Source: Coriobacteriia bacterium
GTDB taxonomy: Bacteria > Actinomycetota > Coriobacteriia > Anaerosomatales > SLCP01
Assembly (NCBI GenBank): GCA_007121015.1
Contig: SKMN01000003.1
Span: 4,413 to 68,412, forward strand
Direction of reading: 5' to 3'
Length of the DNA stretch: 64,000 bases
Part shown: positions 1-64,000 of the stretch, piece after piece
Position numbering within the stretch: position 1 is the first letter of the stretch
Layout: the number at the start of each line of letters is the position of its first letter
Made by a program: the position numbers and the translations under genes
The notes under the pieces: generated by a model
What the model was told of the DNA's origin: nothing
The model's input: only the letters and a program-made list of their open reading frames with translations
The model's database searches: none

Positions 1-1
1 A

Positions 2-553
2 CGCGTGCCGCCGATAGAGGCCGAGGCGCGGGCATCGCTCATGCCGGTACCCGGCGAGATGACCACGTGGGAACTCGCGTGGGCAGGGGTGGGCCAGCCC
101 GTGGGCGAGCACGAGAGCCCGCCGGGCCCGCAGACCACCGCACTCCAGATGGCGCTCGTAGCAGCCGGGATCGCCAACGACGGCATCGTCATGCGCCCGC
201 ACCTCGTGCAACGCGTCTCCGATCCGGCCGGACGCGTCATCACCACCACCGAGCCCCGCCGCTGGACCACCGCCACCGACGCGGCTACCGCGGCGACCGT
301 GAGCGGCATCATGGTCGACACCGTCCGCGCAGGTACGGGTTCGGGCGCACAACTGCCCGGCGTCACCGTCGCGGGAAAGACCGGCACCGCCGAGACGGGA
401 GTCGGCCTCGAGTCGCACGCATGGTTCATCGCCTTCGCGCCCGCCGAGAACCCACAGGTCGCGGTCGCCGTCGTGCTCGAGCACGCGGGCACGGGGGGAC
501 GTCACGCCGCGCCGGTCGCCCGCCAGGTCATCGAGGCCGCGCTCGCCCGATGA
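2..553 (+). CDS. penicillin-binding protein (class B transpeptidase), C-terminal part; 5' end outside the window
   Basis: The frame is open to the left edge. It contains the KTG box (VAGKTGTAE) followed by HAWFIAFAP, typical of PbpA/FtsI-type transpeptidase domains. Confidence 0.8.
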   Translation, partial: RVPPIEAEARASLMPVPGEMTTWELAWAGVGQPVGEHESPPGPQTTALQMALVAAGIANDGIVMRPHLVQRVSDPAGRVITTTEPRRWTTATDAATAATVSGIMVDTVRAGTGSGAQLPGVTVAGKTGTAETGVGLESHAWFIAFAPAENPQVAVAVVLEHAGTGGRHAAPVARQVIEAALAR

Positions 554-594
554 GGGGCAGCGGCCGGAAGGCCCCGGCCCGCGCGGTGACGCGC

Positions 595-1104
595 CTACCG
601 CAGGAAGCGCTCCTCGATGAGCTCGGCCAGTTCGACGGTCTCGTCGAGCGCGAACACCGGCAGCGGCCACTCGGCGAGCTCCGGTACGTCGGTCGCGAGC
701 GCGAAGAGCTCCTCGGCGGCGAAGCGCGGTTCGGTGGAGCGCTCGGCACGTACGACTTCGATACGCGTGTCCGCCTCGATGCCGAACCCCTCGGTCAACA
801 CGATGTCGACGTCCCCGGCCTCGGCAGCCAGCTCCTCAAGCGTACGCGCCTTGTCGACCTTGCGGATCACACCGTAGCGGTTGGGCGCGCTGATCATCGT
901 CACGACCGCGCCCGCCCGCTCGTGGCGCCACGTGTCCTTGCCGGGAACGTCGATGTCGGTGTCGTGAGCGTGGTTCTTGATGGTGGCCACGCGCCAGCCA
1001 TGATCGATCAGCGTCGAGATGAGGCCTTCGAGCAGCGTCGTTCGTCCCGACTTACTCTTGCCCACCACCGACACGACCGGGGCGGCAAACCGTTCGTCTG
1101 TCAT
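595..1104 (-). CDS. mobB: molybdopterin-guanine dinucleotide biosynthesis adapter protein MobB
   Basis: 169 aa. The P-loop VVGKSKSGRTTLLEGL and the HGWRVATIKNHAHD...PGKDTWRH core match MobB. No mobA is adjacent. Confidence 0.8.
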   Translation of the reverse strand: MTDERFAAPVVSVVGKSKSGRTTLLEGLISTLIDHGWRVATIKNHAHDTDIDVPGKDTWRHERAGAVVTMISAPNRYGVIRKVDKARTLEELAAEAGDVDIVLTEGFGIEADTRIEVVRAERSTEPRFAAEELFALATDVPELAEWPLPVFALDETVELAELIEERFLR

Positions 1105-1184
1105 AGTCGCTCCCTCGTATCCACACTTCGGAATCTACACCACAATACCAACAGCCAGGCGATGGGCGACATGCGCGTTTGCGC

Positions 1185-1190
1185 TAGAAT
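1185..1190 (+). promoter_or_regulatory. candidate -10 hexamer TAGAAT upstream of pknB
   Basis: GCTAGAAT lies 48 nt upstream of the pknB start in a GC-rich spacer. The same GCTAGAAT string precedes tRNA-Arg (4264-4271). There is no convincing -35. Confidence 0.3.
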
Positions 1191-1237
1191 AGTCCGGATG
1201 AACCGCCGCCCGGACGGGCGAGCCGACAGCTGGGAGC

Positions 1238-3115
1238 ATGCGCGTGGATGAGATGGTATTCGGACGCAGGTACCGTGCGACTGAGAAGATCGGGTCGGGC
1301 GGTATGGCCGACGTCTTCAAGGCGGTCGACGAGGTCCTCGGCCGCACGGTAGCGGTCAAGGTCCTGCACCCGCGATACGCTGCCGACCCCGGGTTCGTTG
1401 CCCGCTTCCGCCAGGAGGCCCAGGCTGCGGCCAACCTCTCGCACCCTGCGATCGTCAACATCTACGACTGGGGCCGCGACGACGAGACGTATTACATCGT
1501 CATGGAGTACGTGCGCGGCACCGACCTCAAGCACCTCATCGAGGAGCGCGGCGCCATCGACCCGATGAAGGCAGCCGAGTACGCCTCGCAGGTGTGCGCG
1601 GCACTCGCGGTCGCCCACGGCTACGACATCATCCATCGCGACATCAAGCCCCATAACATAGTGCTGACGCCCGACGGTGCCGCGAAGGTTATGGACTTCG
1701 GGATCGCGCGTGCGGGCAACACGACGATGACCCAGACCGGCTCGGTCCTCGGAACTGCACACTACGTGAGCCCCGAGCAGGCCCAGGGCCGCACGCTCGA
1801 TCCCGCTTCCGACCTCTACTCGCTCGGCATCGTCCTCTACGAGCTCACCACCGGTAAGCTGCCGTTCGACGCGGACACGCCCGTGGCGGTGGCACTCAAG
1901 CAGGTCAACGAGGAGCCCGTGCCTCCTCGGCAACTCAACCCGCAGATCCCGGCCGCGCTCGAGGCGGTCATCATGCGGGCGCTCCAGAAGGATCCCTCGG
2001 CCCGCTACGCGTCTGCCGAGGAGATGCGCGCGGACCTCAAGCGCGTGCTTCAGGGAGACGCTGTCACGCCGCCTCAGGCAATGGCTGCCGGCGCCGCCCC
2101 GTTCCCCGACCAGACGTCGGTGCTGCCCACGGTAGGAGGACCGGCCACCGGTGCCGGTGGGCCTCCGCGCGTGCGCCCGGTGCCGCAGAAGCGCAAGCCC
2201 TGGCCGTGGATCATAGCGGCGGTGCTCGTGCTCCTCGCCACTCTGGGCTTGGCGTGGGCGATGGGCGCGTTCGACACGACTCCTCGGGTCGTGGTGCCCG
2301 AGGTCATCGGCATGACAGTGGAGGAGGCCGCCGAGGAACTCGAACTCGTGAACCTCACCGTGGGCCCGATCACCGAACAGCACAGCGAGGAGTTCGAGTC
2401 CGGTCAGATCATCGACCAGACGCCGGAGCCGGGTGTGGAGATCGCCGAGGGCTCCGAGGTGTCGCTGGTCGTGAGCATCGGCCGCGAGGAGGTCGAGATA
2501 CCCGACTTGATCGACCTCCCCGAGAGCGAGGCCATCCGCGCGGTCCGCGACGTCGGCCTCGAGATCGACATACAGCGGGAGTTCAATGCGGACGTCCCGC
2601 CCGACACCGTCTTTGGCCAGAGCCCGTCCGCAGGCGAGATGGTCCCGCCCGGCTCGATCGTCACCATCTCGGTCAGCCGAGGCACCGAGCTGCGCCGCGT
2701 CCCCGACGTGACGGGGCAGACCCGCCAGCAGGCCACAGCGGCGCTCCAGGACCTCGGTTTCCGGGTCAACGTGACCGAGGAGTTCAGCGAGACCGTCGCT
2801 CAGGACCGCGTCATCAGCCAGAGTCCGGAGGGCGGCGTGTCCCTCGATGTGGGCGCGACCGTGACGCTCCGCATCTCCAGAGGTCCCGACACGGTGACCG
2901 TGCCCGACGTCATCGACCTGACCGAGACCCAGGCGCGCTCGGCGATCACCGGCGCGGGGCTACAGGTCGAGGTCAACTACCAGGAGGACCCACGCGACGG
3001 GATCGTGCTCACTCAGAACCCGATCCCGGGCGCGACTGCGCGTCGCGGCGACACGGTGAGGATCTGGGTCGGCAAGGCACCGCCGCCCGATGAGGAGCCC
3101 GAGGAGAACGACTAG
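1238..3115 (+). CDS. pknB: Ser/Thr protein kinase with four extracellular PASTA repeats (PknB/Stk1 type)
   Basis: Hanks kinase motifs are present: GSGGMADVFKA, VAVKVL, HRDIKPHN, DFGIAR, SPEQA. A Pro-rich linker and a TM segment (WPWIIAAVLVLLATLGLAW) follow, then four ~65-aa PASTA-like repeats (VPEVIGM.., IPDLIDL.., VPDVTGQ.., VPDVIDL..). The start could also be the Met at 1253. Confidence 0.9.
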   Translation: MRVDEMVFGRRYRATEKIGSGGMADVFKAVDEVLGRTVAVKVLHPRYAADPGFVARFRQEAQAAANLSHPAIVNIYDWGRDDETYYIVMEYVRGTDLKHLIEERGAIDPMKAAEYASQVCAALAVAHGYDIIHRDIKPHNIVLTPDGAAKVMDFGIARAGNTTMTQTGSVLGTAHYVSPEQAQGRTLDPASDLYSLGIVLYELTTGKLPFDADTPVAVALKQVNEEPVPPRQLNPQIPAALEAVIMRALQKDPSARYASAEEMRADLKRVLQGDAVTPPQAMAAGAAPFPDQTSVLPTVGGPATGAGGPPRVRPVPQKRKPWPWIIAAVLVLLATLGLAWAMGAFDTTPRVVVPEVIGMTVEEAAEELELVNLTVGPITEQHSEEFESGQIIDQTPEPGVEIAEGSEVSLVVSIGREEVEIPDLIDLPESEAIRAVRDVGLEIDIQREFNADVPPDTVFGQSPSAGEMVPPGSIVTISVSRGTELRRVPDVTGQTRQQATAALQDLGFRVNVTEEFSETVAQDRVISQSPEGGVSLDVGATVTLRISRGPDTVTVPDVIDLTETQARSAITGAGLQVEVNYQEDPRDGIVLTQNPIPGATARRGDTVRIWVGKAPPPDEEPEEND

Positions 3116-3165
3116 AGCGTGCTGCCGGTGGCCGGATATGCCGGACGCGCGGCCGGTGCCGCAGC

Positions 3166-4176
3166 TTAATCGATACTCACGTCGTGCCCGGGCGCTACGA
3201 CCTCTATCCAGGTATTGCCCGCCGCGAGCGGGAACTCGGTGCCATCCGCGGCCTCGAAGCGCGGCGGGACTCCCGGGGACGCGGTCCAGCCGACCTCGTA
3301 CCGGCGACCTTCGCGCAACACGACGGCAGAACCTGAACCGTCAAGCCGGATGTCGAGGACGGGTGCGCCGGTGACGTCGCGCAGGTCGGTCTCGCGAGTC
3401 TCCGCATACATCACGACGACGTTCGATGCGGTATACGGCTCGGCGGCTCCCTCGTCGACGTGGGGCGCTCCTGCCACGTACCTCAGCCACACATCGCGTG
3501 TCTCGTCCCACATCCACGTGACATCGTTTCCGCCAGCGAAGGGGACGTCGATCCGTGTCGCTGCCGGCGCTTCGGCCAGCGCCTCCGGGACGTCGCCGAA
3601 GAGGAACCCGCGCGGGACGACGACGGTCGGGAAGCCCGCTCCACCGGCGGCGGCCTGGACCTCGGCGGCGTTCGTGTACACGTCGTGCGGAGCGGAGCGA
3701 CCGGGGTCGCGCTCGTAGAGGCCCGGCTGACGCTCCATGCCGAGATCATCTATCTCGGCGGCCTGGATACGCCGCCGGATTTCCTCGCTCGCACCGGTGT
3801 AGGCGAACAGGGCGACGTACTGCGGCACAAGGTAGGTATCGGATATCCTCGCACTCCGTACGGGACCGACACGTGCCGGCAGCGCCGAGTGGAACAACGC
3901 GTTGAACCGCGGGATCCCGCCCTCGGACAGCGTCTCGTACACGACGTCGGCATCCGCGAGGCCGGCCTGGGGACGGGCCGCCGAGGAATTCTCGATCTTC
4001 ACCGACACCACTCGGGTGCGCGTAGCGTCCTCGTCCGGAGCCACCTCGCCGGTAAGCGGCCAGTAGTGGATGAGCTCGGGTTCGGGCAGGTCTTCGACGC
4101 GCAGGAGATACCACACGACAGCGGCCGCCAGCAACGCGACGATCAGAGCTGCGCCGACCAGGCTTCCTCGTCTCAT
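3166..4176 (-). CDS. DUF3048 domain-containing secreted/membrane-anchored protein
   Basis: The start was moved to ATG 4176 (MRRGSLVGAALIVALLAAAVVW, TM/signal) with a GAGGAGGGG SD just upstream. The first 64 aa of the ORF-track entry are the antisense of tRNA-Arg. The YETLSEGGIPRFNALF core is typical of DUF3048. Confidence 0.7.
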   Translation of the reverse strand: MRRGSLVGAALIVALLAAAVVWYLLRVEDLPEPELIHYWPLTGEVAPDEDATRTRVVSVKIENSSAARPQAGLADADVVYETLSEGGIPRFNALFHSALPARVGPVRSARISDTYLVPQYVALFAYTGASEEIRRRIQAAEIDDLGMERQPGLYERDPGRSAPHDVYTNAAEVQAAAGGAGFPTVVVPRGFLFGDVPEALAEAPAATRIDVPFAGGNDVTWMWDETRDVWLRYVAGAPHVDEGAAEPYTASNVVVMYAETRETDLRDVTGAPVLDIRLDGSGSAVVLREGRRYEVGWTASPGVPPRFEAADGTEFPLAAGNTWIEVVAPGHDVSID

Positions 4177-4265
4177 GAGCCCCTCCTCGGCTTGGCACTG
4201 CGTTGATGATTCCCACTCCGCCGCAATGAGCGTGCGCGACCCGTGTGCACGCGTTACCGGCATGC

Positions 4266-4271
4266 TAGAAT
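4266..4271 (+). promoter_or_regulatory. candidate -10 hexamer TAGAAT for tRNA-Arg
   Basis: TAGAAT ends 10 nt before the mature 5' end of the tRNA (4282), a spacing consistent with a tRNA promoter. The -35 is not obvious. Confidence 0.35.
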
Positions 4272-4281
4272 CCTCTGGCAC

Positions 4282-4357
4282 GCCCCCGTAGCTCAGGGGA
4301 TAGAGCACAGGTTTCCTAAACCTGGTGTCGCACGTTCGAATCGTGCCGGGGGCACCA
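4282..4357 (+). tRNA. tRNA-Arg (anticodon CCT)
   Basis: 76-nt cloverleaf: acceptor GCCCCCG/CGGGGGC, D arm GCTC-AGGGGATA-GAGC, anticodon stem CAGGT/ACCTG with loop TTCCTAA, T arm GCACG-TTCGAAT-CGTGC, discriminator A and an encoded CCA. Confidence 0.95.
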
Positions 4358-4426
4358 CAGAACGACACCGCAGGCGGGTCCGATAGGGATCCGCCTGCTC
4401 ACCCGCCCCCTATCCCGGAGCCCGCC

Positions 4427-4807
4427 ATGACCCGACGCATCGCCTGCCCGTCCTGCGGCGAGACCGAGGACCTCGCCGGCAGCCCCTCGCCCGAGGGCAT
4501 CGTCATCCGCTGCGGCTGCTGCGACACGTCGTGGCTGCGCGACGCGGTGCCAGAGACGTGCGCGACGTGTGGCGGGACCGAACTCGAGACTCGGCCACGC
4601 GCGCTCACACAGTACTCGCGCGGGACCCAGCTCTCGATCGTGGGCATGACCGAGATCATGCTCTGCAGAGTGTGCGATGCGGAGATGCTCGAGTGGTCGA
4701 AGACCGGTCGTGCGGTGCCGCCGACGTACCGTCCCGCAGCGATCGACCCGGAGGCGGCGAAGGAGCGGGCCGAGGGCGAGGAGGACGACCGCCGCCTCAC
4801 GCCGTAG
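4427..4807 (+). CDS. hypothetical Cys-rich (double zinc-ribbon-like) protein
   Basis: The start was moved to ATG 4427 (MTRRIACPSCGE), downstream of the tRNA. Four Cys pairs (CPSC, CGCC, CATC, CRVC) suggest two zinc ribbons, followed by an acidic C-terminal tail. No family was recognised. Confidence 0.5.
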   Translation: MTRRIACPSCGETEDLAGSPSPEGIVIRCGCCDTSWLRDAVPETCATCGGTELETRPRALTQYSRGTQLSIVGMTEIMLCRVCDAEMLEWSKTGRAVPPTYRPAAIDPEAAKERAEGEEDDRRLTP

Positions 4808-4815
4808 CAAGCAGC

Positions 4816-5454
4816 CTACTCGTCCTCGAACCCCAACTCGCTCAACACGTCGAGCACCTCGTCGTCGCTCGTCTGCGTGAAGTGCCGGTAGAACTGGCCC
4901 ACCGCGTAGAAGACCTCGGGCTGCTCGATGGCGACGAGCTCGTCGGCGAAGAGCGAGACCTCGGGCACCGTCGACGCCGCGATCACCGGCACCGCAAGGA
5001 TCACATGTGCCGCGCCGTGCGAGCGCACGTACCTGAGCGCCGCGAGCGCGGTGAGCCCGGTCGCGATACCGTCGTCGACCACGATCACCGTCTGGTCCCG
5101 TAGCTCTGGAGGCACCTTCCCCTGGCGGTACAGATCGATCCGCCGAGCGACCCGGTCGCGCACGTCACGCGCAAGGTTCTCGAGCTCGGAGACCTCGTAG
5201 CCGGCCTCGGGGTTGGCTGTCACGCGTCCGTCGGAGTCCACGGCGCCGATCGCGTACTCGGGGTTTCCCGGCGCGCCGATCTTGCTCGCCACCACCACGT
5301 CGATCGGCAGGTCGAGCAGGCGCGCGATCTCGGCGCCCACGATCACCCCTCCGCGAGGGATACCCAAGACGATCACGTCGTCTCTGCCTGCATACTCGCC
5401 GAGCCGCTCCGCGAGCTGTCTCCCCGCATCGTGCCTGTCCCGGAACATAACCAC
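4816..5454 (-). CDS. phosphoribosyltransferase family protein (COG1926-like)
   Basis: N-terminal FRDRHDAGRQLAERL...VIVLGIPRGGV and the PRPP loop VIVVDDGIATGLT are typical of this predicted PRTase family. Confidence 0.75.
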   Translation of the reverse strand: MVMFRDRHDAGRQLAERLGEYAGRDDVIVLGIPRGGVIVGAEIARLLDLPIDVVVASKIGAPGNPEYAIGAVDSDGRVTANPEAGYEVSELENLARDVRDRVARRIDLYRQGKVPPELRDQTVIVVDDGIATGLTALAALRYVRSHGAAHVILAVPVIAASTVPEVSLFADELVAIEQPEVFYAVGQFYRHFTQTSDDEVLDVLSELGFEDE

Positions 5455-5510
5455 ACACCGCCTTGTCGCATGCTGCCTTCAACGGGGTTATGCCCCTCTC
5501 GCGCCCGGGC

Positions 5511-6269
5511 TTACCGCCCCACCCGCGTCCAGCGGCACATCCGGGCCTCGGCGAACTCGAGCGCCTCGTAGAGCGCCACGCCGAGGAGCGCCATGCCGAT
5601 GATGCCCGCGAACATCGCGTCGTAGGAGAGACGCCCCCACGCGTCGACGATGTAGTAGCCGAGCCCGGTGCGCCCGGCGATCGACTCGGCGAGGAAGAGG
5701 ACGGCGACCGCGGTACCGGTACCGATGCGCAGCGCGGTGAAGATGTCGGGGAGCGTGGCGGGGAACACGACGTGGCGGAAGACGTCGGCCCGCCCCGCCC
5801 CGAGCGAGCGCACCGAGAGCACCGAGCCGGGCGGTATCGCACGCGAGGCGTCCCGTGCGGTGACGAGTAGCTGGAAGAACACGATGAGCGTGATCAGCAC
5901 GATCTTGCTCGTATCGCCGAGCCCCAGCAAGATGAGTAGCACCGGCAAGAAGACGACCTTGGGGACAGGGTACGTCAGGAAGATCATCGGCGCTGCGACC
6001 GCGTCGAGCCGAGGAGAGCGGCCGAGCACGAGCCCGAGCGGCACGGCGAGCACGGTGCCGAGCGCGATGGCCGCGAGCACACGCCGCGCGCTCGACAGCA
6101 GGTGCGGCCACAGATCGGTCGCGAACGATGTCACGAACGCAGCGAGCGCGGGCAGCGGGCCCGGCAGCGCGGGCGAGCCCACAGCCCACGAGAGCAGCTG
6201 CCAGCCTACAAGCAGAACCAGCGCTGCGCCGAGGTAGCCGACGAGCTTGCGTGTGAGCGACCCGGTCAC
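5511..6269 (-). CDS. ABC transporter permease (nitrate/sulfonate/taurine NitT/TauT family)
   Basis: 252 aa with six hydrophobic segments and an EAA-like loop (SVRSLGAGRADVFRHVVFPATLPDIF). It overlaps the upstream ATPase gene by 4 nt. Confidence 0.85.
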   Translation of the reverse strand: MTGSLTRKLVGYLGAALVLLVGWQLLSWAVGSPALPGPLPALAAFVTSFATDLWPHLLSSARRVLAAIALGTVLAVPLGLVLGRSPRLDAVAAPMIFLTYPVPKVVFLPVLLILLGLGDTSKIVLITLIVFFQLLVTARDASRAIPPGSVLSVRSLGAGRADVFRHVVFPATLPDIFTALRIGTGTAVAVLFLAESIAGRTGLGYYIVDAWGRLSYDAMFAGIIGMALLGVALYEALEFAEARMCRWTRVGR

Positions 6270-7057
6270 GACGGCCCTCCGTCCACGGCCGGCCCTCCGC
6301 CCACGGCCCCCTCGGCCGCGAGCAGGTGCCGCAGCTCGGCGCAGCGCTCGTAGAACTCAGGCGTGTCGCGGTAGCCCGGCTCGCCCATGCGCGGGTTGTC
6401 GATCTCAGCGGCGGCGCGTCCGGGTCTCGGCGTGAGCACGATGACGCGTCTGCCGAGGTAGACCGCTTCTTCGATCGAGTGCGTCACGAGCACGCTCGTG
6501 TGGCGCCGCTGGAGCCACAATTCGAGCAGGAGGTCCTGCAGGTCCTCGCGCGTGAGCGCGTCGAGTGCTGAGAGCGGCTCGTCCATGAGCAGAAGGTCTG
6601 CTTCGAGCGCGAGCGCCCGTGCGAGCGCGAGGCGCTGCCGCATCCCGCCGGACAGTTCCCCAGGGTAGGCGTCCTCGAACTCGCCGAGTCCCACGCGCGC
6701 AAGCGACGCGCGTGCGCGCTCGAGGCGCTCGACCCGGCCGATGCGACGCACCTGCAGGCCGAGGGCAGCGTTGGCGAGCACCGTCTTCCACGGCAGCAGT
6801 CCGAAGTCCTGCCAGATGAGCGCGGTGGTCAGCCGGGGACCAGCCACCGGCGTGCCGCCCACGGCGACCTCGCCCTGTGACGGCGAGAGTAGTCCGGCCG
6901 CAAGCAGCAGCAGTGTGGACTTCCCGCACCCGCTCGGCCCGATGACGGCGATCGGCTCACCGTCGGCCACAGCGAGGTGGAGCCCGTCGAGCGCGGCGAC
7001 GTCGCCACCCACGCCCCGGTACGTGAAGCTCGCGCCTCGGACCTCGAGTCCCGCCAC
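6266..7057 (-). CDS. ABC transporter ATP-binding protein (NitT/TauT family)
   Basis: Walker A GPSGCGKST, Q-loop, signature LSGGMRQRLALARAL, Walker B LLLMDEP and H-loop VTHS are present. Confidence 0.9.
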   Translation of the reverse strand: MAGLEVRGASFTYRGVGGDVAALDGLHLAVADGEPIAVIGPSGCGKSTLLLLAAGLLSPSQGEVAVGGTPVAGPRLTTALIWQDFGLLPWKTVLANAALGLQVRRIGRVERLERARASLARVGLGEFEDAYPGELSGGMRQRLALARALALEADLLLMDEPLSALDALTREDLQDLLLELWLQRRHTSVLVTHSIEEAVYLGRRVIVLTPRPGRAAAEIDNPRMGEPGYRDTPEFYERCAELRHLLAAEGAVGGGPAVDGGPS

Positions 7058-7067
7058 CAGCTCTCCC

Positions 7068-8054
7068 CTACGGCGTCAGCAAGACGAGGTCCTCGTAGGT
7101 CACGCGATTCTGCAGCATCTCCTTCTCAGTCATCCATGCGAGAACCGCGTTGACCTGCTCGGCGGTGGGAATCTGCGCTGTCGGATACACGTTGACCTCG
7201 TAAGTATCCTTGACCGGCTCTGGCAGGCGCGCCTTGTCCACAAGCAGATCACGCCACGCATTCGGGTCCTCGTTGACGATCTCGACACCCGCATCCCACG
7301 CGGAGAGCAGCGCCAAGAGCGTCTCCACGCCACCAGGCTCCGCGAGGTAGACATCGGAGAAGCCGAGGATGGTCTGGGAGATGTTCTCGCCGGTGGTGTC
7401 GTCGGCGATGAGGGTGGCACCCTCGGCCTCGGCCAGTGAGAGGAGCGGCTCGGGTAGCGCCGCAGCCTGGAGCTGGCCCTGCATGAGCAAGTCGAAGCGG
7501 ACCGGCACCTTGGCGACGTCCTCCTTCACCACGTCGGCGGGATCGACTCCGGCCTGGCGCATGAGTCCGTCGACGACGTACTCCTGGATCGTGTTCATCG
7601 ACGTGGCGATCGGCACGCCCGCGAGCGCGGCAAGCTCGTTGTAGCCGGTCTCCGGCGCACCGACGATCCCGAAGCGGCCCTCGGCGGGCGTGGAGCCGAG
7701 CATGATGGTGGCGATGGTGACCGGCGTGCCGGCGGCCTCGAGCTGGGCTGCGGCGATGATGTCGCCCATGAACGCGTCGATCTCGCCGGCGACAAGCGCG
7801 ATGTCGCGCTCCTGGGCCGCCTGGAAGGTGACGATCTCGACGGAGTCGAGACCGAGCTCGGCGAAGATGCCGCGCTCCTCGGCCACCCATAGCGGCAGCA
7901 TGTCCTCCGTGGGAAGCGTGCCGATGACGAGCGGTGCGGGGTCTTGCGGCGCAGCGGGTTCCTCGGCGACCTGCTCCGGCGCGCACGCGGCGAGCGAAAC
8001 GGTGGCGAGTGCGAGCGCGAGTGCGCAGGTTGCGGCGATGAAGCGTCGGTGCAT
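7068..8054 (-). CDS. ABC transporter substrate-binding lipoprotein (NMT1/THI5-like)
   Basis: It has a signal peptide with lipobox (ATVSLAAC). Its periplasmic-binding-protein-like sequence is adjacent to the cognate ATPase and permease. Confidence 0.8.
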   Translation of the reverse strand: MHRRFIAATCALALALATVSLAACAPEQVAEEPAAPQDPAPLVIGTLPTEDMLPLWVAEERGIFAELGLDSVEIVTFQAAQERDIALVAGEIDAFMGDIIAAAQLEAAGTPVTIATIMLGSTPAEGRFGIVGAPETGYNELAALAGVPIATSMNTIQEYVVDGLMRQAGVDPADVVKEDVAKVPVRFDLLMQGQLQAAALPEPLLSLAEAEGATLIADDTTGENISQTILGFSDVYLAEPGGVETLLALLSAWDAGVEIVNEDPNAWRDLLVDKARLPEPVKDTYEVNVYPTAQIPTAEQVNAVLAWMTEKEMLQNRVTYEDLVLLTP

Positions 8055-8085
8055 GAAGGGCCTCCTTGCGAGGGGTTGTAGGACG

Positions 8086-8688
8086 CTAGTCGGCGGCCAC
8101 CGGGCGGCGCAGGTGGATCTCGTCGCGGGACGGGATGCCCGAGAACCCGGCGACCGAAGCGCCGGCTCGGTCGGCGAGCACGCCCACGGCGAGGTCGTAG
8201 ATGACGAACCCGTGGCGCTGGTAGAAGTAGAGGAGCGGGATGTCGTCGTTGGACACGGCCACGCGGATCCCCGGCAACCCGCGCTCGCGCGCGAACTCGA
8301 CCGCCGAGCGCAGCAGCGCGGCGCCCACGCCCTGCCCCTGGTACTCGGGGTAGACGGAGAGCAGGACGACTACGAGCTCGCCCCGGTCGATCGCGAGCGA
8401 GAGAAGACCGGCGAGCTTGCCGTCGGCATCCGCGATGAGATTCTCGCCCGCGAGCACGTCGAACGTGCGGTCGAAGACGTCCACCTCGGTCTCGCCGAGC
8501 GCCCGATCGCAGATCTCCTCGATGTCGTGACGGTCGCCGGCACGTGCGGTGCGCACGGCGAACGCGACGCTGTCGGGCGCCTGGTGTTCGGCACACGTCA
8601 CCGTCATGCGCGCCTCGTTGAGCGGCAAGTCTTTGCCGCACGTGGGGCAGCGGTACTGCGGATATGGGAGATCGAAGTCGTCGACCAT
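8086..8688 (-). CDS. GNAT family N-acetyltransferase with N-terminal zinc-ribbon-like segment
   Basis: N-terminal CPTCGK...TCAEH is followed by a GNAT core with the acetyl-CoA motif YQGQGVGAALL and the ...YFYQRHGF tail. Confidence 0.75.
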   Translation of the reverse strand: MVDDFDLPYPQYRCPTCGKDLPLNEARMTVTCAEHQAPDSVAFAVRTARAGDRHDIEEICDRALGETEVDVFDRTFDVLAGENLIADADGKLAGLLSLAIDRGELVVVLLSVYPEYQGQGVGAALLRSAVEFARERGLPGIRVAVSNDDIPLLYFYQRHGFVIYDLAVGVLADRAGASVAGFSGIPSRDEIHLRRPVAAD

Positions 8689-8780
8689 GTCTCACGGCTC
8701 CTGAGGTCTCGGTGGGACGCTACCGTTATACCGCTTCTCGGCTCCGGGCGCACGTGCGCGGGTCGCGGTAGACTCGTCCC

Positions 8781-9368
8781 ATGGACATCCACCCACACCC
8801 CCACGACAAGGACACCTTGCGCCTCCGCGGCCGCACCGCTCGCCGCGCGGTGCGCGACGACAACCGTCCGGCGCTCGCCGCTGCCGCCGCCGAACGCCTC
8901 CTCGCCCTCCCCGAGCTCGCCGAGACCCACACTGTGCTCGTCTACGGCGCCTCGGCCGAGGAGATCGATCCTGCACCCGCCATCGCCGTGTTGCGCGAGC
9001 GCGGCGCGACCATCGTCTACCCGCGCGTCTCCGAACCCGGCCTGCTGTCGCTGCACGTGGTCGCCGACGAGACCGAGCTGCAGCCGGGCGCGCATGACAT
9101 CCGCGAACCGGCCGCGGAGGCGCCCGCCATCGAACCGGCAGGGATCGACGTCGCCATCGTGCCGGGAGTGGCGTTCTGCACCGAATGCTGCCGCATCGGC
9201 CACGGCGGCGGCTACTACGACCGCCTACTCGCGACCCTCGACAGGGCGTTCAAGGTGGGACTCGCCTACGACGGCCAGATCTTCGACGCGGTGCCCACCG
9301 AGCAGCACGACGTGACACTCGACGCGGTCGTCACGCCCACGCGCACGATCCGCCATGCGAGACCCTAG
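8781..9368 (+). CDS. 5-formyltetrahydrofolate cyclo-ligase
   Basis: 195 aa. IREP...IDVAIVPGVAF...GHGGGYYDRLL is the characteristic MTHFS C-terminal motif. Confidence 0.85.
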   Translation: MDIHPHPHDKDTLRLRGRTARRAVRDDNRPALAAAAAERLLALPELAETHTVLVYGASAEEIDPAPAIAVLRERGATIVYPRVSEPGLLSLHVVADETELQPGAHDIREPAAEAPAIEPAGIDVAIVPGVAFCTECCRIGHGGGYYDRLLATLDRAFKVGLAYDGQIFDAVPTEQHDVTLDAVVTPTRTIRHARP

Positions 9369-9434
9369 ACGCCCGCCACGTGCCGAAGACCGTCCGCCAG
9401 GCCTCCACAGCGCACCCGAGATAGCCACGCTGCC

Positions 9435-10562
9435 TCAGCGCACGAGTTCGTCGATCGTCAAGAACACGTAGCCGCGTTCCTTGAGCTCTTCGATGAGCGG
9501 CGGCAGGAGTTCGACGGTCTGGCTCCGGTCGCCCCCGCCGTCGTGCAGCAACACGACGGAACCCGGCTTGATCTCGGCGAGCAGCCGATCGAGCATCACC
9601 TGCGTACCGGGACGCCGCCAGTCCTGCGGGTCGACGTCCCACATCACGACCTTCATACCGAGGCGCTCGGACTCCCGCATGATCTTGCTGTCGATGGCTC
9701 CGCCGGGTGGGCGGAACCACGTGGGCGTCACGGCGGTGACATCGCGGATCGCGCGGTTGCCCTCGATCATCTCACGGGTGACCGCCTCCAGCGGGACCCG
9801 TGTGAGTATCGGGTGACCGTACGTGTGATTGCCGATCGAGTGGCCCTCGTCGACCATCCGACGCGCGACGTCCGGGTATCGCTCCACGAGGTAACCGATC
9901 GGGAAGAACGTCGCGTGCACCTCGTGTTCGGCAAGGATGTCGAGGATCGCCTCGGTGTGTCCGGGCCACGGGCCATCGTCGAACGTGAGCGCAACGACGT
10001 TGGATCCTGGTTCCGGCACCCACCGGCGGACGACCATCGGCCGCATCGGCTCGGCGATGCGCGTGGAGACGAGCTTGCCGGACACCTCCCCGAGCACCGT
10101 CTCGCGCACGCCGGTCACGCCCGGGTTCTCGAGCGAGACGAGGGGGCCTTTGCCGGTGTGGAGCACCTCGACGGGGATCGGCGTATACGTCACCTCGAGC
10201 GATTCGGTGACGTCACTGCCGCGCCGCGTCGTGAGCCGGTCACCGTCGCTCAGGCGCACGGACGGATCGGCGACCCTCCCGTTGTGGAACACGGGCGCGG
10301 CCCGTCCTCCGCCGACCTCGAGCACCTCGCCTTCGACATCGAGCAGATCACCAGCGAGCGGCTGAAGCACGTCCTCGGCGAGCAGATTGCCGACCGTTGC
10401 GCCGAGCGGGACGTCGCGATGCTCGCCGCCTACCGTGACTCCGATGCGCATCGTCGGCGCGGCGAGAGCGAACACCGCCGCCGCCACGATGCACGCCAGC
10501 GCCACGTGCAACCGCGACGGGCGGTGCGGGTGGTTCCCTGTTGTCACCGTATAGCGCCCCAT
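9435..10562 (-). CDS. polysaccharide deacetylase (NodB homology domain) with N-terminal TM and beta-rich extracellular domains
   Basis: NodB motifs ALTFDDGPW, HSIGNHTYGHP and RPPGG are present. The N-terminus has a TM anchor plus DUF348/G5-like segments. Confidence 0.85.
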   Translation of the reverse strand: MGRYTVTTGNHPHRPSRLHVALACIVAAAVFALAAPTMRIGVTVGGEHRDVPLGATVGNLLAEDVLQPLAGDLLDVEGEVLEVGGGRAAPVFHNGRVADPSVRLSDGDRLTTRRGSDVTESLEVTYTPIPVEVLHTGKGPLVSLENPGVTGVRETVLGEVSGKLVSTRIAEPMRPMVVRRWVPEPGSNVVALTFDDGPWPGHTEAILDILAEHEVHATFFPIGYLVERYPDVARRMVDEGHSIGNHTYGHPILTRVPLEAVTREMIEGNRAIRDVTAVTPTWFRPPGGAIDSKIMRESERLGMKVVMWDVDPQDWRRPGTQVMLDRLLAEIKPGSVVLLHDGGGDRSQTVELLPPLIEELKERGYVFLTIDELVR

Positions 10563-10572
10563 AGGTGCAGGA

Positions 10573-11094
10573 TCACTGCGATATCCGTGCCACCGTCGCC
10601 CCGGTCACACCGAGAAGTTGCGACAGGCGCATGCGCACCATCGACGAGGGTGTCCCGGCGGCCGGATACACGATATCGAAACGGTCGAGCGAGTCGTCGG
10701 CGAGTATCGTGAGCCCTTCAGGTAACGCGAACGGCGAGACCCCGCCGATCGCGTACCCCGTCGCCTCGCGCACGGTGTCCGCATCCGCGAAGTGAGCCTC
10801 CTCGGCGCCGAGGAGTGCGGCGATCGCCACGCCGTCACCCCGACGGTCGCCGGCCACGAGCGCAAGCACCGTGGTGTCCCCCGCAACGAACACGAGTGAC
10901 TTGACGATCTGCCCGAGTTCGCAGCCCATCGCATCGGCGGCCATCTGCGCGGTCTTCGTCGACTGCTCGAACTCCACGATGTCCTCGACGATGCCGTGAT
11001 CGGCGAGGAACGTTCGTACGCGCGCAGCCGAACCCTTCTTGCCAGGAGCCTCGGAGGAAGATGACGGGTCGGTCACGGTGTCGGTTCCTTTCAC
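10573..11094 (-). CDS. YbaK/ProX-type aminoacyl-tRNA trans-editing deacylase domain protein
   Basis: The C-terminal ~150 aa carry KSLVF..., ..GYAIGGVSPF..., typical of the YbaK/INS editing fold. The start is placed at GTG 11094, which overlaps the TGA of the upstream GNAT gene (GTGA). The rest of the 322-aa ORF-track entry overlaps that gene. Confidence 0.7.
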   Translation of the reverse strand: MKGTDTVTDPSSSSEAPGKKGSAARVRTFLADHGIVEDIVEFEQSTKTAQMAADAMGCELGQIVKSLVFVAGDTTVLALVAGDRRGDGVAIAALLGAEEAHFADADTVREATGYAIGGVSPFALPEGLTILADDSLDRFDIVYPAAGTPSSMVRMRLSQLLGVTGATVARISQ

Positions 11095-11714
11095 TCGATC
11101 GAAGGTGTGGGAAGACGCCTGAGCAGCGGAAAGCGTAGTGATTCGAGTACCCCCTCGAGGTTCTCGCCGAGGACCGCGAGCGAGCGCAGGTCGAGACGCA
11201 TGAGCGGGTAGTGCGGGTGTGGCCGGTCGACCGTGAAGCCGTGCCTGAGCAGGAACTCCATGCCCACCATCGGCACCGCGCGCATATCGGCCTTCCGGGC
11301 GAGCGCGTACGCGTAGACCCGTCGCTCCCGTCGCGAGTGCAGGTCCTTCAACGCGGCTTGGAGGAGTAGTCGTCCCAGACCTCGGCTCCGAGCATCGTCG
11401 TGGATGTGAAGACACGCTATGAGGGCGGCGTCGGCGTCGGGCGCTCCGGTCGGCATGTGTCGCGCCTGAGGGAAGTAACCTGTCGGCGCGTACTTGATGA
11501 AGCCGAGCACCTGTCCGTCGTCGAGTGCGACACGCCCGCACTCACCCCACTGCTCGTGGACGCTGGCGAACCAGTCGCGCTGCGCGGACGGATCGCACGT
11601 CGAGCCGCAGACGATCTCTTGGAGCTCGACCGACTCCCAGAACATGCACCCGGCACATACGTGGTCGACCTTGGGCATGTCCGCGGCAGCGAGGCCTGTG
11701 AGCCTCCTACTCAC
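11091..11714 (-). CDS. GNAT family N-acetyltransferase with Cys-rich N-terminus
   Basis: The acetyl-CoA motif ARSRGLGRLLL and the C-terminal FLLRHGF are present, with an N-terminal HVCAGCMFWE...CGSTC cysteine cluster. The GTG start shares 1 nt with the TAG stop of the PRC-barrel gene. Confidence 0.7.
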   Translation of the reverse strand: MSRRLTGLAAADMPKVDHVCAGCMFWESVELQEIVCGSTCDPSAQRDWFASVHEQWGECGRVALDDGQVLGFIKYAPTGYFPQARHMPTGAPDADAALIACLHIHDDARSRGLGRLLLQAALKDLHSRRERRVYAYALARKADMRAVPMVGMEFLLRHGFTVDRPHPHYPLMRLDLRSLAVLGENLEGVLESLRFPLLRRLPTPSIE

Positions 11715-12421
11715 TAGCGACGCTCCTCGTCGTTCATGCCTTGCTTGACGCCCTCGAGGAAGCCTTTGAGTGCGCCTTTAGGATGTCGCTTCGCTCGCGA
11801 GCGGCGTAGCGCACGGACTGTTGCAACGCCAGCCGTAACCACGCCCTTCTCGGTGACCTTCGCGACACGCTGCACCGAGACCTTTGCAGCAGCCGCACTC
11901 CGGCCCGCCCCCGCCGCGAGGCCGCCAGTGAACGCCGTGCCGAGGAACTCGTCTGAGACCCGCACCGCCTCGCCGTCGAACTCGCGCAGGAACGCCGCAG
12001 GCACCTCTCGCCTGCCCACGGCCGTGTCCCGCACCGCGCCACCGGTCACGAGCAGACTGATGATGCGCCCCTCGGCATCGAGATCGGCGTCATCGACGTT
12101 CCCGATGTGGGTGTCGTCCTCGGTGAGCACGGGCATACCGCGCCACACCACGGTCCGCTCCCAGTCGATGCCCGCCCGCGTGCCGCCCTCGCGCTCGAGG
12201 CGCCCTCCGGGCAGGACGCGGACGCCTGAACGTTTGAGGCTCGCCTGACGTGTCGAGATGTACCGGCGCGGCCGCTCGATAAGGTAGAGGAACGGGCGCA
12301 TCCGCACCTCGACACCCACGAGCACCGGCTCTGCCGGGTCGAACACGCATCGCTCCACCTTACCGACCGCCCGATCGCGCGCGTCGATGACCGGTACACC
12401 CTCGAATTCGCTCAGACGCAT
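11714..12421 (-). CDS. PRC-barrel domain-containing protein
   Basis: Two PRC-barrel-like segments are present (GVPVIDARDRAVGKVERCVFDP; GMPVLTEDDTHIGNVDDADLD), followed by a basic C-terminal tail. Confidence 0.6.
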   Translation of the reverse strand: MRLSEFEGVPVIDARDRAVGKVERCVFDPAEPVLVGVEVRMRPFLYLIERPRRYISTRQASLKRSGVRVLPGGRLEREGGTRAGIDWERTVVWRGMPVLTEDDTHIGNVDDADLDAEGRIISLLVTGGAVRDTAVGRREVPAAFLREFDGEAVRVSDEFLGTAFTGGLAAGAGRSAAAAKVSVQRVAKVTEKGVVTAGVATVRALRRSRAKRHPKGALKGFLEGVKQGMNDEERR

Positions 12422-12456
12422 AGTGGGACCTTCGCCTTCGTCGCTTGCACGCTAAA

Positions 12457-12487
12457 CAGGCCGGCCGCCGCGAACGGGACCGGCCTG
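12457..12487 (-). terminator. hairpin downstream of ytxH (weak intrinsic terminator)
   Basis: The stem CAGGCCGG...CCGGCCTG is followed on the minus strand by only TTTAGCG, so the U-tract is poor. Confidence 0.35.
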
Positions 12488-12510
12488 CGTACTATAATCT
12501 CACGTATGAC

Positions 12511-12984
12511 TCAGGCTTTGGAGGCTGTGCCCCCGCCGGACTTCTTCGTCTTCTCCTCGACGGCCTCGAGAGTCTCGTCCGCTTTGGCCTCAGCCGCATC
12601 GATGCCGGCCTTCACGGCCGCCCCGGCCTGTCCCACTTTCTCTTTGGCAGCCGGCACTGACGTGGCGACCTTCTCACGCGCCGTCTCGCCGGCACTGCCC
12701 ACCTGGTCCTTGAGACGCTCACGCGCCGAGTCGATCTTGTCGCGGAGCTCCTCGGCCTTGTCGGTGGCCGTGTCTCGACCCTGCTCGTAGACCTCGGTGA
12801 CCTTGGTCTTGCCGGTCTCGTAGAGACCCTTACCCTCGTCGAGATACTTCTGCGTGGTCTCGACTACCATCTCGCGGTTCTCCCTGCCCGAGCGGGGCGA
12901 GAACAGCAGGCCGAGCGCTGCGCCCACTATGCCGCCGAGGAGGAACGCCCCGATGACACTTCCACCATTCCGCCGATCATACAT
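12511..12984 (-). CDS. YtxH domain-containing (general stress) protein
   Basis: N-terminal GAFLLGGIVGAALGLLFSPRSGRENRE is the YtxH signature. The rest is a Lys/Glu/Ala-rich helical region. Confidence 0.8.
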   Translation of the reverse strand: MYDRRNGGSVIGAFLLGGIVGAALGLLFSPRSGRENREMVVETTQKYLDEGKGLYETGKTKVTEVYEQGRDTATDKAEELRDKIDSARERLKDQVGSAGETAREKVATSVPAAKEKVGQAGAAVKAGIDAAEAKADETLEAVEEKTKKSGGGTASKA

Positions 12985-13061
12985 ACCTCATGCACCTCCG
13001 TTGGAACGAACCGGACATGTTCTCAAAGTCAGTACTCATGTACATACCCGAACGCGCACCA

Positions 13062-14024
13062 TCATCCCGCCGTCGTGCCACGGCGGGAGAGTGCTCCAGA
13101 CACCACTCTTTCTACCACATCTTGGAAACTCATGTCGCGCGCCTCGGCAGCCATCGGCAAGAGTGAGGTCTCGGTCATACCTGGTGACGTGTTGCACTCG
13201 AGCACCCATACGTCTCCGTCGGCGTCGACCACCATGTCGGCCCGGCTCACGTCGCGGCAGCCGAGCAGTTCGTGCACCTCCCGCGCGAGCCGCTCGATCG
13301 TCGCCGTCGTCTCGGGCTCTAGCCGGGCAGGCACGTAGTAGTCGGTCTCACCGGGCGTGTACATGGCGTTGAAGTCGAATAGCCCGCTCTTCGCCTCGAT
13401 CTCGACGGGAGGGAGCACCTCAGGCCCGTCCGGGCCGTCGAGGACGCTCACAGCGAGTTCGGCACCCACGATCCACTTCTCGACCAGCGCTGCGTCCGCG
13501 TACGAGAGCGCCGAAAGCAGCGCCTCAGCGAGGTCCTCGGGGAACTCTACCCGCGTGAGCCCGAGCGCGGAGCCCTGCTTCGACGGCTTCACGACCAGGG
13601 GGAACCCGCCTGCGACTCCCGGCACGAGGTCGAGCGCGGTGGCGGCGCCCATCTCCTTGAACGCGTCGGCGGTGAGCGTGATCCACGGCGGCGTGGGAAT
13701 GCCGGCGTCGACGAACAGCCGCTTGGCGACCGACTTGTCCCACGCGAGCGCAGACGCGGTCACGCCGGGCCCCGTATACGGTATGCCGAGGAACTCGAGC
13801 AGCTCCTGGATGGTGCCGTCCTCGCCGTACTTCCCGTGAAGCGCGATGTAGCACGCGTCGGGGCGTTCGGCGCGCAGCGTCGGCACGAGTTCGGCGGTCA
13901 CATCGAGCGGGAGAACGCGATAACCGCGGGCGGTGAGTGCTTCTGTCACGCGTTTGCCGCTCGCGAGCGAAACCTCGCGCTCGAGCGAACGTCCTCCCAT
14001 GAGCACGGCGATCTTCTCTCTCAT
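13062..14024 (-). CDS. ddl: D-alanine--D-alanine ligase
   Basis: 320 aa of ATP-grasp type: MREKIAVLMGGRSLEREVSLASG..., HGKYGEDGTIQELLE, ...LECNTSPGMT. The ATG overlaps the upstream aminotransferase stop (ATGA). Confidence 0.9.
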   Translation of the reverse strand: MREKIAVLMGGRSLEREVSLASGKRVTEALTARGYRVLPLDVTAELVPTLRAERPDACYIALHGKYGEDGTIQELLEFLGIPYTGPGVTASALAWDKSVAKRLFVDAGIPTPPWITLTADAFKEMGAATALDLVPGVAGGFPLVVKPSKQGSALGLTRVEFPEDLAEALLSALSYADAALVEKWIVGAELAVSVLDGPDGPEVLPPVEIEAKSGLFDFNAMYTPGETDYYVPARLEPETTATIERLAREVHELLGCRDVSRADMVVDADGDVWVLECNTSPGMTETSLLPMAAEARDMSFQDVVERVVSGALSRRGTTAG

Positions 14025-15292
14025 GCTGCCCCTCCCTCGACTGCGGGCAGCGCGCCCGCGGTGATGAACGCGCGGTACAGGCCGAGACGGTCCTCGATGA
14101 CCTCCGCGAGCCTCCGGATGCCTGCTTCGATGGCCGCCGGCTCAGCGTAGCAGAAGGCGAGCCGCATGCAGTTGCGACCACGACCGTCGGGGTAGAACGC
14201 CGAGCCGGGCACGAACGTGACCCCGTGCTCCACCGCTTCTGCGAGAAGGGTGTTCGCGTCGAGGAACTCGGGCATCTCGGCCCACACGAAGAACCCCCCT
14301 TCCGGGTGCGTCCAGCTCACCTCGGCAGGGAAGTGCTCTTCGAGCGCGGACAGCATCGCGTCGCGTCGCTCGGCGTAGGTGCGCGTGAGGCCCTGGAGAA
14401 CGCGGCGCCAGCGGGTGCCGGCGAAGTAGCGCTCCGCGGTGACCTGCGCGTATGCGCTGCCGCAGAGGTCGGCAGCCTGCTTGGCGAGGAGCACCTTGGC
14501 CAGGATGGGGTGCGGGGCGGTCATCCAGCCGAGCCGGAGCCCAGGCGCGAAGATCTTCGAGAACGTGCCGAGGTAGATGACATCGTCGTCGAGCGCACGG
14601 AGCGGCTTGACGTGTCCGCCCTCGAAGCGAAGGCGCCCGTACGGGTCGTCCTCGATGACGGGGATGTCGTATTCGCGCGCGAGCTCGAGGAGGCGGCGTC
14701 GGCGCTCGGGTAGCAGGGTCACTCCTGCGGGGTTCTGGAAGTTGGGGATGGTGTAGATGAACTTCGCCCCGCGCGGACCGAGCCGGGCGAGCTCGACCTC
14801 GAGGAGGTCGATGCGCATGCCGCCGTGGTCCATCTCGACGCACACCACGTCGGGCTGGTACGCCGAGAACGCCTGGAGTGCGCCGACGTAGGTGGGGCCC
14901 TCGGCGATGACCACGTCGCCCGGGTCGAGGAACACCTTCGCGAGCAGGTCGAGGCCCTGCTGCGCGCCTGCGGTCACGATGATGTCGTCTGCAGGGAGGC
15001 GCACGCCGATCTCGGCCATGAGCTCGACGATCGTCGCGCGAAGCGCGGGACGGCCCTCGCTCGAGCCGTACTGGAGAGCGGTCGCGCCCTCGTAGAGCAC
15101 GGCGTCGCGCGCGGCCGCCGCGACCGCCTCGGTGGGCACCCCGCCAAGGTCAGGCATCCCGCCGGCGAAGCTGATCATGTCGGGACGGCTAGCGGCGGCG
15201 AAAAGGTCGCGCACCGCGCTCGAGCGTACGTCGGTCATGCGCGCGGCGTAACGGCCGTCCCACCGGTCGAACACGATTCTCGCGGTACCCAT
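14021..15292 (-). CDS. PLP-dependent aminotransferase, class I/II fold (substrate unknown)
   Basis: The PLP-lysine motif SFSKIFAPGLRLGW and an N-terminal ISFAGGMPD are present. The start is moved to ATG 15292, preceded by a GAGGAGAGAG SD. It lies directly downstream of the T-box terminator. Confidence 0.8.
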   Translation of the reverse strand: MGTARIVFDRWDGRYAARMTDVRSSAVRDLFAAASRPDMISFAGGMPDLGGVPTEAVAAAARDAVLYEGATALQYGSSEGRPALRATIVELMAEIGVRLPADDIIVTAGAQQGLDLLAKVFLDPGDVVIAEGPTYVGALQAFSAYQPDVVCVEMDHGGMRIDLLEVELARLGPRGAKFIYTIPNFQNPAGVTLLPERRRRLLELAREYDIPVIEDDPYGRLRFEGGHVKPLRALDDDVIYLGTFSKIFAPGLRLGWMTAPHPILAKVLLAKQAADLCGSAYAQVTAERYFAGTRWRRVLQGLTRTYAERRDAMLSALEEHFPAEVSWTHPEGGFFVWAEMPEFLDANTLLAEAVEHGVTFVPGSAFYPDGRGRNCMRLAFCYAEPAAIEAGIRRLAEVIEDRLGLYRAFITAGALPAVEGGAA

Positions 15293-15315
15293 CGTCTCTC
15301 TCCTCATCGGTCGGA

Positions 15316-15351
15316 GAAAACACAAAGCCCCTCCCGGATAGGGCGAGGGGC
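15316..15351 (-). terminator. intrinsic terminator of the T-box leader
   Basis: On the minus strand, GCCCCUC-GCCCUAUCCGG-GAGGGGC is followed by UUUGUGUUUUC. The 5' half overlaps the antiterminator helices. Confidence 0.8.
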
Positions 15352-15720
15352 TCGTCGCGGTACCACCTATCTTCGCCCGCCTGACGTGACGCGCCCTCGA
15401 CCTCCGGTGGCGCGCCCGCTCGCGCGGGCCTCGTTAGTGCCGGGATACCGGTCCGGCGCCGACCCGCTTCCGGCGGCCTGTGTCGGCGGGCCGCCCTGGC
15501 GGGGGAGTCTCGGAGGGGTGGCTGGGCGGATGATGCCCTCTTCCCTCACGTCCGTTGTGTTCGCTATTCGCCCCGGGACAGCACCCGAGGTTACGGCGAA
15601 GGGTAGCACCGCTCGCCTCGGAGGGTCAAACACCGCCGTATCGGCCCGTGTCCGCCGGGCAGCTGAGGGCGACGCCGGACCGCCCGTCACGACCTTCCGT
15701 CGTGATCATCGCGAAGTCGC
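15316..15720 (-). promoter_or_regulatory. T-box leader (tRNA-sensing riboswitch) controlling the aminotransferase-ddl operon
   Basis: The conserved T-box core GGUGGUACCGCG lies at 15356-15367. The antiterminator is AUAGG/CCUAU, a 7-nt bulge UGGUACC and GCGA/UCGC (15338-15370). A mutually exclusive terminator is present. A long upstream helix (GGGCGG/CCGCCC plus GCCCUC/GAGGGC, 15524-15685) could be Stem I. The 5' boundary is approximate. Confidence 0.8.
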
Positions 15721-15738
15721 GGTTACCTCCACCCGGCA

Positions 15739-15773
15739 ACGGGTAGACCCGAATCACGGGTAGGCCCCGAATC
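15739..15773. repeat. tandem imperfect direct repeat (17/18 nt x2)
   Basis: On the plus strand, ACGGGTAGACCCGAATC is followed by ACGGGTAGGCCCCGAATC. The pair sits just upstream (minus-strand sense) of the T-box leader. Confidence 0.6.
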
Positions 15774-15911
15774 ATTGCTAGCCGAGGACTCACGTGCGGC
15801 CACTGAGGCCACTCGATGACCGCCGGATAGTAGGGCCCACTTCAAGCCGCCGCCCCGGGGGGTGTCCCATGGCCTCTGTCGCCTTCATCGGTGGCAGAGG
15901 CCACTCGGTCT

Positions 15912-17369
15912 CTAGCCGAGGAATCGCCTCGCGAGCCCCGCACGCGTGACGAGATCGCTCATGTTCGCGGTCTGACCCTGCTCGAGATTCTCGCGCATAC
16001 GCCTGACGAGGTCGAGATGCTCTGCGTCAGGCACCGCGTCGAATCCGGCTGTCACGAGTGCGTCACGGAGCGGAGCGGTCATGAGCGGACCGTCGGGGTC
16101 GGCGTAGCGGAGTGCATCGTTCAACTTGGCGGCGAACGAGGGGTAGACCTCTTGCACGAAGATGAGGTCGCTTTCGGTAAGCGCCTCGAACGCTATGAGT
16201 TCTGGCGGCAGACCGAGTGAGTATAGGGCGCACGTGAACGAGATGGCTCGTGGAAGCGCTACCCCGCCGAGCTCCCGGGCGTAGCCGAACAGGCCGATGT
16301 GCAACTTGCGCGCCCGCCGTTTGGGAACGTACTTCGCCATCTGGTTGATCTGCGGAGCAAGCTCCACCACACGCGCCCGATACGCACGGCTGTAGCGCTC
16401 GATGATCTCGAGCGCGCGATCGATGTCGACAGCGCGTGGCGGCCCGATGTCGCGCGCCTTCAGGTACTCGCACGCCGCCCGTACCTCGGCCACGGGGTAG
16501 TCGAACTTGAACGCCGACTGGATGCTGAACGTGACTACGCTCGGATACTCCATGCCCACGCGCGTGGCGGTCGCAGGCGAGAGCCCGCCGCGGAAGGGCG
16601 CCGACCCCATGCCGAGGATCGGGTGTATGCCCACCCCCGTTCGCTCGGCCAGTTCACCGAGTCGTGCGAGCGCGACCTTGTTCGAGAGCGCGGCAGCCAC
16701 GAGCCCGTAGTTCATCGCGGTGTCCGAGCGAGCAAGAAAGACGCGTTGATCGGTGACGTCCTTGTCCGCGAGGTATTCCTCGACGATGTCGGCCGCGCGA
16801 ACCATGTTGGGCACGTCCTCGAAGAGCGGGATCACCTCGATCCGCTCGGGCAAGAACTCGCCGATCCACTCGGCGATCGTGATGTCGCCCGGGAACCGCG
16901 CGTGCTGCCTGCCGACGATGTGATCGGTGTAGTAGTGGTAGATGCGGTCGATGTCACGAGCCGAGGTGGTCATCGGCAAGATGACCTCGAAGATCGGGGC
17001 CACATCACGACCGTAGAAGAGGCGTGCGGCATCGTAGGAGCGCGGGATGCTCTCCAGCGTCTCGAGGAGGATCTTCGCCTCGGCCGTCTCGACGGTGGGG
17101 TTGGGCACGCGAAGCGTGAGCCGCAGGTCCTCGCCGAGCACCTGCTCGTGGAAGTACTCCGGGTAGTACGAGAGCAGCTTCTTGACGACGTAGGTGTCGA
17201 TCTCCTTGCCCTCGACGTCCCACATCTGCTCGTCACAGCCGAGGTGCGTGTACGCATAGTAGGCCTCGCGGATCTCGTCTTCGCCCGCGAGTACCGACGA
17301 TGCCGCGAAGAATGGGACCGACGCGTTATCGGGATGCTGGGTGCTCATGCAGTGCGGGACTGCCCTCAT
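15912..17369 (-). CDS. archaeal-type phosphoenolpyruvate carboxylase (PepcA family)
   Basis: The N-terminal CMSTQHPDN motif is characteristic of the atypical/archaeal PEPC family, and length and overall pattern are consistent. The start is placed at ATG 17369 (AGGAGG SD 5 nt upstream); the ORF-track start is 17405. Confidence 0.75.
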   Translation of the reverse strand: MRAVPHCMSTQHPDNASVPFFAASSVLAGEDEIREAYYAYTHLGCDEQMWDVEGKEIDTYVVKKLLSYYPEYFHEQVLGEDLRLTLRVPNPTVETAEAKILLETLESIPRSYDAARLFYGRDVAPIFEVILPMTTSARDIDRIYHYYTDHIVGRQHARFPGDITIAEWIGEFLPERIEVIPLFEDVPNMVRAADIVEEYLADKDVTDQRVFLARSDTAMNYGLVAAALSNKVALARLGELAERTGVGIHPILGMGSAPFRGGLSPATATRVGMEYPSVVTFSIQSAFKFDYPVAEVRAACEYLKARDIGPPRAVDIDRALEIIERYSRAYRARVVELAPQINQMAKYVPKRRARKLHIGLFGYARELGGVALPRAISFTCALYSLGLPPELIAFEALTESDLIFVQEVYPSFAAKLNDALRYADPDGPLMTAPLRDALVTAGFDAVPDAEHLDLVRRMRENLEQGQTANMSDLVTRAGLARRFLG

Positions 17370-17532
17370 CGCCGCCTCCTGTCGTGGAGTGCTCGAACCG
17401 GTCATGGTGAATAGGGTTCGAAGTAGATGTCCCCATCATCGCCGTGGTACGGACACCCGCGCCGCGACCCGGCTCGGGACAGAGGCGCTGCCGGGATATC
17501 GCGAGGGACGCTGATGCCCTACGGCAGTTTAG

Positions 17533-18822
17533 CTACGGGCGTGATTCCCAGCGACGTACGATCGTCTGCTCGCGGCTCGGACCCACGGCGATCATCGCTA
17601 CAGGGATCTCGGCGAGGTCCTCGATGAAGCCGATGTAGTCGCGGGCCTCCTGCGGCAGCTCGGCGAAGTCACGACAGCCGGTGATATCGGTCTTCCACCC
17701 TGGGAGCTCCTCGTAGATGGGCGTAGCGTGGTGGAAGATCGTCTGGTGGCACGGAAGGTCGTTGTAACGGCGGCCCTCGTACTCGTATGCGACGCACACC
17801 TTGATGGTGTCGAGCTCTGAGAGCACGTCGAGCTTGGTGACGATAAGGTCGGTGAGACCGCTCACCTGCACGGCGTAGCGCACGATGACCGCGTCGTACC
17901 AGCCAGCCCGACGCTCGCGTCCCGTGGTCGTACCGTACTCGTGACCCACCCGGATGAGGTGCTCGCCCATCTCGTCATCGAGCTCGGTCGGGAAGGGGCC
18001 GGATCCCACACGTGTGATGTAGGCCTTCGCGATGCCCAGCACTCGGTCGATCCGCCTCGGACCGACCCCGGCGCCGATACATGCCCCTCCCGCCACCGGG
18101 TTCGACGACGTCACGAACGGGTACGTGCCGTGGTCGATGTCGAGCAGCGTGCCCTGCGCTCCCTCGAAGAGCACCCACTGGTCGGCATCGAGCGCCTTGT
18201 TGACCACGAGGGAGGTGTCAGAGATATGCGGCTTGATGCGCTCGGCGTAGGGCAGGTACTCCTCGGCTATCTGGTCGACCGTGTAGGTAGGCAGGTTGTA
18301 GACCTTGCTCAGGATGTCGTTCTTCTCGCGCAGCGCCGCCTCGACCTTCTTACGGAAGATGTGTTCGTCGGTGAGGTCCTGGACGCGGAGACCCATACGG
18401 GACGATTTGTCCATGTAGGCAGGCCCGATGCCGCGCCGCGTGGTGCCGATCTCGAGTTTGCCGAGGCGGTGTTCGCTCGCGCCGTCGAGATCGCGGTGGT
18501 ACGGCATGATGATGTGCGCATTACAGCTGATCAGCAGACGGTGCGTGGAGAGTCCGTCAGCCTCGAGGCGGTCCATCTCCTCGAGGAGCACCTTGGGATC
18601 GATGACGCACCCGTTGCCGATGACGGGCGTGATGTGGGGATACATGATTCCACTCGGAATGAGATGTAGCTTGAGTGTGCGTCCCCCGTGGATGACGGTG
18701 TGTCCCGCATTGTTCCCGCCCTGGAAACGGACGACGTAGTCGAAATCGTCCGCTATCAGATCGGTGATCTTACCTTTGCCTTCGTCGCCCCACTGGGCGC
18801 CGACGAGCACTATGCCGGCCAT
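17533..18822 (-). CDS. purA: adenylosuccinate synthetase
   Basis: [43 protein letters not shown] and [12 protein letters not shown] are present. The start is moved to ATG 18822; the 107-aa upstream extension in the ORF track is spurious. Confidence 0.95.
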
Positions 18823-19034
18823 GTAGATTGGCTCCCCGATACGTTCGGTCCCGCGGACCCTTGCCGCCGCTCCCGGACCGGGCGCTCCGCCGTCCGCGGC
18901 GTGCGCACAGCCGCCCGCACACAGGCGGGCGACGGCGTTAGTATGCCTGATGGAGGCCGATAAGACTAGGGCTGCTCGCTCAGCTCGTGCATTCCGGGCC
19001 CGCCGGCTCCGTCCGGTCCACCGGGTACCGCCGT

Positions 19035-19841
19035 CTAGACGAACACCACCGGCAACGTCGTGCGCGCGAGGAGGCTCGATGCGATCGAGCCGAGGAATAG
19101 TCGATCGAGCACCCCGTGCCGCCTCGGCGCGATGACGATGCACGTCGCGTCGCTTGCCGCAGCCTCCTCGAGGAGCGCTCCCGCGACATCCCCGTTCTCG
19201 AGCACCACCACCTCGGTGTCCTCGAGACCGGCCGCAGTGAGTTCGTCGGCGATGAAGCCGTATGCGTGCTCGAGGTCGTGCGCGCCGGTCGCGACGTGGA
19301 CGACCCTCGCCGCACCCGCACCGGGAAGTGCCGCTGCGGACCTGACGAGGGACTGGAGGGCATCATCGAGATCGACCGCTACGAGCGGACGTGCGAAGGT
19401 GGGGCCCGCGCTGATGCGGCACCACGCGGCCTCCCGCTCCTCGACGCGTTCGACGAGCACCGGCAGCGTGGTTGCAAGCGCCACCTTCTCGGCGGTCGAC
19501 CCGAGGACCCGCCCGAGCGCACGGCCATACCCGCGGTCAGTCACTGCGATGAGGCCGACCTCCAACTCCTCGGCCGCGGCCACGACCATCTCGACGGCAT
19601 CCCCCCGATCGAGCCGGTAATCTGCCGATATGCCCTGCCTATTCAGGCGCCCGGCGTGCTCGGCAAGCTGCTCGTCTGCGAACTCGAGCACCTGCGGGAT
19701 CCCGCCACCCGTCGTGGCAGGATCGAGCTCCACGACGTGCAGGAGGGTAACGTGTTCGAACGTGCCAGGATCGCACGAGGCGAGGGTCTCGGCTGTGAGC
19801 AGGCTCGCCTCGGACAGGTCGGTCGCGATGATCGCGCGCAT
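19035..19841 (-). CDS. universal stress protein, tandem UspA domains
   Basis: 268 aa with two Usp-like halves, each ending in a G..GR..LGS motif ([18 protein letters not shown]; [18 protein letters not shown]). Confidence 0.8.
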
Positions 19842-19953
19842 GGGTGGCTCCTTCAGTCGACCGGGTTCTTACAGACCACGCGATACGGACGGTATCACAC
19901 AGTTCCTACCCGTCCTGACCCGTCAGGCGCGTGAGACCTGCGAGGCGGAGCGG

Positions 19954-20973
19954 TCACGCGCGTGCGCTTGCGGCCTCCACCGTCTCGGCCACAGCGACGA
20001 CCGGCCCGAAGACACGGTCGGTGAGACGCACGTACCACGCGGCCGCCTGCACTTGCACGATGTAGCCGGCGGCCAGCACGAGTGCGGCCTCGGGCCCGAA
20101 GCTCGCGATGGCCACGCCGAGGGCGATCGAGAGGTTGCGCATCACGGTGCCATACACGAGCGCGATCGCGTCCCCGCGGCCGAACAACGCCCGGCCGACG
20201 AATGTGGCGAGAGCGAAGTTGGCGAGGTAGAAGATGAGCAGCGGTACGAGGATCGCGAACGTGAGCATGGGGCGCGAGACGATCATCTCGGCCTTGAGGC
20301 CCACCGCGACGAACACTATCCCGAGCACCCCGAGGATGCTCACGCCGGGAAAGACCGGGGCGATGCGACTCTTGAAGCGATCTGTGCCGTACGTGCGCAC
20401 GAGCAGGGCGCGGGTAACCTGTGCAGCCGCTAGAGGTATCGCCACCACAAGCACTACGGTGCCGAGGACTCCGAGCATGTCGACCGGCACGACCCTGCCT
20501 GCAAGCACCTTGAGGTAGAAGGGAGCCACGAGCGAAGCGACGATGAGGCCTATCACGGTCATCTTGACCGCAGCTCCCACGTTGCCCTTCGCGAACCCAG
20601 TCCACGTGATGGTCATGCCGCTTGTTGGGAAGAGGCCTGCGAGGACCATGCCCACGAACAGTCCGGCGTCCGAGCCGAAGAATATCCGCGCGAGAAACCA
20701 AGCGAGCAGGGGCAGCACGACGAAGTTGATGAGCATGGCGACCGACACGAGCTTGGCATCGGCTGGATCGAACGCGTCACTCAGCCGTACGTTCACGAGC
20801 ATGGGGTAGACCATGAGCATGGTGAGTGGCAGCACGAGTGTCCGCAAGGGCTCGAGGTCTGCGAGAAGCCCGGAGACAAGTCCCGCGGCCATGGAGAGAG
20901 GGATCGCCCAGACGAGGGAGGCGGACAGTGCCTTCGACGCCGTGACGAGCGTGCTCGATCCATTATCGCTCAT
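19954..20973 (-). CDS. ACR3/BASS-superfamily transporter (arsenical-resistance-3 / bile acid:Na+ symporter fold)
   Basis: About 10 TM segments. LPLTMLMVYPMLVNVRLSD and FPTSGMTITWTGFAKGN resemble ACR3/SBF-like carriers. Substrate is not assignable from sequence alone. Confidence 0.6.
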   Translation of the reverse strand: MSDNGSSTLVTASKALSASLVWAIPLSMAAGLVSGLLADLEPLRTLVLPLTMLMVYPMLVNVRLSDAFDPADAKLVSVAMLINFVVLPLLAWFLARIFFGSDAGLFVGMVLAGLFPTSGMTITWTGFAKGNVGAAVKMTVIGLIVASLVAPFYLKVLAGRVVPVDMLGVLGTVVLVVAIPLAAAQVTRALLVRTYGTDRFKSRIAPVFPGVSILGVLGIVFVAVGLKAEMIVSRPMLTFAILVPLLIFYLANFALATFVGRALFGRGDAIALVYGTVMRNLSIALGVAIASFGPEAALVLAAGYIVQVQAAAWYVRLTDRVFGPVVAVAETVEAASARA

Positions 20974-21072
20974 TGCTTGTATCCCTCGTGTATTGATACC
21001 TGTGGGGGTACTCTAGGGCAGGTGTCGTCGCGGGTCAACCCTGGCGGAGCCCGCGTCGTCGCACGGTAGACC

Positions 21073-22449
21073 TCACCGACCGCGGGCGACGCCCCGTGCG
21101 GCTACGACGCCGCTCGCACCTGATTGCACGAGGCCGCGCGTGATGCCTGCCCCGTCGCCGATCGCATAGAGATCTGCCACCGGCGTCTGCAGGTCTACAT
21201 CGAGTTCGAGGCGGGACGAGTAGAACTTCACCTCGACCCCGTACAGGAGCGTTCCCGGCGCTGCCAGACCCGGCACGAGGGTGTCGAGGGCCTCGATGAA
21301 CTCGAGGATATTGGTCAGGTGCCGGTATGGGATGACGTTCGACAGGTCCCCCGGCGTCGCGCTCGCCAGAGTAGGCACGACGATCGACGCGCCGATGCGA
21401 TCGGGAGTCGATCGCCTGCCGAGCTTCAAATCGCCGAGCCGCTGGACCAATATCCCCTCACCGAGCAGGTTGGCGAGACGAGCGATCGAGCGTCCGTACG
21501 TGAGCGGCTCCCGGAACGGCCTCGTGAACACCTGGCTTACAAGGATGGCGAAGTTCGTGTAGGGGGTCTTGTCCTCGGCAAAGGAGTGACCGTTGACGGT
21601 GACGACATCCCCGTACGACTCCGTGGTGACTTCTCCGTACGGATTCATGCAGAACGTGCGCACGCGGTCGCCGAACGAGCGTGAGAAGTAGGTGAGCTTG
21701 GCTTCGTAGAGGTGGTCGGTCAGTGGCTCCATCACAGGTGCGGGCGCCTCGACCCGCACACCGATATCGACCGCGTTGTTCGTAAGGCCGATGTCCAGGG
21801 CGGCTGCCTGGCGCGCGAGCCACTCGGCGCCCTCGCGCCCGGGGGCCGCGATGACCACATCACACGGGATGAACGTGCCACTGGATAGTTCGACTCCGGT
21901 CACGCGACCTCCCTCGGCCCGTATGACCGTCGCTTCCGTCCCCGTGCGAACCGTGACGCCTGCCTCGACGAGGTCCTCCCGCACGGCACCGAGAATCTCC
22001 GGGGCCCGGTCCGTGCCGATGTGACGGATCCGCATCGGCGTGAGGTGCATGCCCGCGAGCGTGGCCTGCCGCTCGAGCCGTGCCGCCACATCCGGTTCGG
22101 GCTCGTAGACGTGCTTGGTCGCACCGTACCGGAGCCAGATCTGGTCGGCGTAGCCGATGAGATCGTCGAGCTCCGTCAGGCCGACGTATTCGCCGAGCCA
22201 ACCGCCCACCTCCCCGGAGAGCGTGAGTTTCCCATCAGAGAATGCGCCAGCCCCGCCCCAGCCGCTCATGATGTCGCACTCTCTGCACGACACACAGCCG
22301 TTCTCGGCAGTCGGGCACCGGCGATCGGGCAGGTCCTTCCCCTTCTCGAGGATCGTGATGTCGGAGAAGCCGAGCCGCACGAGTTCGATCGCTGCGAAGA
22401 TGCCCGCCGGCCCGGCACCGACGATCACGACCCTGTCCTTGCGCGTCAT
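21073..22449 (-). CDS. FAD-dependent oxidoreductase (COG2509-like)
   Basis: The dinucleotide fold VVIVGAGPAGIFAA..ILEKG, a Cys cluster CPTAENGCVSCRECD and a C-terminal LYAIGDGAGITRG are present. The start is at ATG 22449, preceded by an AAGGGGGA SD. Confidence 0.75.
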   Translation of the reverse strand: MTRKDRVVIVGAGPAGIFAAIELVRLGFSDITILEKGKDLPDRRCPTAENGCVSCRECDIMSGWGGAGAFSDGKLTLSGEVGGWLGEYVGLTELDDLIGYADQIWLRYGATKHVYEPEPDVAARLERQATLAGMHLTPMRIRHIGTDRAPEILGAVREDLVEAGVTVRTGTEATVIRAEGGRVTGVELSSGTFIPCDVVIAAPGREGAEWLARQAAALDIGLTNNAVDIGVRVEAPAPVMEPLTDHLYEAKLTYFSRSFGDRVRTFCMNPYGEVTTESYGDVVTVNGHSFAEDKTPYTNFAILVSQVFTRPFREPLTYGRSIARLANLLGEGILVQRLGDLKLGRRSTPDRIGASIVVPTLASATPGDLSNVIPYRHLTNILEFIEALDTLVPGLAAPGTLLYGVEVKFYSSRLELDVDLQTPVADLYAIGDGAGITRGLVQSGASGVVAARGVARGR

Positions 22450-22566
22450 GACTTCCCCCTTCCGCACAGAGGCTCCCGACGCCCCGTGACCTACGGCCCG
22501 ACAGCGGCCCGACAGCCCGCAGCTCCGGCGTCTGCCGATGCCGCGGGCCGGGTCGCCGAGGCACGA

Positions 22567-23940
22567 CTACACGCGATCGGTGTAGTCGATGAACTTAGTG
22601 TAGCGCTCGTTGAACACGAGACGCGCGGAATCGGTCGGGCCGTTGCGATGCTTGGAGACGATGATCTCGGCCATTCCCTTCGCAGGCCGTTCCTCGTCAT
22701 CCTCCGCACGAGGGTCGGTGTTGCGGTCGATGAACATGACGACGTCGGCGTCCTGTTCGATGGCTCCGGACTCGCGCAGGTCGGACAGTTGGGGGCGCTT
22801 GCCCGCGCGCTGCTCGACCGCTCGGGAGAGCTGGGAGAGCGCGAGCACCGGTACGTCGAGCTCCTTAGCAAGGATCTTGAGCCCTCGCGAGATCTCGGCG
22901 ATCTCCGTCTGCCGGTTCTCGGACCGCCTGTTCGTGGGCTGCATGAGTTGCAGGTAGTCGACTATGACGAGACCGTTCTTCTTGTTGCGGAGCTGACGGC
23001 GCGCCTTGGCTCTCACCTCGAGTATGGAGATCGAGGGGGTGTCGTCCACGTGGAGGTCGAGTTCGGCGAGTTCACCCATCGCGCGATGGATGTTCACCCA
23101 GTCATGGTCTTTGATGCGCCCAGTCCTGACGTCCTGAGAGTTGATGCGGGCCTCGGAACAGAGCACCCGCTGTATCAGCTGCTCGGCGCTCATCTCAAGC
23201 GAGAACAGCGCGACCGAGGTGTCCGCCTTGGCTGCATTGACCGCGAGGTTGAGGGCGAACGCGGTCTTCCCGACCGAGGGCCGCGCGGCGAGGATGAGCA
23301 GGTCGCCCCGGTGCATGCCTGCAAGGATCTTGTCGACGTCGTTGAACCCCGTGGGAACACCGGTGATGTGCTGCTGGCGCTCGAACAGCTCCTCGAGCTG
23401 CTGGAACGAGGTCTCGAGAAGGTCCTCTATGTTGCGGAAATTGCTCGAGACCCTCTTGTTGGTGACGTTGAAGATCAGCCCCTCGGCCTGCTCGACGACC
23501 TCCTTCATGTCGTCGGGCGCGTCGTAACCGAGCGCTGAGATCTTGCCCGCGGCGGCGATGAGCTCGCGTAACATCGCGGTCCGCTGGACGATCTCGGCGT
23601 AGCGGAGGGCGTTGGCTGCCGTGGGAACCACGCTCGTCACGTCGAGAAGGTACGACTTGCCTCCCACTGCATCGAGTGCTCCGACGGAAGAGAGCCGATC
23701 CGCGACACTTAACTGGTCGACCGGGATCGAACGACCGTGAAGGTGAGCGATGGCCTCGAAGATGCGCTTGTGGGCGGGACGATAGAAATCCTCGGCGCTG
23801 ATCGTCGCCAAGACTACCTCGACCGCCTCAGAAGACAGGAACATAGACCCCAGCACGGCCTGCTCGGCCTCTACGTTGTGGGGCGGCACGTACCTGAGTT
23901 GCGCCGCGGGCGAGACCAGGCTGCCCGAAACCTCGCTCAA
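22567..23940 (-). CDS. dnaB: replicative DNA helicase DnaB
   Basis: N-terminal PPHNVEAEQAVLGSM, Walker A ARPSVGKTAF, Walker B VIVDYLQLM and LSQLSRAVEQR are present. The TTG start follows an AGGAGGGG SD. Confidence 0.95.
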   Translation of the reverse strand: MSEVSGSLVSPAAQLRYVPPHNVEAEQAVLGSMFLSSEAVEVVLATISAEDFYRPAHKRIFEAIAHLHGRSIPVDQLSVADRLSSVGALDAVGGKSYLLDVTSVVPTAANALRYAEIVQRTAMLRELIAAAGKISALGYDAPDDMKEVVEQAEGLIFNVTNKRVSSNFRNIEDLLETSFQQLEELFERQQHITGVPTGFNDVDKILAGMHRGDLLILAARPSVGKTAFALNLAVNAAKADTSVALFSLEMSAEQLIQRVLCSEARINSQDVRTGRIKDHDWVNIHRAMGELAELDLHVDDTPSISILEVRAKARRQLRNKKNGLVIVDYLQLMQPTNRRSENRQTEIAEISRGLKILAKELDVPVLALSQLSRAVEQRAGKRPQLSDLRESGAIEQDADVVMFIDRNTDPRAEDDEERPAKGMAEIIVSKHRNGPTDSARLVFNERYTKFIDYTDRV

Positions 23941-24073
23941 GACCCCTCCTTTACCGAGTCGTACGGGCTCATGCCCCGATTCGCCTCGAGTCTAGTCGAG
24001 AGGTCTGACACGTTCTCCCTTCGGATGCAGCCATCCACAGGCGTCCAGCCTGCCGGAGCAGTGCCGACCGAGG

Positions 24074-24091
24074 TTATCCGCAGTATCCACA
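24074..24091. promoter_or_regulatory. pair of adjacent DnaA-box-like 9-mers
   Basis: TTATCCGCA and GTATCCACA each differ by one position from TTATCCACA. They are head-to-tail in the 236-nt spacer between rplI and dnaB. Confidence 0.35.
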
Positions 24092-24176
24092 GATTGCGGA
24101 CATGTTCGATCGGCACACGACGGGGGTGTGGCCATTCACAGCCGACACCCCGCATCGGGCCCGATCGGTACGGTGG

Positions 24177-24782
24177 CTACTGCTGCTCGGTCTGCTCGGT
24201 CTGCTCGGCGTCTTCTGCGTCGGTGTCGACTGCCTCGGACTCGTCCTCCGCCTCGGCGGCATCCTCTTCGGCGAGGACCTCCTCGACCGTGGGCTCCTGC
24301 TCCTCGGCGGCCGGCGCCACTTCCTTGCCTACAGCGGCCTCGGGAACGACGTCCACGATGACATCCACCTTCACGTCCCGATATATCTGGACCGTGACCG
24401 GGTGCTGACCGACCTCTTTGATGTAGCCGTGCACGTCCATCTTGCGCCGGTCGACGTTCGCGGCGAGCTGCTCGGCGATCGCGTCTTCGATCATCGACGA
24501 CGTGACCGAACCATACAGGCGGCCTTCATCGCCGACCTTCGCCGCGACCGTCACCGTCTTGCCTTCGAGCAGCGCAGCGACACCGCGAGCCTCGTTGAGC
24601 CGAGACTCCTCACGCTCGCGGATGTTGCCCGCTCGCGCCTCGAGTTGCTTGAGGTTGCCAGGCGTCGCCTCGATGGCGAGCTTGCGCGGGAACAGGTAGT
24701 TGACGGCGTAGCCACGGGCTACGTCGACGACGTCACCTTCTCCGCCCTTCCCTTTCAGTTCCTGAATCAGGATGACCTTCAT
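24177..24782 (-). CDS. rplI: 50S ribosomal protein L9 with long acidic C-terminal extension
   Basis: [36 protein letters not shown] is the L9 N-domain. The start is at ATG 24782 (AAGGAG SD). The last ~55 aa are Glu/Asp/Ala-rich. Confidence 0.9.
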
Positions 24783-24829
24783 CACGTACTCCTTGTCCGT
24801 CTCCGGCACGTGCCGGAAGAAACGTAGAT

Positions 24830-25810
24830 CTAGCTCTCGTGTTGACCGTTCTCGCTTCGACTCTCACTGTCGCCTCCCCCGCTCGTGCGGGAGTCCTCCC
24901 TCGGCAGCTTGCGGAAGTTCGCCCAGAAGTCCACGAGGCCCACAAGGCTCAACACCGGCACGAGCAACTCGACGACCGCCAGAAGCGCGTAGCCGATGAC
25001 CCGCGCGAGCCGGCCCAGTCCGACCCGTCGATAGAGGGCGGACGCCACACCGAGACCTTGTACGAACAGCGGCAACCGTACCGCGAGGAGCAGGTTGAGG
25101 CCCGCGATCCACGCCAGGCCGGTCGTGTCGCCGGTCATACGGCCGACGGCAAGCAACAGCAATCCGCCGACGAACGGCCAGAGGATGTGCGGGCTCAAGT
25201 CGAGCTCGGACAACGCGGGCAGTCGACGCACGGGGGTGCCGACCCTTGCGCTGGCCCATCCGGCGACAGCGACGCCGAGGACTGCCGTGAGCAACCCCAT
25301 CGTGAGGTAGTCCACTGCCCACACGCGTACCATGAGGTCGACGAGGATCTCGCTATCGAGCCCTGCGAGTGCATCGCCATCGACGCCAGCTACAGTGCCC
25401 GCCATCTCAAGGGCGCTTTCCACCATCGCGGTCCGCTCTTGAAGCAGTGTCGAGCCGGCAAGCCATGCGCGAACCGCATCCGCCGCAGCGGCCGAAACGG
25501 CGATCACGGCGGTGAGGATAGCGGCCCCCTGGAGCGCCGAGTGCTCTCTCAGTCTCAAAGAGACGAAGAGCAGCGCCGTGAGGACGGGGATCAAGAGGAC
25601 CGCGTCGGCGGGACTGAGGAATGCGGCGAACGCGACGGCGACAGCGGCCGCGAACGCAGCGGCGGCGAACCGGCCGGACCCCAATAGTCCTGCCACCCCC
25701 GCTGATGCCATCGGTACACCGATGAGAAGCAGCGAAGGGGCGAGGACGCCGCCGAGGACGACGGCGCCGGACAACAGTGTGGCGTCTCGTATGTCGGCTG
25801 CAGCCGTCAC
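24830..25810 (-). CDS. DUF2232 (YybS-like) integral membrane protein
   Basis: This polytopic membrane protein lies between rpsR and rplI, the position occupied by yybS in Firmicutes. Confidence 0.6.
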
Positions 25811-25816
25811 GAGTCG

Positions 25817-26086
25817 CTAGCGACCTCTGCGACCGTCGATCTTGCCGCTCACCACGGGAACGGTGTAGGGCACGAGCGCCATCTCTCGGGCGCGCTTCAC
25901 GGCGATCGACAGCTGGTGCTGATGCTGGGCGCAGGTACCGGAGACCCGGCGCGGCTTGATCTTGCCGCGATCGGTCATGTACTTGCGCAGCATCTGCGAA
26001 TCCTTGTAGTCGATGTACTCGGTCTTGTCCTTGCAGAAGGCGCAGTACTTGCGCCTTGGCCTGCGTGCGTAATCGGACACTCTCAT
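25817..26086 (-). CDS. rpsR: 30S ribosomal protein S18
   Basis: [64 protein letters not shown] matches S18. The start is at Met30 of the ORF-track entry (AAAGGAGGA SD). Confidence 0.95.
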
Positions 26087-26176
26087 GTCCTCCTTTCGCT
26101 TCTCTCGAAGCGGTGTGTTCCTACGGGTAGGTGCGGGCGGGGCGGGAGGGTTCCGCCGCCGTACCGCGGGCATCTC

Positions 26177-26584
26177 CTAGAACGGTATCTCATTGTCGTC
26201 CGGGAGGTCCGGTCCCGGTCCAGGGCCTGACTGCCCCCCGGCTCCACCGGAGTCGCGAGACGACATGAACTCGATCTCGTCTACCGCCACCTCGACCTTT
26301 GAGCGCTTCTCGCCCTGCTGGCTCTCCCAGCTCCGGTACCGAAGCTTGCCCTCGATCGCGACCTTCGCGCCTTTCGCGAGATAGCGGGAGATCGCTTCTG
26401 CACGCGTGCCGAACATCACGCAGTCGATGAAGTTCGGGTAATCCTCCCACTCACCGGTCTGCGCGTTCTTGCGACGGTCGTTCACGGCAACGCCCAGATT
26501 CAGCACCGCCGTGCCTCCCGCCGTCGAACGCAGTTCGGGGTCACGCGTCAGGTTCCCACTGATTACGACTCGATTGATACTCAT
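26177..26584 (-). CDS. ssb: single-stranded DNA-binding protein
   Basis: An OB-fold N-domain (MSINRVVISGNLTRDPELRST...) is followed by a Gly-rich linker and the acidic tip DDNEIPF. Confidence 0.95.
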   Translation of the reverse strand: MSINRVVISGNLTRDPELRSTAGGTAVLNLGVAVNDRRKNAQTGEWEDYPNFIDCVMFGTRAEAISRYLAKGAKVAIEGKLRYRSWESQQGEKRSKVEVAVDEIEFMSSRDSGGAGGQSGPGPGPDLPDDNEIPF

Positions 26585-26650
26585 CGCTTACCACCACCTG
26601 GTCTCTCGTCACGGATGCCGTCATCCGGCGTTCCGATCGTCGTACGCTCG

Positions 26651-26944
26651 CTATTCGCGGTCGTCGCGACGGATGATCATGTACCGGAGCACCGGATCGG
26701 TGATGTGCAGCACTCGGTCGATCTCGGCGATGGCGTCCGGCGATGCGTGGAAGTCGAACAGGACGTAGTCACCCTCCGTGTTGTCGTCGATCTCGAATGC
26801 GAGACGACGCTTACCCCACGGGTCGACGTTGTCGAGGACTCCACCATCGGCGGCGATGAGACCCTTGGCCTTCTCGATGACGCCTTCGCGGGCGTCTTCT
26901 TCGAGCCGAGGGTCGAGCAAGAGCAACATTTCGTAGGCCTTCAT
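26651..26944 (-). CDS. rpsF: 30S ribosomal protein S6
   Basis: MKAYEMLLLLDPRLEE...WGKRRLAFEI...GDYVLFDF matches S6. It is the first gene of the rpsF-ssb-rpsR cluster. Confidence 0.95.
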   Translation of the reverse strand: MKAYEMLLLLDPRLEEDAREGVIEKAKGLIAADGGVLDNVDPWGKRRLAFEIDDNTEGDYVLFDFHASPDAIAEIDRVLHITDPVLRYMIIRRDDRE

Positions 26945-27023
26945 GTATTCACCTCCCCTGGGCTAACGGCCCCGAGACTGTGAAGGCAGCCGCCCGGGGC
27001 AGGAAATGAGCCCTCGCAGTGTA
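26945..27023 (-). promoter_or_regulatory. possible rpsF 5' leader hairpin (S6:S18-binding type)
   Basis: On the minus strand, GCCCCG...CGGGGC forms a hairpin immediately upstream of the GGGGAGG SD of rpsF. The call rests on position and shape only and was not verified against a model. Confidence 0.25.
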
Positions 27024-28121
27024 TCACCGGCCAACCAGTGCCGCAACATCCTTAGGAATCGCTCCCGCATCGGGTGACAGCGGGATCACCGACCGCCACA
27101 CCGGCCAGAGCAGCGCTACGCCCAGCGCACATGCGATCGCCATCGCCGTCGCCTTGCCGGGAAGACTTCCTGGCGTCAGTGCCTCACGTCGGTCCACTGC
27201 GTCGGCTGCCCCAAGCCTGCCCGACATCGCATACGCAGACCGATCCGCCGCTACCTGTCCATCCAACCGCGCGTCGTTCTCGACTCGAGTCACCGGGGTG
27301 TCTGCCGGCGCCGCGAAGGCCGCCTCCTCGGGCTCGGCGAGAGCCGTCGGCGGCAGGGGTCGCGCGAGCGCGCTACGGGCGTCCGCAACGGTGGTGTGTG
27401 CGGTCCCCGCGGCTCCTGCGCTCGATGCTGTCGATCCCGCTTCACACCCAGCCGTGCCCGGTACCGGCGCGGTGGAAGCGCCTGCCCCGACAGTCGACCC
27501 GACGCCGCTGAAGCCGGTCACGGGTTCCCCGGCCGGAGTCGAAGCTGCCGCAGGCGTTCCGGCCGATCGGGGGAGCGCAGCGGGCACGGTCTCGACGACG
27601 ACGCCCTCGGATACCGGCTCGGCCTCGACGCCCACGCCCGGGACCGGCGGAGACAGATACGTGGCGGGGTCTACGTACAAGGTTCCGACCCTCGCGCCGA
27701 TATGGAGGTGAGGCCGCTCGGACGAGCCGTCTCCGGAGGCCGCGACGAGACCGAGAAGCGATCCGGCCTCGACCGCCTGTCCCGCGCTCACGCTGACGTC
27801 GATGAGCGGCAGGTAGCTGATGCGCACGTCTCCGGAATCAACGGTGACGGCCCGCATCGTCCCGCCACCGCTCGCGGGGACAGATCCGGCGAACGTCACC
27901 GTTCCAGCCCGGATCACGCGCACGCGGGATCCGGGATCCGCCGCCAGGTCGATGCCGTGATGTGTCGCCGACGAACCGTCCGGCCCGGCATACCGGACCC
28001 CGAACCCGAGCAAGACCTCCGACGGCCCCTCGAGCGGCCATCCCCCGCCCTCGGCAGCCCACACGGACTGCGGGCAACACGTGAGCAGCGCAAGAAGCGC
28101 TGCGATGAAGATCCGACGTAT
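27024..28121 (-). CDS. M23 family metallopeptidase with low-complexity linker and C-terminal TM segment; probable non-canonical ATA start
   Basis: M23 motifs HHGIDLAA and PHLHIGAR are present. The ORF-track start (GTG 28064) lacks both an SD and a signal peptide. In the same frame, 19 codons upstream, ATA 28121 lies 6 nt after a perfect AGGAGG. Starting there adds (M)RRIFIAALLALLTCCPQSVWA, a signal/lipobox-like peptide. Confidence 0.75.
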   Translation of the reverse strand: MRRIFIAALLALLTCCPQSVWAAEGGGWPLEGPSEVLLGFGVRYAGPDGSSATHHGIDLAADPGSRVRVIRAGTVTFAGSVPASGGGTMRAVTVDSGDVRISYLPLIDVSVSAGQAVEAGSLLGLVAASGDGSSERPHLHIGARVGTLYVDPATYLSPPVPGVGVEAEPVSEGVVVETVPAALPRSAGTPAAASTPAGEPVTGFSGVGSTVGAGASTAPVPGTAGCEAGSTASSAGAAGTAHTTVADARSALARPLPPTALAEPEEAAFAAPADTPVTRVENDARLDGQVAADRSAYAMSGRLGAADAVDRREALTPGSLPGKATAMAIACALGVALLWPVWRSVIPLSPDAGAIPKDVAALVGR

Positions 28122-28224
28122 GGCGCACCTCCTCTATCCGATGCCACGCAGGAGGGAGGGGACGCGGCGCCTATGCGAACACATGTTCGACACCAGTATG
28201 CCGAATCCTGCTCGAATGCGCAAG

Positions 28225-28260
28225 AAAAAAGACGGCCGTCGCTTGCGCACGACCGTCCGT
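28225..28260 (-). terminator. intrinsic terminator downstream of tRNA-Gly
   Basis: On the minus strand, an imperfect GC-rich hairpin (GACGGUCG...CGACGGCCGUC) is followed by UUUUUUC. Confidence 0.7.
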
Positions 28261-28267
28261 ATCGCCA

Positions 28268-28343
28268 TGGAGCGGGCAACGGGTCTCGAACCCGCGACCT
28301 ACAGCTTGGGAAGCTGTCGCTCTACCAACTGAGCTATGCCCGC
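28268..28343 (-). tRNA. tRNA-Gly (anticodon CCC)
   Basis: On the minus strand: GCGGGCA-TA-GCTC-AGTTGGTA-GAGC-G-ACAGC-TTCCCAA-GCTGT-AGGTC-GCGGG-TTCGAGA-CCCGT-TGCCCGC-T-CCA. The cloverleaf is canonical, the discriminator is U and CCA is encoded. Confidence 0.95.
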
Positions 28344-28462
28344 ATGGTGTCGCATTGTACGCCACCGGCCGAAGCCCGGGCAACGGAGCGCGCCCCGTGC
28401 CGCCTGTTGCATCGTGCCGACGTGGGGAACATTCTCTGTACACTCGGAAGGAGGCATGCTTC

Positions 28463-29629
28463 ATGGACACTCTCGACCGTGAACGACTCGTAGGGCTCGC
28501 CCGCCACCAAGGGTGGCCCTCTGTATCCATCTACCAGCCCACTCACCGAGCAGGATCGGAGACGCAACAAGACCCGCTTCGACTCAAGAACCTCCTCAAA
28601 CAGGCCGAGGCGACACTTATCGACAGCGGTATACGGACTCCCGAGGTGGATGCATTCCTCCGGAAAGCATGGGACGTGCAGTCCGATAGCGGCTTTTGGC
28701 GCAATGGTTTCGAAGGGCTCGCGCTCTTCGTGAGCGACGGCGTGTTCCACGTGTTCCGCACGGCGGTACCCCTGCCCGAACGCGTACGCGTCGACGAGCA
28801 CTTCTTGATCCGCCCACTCGTCCCAGCGCTCGCACCCACTCTTCGCTTCTACGTCCTCGCGCTGAGCAAGAACCGGGTGCGGCTCCTTGAAGGCACGCCC
28901 GAAGCGATCCACGAGGTCGACCCGGAGGGCATACCTCAGGGCCTCGCCGAGGCGCTCAAGTACGATGACTACGAGACCCAGGTCCAGTTCCACTCCCGCA
29001 CCCCCGCCGCAGCGGGGGGTCGCGGGAAGCGCTCTGCGGTTTTCCACGGTCACGGCGGCCACGCGGACGCTGCGAAGGACGATCTCGAGCGGTACTTCAG
29101 ACTCGTCGACAAAGGGCTCAGGGAGCACATCGGGACGTCCGGCGCCCCGCTGCTCCTGGCGGGCGTCGACTACCTGCTGCCGATCTACCGCTCGGTGAGC
29201 ACGTACACGGACCTGTTGCCCGAGGGCCTGACCGGCAACCCCGACGAGATCCCGGCAGCACGCATCCACGCTGAAGCGCTCGAACTGCTCGAACCGTACC
29301 TCGCGCGCGAGTTCGAGAGGGACCTCGCCGCCCTCGAAGCGGCGCGTGAGGCCGAGGGCGCCTCGACCGATATCCGAGACATCGTGCTTGCCGCCCACGG
29401 CGGCCGCGTCCAGACACTGTTCGTGGCAGACAATGGAGCCATCTGGGGGCGGGTCGCACCCGAGAGGTCCGAGGTGCTGCAACGCGAGAGCCGCGAGCCG
29501 GGCGACGCCGACCTTCTCGACCGCTCCGCGGCGCAGACGCTCCTGCATGGCGGGGCGGTCCATGTCATGACAACCGAGGAGGCCGCGACCGCTGTGGGCG
29601 GCCAGATAGCGGCCCTGCTGCGTTACTGA
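28463..29629 (+). CDS. bacterial archaeo-eukaryotic release-factor-like (baeRF/eRF1-fold) family protein
   Basis: The start is at ATG 28463 (GGAAGGAGG SD, 7-nt spacer). The N-terminal pattern LVGLARHQGWPSVSIYQPTHRAGSETQQDPLRLKNLLKQAE is what I recognise from the computationally defined baeRF families. There is no GGQ; the nearest is a GHGGH loop. Needs HMM confirmation. Confidence 0.6.
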   Translation: MDTLDRERLVGLARHQGWPSVSIYQPTHRAGSETQQDPLRLKNLLKQAEATLIDSGIRTPEVDAFLRKAWDVQSDSGFWRNGFEGLALFVSDGVFHVFRTAVPLPERVRVDEHFLIRPLVPALAPTLRFYVLALSKNRVRLLEGTPEAIHEVDPEGIPQGLAEALKYDDYETQVQFHSRTPAAAGGRGKRSAVFHGHGGHADAAKDDLERYFRLVDKGLREHIGTSGAPLLLAGVDYLLPIYRSVSTYTDLLPEGLTGNPDEIPAARIHAEALELLEPYLAREFERDLAALEAAREAEGASTDIRDIVLAAHGGRVQTLFVADNGAIWGRVAPERSEVLQRESREPGDADLLDRSAAQTLLHGGAVHVMTTEEAATAVGGQIAALLRY

Positions 29630-30108
29630 TCCTCGGCGTCCGACAAGGGGGTCGTAAGGGTGCGGTCAGGGCCTCCGAAGTACGTGATGAAGACCCTGAC
29701 GCCGCCTATCGCGACGATGACCACGGCGAAGGCCATGACCATCGGCCAGGAAAGCTGTAGGCCGAACAGGCCTATCCACAGCTCCCTGAAGACGATCGCG
29801 AGCGAGACATCGGCGAGGTTCGTGATGCTGATCCGCTGGTCACGAAGGTACCCCAGGAGCGAGTGGAATATCTCGATGAAGATGAAGATGGTGAGGATCT
29901 CGATGAAAAGATTCTTGACCTCGTATTCCACCGCTCCGGTCATACCCTGGTACAGATCGACCCCAACGAGCCAGACCGTCCACGCGAGCGCCACGAGAAC
30001 GAGGACGACGAGCGCGTCCACGAAGATCGACATCGCGTTCCCTGCCACCCGGTCCACGAACGCCGCGACCGGCTTCGCAGGCGCGGCGCGCCCGGTATCC
30101 TTCTCCAT
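29623..30108 (-). CDS. PsiE-like (phosphate-starvation-inducible E family) membrane protein
   Basis: The ILTIFIFIEIFHSLLGYLRDQRISITNLADVSLAIVFREL core is PsiE-like. The start is chosen at ATG 30108 (GGAGG SD, 5-nt spacer); upstream in-frame Met codons have poorer SDs. Confidence 0.65.
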   Translation of the reverse strand: MEKDTGRAAPAKPVAAFVDRVAGNAMSIFVDALVVLVLVALAWTVWLVGVDLYQGMTGAVEYEVKNLFIEILTIFIFIEIFHSLLGYLRDQRISITNLADVSLAIVFRELWIGLFGLQLSWPMVMAFAVVIVAIGGVRVFITYFGGPDRTLTTPLSDAEDQ

Positions 30109-30207
30109 CTGTTCCTCCGTATCGTCGACAGCGGTATGCTGGTGCCCGACCTCGGACATACCCTCGCACGCTATCACCATCAGGCACACTGCGCTCGGAG
30201 CAATACC

Positions 30208-30615
30208 ATGACAGAACACGACACCGACACGTGTGACAATGGGGCCGACCCGGCCGAGGTCCAGCAACGACTCGCCGAGGAGCGTACCGTCATGGCGCTC
30301 CAGCGCACCGTGCTCTCCAACGAGCGGACGCTCAACTCGTGGCTACGCACCGGGCTCGCGACGATGGCCGCGGGGTTCACCATCGGCCTGCTCCTCGGCC
30401 AAGAAGGAGTCCTCGGGCCTGCGCGTATATTCGGCGCTGCACTCATCGCGACCGGTGGCCTGATCTGCATCGTCGGGCTCGTCCGCTACCGGTCACTGCG
30501 CAGCCGACTGGAGCCCGAGAACGTCTCGTCGGTTCCCGTGTGGCTCCTCGAGACGCTCGTCGCCTTCTTCATACTCGTGGCCTTCGTCGGCGCACTCGTG
30601 CTGTTGCGCGGGTGA
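30208..30615 (+). CDS. DUF202 (YidH-like) membrane protein
   Basis: LAEERTVMALQRTVLSNERTLNSWLRTGLA is the DUF202 signature, followed by three TM segments. The start is at ATG 30208; upstream ORF-track residues are antisense of psiE. Confidence 0.7.
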   Translation: MTEHDTDTCDNGADPAEVQQRLAEERTVMALQRTVLSNERTLNSWLRTGLATMAAGFTIGLLLGQEGVLGPARIFGAALIATGGLICIVGLVRYRSLRSRLEPENVSSVPVWLLETLVAFFILVAFVGALVLLRG

Positions 30616-30644
30616 CGCGCGAGGGGAAGCGAAGGGACGTGACC

Positions 30645-31064
30645 CTACTTGCCGAGCATCCGCTGGAACGTGTCGACGTGGTCCTCCTCGTCGCCGAGGA
30701 TGGACTCGAGCAGACGGCGCGTGGTCACATCACCGGCCTCGTCGGCCTGCTTGATGGCAGCCCGGTAGAGCTCCACGGCTTCCTCTTCGCTCGCAAGATC
30801 CGTCTCGGCCATCTCGGACAACGTCGTAGCAGCCGTTGGGAACGGTGCCGGCTTGCTCGTAGGATCGCCGCCAAGGAAGTCGATGCGCTCGGCGAGCTCC
30901 TCGGCATGCTTCATCTCGGTGATCGCAACCTCTTTGAACTCACCGGCGAGCGCGAGCCCCTCCGGCCCGGTCACCAGGTAGTGGTGCCGCATGTACTGCA
31001 TGCACACGGCTAGCTCGCGCGAACGCAGGTCGTTCAAGGTGTCGATAAGGGCCTGATCAGCCAT
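30645..31064 (-). CDS. ferritin-like diiron protein (bacterioferritin-like)
   Basis: Paired E...ExxH-type motifs are present (RELAVCMQY..., EMKHAEELAERI, ...EEEAVELY, GDEEDHVDTF). The start is at ATG 31064 after a GAGGAGA SD. Confidence 0.7.
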   Translation of the reverse strand: MADQALIDTLNDLRSRELAVCMQYMRHHYLVTGPEGLALAGEFKEVAITEMKHAEELAERIDFLGGDPTSKPAPFPTAATTLSEMAETDLASEEEAVELYRAAIKQADEAGDVTTRRLLESILGDEEDHVDTFQRMLGK

Positions 31065-31287
31065 CGTCGTTCTCCTCTCTCTGATCCTCACGTCAAGGGT
31101 CCCTCGTCCATCCGGGATGCGGGCACCTCTGTATCTGTATCCCCATCATCGCGATGCTGACACGCCTCACAGCCGGACGATCCGCTGCCGGCGCGTGTCC
31201 GCGTGCATGAGAGAGTAGGTCAGAAGCCGGAACGATCAGGGAACGAACGACCCATGAAGACCGGTGACGACCCCGAGGCGGTGCGAC

Positions 31288-31698
31288 ATGATCAAGCTCA
31301 TCCAGCTCTACCTGCTCACCACGGTCGTGTTCTTCGCGATCGACATCGTATGGCTCGGCGTGGTGGCGAACCGCTTCTACCAGGCGCAGATCGGCCCGAT
31401 GCTCAAGTCGCCACCCGACTGGTTCGTCGCCGCCGGGTTCTACCTCTTCTACATCGTAGGCATCCTCGTATTCGCCGTCCTTCCCGGAGCCGAGAAGGGC
31501 GTCTTGCTTGAGGCGGTGTGGCGCGGTGCGCTCTTCGGCGCTCTCGCGTACGCGACGTACGACCTCACCAACCTCGCAACCCTGAAAGACTGGCCGTGGC
31601 AGGTCGCGGTCGTCGACATCGCATGGGGCACCGTGCTCACCGGGTCCGTCGCGGCAGCGGGCTACGCGTTCGCCCGCTGGCTCGACATCGGCGCCTAG
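31288..31698 (+). CDS. DUF2177 family membrane protein
   Basis: MIKLIQLYLLTTVVFFAIDIVWLG...YATYDLTNLATLKDWPW is typical of DUF2177, with four TM segments. Confidence 0.65.
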   Translation: MIKLIQLYLLTTVVFFAIDIVWLGVVANRFYQAQIGPMLKSPPDWFVAAGFYLFYIVGILVFAVLPGAEKGVLLEAVWRGALFGALAYATYDLTNLATLKDWPWQVAVVDIAWGTVLTGSVAAAGYAFARWLDIGA

Positions 31699-34433
31699 GT
31701 CAGCTGCGCCGACTTCCCCTTCGCCTCGCGCCTGCGCATGGCTATCTTGAACAGCTCATCGACGAACATGACCGAGGACCCGACCGCGAGCGCCACGCCC
31801 CACTCGCCCGCGCCGATCGCGGTCGTGCCGAACACGGCCTGTGCGGGAGCCCAGTAGAGTACGACGGCCTGCAGGACTGCGGCGAGCGAGATGCCCGCGA
31901 GGAGCAACTTGTTGCCGAGCGGGTTCATCCGGAAGACCGAGATCGTCATCGAACGGGTCGATACCGCACGCCACCACTCGAAGCATACGAGGGTCGTGAA
32001 CGCCATCGTCTGGCCCATGACGTGACCGTACTCCGCCTCGTAGTAGTTGAACACCGAGAGGGTACCGATGGCGATGACCGGCGCCAGCGTGAGCACGCGC
32101 GCGCCCATGACCTTCGTGATGATGCCTTCTCTTGGAGGACGCGGCGACTGCGCAAGGACGTCGCCGTGCTTGGGCTCGAGGCCGAGCGGCAGCACGCTCA
32201 CGCCGTCGGTCACGAGGTTGACCCACAGGATCATGATCGCCGTGAACGGCAGCGGGAAGCCGAGGACGAGTGCCGCGGTGATGGCCATGATCTCACCGAG
32301 GTTCGTGGTGATGAGGAACATGACGACGCGCCGCAGGTTGCCGAAGATGACCCTACCGTGTTCGACCGCCGCGACGATGGTCGCGAAGTTGTCGTCGGTC
32401 AGGATCATGTCCGAGGCTTCCTTGGCGACCTCGGTACCGGCGATGCCCATCGCCACGCCGATATCGGCCTGCTTGAGAGCTGGCGCGTCGTTCACGCCGT
32501 CACCGGTCATCGCGACGATCTCGTCGTGCGTCTTGAGTGCACGCACGATGCGCAGCTTGTGCGAGGGAGTCACGCGTGCGAAGACGGCGATGCCGTGCAC
32601 GCGCGCTTCGAGTTCCTCGTCATCCATGTCGTCGAGGTCGGCACCGGTGACGCTCTCCGCCTGCTCGTCGAGGATACCGACCTTCCTGCCGATGGCGGCG
32701 GCGGTCGCGGCGTGGTCCCCGGTGATCATCTTGACGTCCATGCCCGCCTTGTGTGCCGCCGTTATGGCTTCGATCGCCTCGGCGCGTGGCGGGTCGAGGA
32801 GTCCCCAGAGTCCGACGAACACGAGACCGCTCTCGACCTCGGAGCGGCTCGCCTCCTCCGTGCCGTCGACGCGCTTGTACCCTCCGGCCACGACACGCAG
32901 CGCATCATCGGCGAACTGCTCGGCGGTGCGCTCGATCTCTTTGCGCATCTCGTCGTCGAGCTCGCGCTCCTCACCGTCGATGAGTACGCGGTCGCTGAAG
33001 TCGAGGATGCGCTCGAACGCGCCTTTCACGTGGAAGGTCGTCGCCGAACCGCCACGATCGAGGGTCGCCATGTACTTGAACTTGCTCGCGAACGGCAGCT
33101 CATCGACACGCTCCAGTTCCGAGTCGAGGTCGGCGCGGTGGATGCCGCGCTTGTGCCCTGCCGCAAGCAGCGCACCCTCGGTCGGGTTGCCCTCGATGCG
33201 CCACCGACCCTCCTCCTGCTCGAGGGTGGCGTTCGTAGCGATGCAACCGATGCGCAGGAGTGTGTCGAGTTCCGCCGTGCCCTCGCCCTCGTCGGGCAGC
33301 TCCGACTCGTCATCGTACGTGATCTCCCCGGTAGGGTCGTAGCCCTCCCCTGTCGCACGGAAGATGCGGCCACCCGCCCACATCCGCGTCGCCGTCATCT
33401 CGTTGCGAGTGATCGTTCCGGTCTTGTCCGAGCAGATGACCGTGGTCGAGCCGAGTGTCTCGACCGCGGGCAACCTGCGGACGATCGCGCCCCGTTCCGC
33501 CATGCGCTGCACGCCGAGGGCGAGCACCACGCTGATGACTGCGGGAAGTCCTTCCGGGATGGCGGAAACGGCCGCCGCCACCGAGAAGAGCAACATCTCG
33601 TAGAGCTCTTCTCCGCGCGTGTAACCGATGGTGAAGATGATGGCCGCCAGCGTGACCGCGGCGATCCCGACGTAGAGACCGAGGCTCGCCAAGCGACGCT
33701 GCAACGGCGTCTCCATGCGCCCGGTGGCCTGCACTTCTCCGGCGATCTCACCGATGATGGTATTCATGCCGGTCGCTACGACGAGCGCCTTGCCACGCCC
33801 GTCGGTCACACTCGTCGACGACCACACCATGTTGCGCCGGTCTGCAAGCGCGGTCTCCTCGTCGAGGCGTTCCGAGAACTTGCCGACGGTCTCCGACTCG
33901 CCGGTCAGCGCCGACTCGTCCACTCTGAGCTCGGTCGATTCCATGAGGCGCGCGTCCGCCGCGGCACGGTCGCCTGTCTCGAGCAAGAGGATATCGCCAG
34001 GCACGATGTCCTCGGCGGGTATCACCTCGACCTCGCCGCTGCGGATCACCCGCGCACGGGGAGCCGCCATCTTTCGCAGCGCTTCGAGCGTCTTCTCGGC
34101 CCGCCACTCCTGCGACACGCCGATGAGCGTGTTGAACACGATGACCGCGAAGATGACTCCCGCATCGATCAGGTGGTCGGCCCACACGCTGATGGCGACC
34201 GCGGCGAAAAGCAGGTAGATGAGCGGGCTCTTGATCTGCTTCACGACGAGGCCGAGGACGGACACGCCTCCCTCGTCGGATAGCGCGTTCGGACCGTGTT
34301 CCTCGAGCCGTCGTTCCGCGTCTTCCGCAGAGAGACCTTCTTGCGCGGTCCCGAGCTCCTCGCGCACCTCATCGATGGGCATGGCGTGCCACGGCGTCTG
34401 CTTGTCGGCGGCGTCTCGTGGTGTCGTGGACAT
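31695..34433 (-). CDS. cation-transporting P-type ATPase (P2 type, Ca2+/Mg2+-ATPase-like)
   Basis: 912 aa with TGES, the phosphorylation site [20 protein letters not shown] and [17 protein letters not shown], plus 10 predicted TM segments. Confidence 0.9.
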
Positions 34434-34624
34434 AAGTCAGGCGCGGCCTCGAGTCGGCGGCGCGTCACCTCCTGCGTCGGTTCGGCGTCAGGTCCGGATG
34501 CGTCGCCGATCCATGGCGCTACAGCCGGACGGCGAGTGCGTTCCTTCATTTGTACCCTTCTGGACACGCATTCCCGCTCCTGCGCAGCATCGATCCGGGC
34601 AGCACGGCAGACGATCGGACGGCG

Positions 34625-34654
34625 TTCGCCGGACACGACGCCCGATCCGGCGAA
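34625..34654. repeat. perfect 9-bp inverted repeat (TTCGCCGGA-N12-TCCGGCGAA)
   Basis: It lies in the divergent intergenic region between the P-type ATPase and the PAS-GGDEF-EAL gene. No U-tract is present on either strand. Confidence 0.5.
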
Positions 34655-34742
34655 CGTAGGCGCGCTAAGCGGTGGTCAGAACGGGCATACCATTGTAGGA
34701 TGAAAAGGATCGGGAGCGTGTTGCGACGGGGGCGCCCGCGGC

Positions 34743-37364
34743 GTGCGGCCCACCGATCCGTCGCCCGATCCGGTTCAAGTCAGGGCCGGAACGGGCCGAT
34801 ACAACGGTGAAGGGGACGAAACCGCGGTTGCGGTCGATGTCTCTACGTGCACGCGAAAGGGGGATTGTCGGCCCGTGCCGCTCGACCAGCGACTGATCGA
34901 GCTCATAGGAACCGTCCACGACGTAGCCCCCGACGCAATAGTGTGTGTCGATTCCGACCTACGCATCGTATACGCCAACGAGGCCGCGACGCGCAGGGCT
35001 CGTGCATGTCGCGAAGACCTCATCGGCATGGCGTGTCACGACGCGATGGCGGGCCACGACATACCCTGCAGCGTGTGCCGGGCACGTGAGTCCTTCAGCA
35101 CCGGCATGAGCCTCACTCACCGGGGCCCGACCGGTCCCGGGGACACCGGCGACACCATCGAACGCACCTGGCACCCCATCCGCGACGAGACCGGCACGGT
35201 GCTCTGCGTCCTCGAGCAGATACACGTGGTCGACGCTCCGACGGACCCATCGGAGCCCACGCCCGAATGCGTCGCAGGCCACAGTCCGTGCGACTACATG
35301 GACACGACACCCGCGATCCTGCTCACCCTCGACCGCCAGGGCCGCATCACGCTCATCAACAAGACCGGCTACGAACTGCTCGGCGTGACCGAGGCGGAGG
35401 CGATCGGACGACGGCTCGTCGAGGACTTCGTCCAGACATCCGAGCGTCACGAGTGCACGCTGCACTTCGACGCGATCCTCGAGGCCGAAGCTCACGAGAT
35501 CGAACCGTGCGAGAACACCATCGTGCGCCCCGACGGGACGCAGCGGGTCATCGAATGGCACGCGACGGCGCTACACGATGACGACGGCACCGTGAACGGC
35601 ATCGTCGCCTCGGGCGTCGACGTCACGCGACGCAAGACTGCCGAATCCGAGCTGGTCTTCCATTCGTGGGTACTCGACCAGGCGAACGATTCCGTAATCG
35701 TCCACACGCCCGAGGGGTCGCCCGTGTACGCCAACGCGCGCGCCTGCGCGATGAGCGGCATGACCCGCGAAGAGCTCCTCGATCTCGAGCCGTTCGGCTG
35801 GCTGGCCGAGGACCACCGTTCGCTCCCGGACGCGGTACAAGAAACGCTCGCGTCCACGGGCTCCGCGATCTACGAGACGCTCTACCTCACCTCCAACGGC
35901 ACACACGTACCGGTCGAGGTACACGCGACGGCGATGGACGCCGATGGCCGCACCCTCATCGCCTCGGCGGGCCGGGACATCTCCGAGCGCAAGCGTGCCG
36001 AGCAGGCCATGACACGCCTCGCCTTCTACGACTCGCTCACCGGCCTGGCGAACCGGGCCCTCTTCCTCGACCGCCTCCGGCACGCCTCGGCGACCAAGGC
36101 GCGGGCGGGCGAGCGGCTCGCCGTGGCCTTCATCGACCTCGACCACTTCAAGACCATCAACGACACGCTCGGGCATCGGACCGGCGACGCGGTACTCGTC
36201 GAGGTCGCCCAGCGGCTCGCCGGTTGCCTGCGCGAGGCCGACACGCTCGCGAGGCTCGGTGGCGACGAGTTCACCGTACTCCTCGAAGGCGTCCAGTCGG
36301 AGCGCGACGCGGAGCTCGTGGCCACGAAGCTCATGGAGGCGCTGCAGGCCCCCCTGCGAGTCGCGGGCAACGAGATCCATCTCACCGCGAGCATCGGTGT
36401 CGCGCTCGGCGCCCCGGGCGACTCCGAGGACTCGGCAGCGCTCCTCGCACGAGCGGACACTGCGATGTACCGCGCGAAGCAGGGTGGCCGAGCGACGTAC
36501 TGCCTTCACGAACAGACGTATTCGGAGGACGCGTGCGAGCGCCTCGTCCTCTCGCGCGACCTCCACCATGCCCTCGAACTCGACGAGCTCGACGTCCATT
36601 TCCAGCCGATCGTACGCGTCGAAGACGGTCTTTTGAGCGGAGTCGAGGCGTTCGTGAGGTGGAACCATCCGTCCCTCGGCCCGGTGTCACCGGCGACGTT
36701 CCTCCCCATCGCCGAGGAGACCGGTCTCATCTCCAACGTGGGCGACTGGGTGCTCGAGGCCGCCGTCGAGCGGTTCGCGGGATGGCGCGCGAAGGGACTG
36801 CGTTCGGGGGTCCGTCTCACCGTCAACGTCTCCGCTCGCCAGCTCGCTACCGCAGGGCTGGCCGACCGCGTAGCCGCACTGCTCTCCGCGCACGGTATCG
36901 CCGGCGAGAACATCGAGTTCGAGGTGACCGAGGGCACCATCATGCACGAGACGGGGCTGGCCCGCGAGACGCTCGCCGCCCTCCGGGAGTTCGGGGTGCG
37001 CACCTCGATCGACGACTTTGGAAGCGGGTACTCGTCGCTCGAACAGATACTCGCGCTCAGCATCGACACCATCAAGATCGACCAGCACTTCGTCCGGGGG
37101 CTCGGGCGCAACGTGCAGGCGACCGCGATCTGCAGAGCGGTCATCTCGATGGGCGACCAGCTCGGACTCACCGTGGTCGCCGAAGGCGTCGAGACCCGGG
37201 TGCAGGCAGCCTGCCTGCGGGCCGAAGGGTGCCCGGAGATGCAAGGCTATCTCGTGAGTCCACCACTCCCCTCATCGGCGGCCGAGGCGCTGCTCACACG
37301 CGACTCTCTCATCCACTGGCGCACCCGCACTTCCGACCCCGACGTCGCTCGAGCGCCGCGCTGA
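34743..37364 (+). CDS. multi-PAS diguanylate cyclase/phosphodiesterase (GGDEF + EAL)
   Basis: Several PAS/PAC segments are followed by GGDEF (RLGGDEFTVLL, with RxxD-like LRHAS upstream) and an EAL domain (GVEAFVRW, DDFGSGYSSL, KIDQHFV). The true start may be GTG 34875. Confidence 0.85.
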   Translation: MRPTDPSPDPVQVRAGTGRYNGEGDETAVAVDVSTCTRKGDCRPVPLDQRLIELIGTVHDVAPDAIVCVDSDLRIVYANEAATRRARACREDLIGMACHDAMAGHDIPCSVCRARESFSTGMSLTHRGPTGPGDTGDTIERTWHPIRDETGTVLCVLEQIHVVDAPTDPSEPTPECVAGHSPCDYMDTTPAILLTLDRQGRITLINKTGYELLGVTEAEAIGRRLVEDFVQTSERHECTLHFDAILEAEAHEIEPCENTIVRPDGTQRVIEWHATALHDDDGTVNGIVASGVDVTRRKTAESELVFHSWVLDQANDSVIVHTPEGSPVYANARACAMSGMTREELLDLEPFGWLAEDHRSLPDAVQETLASTGSAIYETLYLTSNGTHVPVEVHATAMDADGRTLIASAGRDISERKRAEQAMTRLAFYDSLTGLANRALFLDRLRHASATKARAGERLAVAFIDLDHFKTINDTLGHRTGDAVLVEVAQRLAGCLREADTLARLGGDEFTVLLEGVQSERDAELVATKLMEALQAPLRVAGNEIHLTASIGVALGAPGDSEDSAALLARADTAMYRAKQGGRATYCLHEQTYSEDACERLVLSRDLHHALELDELDVHFQPIVRVEDGLLSGVEAFVRWNHPSLGPVSPATFLPIAEETGLISNVGDWVLEAAVERFAGWRAKGLRSGVRLTVNVSARQLATAGLADRVAALLSAHGIAGENIEFEVTEGTIMHETGLARETLAALREFGVRTSIDDFGSGYSSLEQILALSIDTIKIDQHFVRGLGRNVQATAICRAVISMGDQLGLTVVAEGVETRVQAACLRAEGCPEMQGYLVSPPLPSSAAEALLTRDSLIHWRTRTSDPDVARAPR

Positions 37365-37399
37365 CGTCCGCCGGAGCGTTGCTCGCTGCCGCCATCGCG

Positions 37400-38242
37400 T
37401 CACGGGACCGCGGTCAACGCCACAGCGACCAACGCTCCGGCGACACCCGCGCGCTGCAGCCACCGCAACCGCTCGCCCAGCACGAACCGTGCGAGCAGTA
37501 CGACGACGATCGGGTAAAGAGAGCCGAGCACCGCTGCCACGGCAAGCGGCCCGATGCGGATGGCCGTCAGCATCGTGATGCTCGCGCAACTGTCGAACAC
37601 CCCTGCCATCAGAGTGGCGCGCCGCGCCTCCGGTGTGACGAACGGAGTGCCGCTGCGCGCTGTCGCGAGCGCCGCGAGCAGCGTGACCGAGACGACACGG
37701 GCGCCGACGAGCGGCCACAACCCGCTCGCGAGCGTCGTGTTCGCGAGCGCGAGGAACGAGCCGGCGAACCCCACACCCGCGACGAGTGCGAGCGGGACGG
37801 CGCTCGGTTTGGTCACCACGCCGTCATCGGCACTGGGCGCCGCGGTCACCACGATGATCGCGACGAGTGCGAGCACGACCCCGATGCCGGTGGTCGGACC
37901 GAGCGGGGTGCCCCTCGCCACATCGATCGTCGCGGGGATGGCTCCGGCGAGTGCGGCGGTCATCGGTGCGACGACACTCATCCGCCCGCGCGCGAGCGCC
38001 GCGTAGAGCGCCACGACCCCGATACCTCCGCTCACGCCCGCGAGCGCACCCCACCCGATGTCCGGCCACACGCCACCGGTCGCACCGATCGCCGCCGACG
38101 CCGCCGCGAGGATGACGAGCCCGAGCATGTGCGAGGTCGCCGTGACCGACACGGCCGAATCGCGCTTGCTCGCAAACCCGCCGAGGAAGTCAGCGCACCC
38201 AAAGAGCGCCGATGTCGCTGTCGCCAGGAGTGGGGTGATCAT
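37400..38242 (-). CDS. EamA/DMT family transporter
   Basis: Ten hydrophobic segments form two EamA-like halves. The start is uncertain (ATG 38242, or 38314 as in the ORF track). Confidence 0.7.
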   Translation of the reverse strand: MITPLLATATSALFGCADFLGGFASKRDSAVSVTATSHMLGLVILAAASAAIGATGGVWPDIGWGALAGVSGGIGVVALYAALARGRMSVVAPMTAALAGAIPATIDVARGTPLGPTTGIGVVLALVAIIVVTAAPSADDGVVTKPSAVPLALVAGVGFAGSFLALANTTLASGLWPLVGARVVSVTLLAALATARSGTPFVTPEARRATLMAGVFDSCASITMLTAIRIGPLAVAAVLGSLYPIVVVLLARFVLGERLRWLQRAGVAGALVAVALTAVP

Positions 38243-38378
38243 GTGTGTCCAACCGCTGCCTCCGGGATGACCGCTCCCGATGATACACCTCACGAGCCTT
38301 GCGGGCCGCTGCATGACGGCTAGGCCGGGAGGGGAACACTCTTCAGTGAAGCTGTCCGTTCAGGTTCGGAGGTGACCG

Positions 38379-39305
38379 ATGGCCCGACCGAGTGATACCG
38401 GCCGGTTCGACATCGTGGTGATCGGGGCCGGGCCCGCGGGCCTGACCGCGGGCATGTACTGTGCCCGCCAGGGACTGGCGACCGCGGTGGTGGCCGGCGA
38501 GGTCGGCGGTCAGGCGGGGTGGGCCGGCAAGATCGACAACTACCTCGGCTGGCAGGCGATAACCGGTCCCGAGCTCGTGGCCGCGTTCCGCTCGCACGTC
38601 GCGCAGTTCGGCGTCGCATGTTACGAAGGTCGGCTCGTCAACGCGATCGTGCCCGAGGGCGAGGGGTTCGACGTGTTCACCCGCGAAGGGGACACCCTTC
38701 ACGCGTGGGCGCTCATCGTCGCGACGGGCAAAGCACCCAACCGCCTCGCCGTGCCTGGCGAGACCGAGTTCATCGGCCGAGGAGTGTCGTACTGCGCCAC
38801 GTGCGACGCTCCGTTCTTCGCCGACCTCGACGTCGCCGTCATCGGCCCGGGGGAGTCGGCCGCCGACGCGGCGCTGCAGCTCGCCGCGATCGGCGCCCGC
38901 GTGACCCTCATGACCAAGCGGCCGCTCAAAGCGCCCGAGGTCCTCCGCGGCAAACTCGAAGCGGAGCAGCACATCTCCGTGCAGGAGGGTGCGACCGTCA
39001 CGCGCATCGTGGGGGAGGACTCCGTGACGGGAGTGGAGTTCACGACAGGCGACGGCGAGGAGGTGCTTCCGGCGGCAGGCGTGTTCATCGAGACCGGGGC
39101 GATCGCAGCCGCCGACTTCACGGCGGGGCTCGTCGAGGTCAACGAGGAAGGAGAGATCGTCGTCGACCGGCGATGCGCGACGAGCCATCCGGGCATCTAT
39201 GCGGCGGGTGACGTGACAGACGGCCTCGGCAAGCAGGTCATCATCGCTGCCGGCGAGGGGGCCCGCGCGGCCGTGGCCGCCGGTAAGGACCTGAAGAGGA
39301 GATGA
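38379..39305 (+). CDS. thioredoxin-disulfide reductase-like FAD/NAD(P) oxidoreductase
   Basis: FDIVVIGAGPAGLTAG, the redox motif CATCDAPFF, a second dinucleotide fold VAVIGPGESAADAA and C-terminal YAAGDV are present. Confidence 0.8.
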   Translation: MARPSDTGRFDIVVIGAGPAGLTAGMYCARQGLATAVVAGEVGGQAGWAGKIDNYLGWQAITGPELVAAFRSHVAQFGVACYEGRLVNAIVPEGEGFDVFTREGDTLHAWALIVATGKAPNRLAVPGETEFIGRGVSYCATCDAPFFADLDVAVIGPGESAADAALQLAAIGARVTLMTKRPLKAPEVLRGKLEAEQHISVQEGATVTRIVGEDSVTGVEFTTGDGEEVLPAAGVFIETGAIAAADFTAGLVEVNEEGEIVVDRRCATSHPGIYAAGDVTDGLGKQVIIAAGEGARAAVAAGKDLKRR

Positions 39306-40150
39306 GGGGCGTGAGCGAGCGGACCGGGCGGACGGCGACGCGCGTCGCAGCCGCGACGGCCGTGGCGGCTGTCATCGCCGGTGCGGGATACGCGTTCACG
39401 ACGGCCCTCGTCATGCCCCTGCAAGACGCCCCGGAGTGGCTCGTCACCCGCCCTATCGCACACCGTGGCCTGCACACGGACGATTCCCGCGTCCCGGAGA
39501 ACTCAATGGCGGCATTTCGCGCCGCCGCCGATGGCGGACATCCCATCGAACTCGACGTGCACCTGTCCGCCGACGGCATCGCAGTCGTGTTCCACGACGA
39601 CACGCTCGAACGGATGACCAGTGATGCACGGGCGATCGGCGAGTTGACGACGGACGAACTCGCGCGAGTGCGCCTCCTCGACAGCGACGAACATATACCG
39701 ACGCTGGCGGAGGTGCTCGCACTCGTGGAAGGACGCGTGCCGATGCTTGTCGAGATCAAGCAAAGAGGTGACGTAGGCGCCCTCGAGCAGGCGGTCCTCG
39801 ACGATCTGGCAGCCTACCCCGGCGAATACGCCATCCAGTCGTTCAACCCGTTCTCGCTCGCATACGTGCGCCGCGCCGATCCCCGCATCGTCCGCGGGCA
39901 ACTCTCGGGCACGTTCTCCGAGGAGGACCTGCCCGCATGGCAGGTCTTCGCCCTGCACAACCTGCTCCTCAACTGGACGAGCAGACCGGCGTTCATCGGG
40001 TTCGAGATCGAGGCTCTGCCGACCTGGGGAACGTCGCTCCAGCGCGCTCGGGGCCGTCCGCTCATCGGATGGACCGCAGACGACCCGGAGTCGTTCGAGC
40101 GTGCGCAGCACCTGTGCGACGGGATCATCTTCGACCCCGGCGCGTTCTAG
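39302..40150 (+). CDS. glycerophosphodiester phosphodiesterase family protein (membrane anchored)
   Basis: IAHRGLH...PENSMAAF...IELDVHLSADGIAVVFHDDTLERMT are the GDPD catalytic motifs. There is an N-terminal TM, and the gene overlaps the upstream gene by ATGA. Confidence 0.8.
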   Translation: MRGVSERTGRTATRVAAATAVAAVIAGAGYAFTTALVMPLQDAPEWLVTRPIAHRGLHTDDSRVPENSMAAFRAAADGGHPIELDVHLSADGIAVVFHDDTLERMTSDARAIGELTTDELARVRLLDSDEHIPTLAEVLALVEGRVPMLVEIKQRGDVGALEQAVLDDLAAYPGEYAIQSFNPFSLAYVRRADPRIVRGQLSGTFSEEDLPAWQVFALHNLLLNWTSRPAFIGFEIEALPTWGTSLQRARGRPLIGWTADDPESFERAQHLCDGIIFDPGAF

Positions 40151-40176
40151 CCCGGTCGCACGTACGACCGGGCGCA

Positions 40177-40647
40177 CTAGCGCCTGAGGGTCGCCACCAG
40201 CCGTCTCGGGTCGACCAGCAGCCCGAGTGCGTCCGCGATCGAGGTGACGACGACGTCTGCCGCGCTCACAGCGGCCCCTGCAGCCCCTTCGGGGCCCACT
40301 ACACACACGCCGATGGCCGCCTCGGTGAGCATCCCCACGTCGTTCGCACCGTTCCCCACCGCCACGACCCCGCTCGCACCGAGGCGTCTGACGAACGCGG
40401 TCTTCTGGGAGTCTTCCATCCCCGGCTCGATGATCTCGACCGAGATCCCTAGCCGTGCAGCGGTCCGGGCGGCCGTGCCGCGGGTATCCGCTGTGATCAT
40501 CCAGACGGTCACGTCTCCTCCGAAGGTCTCCACGCCCTCGGCCACGCCGTCGACGAGAGAGCCATCGACCGAGATGGTGCCGTTGACATCGAGCACGACG
40601 TGCTCGATGGATATCGTACCGGTACCGGGAACATCTACGTCGATCAT
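40177..40647 (-). CDS. HAD-superfamily hydrolase (soluble P-type-ATPase-like, COG4087 type)
   Basis: 156 aa. LDVNGTIS (DxxGT-like) and VAVGNGANDVGML match the HAD/P-type ATPase hinge motifs. Confidence 0.65.
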   Translation of the reverse strand: MIDVDVPGTGTISIEHVVLDVNGTISVDGSLVDGVAEGVETFGGDVTVWMITADTRGTAARTAARLGISVEIIEPGMEDSQKTAFVRRLGASGVVAVGNGANDVGMLTEAAIGVCVVGPEGAAGAAVSAADVVVTSIADALGLLVDPRRLVATLRR

Positions 40648-40830
40648 GTCCGCCCCTCATCCGTTTTCGCATATATGTTCGCACATCGTATGGCCTGAAA
40701 CACCCGGGCGCGATACGATGGCGTATGTGTGGCGTTGACACCGTACGGGGGTCGGCACATAATCGACGTGTGTTCGGAAATGTTCCTATCTAGCAAGACG
40801 TTCCAGCAAGCGGCAGGAGGCGGCCCGATC

Positions 40831-41259
40831 ATGATCGACAGGGATGTGGCGTTCGAGCGCATACGCGAGGCGGGGCTGCGTCTCACCCCCCAGCGACGCG
40901 CGGTCATCGAGGAGCTGTCCGGGGACCGTTCTCACCCGCTCGCCGAGGACGTCGCGTCCCGTGTCGCCATGCGCGTGCCGGGAGTTTCGCTCTCGACGGT
41001 CTACAAGATACTGCACGAGCTGGGCGATCTCGACCTCATTCGCGAACTGTCGCTACCCGGCGCGATGCGCTTCGACCCCGACACCGAGTCACACGCGCAC
41101 CTGGTGTGCCCCGAGTGCAACGATATCATCGACGTCCCCCTCGATCCGGCGACGACCGACGTGCTGTCCGGCGCCGCGGAGAAGGCCACGGGAGCCGACG
41201 TCTCTCACATGGAGATCACACTGTACGGCACGTGTGCCGCATGCGGTCCCCGCGCCTGA
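40831..41259 (+). CDS. Fur family transcriptional regulator
   Basis: LRLTPQRRAVIEEL...STVYKILHEL is a winged helix. HAHLVCPECNDIIDV and LYGTCAACG are the metal sites. The start is at ATG 40831 after AGGAGG. Confidence 0.85.
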   Translation: MIDRDVAFERIREAGLRLTPQRRAVIEELSGDRSHPLAEDVASRVAMRVPGVSLSTVYKILHELGDLDLIRELSLPGAMRFDPDTESHAHLVCPECNDIIDVPLDPATTDVLSGAAEKATGADVSHMEITLYGTCAACGPRA

Positions 41260-43577
41260 CACGGGCACGGATCGCCGCCGAACTCCTCGGGGCCGACCCT
41301 GTCCCCTGGCTCCTCGCATCCGACGAACCGTACACGCGCTGGGTGACGCGCACGGAGATCCTCGGCGAACCGCCCGATTCGACCGCGGCTGCCGACGACC
41401 ACGAGGCACTCCTCGGGGATCCCGGTGTCCGTGGGCTTATCGAGACCCTCCCCGCGTGGGACGCGATCGCAACTGCCCCGGACCATCACAGTCCCGCGTT
41501 CCTGCCCAATCGCCTCAACCTCCTTGCCGACCTCGGTGTCCAGGGAGGTGACGACACCCGTATCGAGTCCCTCGTCGACGTGCTGCTCGCGCACCAGGAC
41601 CGTCACGGCCGCTTCACGTCGGCCGAAGCGGACGGCGGCAGACCCAAGCCCGAATCCGGGGCGGTGCTCTGCGACACCAACGTGATCGCCGATGTCGCCC
41701 TCCGGTTCGGCAGAGGCGACGACCCGCGCGTGAAGTCGGCGCTCGGGCGGATGCGCTCCGACCTCGCGACGACGCCTCAAGGCAAGGCGTGGCAGTGCGT
41801 CCCCGAGCGACGACCATTGCTCGCAGGCGTCTTCAGCAAGGCCGAAGTCTGCCCGCAGATCACCCTCGAGGGGCTCCGCGCGCTCTCCCGCGTGCATCCG
41901 CCCGGCGAGCGTCCGGCGTGGCTTCTGGAGGCGGCCCGCACCCCCCTCGCGGTCTGGCGAAAGCGCACCACCGACCGCCCGTACGGGTTCGGTCACGGCT
42001 ACCAGTTCAAGAGCGTGAAGTGGCCGAACTTCTGGTACGACGTGCTGTGGGTCCTCGAAACGGTAGGGAGGTACCCCGAGGTCTGGAGCGGATCGCGGTC
42101 GACCGCCGAGGACCGCCGCGCCGCCGCCGAGCTCGCTGCGTGCCTGATCGCCTACAACTTCGACGATGACGGGCGTGTCACGCCCAAGCGCGTGTACCCG
42201 GGCTTCGAGCAGTTCTCGTTCGGCTGCAAGACCGGGCCCTCCCCCTTCGCGACCGCTCGCTGCTTCGTGACGCTCACACGATTCACCGACCTTGCCGAGG
42301 AGATCGCGGGGGTCGACGTCGGGGCGCTCCCCGGCTCCGTCGGGGGCACCGGTGCCCCGGTCCCTCCGCGCCGTGCCACTCCGCCGTGCCCGACGCCGAC
42401 GCGCGTATCGACCTTCTCGACAGCGCGCGCGGTCATCCGGGTACTCGCCCGTCACCACCTCGGCATGGTGTGGGAACCAGCGACCATCGACACGATCGTC
42501 GGCGACATCGTCGGCGTCCAAGCCACCGGCCCCACGATCCCGTACTTCGCGCTCCACGCTCGCCTTCCCGAGACTCGTGTCGCCGACCTCGACTCCGCTC
42601 TCTACGAACGTCGCTCCCTCGTGCGCATCCGCTGCATGCGCGGGATGGTCTACGTGGTCCGCACAGACCTTCTCCCGGTCGTGTTCGCCGCAACCAACGC
42701 CGCGGTATCGCGCTACGCGCGGACGTACGCAGCGTTCCGCGGGGTCAAGGGAACCGATTACGAGCGGGTAGCCGAGCAGATCTGCACGCTCCTCAGCGAG
42801 CGGGGTCCGCTTACCACCGCGGAGATGCGAGACGAGCTCGACGTGTCGCTCGACGTGGCTGCGACGGTGAACCTCATGTCCGCCGAGGGCCGGCTGCTCA
42901 GAGACCGTCCGGTGGGCGGATGGCTCGACCGCCGCACCACGTACGTGCCGCTCGCCGACGCGCTCCCCGGCGTCCGGCTCGACTCCGTCCGCCAGGGCGA
43001 CGCCGACATCGCCCTCGTGCGGGCGCACGTCCGCGCGTTCGGCCCGGTCCTCGCCGAGGATACCTCGTGGTGGACGGGCCTCGGCCGCAAACGCACCGCC
43101 CGGGCGCTCCTCGCCCTCGGCGACGAGGTCGTGACGGTACGCCTGACCGACAGCGAGGGCGAGTTCCTCGCGCACGCCGCCGACGTCGACGAGCTCGCCG
43201 CGACCGGTGCTGCACCGAGCCCCGCGGTCGCCCTGCTGCCCGCCCTCGACCCGCTCGTGTCGGGCTACGCGCGCCGCGGCAGGTTCGTCGAAGACGCACG
43301 TCGCCCCTACGTCTTCGATCAGGCGAGCCGCGTCACCTCGGTCGTGCTCATCGACGGGCGTATCGAAGGCGTATGGGACATCGCCACCGAACCCGAGCCG
43401 GCGATACGCGTGCACCTTCTCGGCGAGGAGCGCCCGTCATGGCACGAGGCGGTCGAGGCTCACGCGAAGGAGGCCGGAGAGGTCCGCTTCGGGGCAGGCG
43501 TTCCGGTACGGTGGGTCGAGACGATGCAGCCCCTCATCGACCGCGCTCAGGGCGCGGTGTTCAAGCCGCTGCGCTGA
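41241..43577 (+). CDS. 779-aa fusion protein: N-terminal ~390-aa domain of unknown function + C-terminal winged-helix HTH_42/DUF1006 (AlkZ/YcaQ-like) domain
   Basis: It is a single uninterrupted frame. The C-terminal half has the HTH_42 family pattern (VGVQATGP, IRCMRGMVYVV, LLPALDPLVSGY, IDGRIEGVWDI). The N-terminal half has Q-x-x-x-G-x-F-like repeats (LLAHQDRHGRF), which weakly suggest an alpha/alpha toroid. The ATG overlaps the fur 3' end by 19 nt. Confidence 0.65.
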   Translation: MRSPRLTRARIAAELLGADPVPWLLASDEPYTRWVTRTEILGEPPDSTAAADDHEALLGDPGVRGLIETLPAWDAIATAPDHHSPAFLPNRLNLLADLGVQGGDDTRIESLVDVLLAHQDRHGRFTSAEADGGRPKPESGAVLCDTNVIADVALRFGRGDDPRVKSALGRMRSDLATTPQGKAWQCVPERRPLLAGVFSKAEVCPQITLEGLRALSRVHPPGERPAWLLEAARTPLAVWRKRTTDRPYGFGHGYQFKSVKWPNFWYDVLWVLETVGRYPEVWSGSRSTAEDRRAAAELAACLIAYNFDDDGRVTPKRVYPGFEQFSFGCKTGPSPFATARCFVTLTRFTDLAEEIAGVDVGALPGSVGGTGAPVPPRRATPPCPTPTRVSTFSTARAVIRVLARHHLGMVWEPATIDTIVGDIVGVQATGPTIPYFALHARLPETRVADLDSALYERRSLVRIRCMRGMVYVVRTDLLPVVFAATNAAVSRYARTYAAFRGVKGTDYERVAEQICTLLSERGPLTTAEMRDELDVSLDVAATVNLMSAEGRLLRDRPVGGWLDRRTTYVPLADALPGVRLDSVRQGDADIALVRAHVRAFGPVLAEDTSWWTGLGRKRTARALLALGDEVVTVRLTDSEGEFLAHAADVDELAATGAAPSPAVALLPALDPLVSGYARRGRFVEDARRPYVFDQASRVTSVVLIDGRIEGVWDIATEPEPAIRVHLLGEERPSWHEAVEAHAKEAGEVRFGAGVPVRWVETMQPLIDRAQGAVFKPLR

Positions 43578-45133
43578 GACACCGGCAGGACGAGCGTGAA
43601 CACGGCGCCCCCTGAAGGACTCGGGCCGACCGTCAACCCGCCTCCGAGCATCTCTGCGAGCCGGCGGGATATCGCCAGTCCGAGTCCGGTCCCGGGACTC
43701 TTCGCGAGGCGGGGATCGGGGCCCTGGTAGAACGTTTCGAAGATGTCCTCGTAGGAGTGGGGCGGGATGCCGATGCCGGTGTCCGCGACGGAGACCTCGA
43801 CCCGCTCACCGTCCCGCGCATCGATCGTCACCGTCACAGCGCCCTCTTCGGTGAACTTCACCGCGTTGGACAGGAGGTTCAGGAGGATCTGCTTTACCTT
43901 GGCGGGGTCGGTATGGATCCTCTCCGGGGCACCGGCGCCGCTACGGACGTCGAGCGCGAGCCGCTTCTCGAGAGCCATCGGGCGCACGGTGTCCACGCAG
44001 CCCCGCACGAGCACTGCCAGGTCCACCGGCTCGGTCATGACGCGCTCGACGCCCGCCTCGATGCGGGAGAGGTCGAGCATGTCGTTGATGAGTACGAGCA
44101 GGTGCTTGCCGGACGCGTTCACCATGGCGAGCTGTTTCACCTGCTCATCGTTGAGTTCCCCCGCCATCCCCCGGAGCATGATGTCGGTGAACCCGATGAT
44201 CGAGTTCAACGGGGTCCGTAGCTCGTGGCTCATCGCCGCAAGGAACCGGTCCTTGGCCTCGGTGGCGGCCTGGAGGCCGAAGTTCGCGTGCTCGAGCTCT
44301 AGGGTCCGCTCCTCGACGAGGCGCTCGAGGTCGTCCCGGTACGCACTCAGCTCAGCCTCGGCCTCCTTGCGCTGACCGATCTCCTGGTTCAGCATCACGT
44401 AGGCGCGCTCGATCTCGTCGGCCATCTCGTCGAACGCGTGCGCGAGTTCGGCCACCTCGTCAGACCCGCTCGTGATGCCGGTCCGGTACGACAGGTCTCC
44501 GCCGCCCAGACGGACAGCGGCGGTCTGAAGGTCGATGAGCCTGCGAGTGACATCGCGCTCGGTCACCACTGCATTGACGAACACCGCGATCATCCCGAAC
44601 CCGGCCACTACCGAGGACGCCACGATGATCGCCAGCATCGTGGCAAGCACGTGCCGGCTGGTCTCGTCCCCGAGGGCCACGAGCTTCGTCACCATCTGCT
44701 GCATCTCTATGAGCATCTGCGCGGCAAGCCGCTCCCGGTATTCCCGCGACACCTGCTCGGCTGCCGCCCCGGTGACGACCTCGTCTCGCGCCTCGACCAA
44801 CCGCTCGAACATCTCTCCGACGCGGCGGTAGTTGGCGAGCAGTTCTAGGGATCGCAGTGCGTCGGGGTCCTCGGCGAGAATCGATTCGAGGTCGACTTCG
44901 AGCGCGGCGTACTTCCCGCGCCACTGCCGCTCGGCGCGCGGCTCGAGATTCATGACGAAATCGGTCGTGAGCATCGAGAGCTCGAAGGCTCCATTAAGGG
45001 ACCCGGCGATCCGGTCGTTCGTCCGCACGGCCGACCTGAGCTCGAAGAACCCTCCGGCAACCACGACCACGAGCGTCACGGCTACAAGAGCCATGGCGAC
45101 GCTGCCGAGGCGGATGCGCGTCGCGGCTCTCAC
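43547..45133 (-). CDS. sensor histidine kinase (TM - sensor region - HAMP - HisKA - HATPase_c)
   Basis: H-box AMSHELRTPLNSIIGF, N-box LLNLLSNAVKFT, and DTGIGI / GTGLGLAI are present, with two TM segments flanking a ~150-aa extracytoplasmic region. Confidence 0.9.
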   Translation of the reverse strand: MRAATRIRLGSVAMALVAVTLVVVVAGGFFELRSAVRTNDRIAGSLNGAFELSMLTTDFVMNLEPRAERQWRGKYAALEVDLESILAEDPDALRSLELLANYRRVGEMFERLVEARDEVVTGAAAEQVSREYRERLAAQMLIEMQQMVTKLVALGDETSRHVLATMLAIIVASSVVAGFGMIAVFVNAVVTERDVTRRLIDLQTAAVRLGGGDLSYRTGITSGSDEVAELAHAFDEMADEIERAYVMLNQEIGQRKEAEAELSAYRDDLERLVEERTLELEHANFGLQAATEAKDRFLAAMSHELRTPLNSIIGFTDIMLRGMAGELNDEQVKQLAMVNASGKHLLVLINDMLDLSRIEAGVERVMTEPVDLAVLVRGCVDTVRPMALEKRLALDVRSGAGAPERIHTDPAKVKQILLNLLSNAVKFTEEGAVTVTIDARDGERVEVSVADTGIGIPPHSYEDIFETFYQGPDPRLAKSPGTGLGLAISRRLAEMLGGGLTVGPSPSGGAVFTLVLPVSQRSGLNTAP

Positions 45134-45140
45134 GGCCGAC

Positions 45141-46145
45141 TCACCTGATGACCTCTACCCGCGACGGGTCGACGGCATCGAGCGGATCCATGTCGAAGTA
45201 ATCGAGGAAGTCCGGCATGTGCTCGGCCTCCGTCAAGCCGCTGGCGGTCGCCCACCGCACCTGGTCCTCGAGGGCGAGTAGCAGCCCCTGGTCGATGCGT
45301 ATACGGTACTCGCCTGCGCACAGGGAGTCGCAGGCCTCTTCAGGATCCAACCCGAGCCGCTCGGCGACGATCGGCACCGCCTCGTCGCACACTTCCGCGT
45401 CCGCCCCGGGTTCGAACGCCACGAGCGCGCGCATGAGCCGTATCCGTACCGACGCATCGAGATCGGGCGCGACGCAGACGTTCATCGTCTTGAGATAGAG
45501 TCCCGGCTCCTCGAAAACGAGCACCTCGCTGCCGAGGGACTCGACCAGCTCTGCCACGAACGGCTCTCGCAGCGCCCCTGCGCCGAGCCGCCCGCTCGCG
45601 AGCCCGTCGGCGACCGCGTCGAACGGCTCCAGGCAAAGGTCCACGTCTTCTGACGCGATGCCGTGCCGGGAAAGGAAGGTGGCCAGGAACGCGTGTGCCG
45701 CGGTACCCGGCGCCGTCGCGATGCACGCGCCTTCGAGCTCGCGGGGGTCGTCGATCCCCCGGTCCGCGCGCACCACGACCTTGATGTCGTTGTCCGACGA
45801 CGCGATCGTGGCGAGGACGTCGAACCGTGCGCCGTCGAGTGCCGCGAACACGATCGGGGTGTCGGCACACGTCGCCGCATCGACCTCGCCGGCCACGAGC
45901 GCCTCCATACACGGCTGGCTGCTCGGATACTCGACGATCGTCACGTCGAGGCCCTCGGCCGCGAACGCCCCACTCTCTTGCGCGATGAAGACGTTTGCCG
46001 ACAAACACTCCCGGGAGACCGCCAAGGTAAGAGACGTCGGCTCGGCGTCGAAGCCGTTCTGTGGGTCTGTCGGCGCACAGCCAGCCGCCAACGCGAGGGA
46101 CATGATGAGGACGAGCGCAGTCTTTGCGTAACGGGAGAGACCCAT
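45141..46145 (-). CDS. periplasmic substrate-binding lipoprotein (NMT1/SsuA-like fold)
   Basis: The start is at ATG 46145 (GGAGG SD), with lipobox LALAAGC. It resembles the SBP at 7068-8054. It ends 7 nt upstream of the histidine kinase, and no ABC permease or ATPase is adjacent. Confidence 0.65.
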   Translation of the reverse strand: MGLSRYAKTALVLIMSLALAAGCAPTDPQNGFDAEPTSLTLAVSRECLSANVFIAQESGAFAAEGLDVTIVEYPSSQPCMEALVAGEVDAATCADTPIVFAALDGARFDVLATIASSDNDIKVVVRADRGIDDPRELEGACIATAPGTAAHAFLATFLSRHGIASEDVDLCLEPFDAVADGLASGRLGAGALREPFVAELVESLGSEVLVFEEPGLYLKTMNVCVAPDLDASVRIRLMRALVAFEPGADAEVCDEAVPIVAERLGLDPEEACDSLCAGEYRIRIDQGLLLALEDQVRWATASGLTEAEHMPDFLDYFDMDPLDAVDPSRVEVIR

Positions 46146-46273
46146 GGTACCTCCGTGCACACGTGTCGCGCGCCTACGAACGGGGCCCGGGAGATGTCCA
46201 TGGCCCACGACGGAACGATACACTACCGGGACGTGCCGCCTTCTCGTACTATCGGCATGTTCGCCGCTCCACT

Positions 46274-47536
46274 CTACGGTTCGCGGACGACCGGGCAGGT
46301 CATGCAGTGGCATCCGCCTCGGCCTTTGCCGAGCTCCGCACCCTCGATCTCGATGACCTCGACGCCCGCTTCGCGAAGCCGCGCGTTGGTGTGCGTGTTC
46401 TTCGAGTATGCGATGACCACGCCCGGTTCGAGCGCGACCACGTTGTTCGCGTCGTCCCACTGCTCGCGGGCGGCTTGGAAGGTGTCTCCGCCGGTGGCGA
46501 CGACGCGAACCTCACCGATGCCGAGCGCATCGGTGACGGCGGCGTACACGTCGGTCTCCTCGGCGATGTCGAAGTGCCCCTTCCGGTCACTCGGGTAGAT
46601 GCTGTAGACCTTCATCGCGTCGACCACCGGACGGTACGCGATGACCACCTCGCGGTCGACGAACCCGAATACCGTGTCGAGATGCATGTACGCGCGGTCC
46701 TGCACCATGCGGCACGCGATGATCCGCTCGGCCGCCTCGGCCTCGAAGAGCGCGTCCGCCATGTGCTCGACCATGCGTCCCGTCGAACGCTCCCCCATAC
46801 CTACAAGCACGGTCCTGTTGCCGATGGGCATCACGTCTCCGCCTTCGAGTGACACCTCCTGGCCGAGGTCTTCGACCGCGAACCGTCCCGCGTCGCCCTC
46901 CGGCGGGTACCAAAAGGAGAACTCGGCCGATGCGAAGCGCGGGTGGTAGCGGTAGATGAATGACAGGTTCACCACTTCGAGGCGACGTGCATGCCAGAAG
47001 AGCGGCGGCAGCACCACCCCGCTGTAGAGCCATGCGCTCGAATCGCGCGTGAAGAGGCTATTGGGGAGCGGCGGGAGAACGAACGTGTCGTGGTCGGCGA
47101 GCACGGCGCCGAGGGAGCGGCGCGAGAGCTCGGCGATGTCGGCGCCCTCGATCTCCGAGAGGAGCAACCCGCCGATGAGGGCCTCGGCCAGGTCGGCCGG
47201 GTCGAGACCGGCGAGGTAGCTCTGCAACTCGCCGACGAGCGAGAGTCCGACGGTGTAGGAAGAGACCGCGCGCTCGACGATCCCGTCGCGCGCCTCGGCA
47301 GAGTGCGCCAGCGTCTCTGCGAGCAGTTCCTTGACGTAGAGCACTTCCACGCCACGGCCGCGGAGCACGTCGGTGAACGCGTCGTGCTCCTCCCGGGCGC
47401 GCTCGACCCACACGAGGTCGTCGAAGAGGAACTCCTCGCGGTTGGCGGGCGTCAGCCGTTCGAGCGCCCGGCCAGGTCGGTGCACCAGCACCGTGCGCAG
47501 CGCGCCCACCTCCGAGTGCACGCCGATCGAACCCAT
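46274..47536 (-). CDS. arcA: arginine deiminase
   Basis: GVHSEVGALRTVLVHRPG, FDDLVW and the C-terminal catalytic GRGGCHCMTCP are present. No arcB or arcC is nearby. Confidence 0.9.
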   Translation of the reverse strand: MGSIGVHSEVGALRTVLVHRPGRALERLTPANREEFLFDDLVWVERAREEHDAFTDVLRGRGVEVLYVKELLAETLAHSAEARDGIVERAVSSYTVGLSLVGELQSYLAGLDPADLAEALIGGLLLSEIEGADIAELSRRSLGAVLADHDTFVLPPLPNSLFTRDSSAWLYSGVVLPPLFWHARRLEVVNLSFIYRYHPRFASAEFSFWYPPEGDAGRFAVEDLGQEVSLEGGDVMPIGNRTVLVGMGERSTGRMVEHMADALFEAEAAERIIACRMVQDRAYMHLDTVFGFVDREVVIAYRPVVDAMKVYSIYPSDRKGHFDIAEETDVYAAVTDALGIGEVRVVATGGDTFQAAREQWDDANNVVALEPGVVIAYSKNTHTNARLREAGVEVIEIEGAELGKGRGGCHCMTCPVVREP

Positions 47537-47685
47537 GGCTCTCCCTTCGCGAGACCTCGTGTCTCACGGTACTCTAACTCCTCGGGCCCCTCACCGTCAC
47601 AGCCGCACCCCCGTGCCAGACTCGCGATATCCTATCGCCGTGGCCCTGCCCGTACTCGCACCCGAATGCACCGAGGAGTGATCGC

Positions 47686-47862
47686 GTGAACCTCAAGGCC
47701 GTAGCCATCGTGCTCGCAGTCGTCATCGGCCTCGCCGCATTCACGGCGGCGGGCTGGGCGGGGTACCGTTCGACCACGACGCGCATCATGGCCGACACGC
47801 CGACCCCGGGCCCCGATCATCCGTCCTCGGGCTGCGTTTGGTGTCACGTCGTCGAGCCGTAG
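47686..47862 (+). CDS. unannotated 58-aa single-TM peptide ending in a CxxCH motif
   Basis: The GTG start lies 7 nt after GAGGAG. Third-codon positions are strongly G/C, as in the genes of this window. The product is MNLKAVAIVLAVVIGLAAFTAAGWAGYRSTTTRIMADTPTPGPDHPSSGCVWCHVVEP. It falls just below the length of the shortest entries in the supplied ORF track. Confidence 0.5.
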   Translation: MNLKAVAIVLAVVIGLAAFTAAGWAGYRSTTTRIMADTPTPGPDHPSSGCVWCHVVEP

Positions 47863-47883
47863 CACCTCGCCGTGACGGAGCCG

Positions 47884-48360
47884 TCACGTGTCGCGCGGCT
47901 GCTCGCCCGAGCCGAGTTCGGCGAGCAACCGCCGCAGCGTCAGGGCGAAACGCTCCCGGTCATCGTCTTCGAACGCCGAGGGTCCCCGTGTCCGGCCCCC
48001 GGCTCTGCGGTGCCGCTGCTCGGCGTGGCGGACAGCGAGCTCCATGTCGATGGTCTCGGCACGCCACCGCCGGCCGCGCGGGCTCACCGCGTGGGCCCCT
48101 CGGCCAAGTGTCATCGCGGCCAGACCGGTATCGTGGGTGACGACCACGTCACCCGGTTCGAGCATCTCGACGATCGCGAAGTCGGCGCTGTCCCGGCCGG
48201 TACCGACACGGACGGTCTCGACACTCTGGTGACGCGCGTAGCGCTCGAGGTTCTGCGTCTCGTTCCCTACGATCACGACGGACACGTGCGCCTCGCGTGC
48301 GACCGCGAGCGCCTCGCGTGTCACCGGGCATGCATCGGCATCGACGTAGAGAGTGGGCAT
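47884..48360 (-). CDS. YaiI/YqxD family protein (DUF188)
   Basis: MPTLYVDADACPVTRE...VVIVGNETQN...VVTHDTGLAA is the UPF0178/DUF188 pattern. Confidence 0.8.
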   Translation of the reverse strand: MPTLYVDADACPVTREALAVAREAHVSVVIVGNETQNLERYARHQSVETVRVGTGRDSADFAIVEMLEPGDVVVTHDTGLAAMTLGRGAHAVSPRGRRWRAETIDMELAVRHAEQRHRRAGGRTRGPSAFEDDDRERFALTLRRLLAELGSGEQPRDT

Positions 48361-48528
48361 GGCCGTCAGTGTACCCTGCCGAGGAACCCTGTCGCTCGCG
48401 CTTTCCGCCGACGAGTCTCTTCGTTCGCGTGCTTCCGTACCCGACAGGTTCGGCGGCGCTGGGGAAGAATCTACCTGTCAAGTGCATCAGGCCCCACCGT
48501 AGGGGCCTCTGGATCGGGAGGTCGACCC

Positions 48529-48966
48529 ATGGATCTGTTCGCGAGGACCTGCAACACGGAGCGGATGAACATCGCACGCCTCCTAGCACGGATATTCCTC
48601 GTCATCGGGGGGCTCATATGGGCGATGATGGTGTTCGCGTCGAACACCGCAGCGAAGTACGCGGACCTCACGTACACCTTGACCGAGGTCATCGAGGCAG
48701 GATTCTCCGCACTCCTGCCTCTGTCCATCGCGATCTTCGTGTTCGTGGTCGGCCTGTTCTACGAGCGTCTGGCGGCACTGTTGCTACTTCTCGCCGCCGC
48801 GGGCACGGTCGTGTTCGGCTTCGTCATGGGCTGGGAGACTCCCCTCCTCTGGGTGAACGTCCTGCTCGTCGTCGTGTCCCCGCTCGTCATCGCCGCCGTG
48901 CTCTTCCTGCTTGCGGCGCGCACCCAGCGCATCTGCGAGCTCGAGGGCGTCCCGGTCGAGGAGTGA
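48529..48966 (+). CDS. hypothetical membrane protein (4 TM)
   Basis: The start is at ATG 48529 (GGGAGG SD). The upstream 219 aa of the ORF-track entry are antisense of yaiI. No family was recognised. Confidence 0.55.
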   Translation: MDLFARTCNTERMNIARLLARIFLVIGGLIWAMMVFASNTAAKYADLTYTLTEVIEAGFSALLPLSIAIFVFVVGLFYERLAALLLLLAAAGTVVFGFVMGWETPLLWVNVLLVVVSPLVIAAVLFLLAARTQRICELEGVPVEE

Positions 48967-48971
48967 TACGC

Positions 48972-49262
48972 ATGCGACATCTTGCGATACCGGTCCTGCT
49001 CGTCATCGCGGTTCTGGCAGTCGGCTGCGCACCGCAAGGAACGAACGACGGTGGGGGTGACGGCCTTCATTCCATCGTCCCGAGCGTGACCGGCATGACG
49101 ATATCGGAGGCGGAAGCGACACTCGATGACGCCGGGTACGTCATCGGCACGATCGAGGGTGACATCGACGACCCGGAGGCGGTCGTCATCGACCAATCAC
49201 CGATCGCGTCGACGTCGCATCCGTGGGGCGCCGAGGTGGACATCGCGGTCACGGCGCCGTAG
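48972..49262 (+). CDS. stand-alone single-PASTA-domain lipoprotein
   Basis: The 96-aa product has lipobox LAVGCA followed by VPSVTGMTISEAEATLDDAGYVIGTIEG...VIDQSPIAST..GAEVDIAV, a single PASTA-like module. Confidence 0.65.
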   Translation: MRHLAIPVLLVIAVLAVGCAPQGTNDGGGDGLHSIVPSVTGMTISEAEATLDDAGYVIGTIEGDIDDPEAVVIDQSPIASTSHPWGAEVDIAVTAP

Positions 49263-50777
49263 TCATCGTCGTGGGCCGAGCACGACCGCGGCCGAGGCGA
49301 TGACCTGTGACACGACCGCGAGCACCGCGATGAATTCGAGACGGCCCGCCCACATCTGGAACATGTAGACGAGCTTGAGTCCGAGCGGCATCTCGGGCGC
49401 GGTGATCCCTGTCGACGGTCCGGAGTTGGCGGTCGCAGATATCGACTCGAAGAGTGCCGCGGGCGCGTAATACCCGTATGCAGCGCCAACAAGTCCTCCC
49501 GCCACGTAGACCGTCACGTATAGGGCGAACGTGAGCGTCGCTGCGCTCGCGATCTCGGGGGTCAGTATCCTCTTGCCGAGATGGTAGTAGCGCGTGACGA
49601 CCGCCGCCGAACGTGGCGACACCGCAGACCTGATCGCCTGTCCGATGGCCTTCAGCGTGAGACCCAGCCTGAGCGCCTTGATCCCACCGGCGGTCGAGGA
49701 CACCGCGCCGCCGAACGCCATCGCGAGCATGACGGCGGAGAACATCGTCGTGCTCACGTCGAGCGTCCACTGCTCGGGATAGAGGGTCTGATGGCCGGCG
49801 GATTGTGCCGACACCACGTGGTACATGCCGGTGCGGACCACCGACAGCGGCGTGTTGAAGAACCTGCTCGCGGACAACCCGATCGCCGCAAGCATCGAAA
49901 GACCGAAGACGCTCACCGCCAGGGTGCGCACCTCGAGACTACGCCACAATTCTGCACGGTTCCCTCGCCACACCTGAGCGTGGAGGCTGAAGTTGAGGAA
50001 GCCCGCCACCATGAGGAACATCGTGCCCGCTTCGAACAGCACGCTGTGATAGTACGCGGCGTTCATCGACTGTGGCGCGAAGCCGCCGGTGTCGTAGGTA
50101 GCGATCGACGCCCAGAACGCGTGCAACGTAGCTCGTATAGGATCCATGCCCAGATACGAGTTCACGCCGAGGAGTATGAACGTGCCGATCACGATGTAGG
50201 CGACCGTCACGAACCAGATGAAGCGGGCGGTGTGCAGCACGTTGGGCAAGATACGCTCGTCTCGGGCCTCGGCGACGTACAGTGAGAACGCGCCGCTGCG
50301 CAGGCCGACCGACAGGGACAGTGCCGCAACCACGATTCCCTGACCGCCTATCAACTGGGTCAGGTGGCGCCACATGTTATGGGAGTGAGCCATGTGGTCG
50401 AGACCCGTGACGAGCGTGAGGCCCGTCGTGGTAAGTCCTGACAGTGCGTCGAAGACGGCGTCGATGAAGGACACGTAGTGGCCGGAGAGCGCAAGTGGCA
50501 CGGATGCCGCGAGGGACGCCACTACCCAACTCAAGGCGGTGATCGCGAGCGCCTGGGAGTGCGAGACGGAAAGCCGGACGGGCTTGGCGTGCATCATCGC
50601 CGCACCGGCGGCGCAGGCGATCCCGGCGCCCGCCAAGAAATCGAGCGCGGGCCCCCACTCGCCGAGGACGACAGCCACTACGAGCGGCACGGTCATCGAT
50701 GCACCGATCCCGATCAGGAGCACGCCCACGTAGTGCACGATGACGAGGACGTCTTCGAGGTGGAGTCGCGGCCACAT
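49263..50777 (-). CDS. trkH: TrkH/KtrB family potassium uptake protein
   Basis: It is a polytopic protein with repeated M1-P-M2 units (LSGLTTTGL, ATYDTGGF, VSSTAGGIK, SATANSGPS pore-loop glycines). The start is at Met150 of the ORF-track entry. Confidence 0.85.
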   Translation of the reverse strand: MWPRLHLEDVLVIVHYVGVLLIGIGASMTVPLVVAVVLGEWGPALDFLAGAGIACAAGAAMMHAKPVRLSVSHSQALAITALSWVVASLAASVPLALSGHYVSFIDAVFDALSGLTTTGLTLVTGLDHMAHSHNMWRHLTQLIGGQGIVVAALSLSVGLRSGAFSLYVAEARDERILPNVLHTARFIWFVTVAYIVIGTFILLGVNSYLGMDPIRATLHAFWASIATYDTGGFAPQSMNAAYYHSVLFEAGTMFLMVAGFLNFSLHAQVWRGNRAELWRSLEVRTLAVSVFGLSMLAAIGLSASRFFNTPLSVVRTGMYHVVSAQSAGHQTLYPEQWTLDVSTTMFSAVMLAMAFGGAVSSTAGGIKALRLGLTLKAIGQAIRSAVSPRSAAVVTRYYHLGKRILTPEIASAATLTFALYVTVYVAGGLVGAAYGYYAPAALFESISATANSGPSTGITAPEMPLGLKLVYMFQMWAGRLEFIAVLAVVSQVIASAAVVLGPRR

Positions 50778-50788
50778 AGCGTACCCGA

Positions 50789-50917
50789 CTACACGAGAAC
50801 GCTGACAAGTGCGGTGAACAGGGCCAGGACCACGAGCGTTCCCGCGAACACGGCGACCTCGATGAGGAGCCCGCTCTTCCACCTCTCGAACGGGCTCAGG
50901 AACCGGTGGCTCTGCAT
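50789..50917 (-). CDS. unannotated 42-aa hydrophobic peptide immediately upstream of trkH
   Basis: The ATG lies 7 nt after GGGAGGG. The product is MQSHRFLSPFERWKSGLLIEVAVFAGTLVVLALFTALVSVLV. Third-codon positions are G/C-rich, and the TAG stop is 11 nt before the trkH ATG. Confidence 0.5.
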   Translation of the reverse strand: MQSHRFLSPFERWKSGLLIEVAVFAGTLVVLALFTALVSVLV

Positions 50918-51303
50918 ACTTGGGCCCTCCCATCAGCACGGGCGTCTTCCATGTCTCCCCGTCCAGGATACCCGAGACGCCGCGGGAACGTCGGCTCATC
51001 GGGACCGGTGACGGGCATCGAGGAGCGCGGCGCGTTTGCGCTGGACCGGTCACTCCGGTAGGGTGGTTGAGCGGGTTCGACTCGTGCGAACCGTGCGCTG
51101 CGTTTCGAGGAGTAGAGCTGACAACGTGGGCATCGTTCCTTCTTGATACGCCTCGACCTGGCCGAGGAATACTTCGTGCCATCATGCGTCTGATGACGCA
51201 CCGCGGACGTGTGGAGCGTCCCACAGCAAGACAGCGCGAACGACAGCATCACAAGCACGGGCACCGCGGTGCCCGGTGGCAACACATCGCACGGAGGTGG
51301 TCC

Positions 51304-52605
51304 GTGGACGACGTCAGGCACACGATAGAGGTCGAGGGCGTTTACAAGGTGTTCGGGCGACGCGCCGACACGGCCTTGAAGATGCTGCACGAGGGCCACG
51401 ACCGCGACGCGGTCGAGGAGGCCACGAGTGCGGTGTGCGCCGTCATCGACGCCTCCTTCAAGGTCGCCGAGGGCGAGATATTCGTCATCATGGGGCTGTC
51501 GGGGTCGGGCAAGTCGACCCTCGTGCGGACCCTCAACCTCATCCACCCGCCCACGACCGGTGTCGTACGCATCAACGGGACCGACATCACGACACTCTCC
51601 CCGCGCAGGCTGCGCGAACTCCGAACGAGCACTGTCAGCATGGTCTTCCAGCACTTCGGCCTCTTCCCGCACCGCACGGTGCTACAGAACGCCGAGTGGG
51701 GGCTCGAGGTGGCCGGCCTTCCCGTCGAGGAGCGTCACGTCAAAGCGATGGAGGCGCTCGAGCTCGTCGGCCTCAAGGGGTGGGAGGATTCCTACCCGGG
51801 CGAGCTCTCGGGCGGCATGCAGCAGCGCGTCGGGCTCGCCCGCGCGCTTGCGACCGACGCCGACATCCTCCTCATGGACGAGGCGTTCAGCGCGCTCGAC
51901 CCACTCATCAGGGGTGAGATGCAAGAGCAGCTCGTCGAGTTGCAGCAGACACTCAAAAAGACGATCGTCTTCATCACGCACGATCTCAACGAGGCGATGT
52001 ACCTCGGCGACCGCATCGCCGTCATGAAGGACGGCCGGATCGTGCAGATCGGCTCTGCCGAGGAGATCCTGCAGGACCCCGCGAACGACTACGTCGAAGC
52101 GTTCGTCCAGGACGTGGACCGGTCGCGCGTACTGACCGCCTCCTCCGTCATGGAGGAGCCCATCGCCACGATCCTACGGCGTGAGGGCCCGAAGGCGGCG
52201 CTCAGGACGATGCGCCAGCGACAGGTCAGTGCGCTCTTCGTCGTCGACCCCGGCCGCCGTCTCGTCGGCGTCACGCTCGACGACGACGTCATGGAGGCTG
52301 TGCGCAGCGGAGAGCACTCGCTCGACCCGATCACCACCTCGGAGGTGCCCACCGTCTCTCCCGACACTTTGCTGGCAGACCTTCTCGTTCCCTCTGCGGA
52401 AAGCAGGCTGCCGCTTCCCGTGGTCGAAGACGGCAAACTCGTCGGCGTCATACCCCGCGTCACGTTGCTGGCCGCGCTGGCCACGGGAACCCCCAACGGT
52501 GTGGCCGACGGCCCCGCAGATGACGGCGCCCTCGAAAGTGTCGCGGAGCCGGCTGCTTCGCACGAGCCGCCTGGATCGCCCGATGCCGAGGAGGTGAGCG
52601 AGTGA
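51304..52605 (+). CDS. proV: glycine betaine/proline ABC transporter ATP-binding protein with tandem CBS domains
   Basis: Walker A GLSGSGKSTL, signature LSGGMQQRVGLARAL, Walker B ILLMDEAFSALD and a C-terminal CBS pair are present. The start is placed at GTG 51304 (GGAGG SD, 6-nt spacer). Confidence 0.85.
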   Translation: MDDVRHTIEVEGVYKVFGRRADTALKMLHEGHDRDAVEEATSAVCAVIDASFKVAEGEIFVIMGLSGSGKSTLVRTLNLIHPPTTGVVRINGTDITTLSPRRLRELRTSTVSMVFQHFGLFPHRTVLQNAEWGLEVAGLPVEERHVKAMEALELVGLKGWEDSYPGELSGGMQQRVGLARALATDADILLMDEAFSALDPLIRGEMQEQLVELQQTLKKTIVFITHDLNEAMYLGDRIAVMKDGRIVQIGSAEEILQDPANDYVEAFVQDVDRSRVLTASSVMEEPIATILRREGPKAALRTMRQRQVSALFVVDPGRRLVGVTLDDDVMEAVRSGEHSLDPITTSEVPTVSPDTLLADLLVPSAESRLPLPVVEDGKLVGVIPRVTLLAALATGTPNGVADGPADDGALESVAEPAASHEPPGSPDAEEVSE

Positions 52606-53459
52606 TGGATCTCGACCGTTTGCCTCGCATCGCGGTGGGCGACTGGGTCGACGCGGGTGTCGACTGGCTCACAGACAACCTCATCTGGTTCTTCGACGGC
52701 GTGAGCGCCTTCATGTCCGCCCTCGTCGGCTGGCTCGAGACCGCCCTGCTGTTCCCGCCCTCACTAGTGGTGGTCCTTGCGTTCGCGGTCATAGGGGCAC
52801 TCCTCCGCTCGTGGAAGTTCGGACTGTTCACGGCCCTCTCGTTCGCGCTCATCGTCTCCATGAATATGTGGGACGCGGCGATGTCGACGCTCTCGCTCGT
52901 ATTGGTCGCGAGCCTTATCACCGTGACGATCGGAGTACCTTTCGGCATCCTGGCCGCACGCAAGAACGGCTTCAGCACGTTCGTCCGGCCAGTGCTCGAC
53001 TTCATGCAGACGATGCCCTCGTTCGTCTACCTCATCCCGGCGATCGTCTTCTTCGGGATAGGCAAGGTGCCGGGCGTCGTCGCAACCATCGTGTTCTCGA
53101 TGCCGCCGGCAGTACGCCTCACCGAACTCGGGTTGCGCCAGGTCGACAAGGAGGTCGTCGAGGCGGGAGAAGCCTTCGGCGCCTCGCCGAGCCGCATCCT
53201 CACCCGTATCCAGGTCCCCCTCGCTCTGCCCACGATCATGGCAGGCGTCAACCAGGTCATCATGCTCGCACTCTCGATGGTCGTCATCGCCGGTATCGTC
53301 GGCGCCGGCGGCCTGGGAGCCATGGTGTTCCGCGGGGTGACGCGCCTCGATGTCGGGCTCGGGTTCGAGGGTGGATTGAGCGTCGTGATCCTCGCCATAT
53401 TCCTGGACCGGATCACGTCGGCCTTCGGCGAGCGTGCATCCAAGCGCACCTCGCGTTAG
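52602..53459 (+). CDS. proW: glycine betaine/proline ABC transporter permease
   Basis: It is a BPD-type permease with the EAA loop EAGEAFGASPSRILTRIQVPLALP, and it overlaps proV by 4 nt. Confidence 0.85.
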   Translation: MMDLDRLPRIAVGDWVDAGVDWLTDNLIWFFDGVSAFMSALVGWLETALLFPPSLVVVLAFAVIGALLRSWKFGLFTALSFALIVSMNMWDAAMSTLSLVLVASLITVTIGVPFGILAARKNGFSTFVRPVLDFMQTMPSFVYLIPAIVFFGIGKVPGVVATIVFSMPPAVRLTELGLRQVDKEVVEAGEAFGASPSRILTRIQVPLALPTIMAGVNQVIMLALSMVVIAGIVGAGGLGAMVFRGVTRLDVGLGFEGGLSVVILAIFLDRITSAFGERASKRTSR

Positions 53460-53506
53460 CCGAGGGGGATATAGAAGTGTCGTCTATCGTGAAGGAGGAA
53501 GATTTC

Positions 53507-54436
53507 ATGAACCGAGTATCACGCAAGAGCCGTCTCGTACTCGCGCTGTCACTGGCATTCATGCTGGTGTTCAGCGTGATAGCGATCGGCGGATGTGCGC
53601 CGGAAGAGGATGTCGACGTCGATCCCGACGTTCCCGTCGACGTCGATCCCGGCACCATCAACATCGGATGGATCCCGTGGGATGAGGACATCGCGGTGAC
53701 CTTCCTGTGGAAGCAGCTGCTCGAAGAGCAGGGCTACGACATCGAGCTGACCCAGCTAGATGTAGCACCGGTGTTCGCCGGCGTTGCCGCGGGTGACCTC
53801 GACCTGTTCCTCGATGTCTGGCTGCCTGTCACCCACTCCGACTACTGGGAGGAGTACGGCGACAACCTCGAGTCGCTCGGCGTGTGGTATGAGGGCGCCG
53901 CTCTCACCATCGCCGTTCCCGAGTACGTGGATGTCGACAGCCTCGAGGACCTGCCCGGCAACGAGGACCTCTTCGATGGTCGCATCATCGGCATCGAGCC
54001 CGGTTCCGGCCTCATGCGCGTGACGCGTGAAGAGGTCGTCCCCGGATACGGCCTTGAGGACTACGAGGTCATCGAGGGTTCGACGCCAGCCATGCTCGCC
54101 GAGCTCGATCGCGCGACCAGCAACGAGGATCCGATCGTCGTGACCCTGTGGCGTCCGCACTGGGCGTACGGCGCGTACCCGATCAAGGATCTCGCCGACC
54201 CGCAGGGCCTCCTCGGTGACGCCGAGGAGATCAGCTCGATCGCCCGCCTGGGCTTCTCGGACGACTTCCCCGAGGTGGCCGAGTGGATCGGCAACTTCCG
54301 CATGGATGATGTCGCCCTCGCCGAACTGAGCCAGCTCGTCATCGACGAGTACGGCGCAGGCCAGGAAGAGGCCGCGGTCGCCGAGTGGCTCTCCGATCCC
54401 GCCAACCGTGCGCTTGCGGACAGCTGGATCCAGTAG
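53507..54436 (+). CDS. proX: glycine betaine ABC transporter substrate-binding lipoprotein
   Basis: The start is at ATG 53507 (GAAGGAGGA SD), with lipobox AIGGCA. An OpuAC-type pattern is present (GWIPWDEDIAVTFLWK..., WRPHWAY). Confidence 0.85.
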   Translation: MNRVSRKSRLVLALSLAFMLVFSVIAIGGCAPEEDVDVDPDVPVDVDPGTINIGWIPWDEDIAVTFLWKQLLEEQGYDIELTQLDVAPVFAGVAAGDLDLFLDVWLPVTHSDYWEEYGDNLESLGVWYEGAALTIAVPEYVDVDSLEDLPGNEDLFDGRIIGIEPGSGLMRVTREEVVPGYGLEDYEVIEGSTPAMLAELDRATSNEDPIVVTLWRPHWAYGAYPIKDLADPQGLLGDAEEISSIARLGFSDDFPEVAEWIGNFRMDDVALAELSQLVIDEYGAGQEEAAVAEWLSDPANRALADSWIQ

Positions 54437-54487
54437 CTCGCACGAACGCATGCGACCCGGCACGGCCTCCTCGGGCCTGCCGACACG

Positions 54488-54518
54488 AAAGCCCGGCCGC
54501 ATCACGCGGCCGGGCTTT
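54488..54518. terminator. bidirectional intrinsic terminator between proX and the flavodoxin gene
   Basis: AAAGCCCGGCCGC-ATCAC-GCGGCCGGGCTTT has a perfect 10-bp GC stem flanked by A-run and T-run. Confidence 0.75.
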
Positions 54519-54561
54519 CGCACATCGGGCCATGTGCGCCAACTACATCAACGCCTGGCGT

Positions 54562-55068
54562 TCACGACACTCCCAGCTTTCCCGCGACGCCACGTGTCCA
54601 CTCGACGACGGCCTCATAGTCGCGGAAGTCTCCTTCCGGTGCCTTCATGACCTTGAGGATCAAGCGTTCCGGCAGCGAGAACGTCTTTGGCTCGTTCATC
54701 CCGGCGAACAGGCCGATGTCGACCGGCTGCACGCCCGTCTCCTCGACGATGGGGTCGGTGTAAGCGCGGACTTCGTCTGCTTTTTCCGGCTCAGACGCCA
54801 TGGTGAGGCACGCGGTGAAGAATGCTATCGGCATCCCCTTGAGCATTGCAGCGTTCGCCGTCACCCACTCCTTCACCGGAGCGTGCCACTGCGCCACGCG
54901 GACCCCGCTGCCGACCACCACCGCATCGTAGCCGTCCGGGCTCGACGCGTCGGCCACAGGCACGACATCGACGATCGCTCCCGCCTCGGCGAACGTCGCC
55001 CCGATCTGTTCGGCGACACCGGCGGTGCAACCCGTCTTCGTCCCGTAAACCACGAGTACCCTGCTCAT
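54562..55068 (-). CDS. flavodoxin domain protein (HemG-like long-chain flavodoxin family)
   Basis: MSRVLVVYGTKTGCTAGVAEQI is the FMN-phosphate loop. The start is at Met162 of the ORF-track entry. Confidence 0.7.
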   Translation of the reverse strand: MSRVLVVYGTKTGCTAGVAEQIGATFAEAGAIVDVVPVADASSPDGYDAVVVGSGVRVAQWHAPVKEWVTANAAMLKGMPIAFFTACLTMASEPEKADEVRAYTDPIVEETGVQPVDIGLFAGMNEPKTFSLPERLILKVMKAPEGDFRDYEAVVEWTRGVAGKLGVS

Positions 55069-55295
55069 GCCGCCTCCCATCGTCGTCCGGGCGAGATCCC
55101 AGTTCGTTTCGAAGCTTCCGTCCATCATCGATGAGCGTCCTTCGCCGCAGCCTCGGACCAGGATACCATCGAACAAATGTTCGCAATCTCGCGAGGTTCT
55201 GCGGGATGCCTTCTCCGAGCAGTTCGCGCACCTCCGGTACGGAACATGCCTCGAACGCGAGGCCGCCGCCCCAACGTCCATACACAGAGAAGCGA

Positions 55296-58016
55296 TCAGG
55301 GTGTGTGGTCGAGCGGTAGCTCGAGGGTGAAGGTCGAGCCCTCCCCGAGCGCGCTCTCGAGCGTGATGATGCCCCCCAGAAGCCCCGCCAGCCCGCGAGA
55401 GATCGCGAGTCCGAGCCCCGTGCCCTGATGCTGGACCGCGTGGGTCCGCTGGCGCTGCGTGAACTCGCCGAAGATCGTCTCGTGGTCCTCGGCGGGTATC
55501 CCCGGACCGGTGTCGCTCACGGCGAACCGCACCGCGGTCGAGTTCACGCACTCGACATGCAGACTCACCGAGCCGTCCTCGGTGAACTTGACTGCATTGC
55601 TCAGCAGGTTGAGCACCACCTGGCGCACCTTGACCGGATCAGAGACGAGAGTCCGGCACGCGCCGTTCTCCGGAAGCTGCAGCGACACCGCAAGGCCCTT
55701 GTCCTCAGCGACCGGGGTGACGGCCTGCAATGCCTCTCGTGCGAGCTCATGCACATCGATCGGTTCGATCTGTATCTTGACCTTGCCGGCCTCGATACGG
55801 GAGAGGTCGAGGATGTCGTTGATGAGGTCGAGCTGATGGCGGCCGGACCGATTGATCATCTCGAGCTGGCGCTTCTGCTCGTCCGACATCTCCCCCGCAA
55901 GACCTTCGAGCATGATGCCGGAGAACCCTATGATAGAGTTGAGCGGCGTCCTGAGCTCGTGGCTCATCGCTCTCAAGAAGCGGGTCTTCGCCTCGTTGGC
56001 ATCGACGAGCTCGCGGTTCGTCTTCTGCAGCTCCTCGGCGATCGCCTGCAGCTCCTCGTTGATCGCCTGCAGCTCCTCGGTCCTCTCGCGCACGATCTGC
56101 TCGAGCGAGGCGTTGATCTGGCGGACCTCTTCTTCGGCCTGATGTCGGCGGATGACCCGCCACGCGCCATCGACGAGCACCGCCAGGCGGCGTTCGTCAT
56201 CCTTGGAGTATGGGGAGAGCGAACCCGTCATAGCTGCCACCGCTACGACCCGTTCGTCGGCGAAGACCGGGACTGCGAGGCAGTGTAAGCAGACGTCGGG
56301 CACATCGGAGTCCGCCCCCGAGGCCTCGACCTCGTCGCTCGCGATGGATATGGCGCGCCGTTCCTCGACGACCCTCTCGAAGAGCGTCCCGCACCGAAGC
56401 ATCGCTGACGCCTGGCTCATCGGCTCACCGACTCCGCGAGCGACGTCGAGCGGCCCGTTGCACACGAACTCGTCCCGGGAGTCATCGTAGCGGCAGATAC
56501 GACCACCCGTGCTCCGTGTCATGCTCATAGCCTCACCGAGGACGGATGCCAGATACTCCCCTGCGCTCTGGACGGGGGTCTGGGAGATGCGCACCAGGCT
56601 TTCGAGGAGGGCGTTGTGCATGTGCACCTGCTCCTCTGAGCGCTTCCGGTCGGTGATGTCGAGAACGGCGAACGAGGCACCCATTGCCGGGTCCGAGGGG
56701 TCGAGCGCGGCGCTGCTAACGAGCACGTCGACCGTGGTACCGTCGCTCCTGACGAACCTGGTCTCCACGGTCCGCGAGCCACCGTGATCGGGGGGTGTGC
56801 ACAGTTCTCTACGGACCCGTTCGTGCTCCTCTCCGTCCGCATACAGCAGTCGCGAGCTCACGCCGACCAACTGTTCGCGGGGGTACCCCATCATCTCGCA
56901 GAACCGTTCGCTGACGTCGGTGAAGTAGCAGTCGCGCATCGTGCCGAGGCCGAGTGGCGCCGCCTGGAAGAGACTGAGAAGCTCCTGCCTTTTCTCGCGC
57001 ACTCCGCGCTCGGCATCGAGCAGTGCTCCGAGCTGGTCCGCACGGCTGCGCTGCCACGCGATCCCGAGGCCGGCCGCTATGAGCACCACGAAACCGGCGA
57101 TGAGCGAGACGATCATGGAGCCGCGCGTACGCCACTCCGCGAGCGCCTCGTCGACATCGATCTTGGTGACCATGAACCAGTCGGAATCCGGGACCGACGT
57201 GACGTACGCGAACACATGCTCGCCACGGTAGTCGATACCTTCGACCACGCCGGTGACCCCGGTAACGGCCATCACTGCCGGATTGCCCGTCTCGGCGAGA
57301 GGGATCCTCAGTCCAAGCGCGGCGTCTTCTGCGTACTTCAGGTCGTTGAGGAACCGCACGTTGTCGCCGTCGCGCACGACGAGAGCAGTCTCTGCGGTCT
57401 CGCTGGGCGTAGGCCACATCTGAATGAGCGGATAGAGGAAATCTTCGGCGGCGGACTGAAGGATGATGGCTCCCGGGGACACGAGTTCACCGTCTTGCTC
57501 ATAGTAGAGGGGCGCGATGACGTCGATGTGCGCGGGGAGGTCCCCGGGGCCGGAATGCAGGTCGGTGAGAGCAGGCTCGCCGCTGTCGATCGCCTCCGAG
57601 ATCGTCTCTAACACGTGTTCGTGTACGTCCGTCTCGCCCTCGCCGAGGCGAAGGTGCTCGATGCCGTGAACATCGACGAGAAGCACCTCGAAGTAATCGT
57701 TGCTCGGCTGCTCGGCGCGCATCCGCTGCAAGATGCCGTCCGTCGTTCCCATGCCGGGGTCTTCGAGCCATTCCGCGACGATCTGGGCGTACAGACGACT
57801 GTCCGTGAGTCGCTGCGCGGTCTTGAGATGCTGCACCCTCCACGTCGCGATCTGATTGACTTTCAGGCCGGCGATCGCTGCGAGTTCGTCCTGAGCGCCT
57901 TTGCGGAGGCTGGCTTCCTGTTCCTGGTAGAGCCACACGCCACCGATAGCGACAGCAAGCACCGCAACGATCACGAGACGCACCAGCCAGGCAGGTGGCA
58001 TGCCCTGTCGCTTCAT
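55296..58016 (-). CDS. large multi-domain sensor histidine kinase (extracytoplasmic Cache-like region, PAS, GAF-like, coiled coil, HisKA, HATPase_c)
   Basis: H-box AMSHELRTPLNSIIGF, N-box VLNLLSNAVKFT, and DTGPGI / GTGLGLAI are present. Two TM segments flank a ~290-aa periplasmic region. The start is placed at Met67 (MKRQGMPPAWLVRLVIVAV). Confidence 0.85.
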   Translation of the reverse strand: MKRQGMPPAWLVRLVIVAVLAVAIGGVWLYQEQEASLRKGAQDELAAIAGLKVNQIATWRVQHLKTAQRLTDSRLYAQIVAEWLEDPGMGTTDGILQRMRAEQPSNDYFEVLLVDVHGIEHLRLGEGETDVHEHVLETISEAIDSGEPALTDLHSGPGDLPAHIDVIAPLYYEQDGELVSPGAIILQSAAEDFLYPLIQMWPTPSETAETALVVRDGDNVRFLNDLKYAEDAALGLRIPLAETGNPAVMAVTGVTGVVEGIDYRGEHVFAYVTSVPDSDWFMVTKIDVDEALAEWRTRGSMIVSLIAGFVVLIAAGLGIAWQRSRADQLGALLDAERGVREKRQELLSLFQAAPLGLGTMRDCYFTDVSERFCEMMGYPREQLVGVSSRLLYADGEEHERVRRELCTPPDHGGSRTVETRFVRSDGTTVDVLVSSAALDPSDPAMGASFAVLDITDRKRSEEQVHMHNALLESLVRISQTPVQSAGEYLASVLGEAMSMTRSTGGRICRYDDSRDEFVCNGPLDVARGVGEPMSQASAMLRCGTLFERVVEERRAISIASDEVEASGADSDVPDVCLHCLAVPVFADERVVAVAAMTGSLSPYSKDDERRLAVLVDGAWRVIRRHQAEEEVRQINASLEQIVRERTEELQAINEELQAIAEELQKTNRELVDANEAKTRFLRAMSHELRTPLNSIIGFSGIMLEGLAGEMSDEQKRQLEMINRSGRHQLDLINDILDLSRIEAGKVKIQIEPIDVHELAREALQAVTPVAEDKGLAVSLQLPENGACRTLVSDPVKVRQVVLNLLSNAVKFTEDGSVSLHVECVNSTAVRFAVSDTGPGIPAEDHETIFGEFTQRQRTHAVQHQGTGLGLAISRGLAGLLGGIITLESALGEGSTFTLELPLDHTP

Positions 58017-58185
58017 CGGCTGTTCGCGCTCTCTATCCACTTCAGGTCCTTCACATACGGAGCACATGTACTCTCGATCATGCGGGGCCGCCGACATCGC
58101 GCGCCCTTCCGGAGCGCGACGGTGTCCACCGTTCCGGTACGAGATGCCGCCGCTCGACGAGGTTCCGCAAATCGGCTCGAACCGA

Positions 58186-58392
58186 CTACTCCTCGCCCAC
58201 ACCCACGTGCGCACACATCATCGCGCACAACAGCGCCTCGTCCACGGTGGGAGTCGCGGTGGACCGTGAACGTCTCAACTCGGCACAGTCGCGCAGGATG
58301 GCGATGTCGGTCCTGATGATGCTCTCGGCGATCTCCGCTCCACTGAGGCGCGCGACCCTGGCGGAGACGTCGTCGGCGGCGTTCGTGAACAA
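58186..58392 (-). CDS. hypothetical 68-aa protein
   Basis: A TTG start follows GGGAGG (4-nt spacer). It is upstream of, and co-oriented with, the large histidine kinase. No family was recognised. Confidence 0.3.
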   Translation of the reverse strand: MFTNAADDVSARVARLSGAEIAESIIRTDIAILRDCAELRRSRSTATPTVDEALLCAMMCAHVGVGEE

Positions 58393-58692
58393 GGTACCTC
58401 CCGTGTGCGTGCGCCCATCGAGGAGGGGCGTCCGGTGTTCGCCTTCACTTGCTCACTGTATCGGCACGAGGCGTGGTCGAGATGAACCCCTTGTGACGAA
58501 TGGCAGCACCCCGGACCGGCCAGTCGGTCATGCCTGCAGCCCGTTCCGACGTCACCGATCCCACACGCCGGCGGGCGCGATCCTGAACGTGTGAGCGGAT
58601 CGATTATGACTCGACCTGTCGACCTCCGGCGCGTAGACTGCGTGTGTCGCCTCGACCCGCACTCGGTATCGCGAAGAGGAAGGAGTGGCGCC

Positions 58693-59811
58693 TTGAGGCG
58701 GATAATCGATATCCGCGCGCTTTCAGTGGCACTCGTGATGGCCCTCGCGCTCTCCGGATGTGCGCTCGCTTCCGACCTGCGCTTACCCTCCGGGATCGTC
58801 TACCCGTCGATCACCCCCGCCGCCGACACGGCCGGTGACCGGACGGTCTCCCACTCGTTCAGGTTCGAAGGAACGAACCGCACGGTCACGCTCGACGTCG
58901 ACGAGTCCGTCTACCTCGGCGCGAAAGCAGCCACCAAGAGCGTCGTCCGGTTCCGTGGCGCTCGCGCGGACGACTGGCTCGAGTCGTACTACCCCGCGTT
59001 CATCTGGGAGGAGCACCAGGACGAGTTCTTCTCGGACCTCCTTTCGGCGATGCGCTCGATCCGCGCGGCCGAGCAGCTGGACGTCGACCGGTACGCCGAG
59101 CTCCTTACGGTGTTCGTCCAGTCGCTCCCCTACCACACCGACCCGGTCGACCTCGAGCCGAAGTTCCCGATCGAGACGTTTGCCGAGACGGCCGGTGACT
59201 GCGACGACAAAGCCCTGCTGCTCGCGGGGCTGCTCGCACGCGAAGGATACGACGTCGCCATCATGCTCTTCGACGCCGAGCAGCACGTCGCCCTCGGGCT
59301 GCGGGTCGACTCGCCCGGCTACCGCGGAACCGGTTACGCGTTCGTGGAGACCACCGCGCCCGGTCTCATCGGCATGGTGCCCGATGCGCTCGACGGCGGC
59401 ATCGAGTTGCTAAGCGCGCCTCATGTATTCCCGGTCGATGGAGGCACGACGAGGTACGGGGCCGATGACCAGGTGGACGTGATACTCGCGGGACTTGCAG
59501 TCGCATCGGAGCGAGCGGAGGCCTCCTCACGGGAGGTCGAACGCGCCGATACCGAACTGCGTGCGCTCGGGGTGCGCGTCGAGGCCGAGGCGGACCGGCT
59601 CGACGAGCTCCGCTCGGCAGGGAAGACCGCAGAGTACAACGCGGCGGTGCCTGGCTACAACGCCCTCGTCGCCGAGTTCAACCGGCTCGCCGAACAGCGC
59701 AACACGGTAGCCGATGAGCACAACGGGTGGGTCGACCTTCAGAGGTTCGTGGCTGACAACCTCGACGACCGACCCGCAGTCTACCGGTACGTCACCGCCA
59801 ACGTGCGCTGA
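58693..59811 (+). CDS. lipoprotein with transglutaminase-like (Cys-His-acid) protease fold and C-terminal coiled coil
   Basis: The start is placed at TTG 58693 (GGAAGGAG SD, 7-nt spacer), giving MRRIIDIRALSVALVMALALSGC (lipobox). The candidate triad is GDCDDKALLLAGLL ... EQHVALGL ... FVETT. The last ~90 aa are heptad-rich. Confidence 0.55.
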   Translation: MRRIIDIRALSVALVMALALSGCALASDLRLPSGIVYPSITPAADTAGDRTVSHSFRFEGTNRTVTLDVDESVYLGAKAATKSVVRFRGARADDWLESYYPAFIWEEHQDEFFSDLLSAMRSIRAAEQLDVDRYAELLTVFVQSLPYHTDPVDLEPKFPIETFAETAGDCDDKALLLAGLLAREGYDVAIMLFDAEQHVALGLRVDSPGYRGTGYAFVETTAPGLIGMVPDALDGGIELLSAPHVFPVDGGTTRYGADDQVDVILAGLAVASERAEASSREVERADTELRALGVRVEAEADRLDELRSAGKTAEYNAAVPGYNALVAEFNRLAEQRNTVADEHNGWVDLQRFVADNLDDRPAVYRYVTANVR

Positions 59812-59859
59812 CCGAAAGGCGCGTCCGCGCTGGCCGAGCCAGGCCTCCCGATAGAGCGC

Positions 59860-60729
59860 TCAGTCACATTGCGGGCACTTCAGATGGTTGCAGCCGGCAA
59901 GCTCGATCGAAGTCTCCCACAGGCGCTCCTGGGCCTCCTCGTCCCTGCTCGCACGTGAAGAGCGGTGCGGGCGTCGGTTGCGGAAGTAGCCTCCCGTGAC
60001 GTCGGCGACATCAGGAGAGGATGCGAGCCATACGACGGTATCGGCGCCCTGCTCGGGGGTGCGGGCGAGCGGTAGGAGCTTACGCATCGCGCGGCCGAAC
60101 ACCCCGTAGCCCTCCGAGCCGAACCCGCTTGCCACGACCCCTGGATGGACCACGTTCGACGTGACGCCCATCTTGCGCAACTTCCGCGCCTGTGCGTAGC
60201 AGAACATGATGTTCGCGAGCTTGGAGTGCGCGTATGCGCCGAACGGCGTCCAGCCGTCCTCCAACGTGAGGTCGTCGAACCTGATCCCGTTACGCGCCGC
60301 CAGGTGTGAGTCGCTCGAGACATGGACGATCCGCGACGGCCGCGACGCCCACAACAGCGGAAAGAGGACCCTCCACAGCATGAAGTGTGCAAGGTGGTTG
60401 ACCTGGAAGGTGAGCTCGTTGCCATGCTCCGACACGTGTCGCTCAGGGAAGATGGTCCCCGCGTTCAACACGAGTACGTCGAGGTTGTCGTACTGCTCGA
60501 CGAACCGGTTGGCAGCATCGCACACGGAGAACAGATCGGTGAAATCGGCGGTGAGTAGCGTGGTGCGCTCGCTTCCCGTGCTCGATGCGATGTGCTCCTG
60601 GGCCGCCTCCCCCCGCGACTGAGTCCGGGCATGGAGCATGACATCAGCACCCATACGCGCCAACTCGCGCGCCGTCTCGAGTCCGATCCCGCTACTCGCC
60701 CCCGTAACGAGAACGCGTTTACCCTGCAT
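59860..60729 (-). CDS. SDR family oxidoreductase
   Basis: TGASSGIG (cofactor), NAG and the YxxxK motif (YAHSKLAN) are present. Confidence 0.85.
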   Translation of the reverse strand: MQGKRVLVTGASSGIGLETARELARMGADVMLHARTQSRGEAAQEHIASSTGSERTTLLTADFTDLFSVCDAANRFVEQYDNLDVLVLNAGTIFPERHVSEHGNELTFQVNHLAHFMLWRVLFPLLWASRPSRIVHVSSDSHLAARNGIRFDDLTLEDGWTPFGAYAHSKLANIMFCYAQARKLRKMGVTSNVVHPGVVASGFGSEGYGVFGRAMRKLLPLARTPEQGADTVVWLASSPDVADVTGGYFRNRRPHRSSRASRDEEAQERLWETSIELAGCNHLKCPQCD

Positions 60730-60823
60730 GCTGTGCACTCTATGTCTCTCCTGTCCTACACCCCCAGGAGTATATAATATACGTTACGCAACTTTAGTTC
60801 CAGCATTCACGAACGGTTGGCGC

Positions 60824-62647
60824 TCACGCGCTCCCAGCCCTGCGCTTCTCCGACTTCTTGCGCTCGTTCGCGTCGAGGACGCGCTTGCGGATGCGGACCG
60901 GGCGGGGCGTGACCTCGACCAGCTCGTCATCTTCGATGTATTCGAGCGCCTCTTCGAGGGTGAAGCGCACGGGCGGGGCGAGGATGATCCCCATGTCCTT
61001 ACTCGATGCACGCATGTTCGTGAGCTGCTTGGCCTTGGCGACGTTGACGACGAGGTCGCCCGCCTTGGCGTTCTCGCCCACGATCATGCCCTCGTAGCAC
61101 TCGTCCCCCGGCTCCACGAACAGCGTGCCTCGCTGCTGGAGCGCATCGAGCGCGTAGGCAGCCGCTTTGTCGGTCCCCATCGCGATGAGCGAGCCGTTGA
61201 TGCGTCCGCCGATATCCCCGCGGTGCGGACCGTACGCGCTGAAGTGGTGGAAAAGTACGGCCTCCCCGCGGGTCGTGTTAAGGATCCGAGTGCGCAGCCC
61301 CATGACGCCGCGAGACGGTATCGAGAACTCGAGGTGGACGTGTTCGTCGCGCTGCACCATGTCGAGCATCTCGCCGCCGCGCGACCCGAACACCTCGATG
61401 ACCTTGCCGGCGTATTCGCTCGGCACGTCGACGATCGCGAGCTCGTAGGGCTCGAGAAGCTTACCGTCCTCGCGCTTGAAGATCACCTGCGGACGGCCGA
61501 CCTGGAACTCGTAGCCCTCTCGGCGCATCGTCTCCATGAGGACCGACAGGTGCAACAATCCTCGGCCGGCGACCTCTATGCCGGTACGGTCCTCGGTCTC
61601 GCTGATGCGCATCGAGATGTTGGACTCTGCCTCGCGCATGAGGCGCTCTTTTAGCTGGCGCCCGCCGACGATGGCGCCGTCGCGTCCCACGAACGGGCTC
61701 GTGTTCGCCGAGAAGACCACCGCCATCGTGGGCTCCTCGACGTGGATCGGGTCGAGCGTGACGGGCGAGGTGCGGCACGTGAGCATGTCGCCGATGTCGA
61801 CATCGTCGACGCCCACCACCGCGACGATGTCGCCCGCGTGGACCTCGGCGGCCTCGGCGCGCCCGAGCGCCTCGAACGTGTAGAGCTGCTTCGCGGTCGC
61901 CTCGTAACGGCTCCCGTCGTTCTTGATGACGAGTACGCGGTCGCCCGTGCGCATCGTGCCCGAGAACACCCGGCCGATGCCGATGCGACCCACGTACTCG
62001 GAGTAGTCGATGGTGCAGACCTGCATCGCGACGGGCCCGGAGACATCGACCTCCGGTGCGGGTATGTGCTCGAGCACCGCGTCGAGCAGCGGCGTCATGT
62101 CGGCATTGTCGTCGTCAGGCTCGAGGCGCGCGTAGCCGTTCACGGCGGACGTGTAGACCACCGCGAAGTCGAGCTGCGTATCGTCGGCGCCGAGTTCGAC
62201 CATGAGGTCGAAGACGGCATCGAGCACCTCGTCGGGCCGGGCGCCCGGGCGGTCGATCTTGTTGATGACGACGAGCGGAGCCAGCCCGTGCTCGAGCGCC
62301 TTGCGCAGCACGAACCGCGTCTGCGGCATCGGGCCCTCGAACGCGTCCACGATGAGCAGTACGCCGTCGGCCATCCTCAGCACGCGCTCGACCTCCCCGC
62401 CGAAATCAGCATGGCCCGGCGTGTCGATGACGTTGACCTTCACGTCCCGCCAGCGGATCGAGATGTTCTTCGCGAGGATGGTGATGCCGCGCTCGCGCTC
62501 TTGGTCGCCGGAGTCGAGCACGCGCTCGGCGACCTCTTGGTTCTCGCGGAACACGTGGGTCGTCTGCAGGAGCCGATCCACGAGCGTGGTCTTGCCATGG
62601 TCGACGTGGGCGATGATGGCGATGTTGCGGACATCGGTGACGTGCAT
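60824..62647 (-). CDS. typA: translational GTPase TypA/BipA
   Basis: [31 protein letters not shown] and NKIDR are present, with EF-G-like domains. The start is at Met76 of the ORF-track entry. Confidence 0.95.
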
Positions 62648-62712
62648 GCCGAGGAACCCTTTCGTATCGAGCCGCCGCGCGCGGTGCGCGGATAGAGCGG
62701 CGGATAAGAGTA

Positions 62713-63870
62713 TCACGCATCGAGCCGCTCGGCGACGCTCGCGACGAGCACACGCGAAAGCCGGGAGGCCGGGACGCCCCGCGTCTCGCCCATGTCGATG
62801 TCTAGGTGGGACCCGAGCACGCCTACGAGTTCGCGCGTGACCGAGAATCGCCGCTCGCCACCCGCTTCGCACGATTCGAGCAGTCGGGCTCCTTCGAGTG
62901 TCGCCAGGTCGCGTCTCGCCTCGACCGTCGGTATGCCCGCGAGGGCCCCGTAGAGCGGAACCGTCAGAGCCCGTCCGAACACCACCTCGTGGACAGCCTC
63001 TATCGACCGTGACGGTATATCAGGCATCTCGGCGAGGAGCTCTTCGAGCGCCTCGAACACGGCGCACTCGACCAGGGCCGAGCGTCTGAGTGACTGGCCC
63101 TGCAACCGCTGTGCGCGTACGTGCGTCGCTACGAACTTCGTGACGTCTGTGTCGGGGTCCCACGAGGTGCCCAACGTGAGGAACGCGCGGTAGTAGTCAC
63201 CTCGGTGAGCCCCCCACCACTGCTCGAGGCTCATGAACTCGAGACCGGTGAACCCCCCGTGCGCCATGGCCGCCGCGGCGAAGATACGGGCGAGGCGCCC
63301 GTTGCCGTCGGGGAACGGATGTATGCCCGCGAGCCGGACATGGAGCAACGCCGCACGTACGGCTGGATGCGCCTCGGCTTCGTTCGCCCAGTCGCAGAGT
63401 TCACGGACGAGGCCGGGCAACAAGTGCCACGGTGGCGGCTCGTAGAAGAACCCTCCCGACGAAGTGTCTCCGAGATAGACCTGGGATGTCCGATACACGG
63501 CCGCCGCGGGTTCGCACTGCATGAGACGCCGCTGTACCGCGAGCACGAATGCCTCGCGGTACGCGAACATGGGTTCTCGCACGTGCGCAAGGGTCCACGC
63601 GTGGGCGTCGCGATACGCGTCTATCGCCGCGCACTCCTCCGAACAGAGCTCCGGCGGCGGATCTCCCGCGAGCACGCGCACCACGTCAGCTGCGGACGCC
63701 GGCATGTTCTCGATGGAGACCGAGCCCGCAACGCCGGCGGCCTCGACCTCGCGTCTGAGGTGCCCGACGAACCGCACGGGGGCGCCGTCCGAGCATGCAG
63801 GGTCGTCCCTCAGCGCATCGAGGGCGTCGAGGTCTTCTCGGGTGGCGCGAGTGATCGAATACCTGTACAC
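62713..63870 (-). CDS. Fic family protein (class II, N-terminal inhibitory helix) with C-terminal winged-helix-like region
   Basis: The Fic motif [12 protein letters not shown] (HxFx[DE]GNGRxxR) is present, as is the N-terminal SVSIEN matching the [ST]xxxE[GN] auto-inhibition motif. The start codon is GTG. Confidence 0.85.
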
Positions 63871-63891
63871 GCCGGGCCCTCCGTGGCCACT

Positions 63892-64000
63892 CTACAGCCT
63901 GCGCTCCCGGTGGACGAGCCTGCCGAGGGGCGGGACCTCCACCTGGATCGCACGCTCGGGACACATCTCCTGACAACAGTAACACCTGATGCAGGCGGTG
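63892..64000 (-). CDS. C-terminal fragment of a 4Fe-4S ferredoxin-domain protein (5' end outside window)
   Basis: The minus-strand frame reads ...TACIRCYCCQEMCPERAIQVEVPPLGRLVHRERRL*, a CxxCxxCxxxCP cluster motif. Confidence 0.5.
   Translation of the reverse strand, partial: TACIRCYCCQEMCPERAIQVEVPPLGRLVHRERRL

Follow-up and report, generated by a model that had tools for sequence, protein, structure and literature searches.

The window, a 64,000-nucleotide stretch of a Coriobacteriia bacterium contig, encodes on its minus strand an aminotransferase followed by ddl. The stop codon of the first gene overlaps the start codon of the second as ATGA (14024-14021), and the gene identities and the overlap are both as the original prediction had them. 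This order is maintained across Coriobacteriia: of 80 loci, 77 contain ddl, and in 69 it comes immediately 3′ of the aminotransferase gene. Upstream of the operon we assigned the following leader elements, given here with the two genes in the direction of transcription.

15600 to 15629, minus strand: promoter, with −35 TTGACC (15629-15624), an 18-nt spacer and extended −10 TGcTACCCT (15608-15600)
15571 to 15590, minus strand: 5′-terminal hairpin, CCUCGGG-UGCUGU-CCCGGGG
15554 to 15570, minus strand: single-stranded linker, CGAAUAGCGAACACAAC, with a loose A-Y-A-K-C motif and CACC
15504 to 15553, minus strand: Stem I, of intermediate length, with basal GGAC/(G)UCC, then GAGGG/CCCUC, an internal loop and a distal hairpin GGGC...GCCC
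15519 to 15522, minus strand: candidate specifier GCC (Ala, 15522-15520) and purine A (15519), on the 3′ side of the Stem I loop
15463 to 15503, minus strand: Stem II, with base helix CCCGC/GCGGG, internal loop 5′ CAG / 3′ GGAA and a variable distal hairpin
15438 to 15462, minus strand: Stem IIA/B H-type pseudoknot, UCGG-CGCCGG-A-CCGG-UAUC-CCGGCA
15451 to 15444, minus strand: F-box-like CCGGUAUC, inside the IIA/B pseudoknot
15375 to 15429, minus strand: Stem III, of variable length, preceded by an invariant GAG (15432-15430)
15374 to 15355, minus strand: T-box sequence, GAAGAUAGGUGGUACCGCGA
15338 to 15374, minus strand: antiterminator, including the T-box sequence, with A1 AUAGG/CCUAU, bulge UGGUACC and A2 GCGA/UCGC
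15365 to 15359, minus strand: 7-nt bulge UGGUACC between A1 and A2 (UGGU, 15365-15362)
15316 to 15352, minus strand: intrinsic terminator, AGCCCCUC...GAGGGGCU then UUUGUGUUUU, with stem GAGCCCCUC/GAGGGGCUU
15305 to 15300, minus strand: Shine-Dalgarno sequence GAGGAG, outside the terminator and 10 nt 3′ of the U-tract
15292 (ATG) to 14021 (stop), minus strand: class I/II PLP aminotransferase (Pfam PF00155)
13062 to 14024, minus strand: ddl, D-alanine–D-alanine ligase (NCBIfam NF002378, 337.6 bits against a cut-off of 243)

The core of the leader reads, from 15370 to 15338 on the minus strand, AUAGG-UGGUACC-GCGA-CGAGCCCC-UCGC-CCUAU, letter for letter the antiterminator originally proposed. Within it, helices A1 and A2 flank a 7-nt bulge, UGGNACC, that (A)GGUGGNACCGCG forms with UGGN at the 5′ edge; UGGU is kept in all 60 aligned leaders. 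The 3′ strand of this antiterminator is reused by a mutually exclusive terminator (15352-15316), also as predicted; CCCCUCGCC is common to both structures, and 23 nt separate the U-tract from the aminotransferase ATG at 15292. Evaluated energies were −18.6 kcal/mol for the terminator versus −6.3 kcal/mol for the antiterminator. Every one of the 60 leaders has a terminator-type hairpin (median −21 kcal/mol) and a U-rich tail, the hairpin stem differing in sequence and showing compensatory changes among orthologous leaders.

To assess conservation, we drew on some 70 orthologous leaders in metagenome-assembled genomes of Anaerosomatales (Coriobacteriia), aligned as 60 distinct leaders. The T-box element is kept in these leaders; among 80 orthologous loci, 72 carry GGTGGTACCG[C/T]G, 71 of them as GGTGGTACCGCG, at 70-144 nt 5′ of the aminotransferase ATG. 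A structure model of 45 pairs was 93.9% paired across the 60 leaders, with compensatory changes in 25 of the 45, whereas shifting the partners by 1-3 columns as a control left just 36-51% paired; none of 500 shuffles attained the observed values. In the antiterminator itself, A1 and A2 are paired in 100% of cells and A1 covaries, with U-A in 41 leaders versus C-G in 18 at one pair and A-U in 55 versus U-A in 5 at another. Single-sequence folding of the decoding domain gave no signal over shuffles (z = −0.19), so single-sequence energy is uninformative here. Covariation in the 60 leaders bears out the predicted T-box antiterminator/terminator control of the aminotransferase-ddl operon, and we regard the leader as almost certainly a T-box switch.

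The 5′ end of the leader is bounded by a promoter of the form TTGACn-17/18-TAnnnT. Of 70 orthologous leaders 69 share it, 49 with the TG extension, and its three inner −10 positions vary freely. This promoter predicts a transcription start near 15592; DNA upstream of it shows no conservation among orthologues. In 57 of 60 leaders a hairpin opens 3-6 nt past the predicted start, its sequence not conserved, and it may act as a stabiliser of the 5′ end. The linker that follows has no invariant triplet: AUA, AUC and ACA interchange, and several leaders have none of these. The linker Ile codons (AUA/AUC near 15567) were ruled out as a specifier, given the several leaders that have neither.

Beyond the linker, covariation supports a leader order of 5′ hairpin, short Stem I, Stem II, IIA/B pseudoknot with F-box, Stem III and T-box/terminator. 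The basal and distal helices of Stem I covary across the 60-leader alignment, and its middle helix is changed by compensation in one leader, L056 (GACGG/CCGUC). The Stem I 5′ strand, CGUGAGGGAAGAG, resembles the consensus gCgaUGAaagGGAaaAGUA of the Rfam T-box model, RF00230, and leads into an internal specifier loop of 5′ AAGA / 3′ R-GCC-A-C, distal to which Stem I has only a hairpin of 4-7 bp, capped by a variable loop of 3-7 nt. No tRNA-elbow platform (AG bulge AGAGA plus distal loop UGxRA, interdigitated T-loops) was found in Stem I, nor a K-turn (GA motif) at its base, where the 5′ strand is CGUGAG; a K-turn was rejected there because the 3′ strand lacks a conserved GA beside the basal helix (GA, GC, AU, AG, CA, UA, others). 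In Stem II the base helix is paired in 99% of cells, with compensatory changes in three of five pairs. The asymmetric loop at the expected S-turn position reads CAG/GGAA versus the canonical GAA/AGUA. All 60 leaders have GGAAG on the 3′ side; on the 5′ side, C and A of CAG do not vary and its G is conserved to 90% or more. The IIA/B pseudoknot contains an F-box that reads CCGUUA, CCGGUA or CCGAUA in orthologues; compensatory changes affect five of five pairs in helix IIB, and helix IIA is partly supported (76% of cells paired). At the foot of Stem III, all six pairs show compensatory changes.

Within the Stem I loop, every one of the 60 leaders has GCC, preceded by A or G and followed by A in 59 and G in one; it is the sole invariant triplet on the 3′ side. 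L056, which remodels the helix below the loop by compensation, retains G-GCC-A-C, and GCC is also kept in L070. The loop thus has a putative codon, with which an anticodon would pair, and a purine after it. T-box specifier rules call for a C in the third position and a purine 3′ of the specifier (PMC7583486). GCC-A satisfies both rules and is on that account favoured as the Ala frame. Bacterial tRNA-Ala carries the discriminator A73, and A73 is what the UGGU bulge predicts, as originally proposed; UGGU thus fits tRNA-Ala, and with GCC-purine as the putative specifier it points to tRNA-Ala as the probable effector. The tRNA genes of the window are tRNA-Arg(CCU) and tRNA-Gly(CCC) only, the latter with U73, as had been noted; a scan of 60 loci found no tRNA genes.

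In the main alignment the helix adjoining GCC shows no variation, and a single C (15518) separates this helix from the purine. Because of this invariance and the unpaired C, the frame is set by rule rather than proven. With one C unpaired before the helix, position leaves the frame of the R-G-C-C-A-C loop unfixed, and the same letters could be read as CCA (Pro, 15521-15519), whose tRNA also has A73, or ACC (Thr, 15519-15517). However, CCA ends in A with a pyrimidine next, violating both the C rule and the purine rule, ACC would extend into the helix, and CAC (His) requires UGGG; moreover, none of Pro, Thr or His is connected with Ddl. We consider a Pro or Thr frame unlikely.

An Ile-specific T-box is likewise improbable, if only slightly more so. 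The original prediction drew a long Stem I (15685-15680 with 15529-15524, and 15670-15665 with 15540-15535) presenting an Ile specifier, AUC, at 15534-15532, with GGC (15537-15535) as the alternative. The letters of these strands exist, but the helix fails: its 5′ strands lie upstream of the promoter conserved in 69 of 70 leaders, in non-conserved DNA, and its 3′ strands belong to another, covariation-supported helix. The two triplets are not conserved or sit in a paired strand. An Ile reading could still place the specifier at the tip of the short distal hairpin, in its apical loop (15534-15529), since short actinobacterial Stem I elements put their codon in the apical loop, as in ileS T-boxes; of the 60 leaders, 33 carry AUC in this loop and 34 carry AUH, and tRNA-Ile likewise has A73. 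Yet this loop is variable, the other 27 leaders having GCGA, UAAU, CUUC, CAUG or others there, in many cases a loop of GNRA or other type, whereas every other T-box element is invariant; nor does an Ile signal have an obvious connection to ddl.

GCCACC, which spans the candidate Ala specifier, is complementary to GGUGGU of the T-box, so that the invariance of GCC could have another cause. GGGC...GCCC with R-GCCA might mimic, or also mimic, a tRNA acceptor end by pairing with GGUGGU (15367-15362), a reading we hold to be very unlikely, as is its consequence, a tRNA-independent or self-inhibited conformer. RNAalifold does pair GCCACC/GGUGGU and GUGAGGG/CCCUCGC, and none of the bases involved varies among the 60 leaders, but invariant columns allow no covariation, and L056 breaks two of the seven GUGAGGG/CCCUCGC pairs yet preserves its local Stem I by compensation. 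Because of L056, we consider the local Stem I more likely than the RNAalifold consensus with its long-range pairs. Moreover, an Ala specifier GCC followed by A gives GCCA automatically, and short G+C-rich complementarities are frequent in the leader.

The structure does not fit the textbook T-box that the original prediction announced, having a short Stem I without K-turn or platform. RF00230, the model that the prediction had named as a check, found no match in the window at gathering score, in two sub-regions at E ≤ 10, or in 20 orthologous loci at gathering score, and it recovered a canonical Clostridial T-box (L114) as a positive control with 78.9 bits (E 1e-17). Formally this outcome speaks against a T-box, but it is a poor refutation, because conservation and covariation in 60 leaders outweigh a model trained on long-Stem-I T-boxes. 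A plain leader in which an intrinsic terminator coincides with a T-box-like motif that arose by chance, as the missing match and the approximately four chance matches expected in the window for a 12-mer with one mismatch permitted might suggest, is scarcely credible given that the exact 13-mer AGGTGGNACCGCG occurs once in the window where shuffles average 0.05 (at least one match in 5 of 100 shuffles), and that the motif, its two helices, the F-box pseudoknot and Stems I-III are kept, with covariation, across about 70 genomes. The window holds no second T-box core, and among all collected loci two further cores were chance matches, both within genes. A metagenome scan for paralogous T-boxes with GAYAGGTGGVACCGCG returned only Clostridial Asn T-boxes of canonical type, 5′ of asnB-like genes, and chance coding matches.

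The interpretation that we favour, and think likely, is a shortened transcription-attenuating T-box that senses tRNA-Ala charging and controls the aminotransferase-ddl operon. A transcript begun near 15592 at the sigma-70-type promoter would fold into the 5′ hairpin, short Stem I, Stem II, IIA/B pseudoknot and Stem III, and the GGC anticodon of tRNA-Ala would pair with GCC at 15522-15520, in the 3′ strand of the Stem I loop. If the tRNA were uncharged, its 3′ ACCA would pair with UGGU (15365-15362) and stabilise the weak A1/A2 antiterminator, allowing RNA polymerase to continue into the aminotransferase gene and ddl. With charged or absent tRNA, the stabler terminator (15352-15326 plus the U-tract) would form and transcription would stop near 15316-15326. 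Ddl uses D-Ala, which derives from alanine, and tRNA-Ala sensing would suit an operon for alanine synthesis and Ddl. In keeping with this, the family of the aminotransferase counts an alanine:glyoxylate aminotransferase (2zc0) among its members.

This mechanism is a known one; the architecture is unusual and the regulon new. With canonical T-boxes (RF00230; Bacillus subtilis tyrS and glyQS, Firmicutes alaS) the leader has in common the 7-nt UGGNACC bulge between A1 and A2, the mutually exclusive intrinsic terminator, the order of Stem I, Stem II, IIA/B pseudoknot (F-box) and Stem III, a putative specifier in the 3′ strand of a Stem I internal loop with a purine directly after it, and a similar Stem I 5′ strand. 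It differs in having no recognisable K-turn, AG bulge or distal-loop platform, a specifier loop without an S-turn, CAG/GGAA in place of GAA/AGUA in the Stem II loop, A1 AUAGG rather than UAGGG, and an extra linker and 5′-terminal hairpin, the latter absent from canonical T-boxes. Canonical T-boxes usually control aminoacyl-tRNA synthetase, biosynthesis or transporter genes, whereas this one precedes an aminotransferase gene and ddl; no aminoacyl-tRNA synthetase gene is among the ten longest open reading frames of the window, and in the literature we found no T-box described 5′ of an aminotransferase-ddl operon.

A second comparison is with the translational ileS T-boxes of the same phylum (Mycobacterium tuberculosis, Nocardia farcinica, M. 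smegmatis; 'class II' in TBDB). Both have a truncated Stem I lacking the elbow-binding platform, both apparently rely on Stem II and the IIA/B pseudoknot, and the class I model detects both poorly. In contrast to these ileS leaders, which sequester the Shine-Dalgarno sequence, the alternative helix here ends in a U-tract at 15316, forming a terminator that leaves the Shine-Dalgarno sequence free. Solved short forms carry the codon in the apical loop rather than, as here, in a side loop ('intermediate' Stem I), and here the triplet is GCC rather than AUC and the regulated gene is not ileS. An elbow platform is described as generally required by transcriptional T-boxes (PMC7583486), and a terminator-type T-box without one offers a natural test case for fast tRNA capture. 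More speculatively, the leader may belong to a platform-free transcriptional T-box lineage, although the platform is regarded as essential where T-box control is kinetic; such a switch would place Ddl and an alanine-forming aminotransferase under tRNA-Ala charging, with the conserved 5′ hairpin/linker or an acceptor-end-like GCCACC as possible replacements for the platform. RF00230 and its gathering score overlook a whole T-box clade in uncultured Actinomycetota.

If the tRNA-Ala reading is correct, T-box control reaches a cell-wall precursor enzyme and couples D-Ala-D-Ala synthesis to tRNA-Ala charging. A precedent is the Staphylococcus aureus glyS T-box, which connects tRNA-Gly supply for translation and cell-wall synthesis (PMC4574755); both would tie tRNA charging to peptidoglycan synthesis, but the glyS route described there runs through the synthetase and a non-proteinogenic tRNA-Gly, whereas here the cell-wall gene ddl is itself in the operon. 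The same reading would explain the ddl linkage across Coriobacteriia and offers a testable substrate hint for the aminotransferase: we propose, from the T-box, that the enzyme forms L-alanine. A search for distant aminotransferase orthologues with a canonical T-box yielded none, the matches listed all having at least 77% identity. The nearest solved structures are PH0207 (1x0m), a multiple-substrate aminotransferase (1wst), alanine:glyoxylate aminotransferase (2zc0) and LysN (2egy). In databases the protein is labelled either 'PLP-dependent aminotransferase' or '2-aminoadipate transaminase'.

In an Anaerosomatales bacterium, the aminotransferase-ddl operon is controlled by a true T-box riboswitch that acts by transcription attenuation, has an atypically short Stem I and is probably specific for alanine. 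Its mechanism is already known; in architecture and in regulon it is a new variant. Our literature searches found no published account of a T-box regulon over aminotransferase-ddl.

Features of the leader and its operon, in the direction of transcription
17405-15912, minus: archaeal-type PEP carboxylase gene, directly upstream (TIGR02751, 585 bits)
15629-15624 and 15608-15600, minus: predicted promoter, -35 and -10, with a predicted start near 15592 (pattern shared by orthologues)
15590-15571, minus: extra 5'-terminal hairpin
15570-15554, minus: linker
within 15553-15504, minus: Stem I basal helix GGAC/GUCC (compensatory in 4/4 pairs) and distal hairpin (covarying, e.g. GGGC/GCCC versus GGAC/GUCC)
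15522-15520, minus: candidate specifier GCC (Ala)
within 15503-15463, minus: Stem II base CCCGC/GCGGG (compensatory in 3/5 pairs)
within 15462-15438, minus: IIA/B pseudoknot, helix IIB (compensatory in 5/5 pairs) and helix IIA (weaker support, 76% paired)
within 15429-15375, minus: Stem III foot (compensatory in 6/6 pairs)
15374-15355, minus: T-box sequence GAAGAUAGGUGGUACCGCGA
15370-15338, minus: antiterminator, A1 AUAGG/CCUAU, 7-nt bulge UGGUACC, A2 GCGA/UCGC, loop CGAGCCCC
15352-15316, minus: terminator hairpin AGCCCCUC...GAGGGGCU, then UUUGUGUUUU
15305-15300, minus: Shine-Dalgarno GAGGAG, downstream of the terminator
15292-14021, minus: class I/II PLP aminotransferase gene, ATG at 15292
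14024-13062, minus: D-Ala-D-Ala ligase gene (ddl)
12984-12511, minus: YtxH-like protein gene, downstream of ddl
12421-11714, minus: PRC-barrel protein gene, downstream of ddl

The antiterminator of the original prediction folds as written, and its 3′ half is indeed reused in the competing terminator. Computed energies (terminator -18.6 kcal/mol, antiterminator -6.3) follow the asymmetry usual in T-boxes, where the terminator is the more stable. The window holds a single copy of the 13-mer AGGTGGNACCGCG, against an average of 0.05 matches in shuffled sequence; the shorter 12-mer GGTGGNACCGCG, with one mismatch permitted, is expected ~4 times by chance in the window, so the motif by itself is weak proof. 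A genome scan with the aminotransferase as query returned 80 related loci, nearly all from Coriobacteriia or Anaerosomatales MAGs (74-90% protein identity), with three from Eggerthellaceae at 57-58%. In 72 of the 80, the core GGTGGTACCG[C/T]G (GGTGGTACCGCG in 71) precedes the aminotransferase ATG by 70-144 nt. Among 60 distinct leaders, antiterminator helix A1 covaries (U-A in 41 versus C-G in 18; A-U in 55 versus U-A in 5), A2 pairing is never broken, and all 60 carry a terminator hairpin (median -21 kcal/mol) whose stem varies in sequence and whose tail is U-rich.

Of 70 leaders, 69 have the pattern TTGACn, 17 or 18 nt, TAnnnT, with a TG extension in 49; within the -10 element the inner bases are free to vary, which is promoter-like behaviour, unlike that of an RNA helix. 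Upstream of this promoter the orthologues' DNA is unrelated, and in most loci another gene ends there. The 5′ strands (15685-15665) of the long Stem I first proposed therefore lie upstream of the promoter and the predicted start near 15592, outside the conserved transcript. A 45-pair model was instead evaluated on the alignment of 60 leaders, where 93.9% of cells were paired and 25 pairs showed compensatory changes; shifting the 3′ partners by 1-3 columns lowered pairing to 36-51%, and none of 500 shuffles attained the observed values. The Stem I middle helix GAGGG/CCCUC is invariant across this alignment and is replaced by a compensatory GACGG/CCGUC in one remodelled leader (L056). The F-box, CCGGUAUC, lies inside the pseudoknot and reads CCGUUA in many orthologues. 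Canonical T-boxes lack this leader's 5′ hairpin (in 57/60 leaders, 3-6 nt past the predicted start, sequence not conserved) and its linker (12-25 nt among leaders, with a loose A-Y-A-K-C / CACC motif). The window's linker GCGAAUAGCG resembles GCGAAGAUAGG, which stands ahead of the T-box.

Although a genuine T-box, the leader is not the textbook example it had been called, given its short Stem I: the Rfam model RF00230 matched nothing in the window, whether at the gathering score or with E<=10, and 20 orthologous loci scanned at the gathering score were likewise negative. A canonical Clostridial T-box from a metagenome scan (L114, 2637-2878) was recognized by the same model (78.9 bits, E 1e-17), so the missing match is not a tool failure. 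This control itself falls below the gathering score of 93, and such Clostridial T-boxes would be overlooked at the default threshold; L114, L085, L100, L117, L121 and others combine UGGC with an AAC (Asn) specifier and precede an asnB-like gene (product MCSI(M/I)GYC...). Set against the control, our leader has no K-turn, no AG bulge or distal loop, no S-turn in the specifier loop and no GAA/AGUA loop in Stem II. Its 5′ strand CGUGAGGGAAGAG resembles gCgaUGAaagGGAaaAGUA, and it has in common with the control the F-box, the T-box core and the GG/CC pairs that close the helix beneath the specifier loop. Its 'intermediate' truncated Stem I is a form known among translational actinobacterial T-boxes, here joined to a terminator; transcriptional T-boxes generally need a long Stem I with an elbow-binding platform (PMC7583486).

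In a T-box the codon occupies the 3′ strand of the Stem I loop, except in the shortest forms, where an apical loop holds it; a purine comes next, and the third codon base is usually C (PMC7583486). The Stem I internal loop here, 5′ AAGA / 3′ R-GCC-A-C, is retained in L056 and in a further locus, L070; GCC is present in 60/60 leaders, with A or G before it and, after it, A in 59 and G in the remaining one. The Ile specifier AUC originally favoured belongs to the distal hairpin, whose apical loop contains it in only 33/60 leaders (elsewhere GCGA, UAAU, CUUC, CAUG and others); the alternative GGC is base-paired, as the 5′ strand of this hairpin. Linker AUA/AUC triplets are not conserved, and the invariant loop triplets CAG, GGA, GAA and GAG would need tRNAs with G73 or U73 and belong to elements with known structural roles. 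The bulge UGGU is invariant and fits the predicted discriminator A73, which is that of tRNA-Ala. Together, the invariant GCC-purine, the failure of the other triplets and this fit make an alanine-specific switch quite likely. The frame is set by rule, as a single C lies between purine and helix, and CCA (Pro) in the same loop is a less likely alternative.

The GCC strand has another potential partner. RNAalifold favours pairing invariant GCCACC (15522-15517) with GGUGGU (15367-15362), an invariant Stem I strand with the T-box core, resembling an NCCA acceptor end, and GUGAGGG (15549-15543) with CCCUCGC (15349-15343). Covariation is uninformative for these long-range pairs because the columns are invariant. 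L056 supports the local Stem I. The GCCA/UGGU complementarity may follow simply from the A that comes after an Ala specifier, or it may reflect a real alternative conformer.

The overlap ATGA joins the aminotransferase to ddl, as originally predicted. D-alanine is the substrate of Ddl. Databases name the aminotransferase only 'PLP-dependent aminotransferase' or '2-aminoadipate transaminase', and the solved structures nearest to it are PH0207, a multiple-substrate aminotransferase, an alanine:glyoxylate aminotransferase and LysN. An alanine-sensing T-box before this enzyme and ddl suggests that it makes L-alanine; low tRNA-Ala charging would then increase alanine synthesis and Ddl together. Between the YtxH-like and PRC-barrel genes after ddl no terminator-like site turned up, so the T-box-controlled operon may comprise four genes.

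The order aminotransferase-ddl-YtxH-like-PRC-barrel is nearly universal among the 80 loci; ddl is present in 77 and adjoins the aminotransferase in 69, T-box-less loci included. The three Eggerthellaceae loci (L078-L080, from Raoultibacter and another Eggerthellaceae genome) have an AT-rich leader without a T-box and keep the aminotransferase-ddl order, so the linkage predates the riboswitch or does not depend on it. Three further leaders (L010, L034, L077; ~150 nt before the aminotransferase ATG) have no decoding domain left, but the promoter persists together with a terminator-like hairpin and, in L034, a degenerate AGGGUGGCGGUACUGUGA; either decay of the T-box or an assembly artefact would account for them. 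In L042 (1-1934), which has no T-box, another aminotransferase-like coding sequence, perhaps a tandem paralogue, stands ahead of the aminotransferase match. The PEP carboxylase gene neighbours the aminotransferase in only one of the 80 loci (L069). In the window, a 14-nt inverted repeat immediately follows its stop codon (15870-15903), and a 17-18-nt tandem repeat in 2-3 copies (GATTCGGGKCTACCCGT, minus strand; repeat region 15739-15783) lies between this gene and the promoter.

Follow-up and report, generated by a model that had tools for sequence, protein, structure and literature searches.

One gene in the 64,000-nucleotide stretch of DNA analysed here (the window) probably encodes a ribosome hibernation factor of the Balon type, a three-domain bacterial homologue of aeRF1 belonging to the baeRF-1 clade, and its product would most likely plug the A site of ribosomes that stand idle under stress, with no release of the peptide. 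Balon, described by Helena-Bueno et al. (Nature 2024, PMC10901736), occupies the ribosomal A site and puts ribosomes to sleep in stress, and cryo-EM, knockouts and in-vitro translation have identified the Balon of Psychrobacter urativorans and two mycobacterial homologues as A-site hibernation factors (PMC10901736). For the Balon family, mRNA is not needed for binding, EF-Tu(GDP) joins the factor, and translation is inhibited (PMC10901736). A preliminary description of the locus had recognised a stand-alone eRF1-like protein of the baeRF families and held these families to be defined only computationally, with no experimentally established function. The identification is borne out by the analysis below, whereas the second statement has been overtaken by the work on Balon, itself a member of baeRF_family3, and on its mycobacterial homologues (PMC10901736).

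The gene extends from an ATG at 28463 to a TGA at 29627-29629 and its translation agrees with the 388-aa open reading frame described before (Table 1). It is preceded by its own Shine-Dalgarno sequence, as had been noted, and the N-terminus MDxL is common to all 41 aligned relatives, so that a longer ORF opening with TTG at 28355 is not the gene. The sequence formerly quoted as the protein start (LVGLARHQ...) is in fact residues 9-49, and the true N-terminus reads MDTLDRER. The earlier account of the flanks was accurate: the gene diverges from tRNA-Gly(CCC), which lies 119 nt upstream, and converges with a gene for a PsiE-family protein (185 aa in the gene call of GCA_007125935.1), whose stop codon at 29623-29625 gives an overlap of 7 nt. 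Since both neighbours are on the opposite strand, the gene is by geometry a single-gene unit, in agreement with the description of it as monocistronic. The only site in the promoter scan, a promoter-like one from 28383 to 28354, was assigned to tRNA-Gly; no intrinsic terminator appeared in the terminator scan at the locus, and Rfam returned just two tRNAs and no leader RNA or riboswitch. No paralogue of the protein was found within the window. With PsiE and a ferritin-like gene, the neighbourhood has a stress flavour.

Table 1. Features of the Balon-like gene, its product and its immediate neighbours (positions in the window)
Feature	Position	Strand	Basis
CDS of the putative Balon-family (baeRF-1 clade) protein, 388 aa, including stop codon	28463..29629	+	ORF/translation, Pfam, NCBIfam, PDB, Foldseek
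Shine-Dalgarno sequence GGAAGGAGG	28446..28454	+	sequence reading; ATG 8 nt downstream
N-terminal domain, aa 1-124, predicted counterpart of the decoding-centre-binding domain of Balon/eRF1	28463..28834	+	AF2; Balon alignment
Extended N-domain loop PTHRAGSETQQDP, aa 26-38, counterpart of the Balon HP-motif loop	28538..28576	+	column-by-column Balon alignment
Middle (RNase-H-like, baeRF) domain, aa 125-262, predicted counterpart of the domain reaching the peptidyl-transferase centre	28835..29248	+	Pfam aa 128-315; AF2
Middle-domain loop, aa 171-202, at the position of the eRF1 GGQ loop and Balon lasso loop, predicted flexible	28973..29068	+	pLDDT < 50
FHGHGG motif, aa 194-199	29042..29059	+	sequence; conservation in relatives
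C-terminal (Pelota-like) domain, aa 297-388	29351..29626	+	AF2 pLDDT 89-96; Balon/MSMEG_1130 alignment
Predicted two-strand C-domain insert, aa 328-341, counterpart of the Balon beta-loop contacting EF-Tu	29444..29485	+	DSSP strands 328-332, 337-341
Chance GGQ tripeptide, aa 379-381, C-domain	29597..29605	+	sequence; variability in relatives
tRNA-Gly(CCC), divergent neighbour, context only	28268..28343	-	ARAGORN and Rfam
PsiE-family membrane protein gene, convergent neighbour, context only	29623..30180	-	Pfam PF06146, 8.1e-11

Homology to Balon is evident from several searches. A scan against the Pfam baeRF models, which had been suggested as a check, gave matches over the full model length to baeRF_family7 (PF18849; E 4.9e-45, 153.7 bits against a threshold of 27.2) and baeRF_family3 (PF18845; E 1.5e-43, 149.5 bits against a threshold of 31.5) and further matches to baeRF_family6, baeRF_family8 and baeRF_family11, the baeRF models covering aa 128-315; Balon scores 105 bits with baeRF_family3, less than the window protein does. 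The NCBIfam model of the Balon ribosome hibernation factor (NF052287, AOC03_06830) aligned residues 12-388 with its positions 4-361 of 361 at E 7.9e-47. The score of 160.4 bits is below the curated equivalog cut-off of 330, while Balon as positive control reaches 506.7, and four other members of the sub-family to which the window protein belongs score 138-176 bits. With the models NF052288 (MSMEG_1130) and NF052289 (Rv2629) the window protein gave no match at E up to 0.01, and two sub-family members were matched weakly (E 1.4e-07 to 9e-04). In a phmmer search of the PDB, Balon alone was matched (8rd8_B, 8rdv, 8rdw; E 1.1e-20), and a family profile of 42 sequences recovered Balon at 2.5e-38 and the M. 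smegmatis Balon MSMEG_1130 (8v9j_z) at 2e-08, with no other credible match. BLASTP aligned 331 aa with Balon at 27% identity (E 3e-25), the homology between the two proteins being full-length. By the operational definition in use, a Balon is a protein of at least 300 aa that HMMER can recover from the P. urativorans sequence (PMC10901736); one pass of phmmer and NF052287 both link the window protein of 388 aa to Balon with the E-values given above. Judged by its sequence, the protein is a member of a known family in which Balon is the nearest characterised relative.

The fold and the order of the domains point the same way. In the AF2 model of the protein (mean pLDDT 82.9), the predicted structure is a three-domain fold of the aeRF1 type in the Balon arrangement. 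All of the top five Foldseek matches are ribosome-bound Balons (8rdv_B, 8rd8_B, 8rdw_B, 8v9j_z and 8v9l_z; TM 0.67-0.75), the best being 8rdv_B of Psychrobacter (E 2.6e-22, TM 0.70/0.74) and 8v9j_z of Mycobacterium (TM 0.70/0.75), and Rv2629 is found at rank 7. The similarity to the eRF1/Pelota fold, for which structure prediction had been proposed as a check, is confirmed, with the Balons closest. Compared with aeRF1/eRF1 and Pelota/Dom34, the window protein shares the superfamily and the domain order, and differs in lacking NIKS and a catalytic GGQ, in its global conformation and in its host, a bacterium with RF1 and RF2 of its own; aRF1, eRF1 and Pelota appear in the Foldseek results with TM 0.2-0.44 and E 1e-14 to 1e-5.

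This kinship raises the question whether the protein might instead be a non-catalytic rescue or quality-control factor like Pelota/Dom34, one that would enter the A site when ribosomes stall and help them to dissociate or be recycled, and not store idle ones. Besides the superfamily fold and the three-domain order in common with Pelota, it may be adduced that Burroughs and Aravind proposed that baeRF-1 proteins relieve stalled ribosomes in the manner of Dom34 (PMC6514570) and that Balon can bind ribosomes still bearing peptidyl-tRNA (PMC10901736). We nevertheless regard such a role as unlikely: as a whole the protein superposes badly on Pelota (TM 0.2-0.36, against 0.70-0.75 on Balon), in 78 loci the gene has beside it neither a GTPase nor a splitting ATPase as a conserved partner, and all characterised close relatives behave as hibernation factors.

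The motifs of the protein also fit a hibernation factor of the Balon type. Four features from the list published for this type (Supplementary Fig. 5 of PMC10901736) are found, namely the absence of NIKS from the protein sequence, an extended N-domain loop, the absence of the middle-domain Gln and a two-strand insert in the C-domain, and Psychrobacter Balon (AOC03_06830; 8RD8, 8RDV, 8RDW; TM 0.70-0.74) has the same combination. The N-domain, with pLDDT mostly 83-97, aligns with Balon residues 2-152. Its loop at aa 26-38 equals that of Balon in length and has T-H-R...Q-D-P in common with it; G31-S32, however, occupy the place of H27-P28 of Balon, in which HP occurs only once, at residue 27. Of 119 relatives, 85% carry G at position 31 and 23% carry P at position 32, the sub-family having mostly G-x here. 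Since the mycobacterial Balons lack HP as well, this dipeptide marks the Psychrobacter type and not the whole family. An hhalign comparison with eRF1 placed an 8-residue insertion at the loop; the alignment is weak (E 0.14) and comprises the N-domain alone, without bringing the HGHGG loop onto the GGQ loop. At the other end of the protein, R387-Y388 are invariant, and the alignment reaches the terminal TRY of Balon and LRW of MSMEG_1130. The C-domain is predicted to contain the beta-hairpin (beta-loop) insertion of the Balon family (pLDDT about 90), in which W328 and G329 are nearly invariant and which aligns to roughly residues 306-325 of Balon; a two-strand insert at this place has been described for both baeRF-1 and Balon (PMC6514570, PMC10901736).

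The middle domain is where the protein departs most visibly from Psychrobacter Balon. The region of aa 155-212 comprises 58 aa against 35 aa in Balon, that is, 23 residues more, with two additional short helices, and the loop within it is of constant length across the 119 relatives. Q175 (94%), H177 (95%), G188, R190, A192, F194, H195, G196 and G198 are each kept in at least 92% of them, and F176 and H197 in 87%, giving a signature QFH...GxRxAxFHGHG which is absent from Balon. Along FHGHGG itself, which BLASTP pairs with TTGDGG of Balon, conservation is 99% for F, 97% for H, 100% for G, 87% for H and 92% for G, but just 48% for the second G of the pair, and residue 200, at the position of the eRF1 Gln, is variable. 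With its 23 additional residues, its high conservation and a prediction of low confidence, the loop probably makes contacts at the peptidyl-transferase centre other than those of the lasso loop of Balon, which passes around A2602, and of its bL27 trap.

According to the preliminary description, the protein has no GGQ, its closest loop being FHGHGGHADAA. That loop is indeed found, at residues 194-204, and the middle domain is devoid of GGQ; in the literal sense, however, the statement fails, as a GGQ stands at aa 379-381. Being C-terminal and unconserved, this tripeptide is a matter of chance and not a catalytic motif: about 0.09 GGQ are expected by composition, position 381 in relatives is P, D, S or A, and any GGQ occurs in only 8 of the 119. 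The pair of motifs by which a class-I release factor is recognised, NIKS and a middle-domain GGQ, is missing, and the doubt already voiced about peptidyl-tRNA hydrolysis is well placed because the middle-domain loop lacks the release-factor Gln. That the protein is an active peptidyl-tRNA hydrolase all the same, acting as an alternative release or rescue factor with the Q-F-H...F-H-G-H-G loop in place of GGQ, seems to us very improbable. The best local alignment with human eRF1 does pair HGHGGHA with the GGQ loop of the latter, which we take to be HGRGGQS; this likeness has no statistical significance, 148 of 300 shuffles scoring just as high. The strong conservation and constant length of the loop speak in favour of catalysis, as the loops that Burroughs and Aravind described for inactive baeRF-1 families are, on the contrary, unconserved and free to vary in length (PMC6514570). 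Against it, residue 200 is variable and the second Gly of the pair poorly kept, the matching loop of Balon is held outside the catalytic centre while the nascent chain remains attached (PMC10901736), and bacteria with baeRF-1 proteins retain RF1 and RF2 (PMC6514570).

The gene neighbourhood, whose conservation had also been proposed for analysis, was surveyed in 80 related loci, whose 2,044 flanking ORFs were clustered by BLAST, and 139 immediate neighbours were scanned against Pfam. No partner gene is conserved across phyla: the 139 neighbour ORFs yielded 136 families, with cation efflux (5), HPF/S30AE (4) and AAA (4) the commonest, and gene order is kept at the level of lineages only. The window yielded no EF-Tu evidence and no HPF gene, HPF/RaiA being sought by tblastn with the E. 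coli proteins. In four related loci HPF/RaiA (PF02482) directly adjoins the gene, an adjacency reported for baeRF-1 and Balon (PMC6514570, PMC10901736). DUF2177, a P-type ATPase and a GGDEF/EAL gene recur in Coriobacteriia relatives only and form, together with the Balon-like gene, a class-level syntenic block common to two Coriobacteriia loci (L003, L007). PsiE, DUF202 and the ferritin-like gene are not repeated in the loci of relatives, none of which yielded a PsiE, and an adjoining tRNA gene was seen in one of 60 related loci (tRNA-Cys, L038) and tRNA-Gly in none. As neither is conserved in relatives, the tRNA-Gly and PsiE neighbours carry no functional signal, and the adjacency to a tRNA is incidental. 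A genomic island was likewise rejected on account of flat GC and the absence of flanking repeats. It is hardly credible that the gene is a component of conflict or anti-phage systems, or mobile-element cargo inserted by a tRNA gene, that halts translation on attack: although it adjoins a tRNA, a common integration site, and Burroughs and Aravind linked the laterally transferred baeRF-1 clade to biological conflicts (PMC6514570), PADLOC-DB 2.0 gave no match at E up to 0.01 for the protein or its PsiE neighbour, the GC content stays level from 22 to 38 kb, the gene has neither an integrase nor a repeat on its flanks, it lies inside the class-level block, and 59 of the 60 related loci lack the tRNA.

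Returning to hibernation of the Balon type, the homology with the cryo-EM structures of Balon allows a course of action to be outlined, in which ribosome binding, the stress trigger, the involvement of EF-Tu and the absence of catalysis are all what we infer from the relatives. When growth stops, the protein would fill the A site of 70S ribosomes; its N-domain loop would touch the decoding centre while the mRNA is not read, and the C-domain with its two-strand insert would point to the site at which factors bind, and EF-Tu(GDP) may join it there. The outcome would be ribosomes whose active sites are reversibly blocked and protected. The step with EF-Tu may not be general, because EF-Tu was not seen with the Balon of Synechocystis. 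The latter, whose structure is pdb_000031TX, was found on LrtA-bound hibernating 70S ribosomes, together with neither EF-Tu nor translating ribosomes, and is reported to contact the rRNA of the decoding and peptidyl-transferase centres via residues unlike those of Psychrobacter Balon, to which it is 30% identical (bioRxiv 10.64898/2026.07.03.736309). Its identity to Psychrobacter Balon is about that of the window protein, and differing rRNA contacts are what the divergent loops of the window protein would predict; it was not among the best 120 matches of a cyanobacterial query. The mycobacterial Balons MSMEG_1130 and Rv2629 (8V9J, 8V9K, 8V9L) come from the same phylum, Actinomycetota, and resemble the window protein in fold and ribosome-bound conformation (TM 0.64-0.75) as well as in lacking NIKS and GGQ, and they differ from it in sequence (15-16% identity in structural alignment, and a profile E-value of only 2e-08) and in their larger C-domain insertions. 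As to the hosts, Psychrobacter is a psychrophilic gammaproteobacterium whereas the window comes from an anaerobic Coriobacteriia-like actinobacterium, and our results suggest that such an organism possesses a Balon-type route to ribosome dormancy.

A more far-reaching reading, which we consider quite unlikely, is that the sub-family is a large, unnamed fourth lineage of Balon whose long conserved loop interacts with the peptidyl-transferase centre differently from that of Psychrobacter Balon. The loop might then reach the CCA end of the P-site tRNA or have a His-dependent activity on peptidyl-tRNA, and the lineage would be more than a passive plug of the A site. Since its scores lie below all three Balon equivalog models of NCBI, the sub-family is a sensible target for structural work, and the conserved FHGHG loop together with the altered decoding-centre loop would reveal variation in the mechanism of Balon between phyla. 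The main value of the present analysis lies in annotation, as thousands of such proteins still bear the name hypothetical or "baeRF domain-containing", even though the nearest relatives that have been characterised are hibernation factors. A literature search on baeRF3, baeRF7, PF18845 and PF18849 found no papers, and members of the sub-family are annotated as baeRF3/baeRF7 domain-containing or hypothetical; cultured organisms that carry one include Chlorogloeopsis fritschii PCC 6912 and Aggregatilinea lenta. A phmmer search recovered 7,824 clusters of related proteins at 50% identity; the sub-family ranges over Coriobacteriia, Chloroflexota, Gemmatimonadota, Cyanobacteria, Desulfobacterota and other phyla, and the cyanobacteria are rich in its members.

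The start of the Balon-like gene is placed at 28463, since all of the aligned relatives (41/41) open with the same MDxL; a longer TTG-initiated frame from 28355 was rejected on this ground. The reading frame of 388 codons with its own Shine-Dalgarno sequence stands as given in the preliminary description, and the peptide quoted there as the protein start proved to be residues 9-49.

Features of the window and HPF/S30AE-type genes in two related loci (L-prefixed coordinates)
Feature	Position	Strand	Remarks
PknB-type Ser/Thr kinase	1238-3115	+	four PASTA repeats
rpsR (S18), longest ORF	25817-26173	-	Pro/Arg-rich N-terminal extension, ~29 residues, ahead of internal Met
tRNA-Gly(ccc)	28268-28343	-	119 nt upstream of Balon-like gene, divergent
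Shine-Dalgarno GGAAGGAGG	28446-28454	+	8 nt before ATG of Balon-like gene
CDS of Balon-like protein	28463-29629	+	ATG at 28463, TGA at 29627-29629, 388 aa
PsiE-family gene	29623-30180	-	PF06146, 8.1e-11; convergent with Balon-like ORF, 7-nt overlap
DUF202 gene	30208-30615	+	between Balon-like gene and DUF2177
Ferritin-like gene	30645-31064	-	between Balon-like gene and DUF2177
Arginine deiminase	46274-47536	-	PF02274, 3.4e-108
TypA/BipA translational GTPase	60824-62872	-	~31 kb from Balon-like gene
Long HPF/S30AE-type gene	L066:5013-5648	+	~210 aa; directly upstream of Balon-like gene, Mastigocoleus testarum BC008
Long HPF/S30AE-type gene	L026:7271-7897	+	~210 aa; directly downstream of Balon-like gene, bacterium GSL_GB14_3

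Pfam profiles bear out the baeRF assignment first made from the sequence (family7 4.9e-45, family3 1.5e-43, plus families 6, 8 and 11). The NCBIfam model NF052287, "AOC03_06830 family ribosome hibernation factor", named after Balon of Psychrobacter urativorans, aligns its positions 4-361 of 361 with residues 12-388 (7.9e-47), and in all PDB sequences phmmer matched a sole protein, chain B of the Balon-ribosome cryo-EM entries 8RD8, 8RDV and 8RDW (1.1e-20). A profile of the 42-member family alignment A1 matches Balon (2.5e-38) and the M. smegmatis Balon MSMEG_1130 (8V9J, 2e-08). The Balon sequence, reconstructed from search alignments to the deposited chain length of 369 aa, is itself a Pfam baeRF_family3 member with 105 bits, against 149.5 bits for the window protein, and in BLASTP the two share 27% identity across 331 residues (E 3e-25). 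That the protein belongs to the Balon/baeRF-1 family is nearly certain.

The AlphaFold2 model built on A1 (mean pLDDT 82.9, pTM 0.67; pLDDT below 50 solely at residues 171-202) leads to the same family. Foldseek against the PDB places ribosome-bound Balons at ranks 1-5, with Psychrobacter Balon at E 2.6e-22 and TM 0.67-0.74, and Msmeg1130 at TM 0.70-0.75; Rv2629 follows at rank 7. The eRF1/Pelota fold is present, and the refuting condition of the preliminary description, that no similarity to this fold exists, fails decisively. A Pelota-like, non-catalytic rescue factor would share this fold; archaeal aRF1, eukaryotic eRF1 and Pelota/Dom34 rank after the Balons (TM 0.2-0.44), and we regard this role as improbable. 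As far as the predicted model goes, the closest conformers are hibernation factors.

The baeRF-1 clade was defined computationally by Burroughs and Aravind 2019 (PMC6514570). Helena-Bueno et al. 2024 (PMC10901736) found that during cold shock and in stationary phase Balon sits in the A site of ribosomes, whether these are vacant or carry peptidyl-tRNA. It reaches the decoding centre via an extended loop (HP motif) leaving mRNA untouched, its lasso loop encircles A2602 outside the catalytic centre and the bL27 tail is trapped, while EF-Tu(GDP) joins via a beta-loop of the C-domain; after a long stationary phase, knockout strains show poor recovery. Rv2629 and Msmeg1130 share the binding site and are inhibitors of in-vitro translation, and about 20% of bacteria carry a homologue (PMC10901736). 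A Synechocystis Balon, 30% identical to that of Psychrobacter, was reported on LrtA-bound hibernating 70S (2026 preprint, bioRxiv 10.64898/2026.07.03.736309). Because of these experiments, the preliminary description, which recognised the family correctly, is outdated in holding that it has no experimentally established function.

Set one by one against the structural features of Balon in PMC10901736, the window protein shows both likeness and difference. No NIKS motif occurs in it. Its N-domain loop PTHRAGSETQQDP (aa 26-38) is exactly as long as KTHREHPANDQDP of Balon, with T, H, R, Q, D and P in common; the one HP dipeptide of Balon (H27-P28) corresponds to G31-S32, and most of 119 relatives have G-x at this place. 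Since the mycobacterial Balons likewise lack HP, the dipeptide separates sub-types, not families. The C-domain two-strand insert (aa 328-341) and the invariant C-terminal R-Y are as in Balon. In the middle domain FHGHGG aligns with TTGDGG of Balon, aa 200 (the Gln position in eRF1) is variable in relatives, and the second Gly of FHGHGG is conserved in just 48%. The earlier claim that GGQ is lacking holds for this loop, which has no Gln, and is literally wrong, as GGQ occupies residues 379-381. The latter is part of the C-terminal domain, relatives have P, D, S or A in place of its Gln, and any GGQ at all occurs in just 8 of the 119; it is a chance tripeptide.

The segment from EGIP to [YF]F has 58 residues against 35 in Balon and is predicted as two short helices with a flexible loop. 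Among the 119 relatives it is strongly conserved (Q175 94%, H177 95%, G188 92%, R190 95%, A192 95%, F194 99%, H195 97%, G196 100%, H197 87%, G198 92%, K205 97%, R210 96%). The best local alignment with human eRF1 pairs HGHGGHA of the window protein with HGRGGQS, a resemblance that is statistically not significant. A catalytically active hydrolase working through this conserved His/Gly loop is imaginable on conservation and, given the loop lacking Gln, very unlikely. Loops of Gln-less baeRF-1 families were described as "poorly conserved, length-unconstrained" (PMC6514570), in contrast to the present sub-family, and this unexplained loop of a large unnamed sub-family is where the residual interest lies.

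From the homology and fold we infer that the window protein probably acts as a Balon-type hibernation factor, a new, uncharacterised member of an experimentally characterised kind. It would occupy the A site of idle 70S ribosomes and recognise the decoding centre independently of mRNA; the peptide would not be released, and EF-Tu(GDP) may be a co-factor.

The NF052287 curated equivalog cut-off (NCBI) is 330 bits; Balon scores 506.7, the window protein 160 and four other sub-family members 138-176. With E limited to 0.01, the mycobacterial models NF052288 and NF052289 give no match to the window protein, and they match 2 of the 4 others just weakly (E 1.4e-07 to 9e-04). By such profile scores the lineage lies outside every "hibernation factor" model, and its members are annotated hypothetical or baeRF3/baeRF7 domain-containing. 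This is a large lineage of wide phylogenetic spread, with 7,824 matches at E <= 1e-3 and 3,021 at E <= 1e-30 among 1.84 billion cluster representatives. The nearest relatives are in Coriobacteriia and Anaerosomatales (52-58% in GTDB genomes, up to 85% in metagenomes); others are in Chloroflexota, Gemmatimonadota, many cyanobacteria, Desulfobacterota, Planctomycetota, Bacillota and further groups.

With both flanking genes on the opposite strand, the Balon-like gene forms a unit of its own; the divergent tRNA-Gly, convergent PsiE and monocistronic arrangement noticed beforehand are all confirmed. The sole sigma-70-like site in a promoter scan of the region is directed into tRNA-Gly. A conflict or mobile-element role is most improbable: the window is an ordinary chromosome segment (66.8% GC; PASTA kinase, DnaB, rpsF-ssb-rpsR, M23 peptidase, arginine deiminase, TrkH, TypA/BipA), with no compositional anomaly around the gene and no PADLOC match for the protein. 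The window holds no paralogue, and tblastn with the E. coli HPF/RaiA proteins found no HPF gene in it; the identical protein recurs in MAG GCA_007125935.1 (contig SLCG01000011.1).

None of the neighbours in 80 related loci is conserved from one phylum to another, and 139 immediate neighbours spread over 136 Pfam families; HPF/S30AE adjoins the Balon-like gene in four loci, L066 and L026 being two of these, echoing the published association. A tRNA adjoins in just 1 of 60 loci (tRNA-Cys). Two Coriobacteriia loci (L003, L007) have the order Balon-like, DUF2177, P-type ATPase, PAS-GGDEF-EAL, a common order by which the gene is vertically held in the class. In the window three small stress-type genes (PsiE, DUF202, ferritin-like; 29623-31064) intervene and look like a local insertion, because DUF2177 directly follows in L003 and L007. 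The tRNA-Gly and PsiE are local accidents; PsiE and the ferritin-like gene lend a mild stress-response flavour.

The most recurrent flanking cluster is an NtrC-type sigma-54-dependent response regulator within 4 kb in 13 of the 80 loci, from several phyla (L009, L021, L025, L044, L045, L057-L059, L073, L074, L077, L080, L082), which may be chance because this family is very large. TypA/BipA, a stress-linked ribosome binder, gives no sign of a link to the Balon-like gene. The real rpsR start may be the internal Met. Arginine deiminase and the PASTA kinase are ordinary housekeeping/energy genes and fit a Gram-positive anaerobe.

Follow-up and report, generated by a model that had tools for sequence, protein, structure and literature searches.

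A conserved fusion of a predicted α/α toroid with an AlkZ-like HTH_42 domain, encoded in overlap with a PerR-like regulator gene in a Coriobacteriia bacterium

The overlapping gene pair and its upstream region

The window analyzed here, a 64,000-nucleotide stretch of a Coriobacteriia bacterium contig, carries a Fur-family regulator gene that overlaps a long ORF encoding two fused domains, a predicted α/α toroid and an AlkZ-like HTH_42 domain (Table 1). The regulator gene opens with an ATG at 40831 behind a Shine-Dalgarno sequence (AGGAGG, 40815-40820) and closes with a TGA at 41257-41259; the fusion ORF runs from an ATG at 41241 to a TGA at 43575-43577. These coordinates confirm the 19-nt overlap reported in an earlier note on this DNA, which had put the product at 779 aa, a figure that is right for codons including the stop and one too many for the protein. 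The note had also described the ORF as lacking a Shine-Dalgarno sequence of its own, and indeed no purine-rich sequence of this kind precedes the ATG at 41241. From this ATG up to the first residues conserved in homologues there is no alternative in-frame ATG, GTG or TTG. Three contigs besides that of the window keep the 19-nt overlap: an independent gene caller picked the identical overlapping start in two of these related contigs, and the junction is kept in the related locus L005.

Table 1. Features of the gene pair and its products (window coordinates)
Feature	Coordinates	Strand	Basis or remark
Sigma-70-type promoter-like site TTGACA-17-CATAAT	40735..40763	+	11/12 matches; upstream of regulator
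Conserved leader block	40774..40822	+	palindrome, then GTTCC...AGCAAG repeats; candidate operator
PerR-like Fur-family regulator gene, 142 aa	40831..41259	+	PF01475, E 1e-21
Fusion gene, 778 aa	41241..43577	+	start 19 nt inside regulator gene
Predicted α/α toroid domain, residues 1-378, unnamed family	41241..42374	+	AF2 model, Foldseek, conservation
H82	41484-41486	+	conserved pocket candidate, toroid
C144-D145	41670-41675	+	conserved pocket candidate, toroid
C186	41796-41798	+	conserved pocket candidate, toroid
C204-P205	41850-41855	+	conserved pocket candidate, toroid
K260	42018-42020	+	conserved pocket candidate, toroid
K330...S334	42228-42242	+	conserved pocket candidates, toroid
Pro-rich junction, residues 379-395	42375..42425	+	Cys383 in CP(V/T)P at 42387-42398
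AlkZ-like/HTH_42 domain, residues 396-778	42426..43574	+	PF06224, E 2e-47
Clade-specific D422	42504-42506	+	AlkZ-like domain
Motif Q427-A-T-G430	42519-42530	+	AlkZ-like domain
RCMRG block	42630-42644	+	AlkZ-like domain
AZL2-branch D693	43317-43319	+	AlkZ-like domain

The promoter-like site is the only one in 40100-43900 (1 found, 0.2 expected); its -35 hexamer is kept in the related locus L086 and diverged in L005/L087. A search of the interval between regulator and fusion gene for a terminator-like site found none. Co-transcription of the two genes, as suggested in the earlier note, is plausible, given the conserved overlap, the lack of a terminator-like site between them and a promoter-like site found in front of the regulator alone. 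Of the non-coding DNA compared between the window, L005, L086 and L087, the leader block is the part most strongly conserved. An imperfect 7-1-7 palindrome within it, TCGGAAAtGTTCCTA at 40774-40788, is good in three of the four sequences and degraded in L086; allowing ≤1 mismatch, the window has a single copy. We infer that this block is a candidate operator for autoregulation; TCGGAAAtGTTCCTA is GC-richer than the Per box of B. subtilis. A regulon-wide operator was also considered and rejected, as the exact motif is missing upstream of the other fusion genes and the window has a single good copy. Within ±10 kb of the fusion gene lie transporters, signaling genes and housekeeping genes, and no biosynthetic cluster.

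The regulator matches the Fur-family model PF01475 at 77.5 bits (cut-off 23.1). Its top NCBIfam models are PerR models, for which it stays under the equivalog cut-off (90.4 bits vs 180), and its closest PDB chain is B. subtilis PerR (2fe3, E 5e-23; other Fur-family chains 2e-15 or weaker). Residues H35, D82, H88, H90 and D101 align with the five regulatory-site residues of PerR, H37, D85, H91, H93 and D104, and two CxxC pairs correspond to the structural Cys4 zinc site of PerR. The regulator thus resembles the peroxide-sensing PerR type rather than the iron- or metal-uptake Fur implied by the earlier description of a metal-regulator-linked fusion, and peroxide sensing is predicted for it.

A conserved two-domain family

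Full-length fusion homologues of 770-800 aa fall into more than 100 sequence clusters, so that the ORF is far beyond chance; single-ORF fusions occur at 28 loci, including 24 GTDB species genomes, mostly Coriobacteriia metagenome-assembled genomes (MAGs). Mean column identity across an alignment of 88 fusions is 51%. The two-domain family to which the 778-aa product belongs is conserved and occurs chiefly in Coriobacteriia and other Actinomycetota. A misassembly, a frameshift or a merged gene call could be suspected from a single sequence whose ORF lacks its own Shine-Dalgarno sequence, given that high GC content yields long spurious ORFs and that one relative, L002, has a split C-terminal domain. 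We give such an artifact practically no credence and reject it on comparative evidence: the same continuous ORF recurs in the 24 species genomes and in the >100 clusters, whose sequences come from independent assemblies, an invariant Cys and a conserved PxPP/CPxP pattern mark the junction itself, and at none of the loci surveyed were the two halves found as adjacent separate genes. The fusion is therefore uninterrupted and genuine, as had been claimed. A survey for adjacent halves, which had been recommended as a check, used phmmer and a diverse HTH_42 profile at 57 standalone toroid loci and found none there or beside the nearest standalone HTH_42 genes.

The linkage to the regulator is a different matter. 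Outside the window it was seen in L005/L086 and L087 alone, relatives at ≥81% identity, and a Fur-family neighbor is missing at 20+ other fusion loci and at all standalone toroid loci. This narrow distribution rules out the linkage as a trait of the fusion family, and with only a handful of close relatives sharing it, it may be incidental synteny. All-vs-all clustering of ORFs at 83 loci yielded no informative conserved neighbor; what it grouped were overlapping-frame artifacts and families found everywhere, ABC ATPases and histidine kinases among them.

Standalone toroid proteins stop just before the junction, and standalone HTH_42 relatives begin just after it. Cys383 is fusion-specific and invariant (88/88 fusions). 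Model confidence drops at residues 381-385 (pLDDT <50), and the full-length model has a pLDDT of 91.3 but a pTM of 0.60, so that its inter-domain geometry carries no confidence. The models are consistent with a junction that acts as a flexible tether.

The toroid and HTH_42 domains

Residues 1-420 match no Pfam or NCBIfam family, as the earlier note had anticipated for the N-terminal half. Searches of Pfam (53 family members, E up to 10), NCBIfam, PADLOC anti-phage defense models and PDB profiles returned no match for the domain, 10 distant family members gave no above-threshold Pfam match, and the source names of family members are all 'hypothetical protein'. The AF2 model of the domain (pLDDT 88.7, pTM 0.87) finds its best Foldseek matches in squalene-hopene cyclase (SHC), MstE, drimenyl-PP synthase, GH76/GH105 and a2M TED (E ~3e-3, TM ~0.4). 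All of the best PDB matches are α/α toroids, with SHC first (E 2.8e-3). The model thus places the N-terminal half with good confidence among the α/α toroids of the terpene-cyclase fold class, and a toroid guessed earlier from the repeats is borne out by the ranking of SHC and class II terpene cyclases as best matches. The toroid is an autonomous domain: the family comprises 933 representatives at 50% identity (E≤1e-3), is widespread in MAGs of Actinomycetota, Chloroflexota, Deinococcota and Bacillota, and has mostly standalone members, some 370 aa long. A standalone gene is present at 56 of 80 genome loci and at L001, and a profile search covering ±6 kb around these loci found neither an HTH_42 nor a Fur ORF.

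The likeness to class II terpene cyclases extends to QW-like repeats, LxxxQxxxGxF (115-125) and NFDDDGRV (306-313), and, by eye only, to a helix N-terminus at which L-C144-D145-T-N-V-I of the toroid resembles V-D376-D377-T-A-V-V, a stretch confirmed in the SHC sequence. The similarity is nevertheless one of fold class only, with 11-15% identity at the TM and E values given above. SQHop_cyclase_N/C and Prenyltrans profiles found no match among the 53 toroid members at E up to 10; one distant member has a sub-threshold SQHop_cyclase_C match (E 0.007, 15.9 bits vs a cut-off of 26.1). The DxDD general-acid motif was not found in the toroid, where the look-alike L-C144-D145-T places a conserved Cys at the acid position. 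The terpene cyclase cavity is built from an acid and aromatic residues, whereas the toroid conserves a Cys/His/Lys/Ser set.

Eight residues, H82, C144, D145, C186, C204, K260, K330 and S334, are conserved throughout the family; among its distant members of ~325 aa, conservation at these positions is still 91-100%. The conserved residues sit at or just before the helix starts at 88, 143, 205, 268 and 335. Successive helical hairpins carry them at their N-terminal ends, so that they probably line one space, and this helix periodicity suggests a central Cys/His pocket. Zinc toroids of the LanC, prenyltransferase beta and GH127 types were considered for the Cys/His set and set aside, since the 50 best fold or sequence matches include none of them. 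No metal-binding family is among the toroid matches.

The C-terminal half was correctly read as HTH_42: PF06224 matches residues 421-723 at 162.8 bits (cut-off 25.9), and the peptides quoted in support are all present. The domain resembles Streptomyces sahachiroi AlkZ (5uuj) in sequence (phmmer E 3e-7) and fold (Foldseek E 9e-15, TMt 0.78), as well as DNA-bound E. coli AlkX/YcaQ (9zd6, TMt 0.70-0.72). Foldseek places in it the fold of three winged helices and a C-terminal β-barrel, and the MRG, FGP, WW, LxxxDP and DGRxxGVW blocks are shared with both enzymes. Identity in the structural alignments is 17-19%, however, and both enzymes are single-domain proteins, AlkZ adjoining a biosynthetic cluster and YcaQ having a conserved neighborhood of its own.

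The catalytic motif is where the domain departs from these enzymes. AlkZ GVQAQ aligns with GVQAT in the window, so that neither the AZL motif (Q/H)-phi-Q nor the YQL motif Q-phi-D is found; the QxQ of AlkZ or QxD of YcaQ is replaced by QAT(G). The reading of VQAT in the earlier note was right, but its comparison with AlkZ and YcaQ was the wrong one. In the nearest standalone HTH_42 relatives the motif reads H-A-T-(S/G/N); one tier further out (~30% identity) it reads H-A-T-D, the AZL2 motif, which makes Thr the normal residue. The deviation lies instead in Gly430 for Asp/Glu and Gln for His. Measured against the AZL2 motif H-phi-(S/T)-(D/E), the window's Q-A-T-G has the Thr and misses the acid.

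HATD proteins score 85-113 bits with the domain and QAQ/HAQ proteins 55-86 bits, and the domain probably belongs to an AZL2-related branch of HTH_42. With the AZL2 clade (Bradley et al., mBio 2022, PMC9040887) it shares PF06224, the winged-helix and β-barrel fold, the (V/L)FD693 signature common to the HATD tier, and, in common with YQL genes also, a location outside biosynthetic clusters. It differs in lacking the motif Asp/Glu, in a motif that is not kept across fusions, in the fusion-clade substitutions D422, P434, R464 and G468, and in the added 378-aa toroid and Cys-bearing junction. D422 is Asp in 87/88 fusions and in the nearest standalone relatives that lack the motif acid, whereas the HATD tier has Ala at this position and both AlkZ and YcaQ have Arg. 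D693 was rejected as a compensating acid because the HATD tier has it too.

Across the 88 fusions, motif position 1 is H/Q in 49, position 3 is Q in only 3 and D in 1, and position 4 is D/E in 22. Only 4 combine the two polar elements of a published motif of any kind, and 18 have neither; 70 have H/Q at position 1 or an acid or amide at position 3 or 4. In variability, columns 427, 429 and 430 exceed 84%, 74% and 98%, respectively, of the columns of the C-domain, and 11 Arg residues of the domain are conserved at ≥90%. In published AZL proteins it is the motif that is conserved and the remainder that diverges (PMC13303869). The earlier suggestion of altered catalysis is thus plausible in view of a motif so poorly conserved across the clade, although most members keep one of the two polar residues.

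A proposed role and its alternatives

We propose that the HTH_42 module targets DNA or DNA lesions while tethered to an autonomous toroid with a Cys/His pocket, and that the protein is peroxide-induced in this clade; we put the probability of this whole reading at about 0.4. The pocket would be a Cys3-His metal or reactive-thiol site beside a Lys/Ser anion-binding patch, and the flexible Pro-rich junction with Cys383 would tether it to a complete, AZL2-related HTH_42 domain. Because the fold and a set of conserved arginines are kept, this domain has most likely retained the ability to bind DNA or DNA lesions. Base excision of the canonical AlkZ/YcaQ type is doubtful, since the catalytic motif is not under selection; at most, a relocated carboxylate, D422, might support it. 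In the likeliest model, the module would bring the conserved chemistry or ligand binding of the toroid to DNA or damaged DNA. The fusion gene would follow the PerR-like regulator gene as second cistron of one operon; its translation probably depends on that of the upstream gene it overlaps, and peroxide stress would be expected to induce the two together.

It is also possible, and only somewhat less probable, that the protein is an active AZL2-type monofunctional DNA glycosylase for alkyl or crosslink lesions, with the toroid as an accessory module for adduct or base binding, oligomerization or partner recruitment. The complete HTH_42 fold with its strong Pfam match, the HATD motif of the nearest wider relatives, and the excision of 7mG by an AZL2 protein with a non-canonical motif (PMC9040887) all accord with such an activity. 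Q427 is kept in the window, as H/Q is in more than half of the fusions, and D422 and the AZL2-tier D693 could provide a carboxylate. Cationic N7-alkylpurine lesions, moreover, require little catalytic help, and AlkZ QxQ mutants lose their unhooking activity only partly (PMC7367128). NCBI, too, already gives some fusion members the name 'AlkZ family DNA glycosylase'. Weighing against a glycosylase are the motif columns, which are among the most variable of an otherwise well-conserved domain, the scarcity of fusions with both polar elements and the sizable group with neither, and the missing acid in the window protein. The strongest invariant signal of the protein, moreover, is the toroid Cys/His set together with C383, which an accessory role leaves unexplained.

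A one-component regulator, in which the toroid pocket would respond to a metal, a small molecule or the redox state, and transcription would be controlled through binding of specific DNA by the triple winged helix, would suit the order of a ligand-type domain followed by winged helices, the conserved cysteines (including junction C383) as a redox switch, and the plausible co-transcription with a PerR-like regulator in the window clade. We consider it unlikely: the HTH_42 literature covered describes repair glycosylases or the Lhr C-terminal domain and no sequence-specific transcription factor, the 28 fusion loci share no conserved divergent target gene or neighborhood, and most toroids are standalone proteins, near whose genes no DNA-binding partner was found. 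A bolder and similarly improbable extension of our proposal would make the toroid an unrecognized enzyme family, a ring like that of terpene cyclases in which the general-acid position now belongs to a Cys3-His metal or thiolate center, the catalytically degenerate AZL2-type domain serving only as a lesion reader that feeds it bulky or crosslinked adducts, with induction by a PerR-type peroxide sensor in this lineage. If true, this would be a new, non-glycosylase form of DNA-adduct processing, such as thiol-dependent removal or transfer involving Cys383.

HTH_42 is a recently recognized DNA glycosylase class with roles in interstrand crosslink unhooking and in self-resistance to genotoxic natural products, and its multi-domain forms have explicitly been called understudied (PMC9040887). 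The main one described so far is the C-terminal HTH_42 of Lhr helicase, which is reported to occlude its own DNA surface and so counts against taking DNA binding by the present domain for granted. Like the window protein, Lhr joins HTH_42 to another large module and lacks a canonical QxQ; here, however, the partner is an α/α toroid without helicase motifs rather than a DEAD-box/SF2 helicase, and HTH_42 follows it directly via a short linker. Neither the family libraries nor the literature searched yielded a description of a toroid-HTH_42 architecture, in agreement with the earlier impression that it is apparently undescribed. These data define a sizable conserved architecture that current annotation masks as 'AlkZ family DNA glycosylase' or 'winged helix protein', because the N-terminal domain has no Pfam or NCBIfam model, and bring to light an unnamed α/α-toroid family of ~900 clusters with a conserved Cys/His/Lys/Ser set. 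With a canonical catalytic motif that has drifted on a scaffold that stayed conserved, the fusion clade offers a natural test of the motif's real contribution and of HTH_42 domains as lesion readers.

Authenticity and spread of the fusion

The gene pair recognised from the sequence holds in its coordinates and at its junction: a Fur-family ORF shares 19 nt with the fusion ORF, which has no SD-like purine run ahead of its ATG and no alternative in-frame start between 41241 and the first homologue-conserved residues. This junction, including the ATG and TGA, is kept in L005, the closest related locus, and in two related metagenome contigs an independent gene caller picks the same overlapping start. 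All of the peptide strings quoted in the earlier note are found in the translated protein, which has 778 residues rather than the 779 then counted. A 736-aa antisense ORF (41205-43415, −) lies opposite the fusion gene and an 885-aa ORF of alternate-frame/antisense type lies at 35666-38323, both without a family match; such very long ORFs are by-products of the window's ~69% G+C and form spurious clusters in all-vs-all comparisons.

PF06224 (AlkZ-like) covers residues 421-723 of the fusion protein (E 2e-47), residues 1-420 have no Pfam match, and neither half is matched by NCBIfam. Used as a query, residues 1-420 retrieved 169 relatives, most of them standalone proteins of ~370 aa without a Pfam domain and a few of ~730 aa with PF06224. 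A GTDB scan of one genome per species, followed by six-frame ORF analysis, gave 80 loci: the toroid stands alone in 56, and in the other 24, all among the closest relatives and mostly from Coriobacteriia, Anaerosomatales and unclassified Actinomycetota MAGs, it shares a single ORF with the AlkZ-like part. The full-length query returned more than 100 clusters (90% identity) of 770-800 aa each, one of them identical to the window protein; NCBI names some of these fusions 'AlkZ family DNA glycosylase' or 'winged helix DNA-binding domain-containing protein'. An alignment of 88 fusions has a mean column identity of 51% and an invariant Cys in the junction. Because the same ORF recurs in so many clusters and in 24 species genomes with a conserved junction, an assembly or frameshift artefact is excluded for practical purposes, its probability being close to nil, and the fusion is a genuine single protein. 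The suggestion that its halves might occur elsewhere as adjacent genes yielded no instance: no separate HTH_42 gene adjoins the standalone toroid genes (phmmer and a diverse HTH_42 profile including AlkZ and YcaQ), and no separate toroid gene adjoins the nearest standalone HTH_42 genes.

Standalone toroid proteins stop directly after a conserved tail, VDVxxLxSSKGGTGxPxPP(K/R), and the nearest standalone HTH_42 proteins start at an RxLxRHHL helix. Between these two elements the fusions insert a flexible linker of 15-25 residues that is specific to them, including an invariant CP(V/T)P whose cysteine, C383, is kept in 88/88. The full-length model has a pLDDT of 91.3 and a pTM of just 0.60, with the junction segment below pLDDT 50, so that the relative orientation of the two domains is undefined. 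Two relatives depart from the common layout. On the metagenome contig L002 (6001-8521) the HTH_42 part is split into overlapping ORFs of 684 and 170 aa, both with PF06224, owing either to a sequencing error or to a frameshift that has made the gene a pseudogene. The 1059-aa protein P0169 (JGI, 5.8-kb contig) carries PF01855, the N-terminal part of pyruvate:ferredoxin oxidoreductase alpha, besides the toroid and PF06224; one more fusion or the merging of gene calls would account for it.

The toroid and the HTH_42 domain

An AlphaFold2 model of the N-terminal domain, built on a 53-sequence alignment (pLDDT 88.7, pTM 0.87), predicts an all-alpha domain with short beta-hairpins after every second helix. 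Foldseek searches of the PDB returned alpha/alpha toroids exclusively: squalene-hopene cyclase ranked first (2sqc, E 2.8e-3, TMq 0.40), ahead of the type II terpene cyclase MstE, drimenyl diphosphate synthases, GH76/GH105 hydrolases and the alpha2-macroglobulin/complement thioester domain; the predicted likeness to terpene cyclases and other toroids is one of fold class only. The earlier reading of this half as unmatched to any family, with QxxDGxW-like repeats, agrees with this prediction: the repeats are present (QDRHGRF at 119, NFDDDGRV at 306) and fit the QW-type motif of the fold class. Neither a profile search of PDB sequences nor Pfam, run on each of the 53 members with E allowed up to 10, yielded anything consistent, and PADLOC gave no match. 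When 1.84 billion representatives were searched exhaustively with the family profile, 933 proteins matched at E<=1e-3, 141 of them at E<=1e-30, including a more distant tier of ~325 aa that likewise lacks a family name and whose sole match is one sub-threshold SQHop_cyclase_C. At one locus (L063, 5872-8190) a second, divergent paralogue (ORF 7168-8190; E 8e-8 against the N-domain of the fusion) comes directly after a standalone toroid gene, a tandem duplication within this unnamed family.

Across the close and distant tiers, H82, C144, D145, C186, C204, P205, K260, P262, K330, S334 and T338 are 91-100% conserved. In the model, conserved residues lie at or just before the helix starts at 88, 143, 205, 268 and 335, positions that are equivalent in successive hairpins and spaced by ~60 residues. 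Because such positions in a toroid face one mouth of the ring, we infer a single central pocket with a Cys3-His site and a Lys/Lys/Ser patch. The invariant L-C144-D145-T-N recalls D376-D377-T-A of squalene-hopene cyclase when matched by eye; on this visual match the toroid has Cys where the cyclase, whose sequence was verified, has its general-acid position.

The C-terminal domain retains a complete HTH_42 fold, with Foldseek matches to AlkZ (5uuj, E 9e-15, TMt 0.78) and to DNA-bound AlkX/YcaQ (9zd6, TMt 0.70-0.72). HMMER pairs the G-V-Q-A-Q of AlkZ with G-V-Q427-A-T429 of the fusion. Published motifs are Q-phi-Q or H-phi-Q for AZL, Q-phi-D for YQL and H-phi-(S/T)-(D/E) for AZL2, of which an active member has 7mG as a substrate (PMC9040887). 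The nearest standalone relatives (34-43% identity) have L-H-A-T-(S/G/N); the ~30%-identity tier (n=24) has H-(A/G/S)-(T/S/A)-D, mostly the AZL2 motif L-H-A-T-D; more distant relatives have QAQ or HAQ. This succession suggests that Thr429, once taken as a sign of possible catalytic alteration, is ancestral and normal for the branch; the window protein departs from it in the missing acid, replaced by G430, and in Gln for His.

Among the 88 fusions, position 427 is H in 29, Q in 20, T in 13, N and P in 6 each and V in 4; position 429 is T in 50, A in 9 and I and G in 5 each; and position 430 is S in 22, D in 15, H in 10, T and E in 7 each and A in 6. These columns exceed 84%, 74% and 98%, respectively, of C-domain columns in variability, whereas D422, P434 and Y435 on either side hardly vary. 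Of the 88, 45 retain H/Q at motif position 1 alone and 21 an acid or amide at position 3 or 4 alone; 4 have both polar elements and 18 have neither. Whereas in published AZL proteins the motif is conserved and the remainder diverges (PMC13303869), here the motif varies within an otherwise conserved domain. Eleven arginines at least 90% conserved are consistent with retained nucleic-acid binding. D422 occurs specifically in the fusions and in those nearest relatives that lack the motif acid (most of the ~30%-identity tier has Ala and both AlkZ and YcaQ have Arg), making it a candidate relocated carboxylate. D693 was rejected as a compensating residue because that tier has it too.

The regulator gene and its surroundings

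Features of the fusion locus and its surroundings, in window coordinates
Feature	Position	Strand	Remarks
tRNA gene	4282-4354	+	Rfam
tRNA gene	28271-28343	−	Rfam
P-type cation ATPase gene	31695-34433	−	upstream of fusion
PAS-GGDEF-EAL signalling protein gene	34743-37364	+	upstream of fusion
EamA transporter gene	within 37400-40647	−	
Thioredoxin-reductase-like flavoprotein gene	38379-39305		
GDPD phosphodiesterase gene	39302-40150		4-nt overlap with flavoprotein gene
HAD-like protein gene	40177-40647		156 aa; divergent from PerR-like gene
Promoter-like site	40735-40763		TTGACA-17-CATAAT, near-consensus; sole one in 40100-43900
Imperfect 7-1-7 palindrome	40774-40788		within conserved leader block; good in 3/4 related sequences
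Fur-family (PerR-like) ORF	ATG 40831 to TGA 41257-41259	+	142 aa; AGGAGG at 40815-40820
Fusion ORF	ATG 41241 to TGA 43575-43577	+	778 aa
HAMP-HisKA-HATPase histidine kinase gene	43547-45133	−	convergent with fusion gene; stop at 43547-43549

The upstream regulator, named simply as Fur-family before, does match PF01475, and its type is PerR-like: its best NCBIfam models are PerR, with scores below their cut-offs, and its closest solved relative is B. subtilis PerR (E 5e-23; other Fur-family chains 2e-15 or weaker). Its H35, D82, H88, H90 and D101 pair with H37, D85, H91, H93 and D104 of PerR, and both CxxC pairs are found. Sensitivity to peroxide is associated with Asp, rather than Glu, at the last of these positions.

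Between the two genes there is no terminator-like site, and the best-conserved non-coding block of the region lies directly 3' of the promoter-like site. Upstream of that site, in the intergenic region between the divergent HAD-like and PerR-like genes, an 11-nt inverted repeat (40684-40720; CATCGTATGGC / GCGATACGATG, 15 nt apart) is partly conserved in the related locus L086. Besides the window, L005/L086 (84% identity) and L087 (81%) have the regulator and fusion genes joined by an identical overlap of 19 nt. None of the fusion loci at <=64% identity and none of the standalone loci has this pair, so the linkage is a lineage-specific arrangement and not a family hallmark. Co-transcription and translational coupling, as first suggested, are the simplest reading within this lineage. 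On that reading the fusion gene would belong to an autoregulated operon that probably responds to peroxide.

Within ±10 kb, besides the protein-coding genes tabulated, lie genes for an NMT1-like binding protein, arginine deiminase, TrkH and an ABC transporter; this interval has no biosynthetic-cluster or mobile-element signature, and the fusion family as a whole shows no conserved neighbour. The EamA, flavoprotein, GDPD and HAD-like genes are syntenic in L005 and L086 and may constitute a redox-stress neighbourhood; the HAD-like gene recurs in L087, and near P0004, a fusion with 54% identity, there are likewise EamA genes and an HAD-like gene of 156 aa. The PAS-GGDEF-EAL and ATPase genes are ordinary chromosomal context. 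The 3' ends of the histidine kinase and fusion genes overlap by 31 nt (4 nt in the L086 pair), and the two tRNA genes are the sole Rfam gathering-threshold matches in the window. Elsewhere, on the P0399 contig (JGI 3300056388, 6798-8568), one of the nearest standalone HTH_42 relatives (motif HATG) has a GyrI-like gene in convergent orientation after it; the GyrI-like family has been linked to the binding or hydrolysis of genotoxic natural products.

Possible functions of the fusion protein

We propose, with a probability of about 0.4, that the fusion is a tethered two-module protein that joins toroid chemistry or ligand binding to a DNA- or lesion-targeting HTH_42 module. The autonomous toroid, with its putative conserved Cys/His pocket, would hold the selected chemistry or ligand binding. 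In the AZL2-derived HTH_42 module the fold and the basic residues would survive while the canonical catalytic motif is no longer conserved, which makes DNA or lesion targeting likelier than canonical base excision. It is also credible, if short of probable, that the protein is an active AZL2-type glycosylase with the toroid as an accessory: mutants of the AlkZ motif are only partly impaired in crosslink activity (PMC7367128), so the fusion may act as a glycosylase in spite of its variable motif. A role as a one-component sensor or regulator seems to us unlikely.

The Fur/PerR family, the family of the C-domain and the fold class of the toroid are already known; the particular toroid family has no name. 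No description of the toroid-HTH_42 fusion was found in Pfam, NCBIfam, PADLOC, the PDB or the searchable literature, and the published survey of multi-domain HTH_42 proteins mainly names helicase fusions. The functional roles set out here are predicted and resolve no long-standing question; the fusion is a solid, testable lead for specialists in DNA repair and enzyme discovery.
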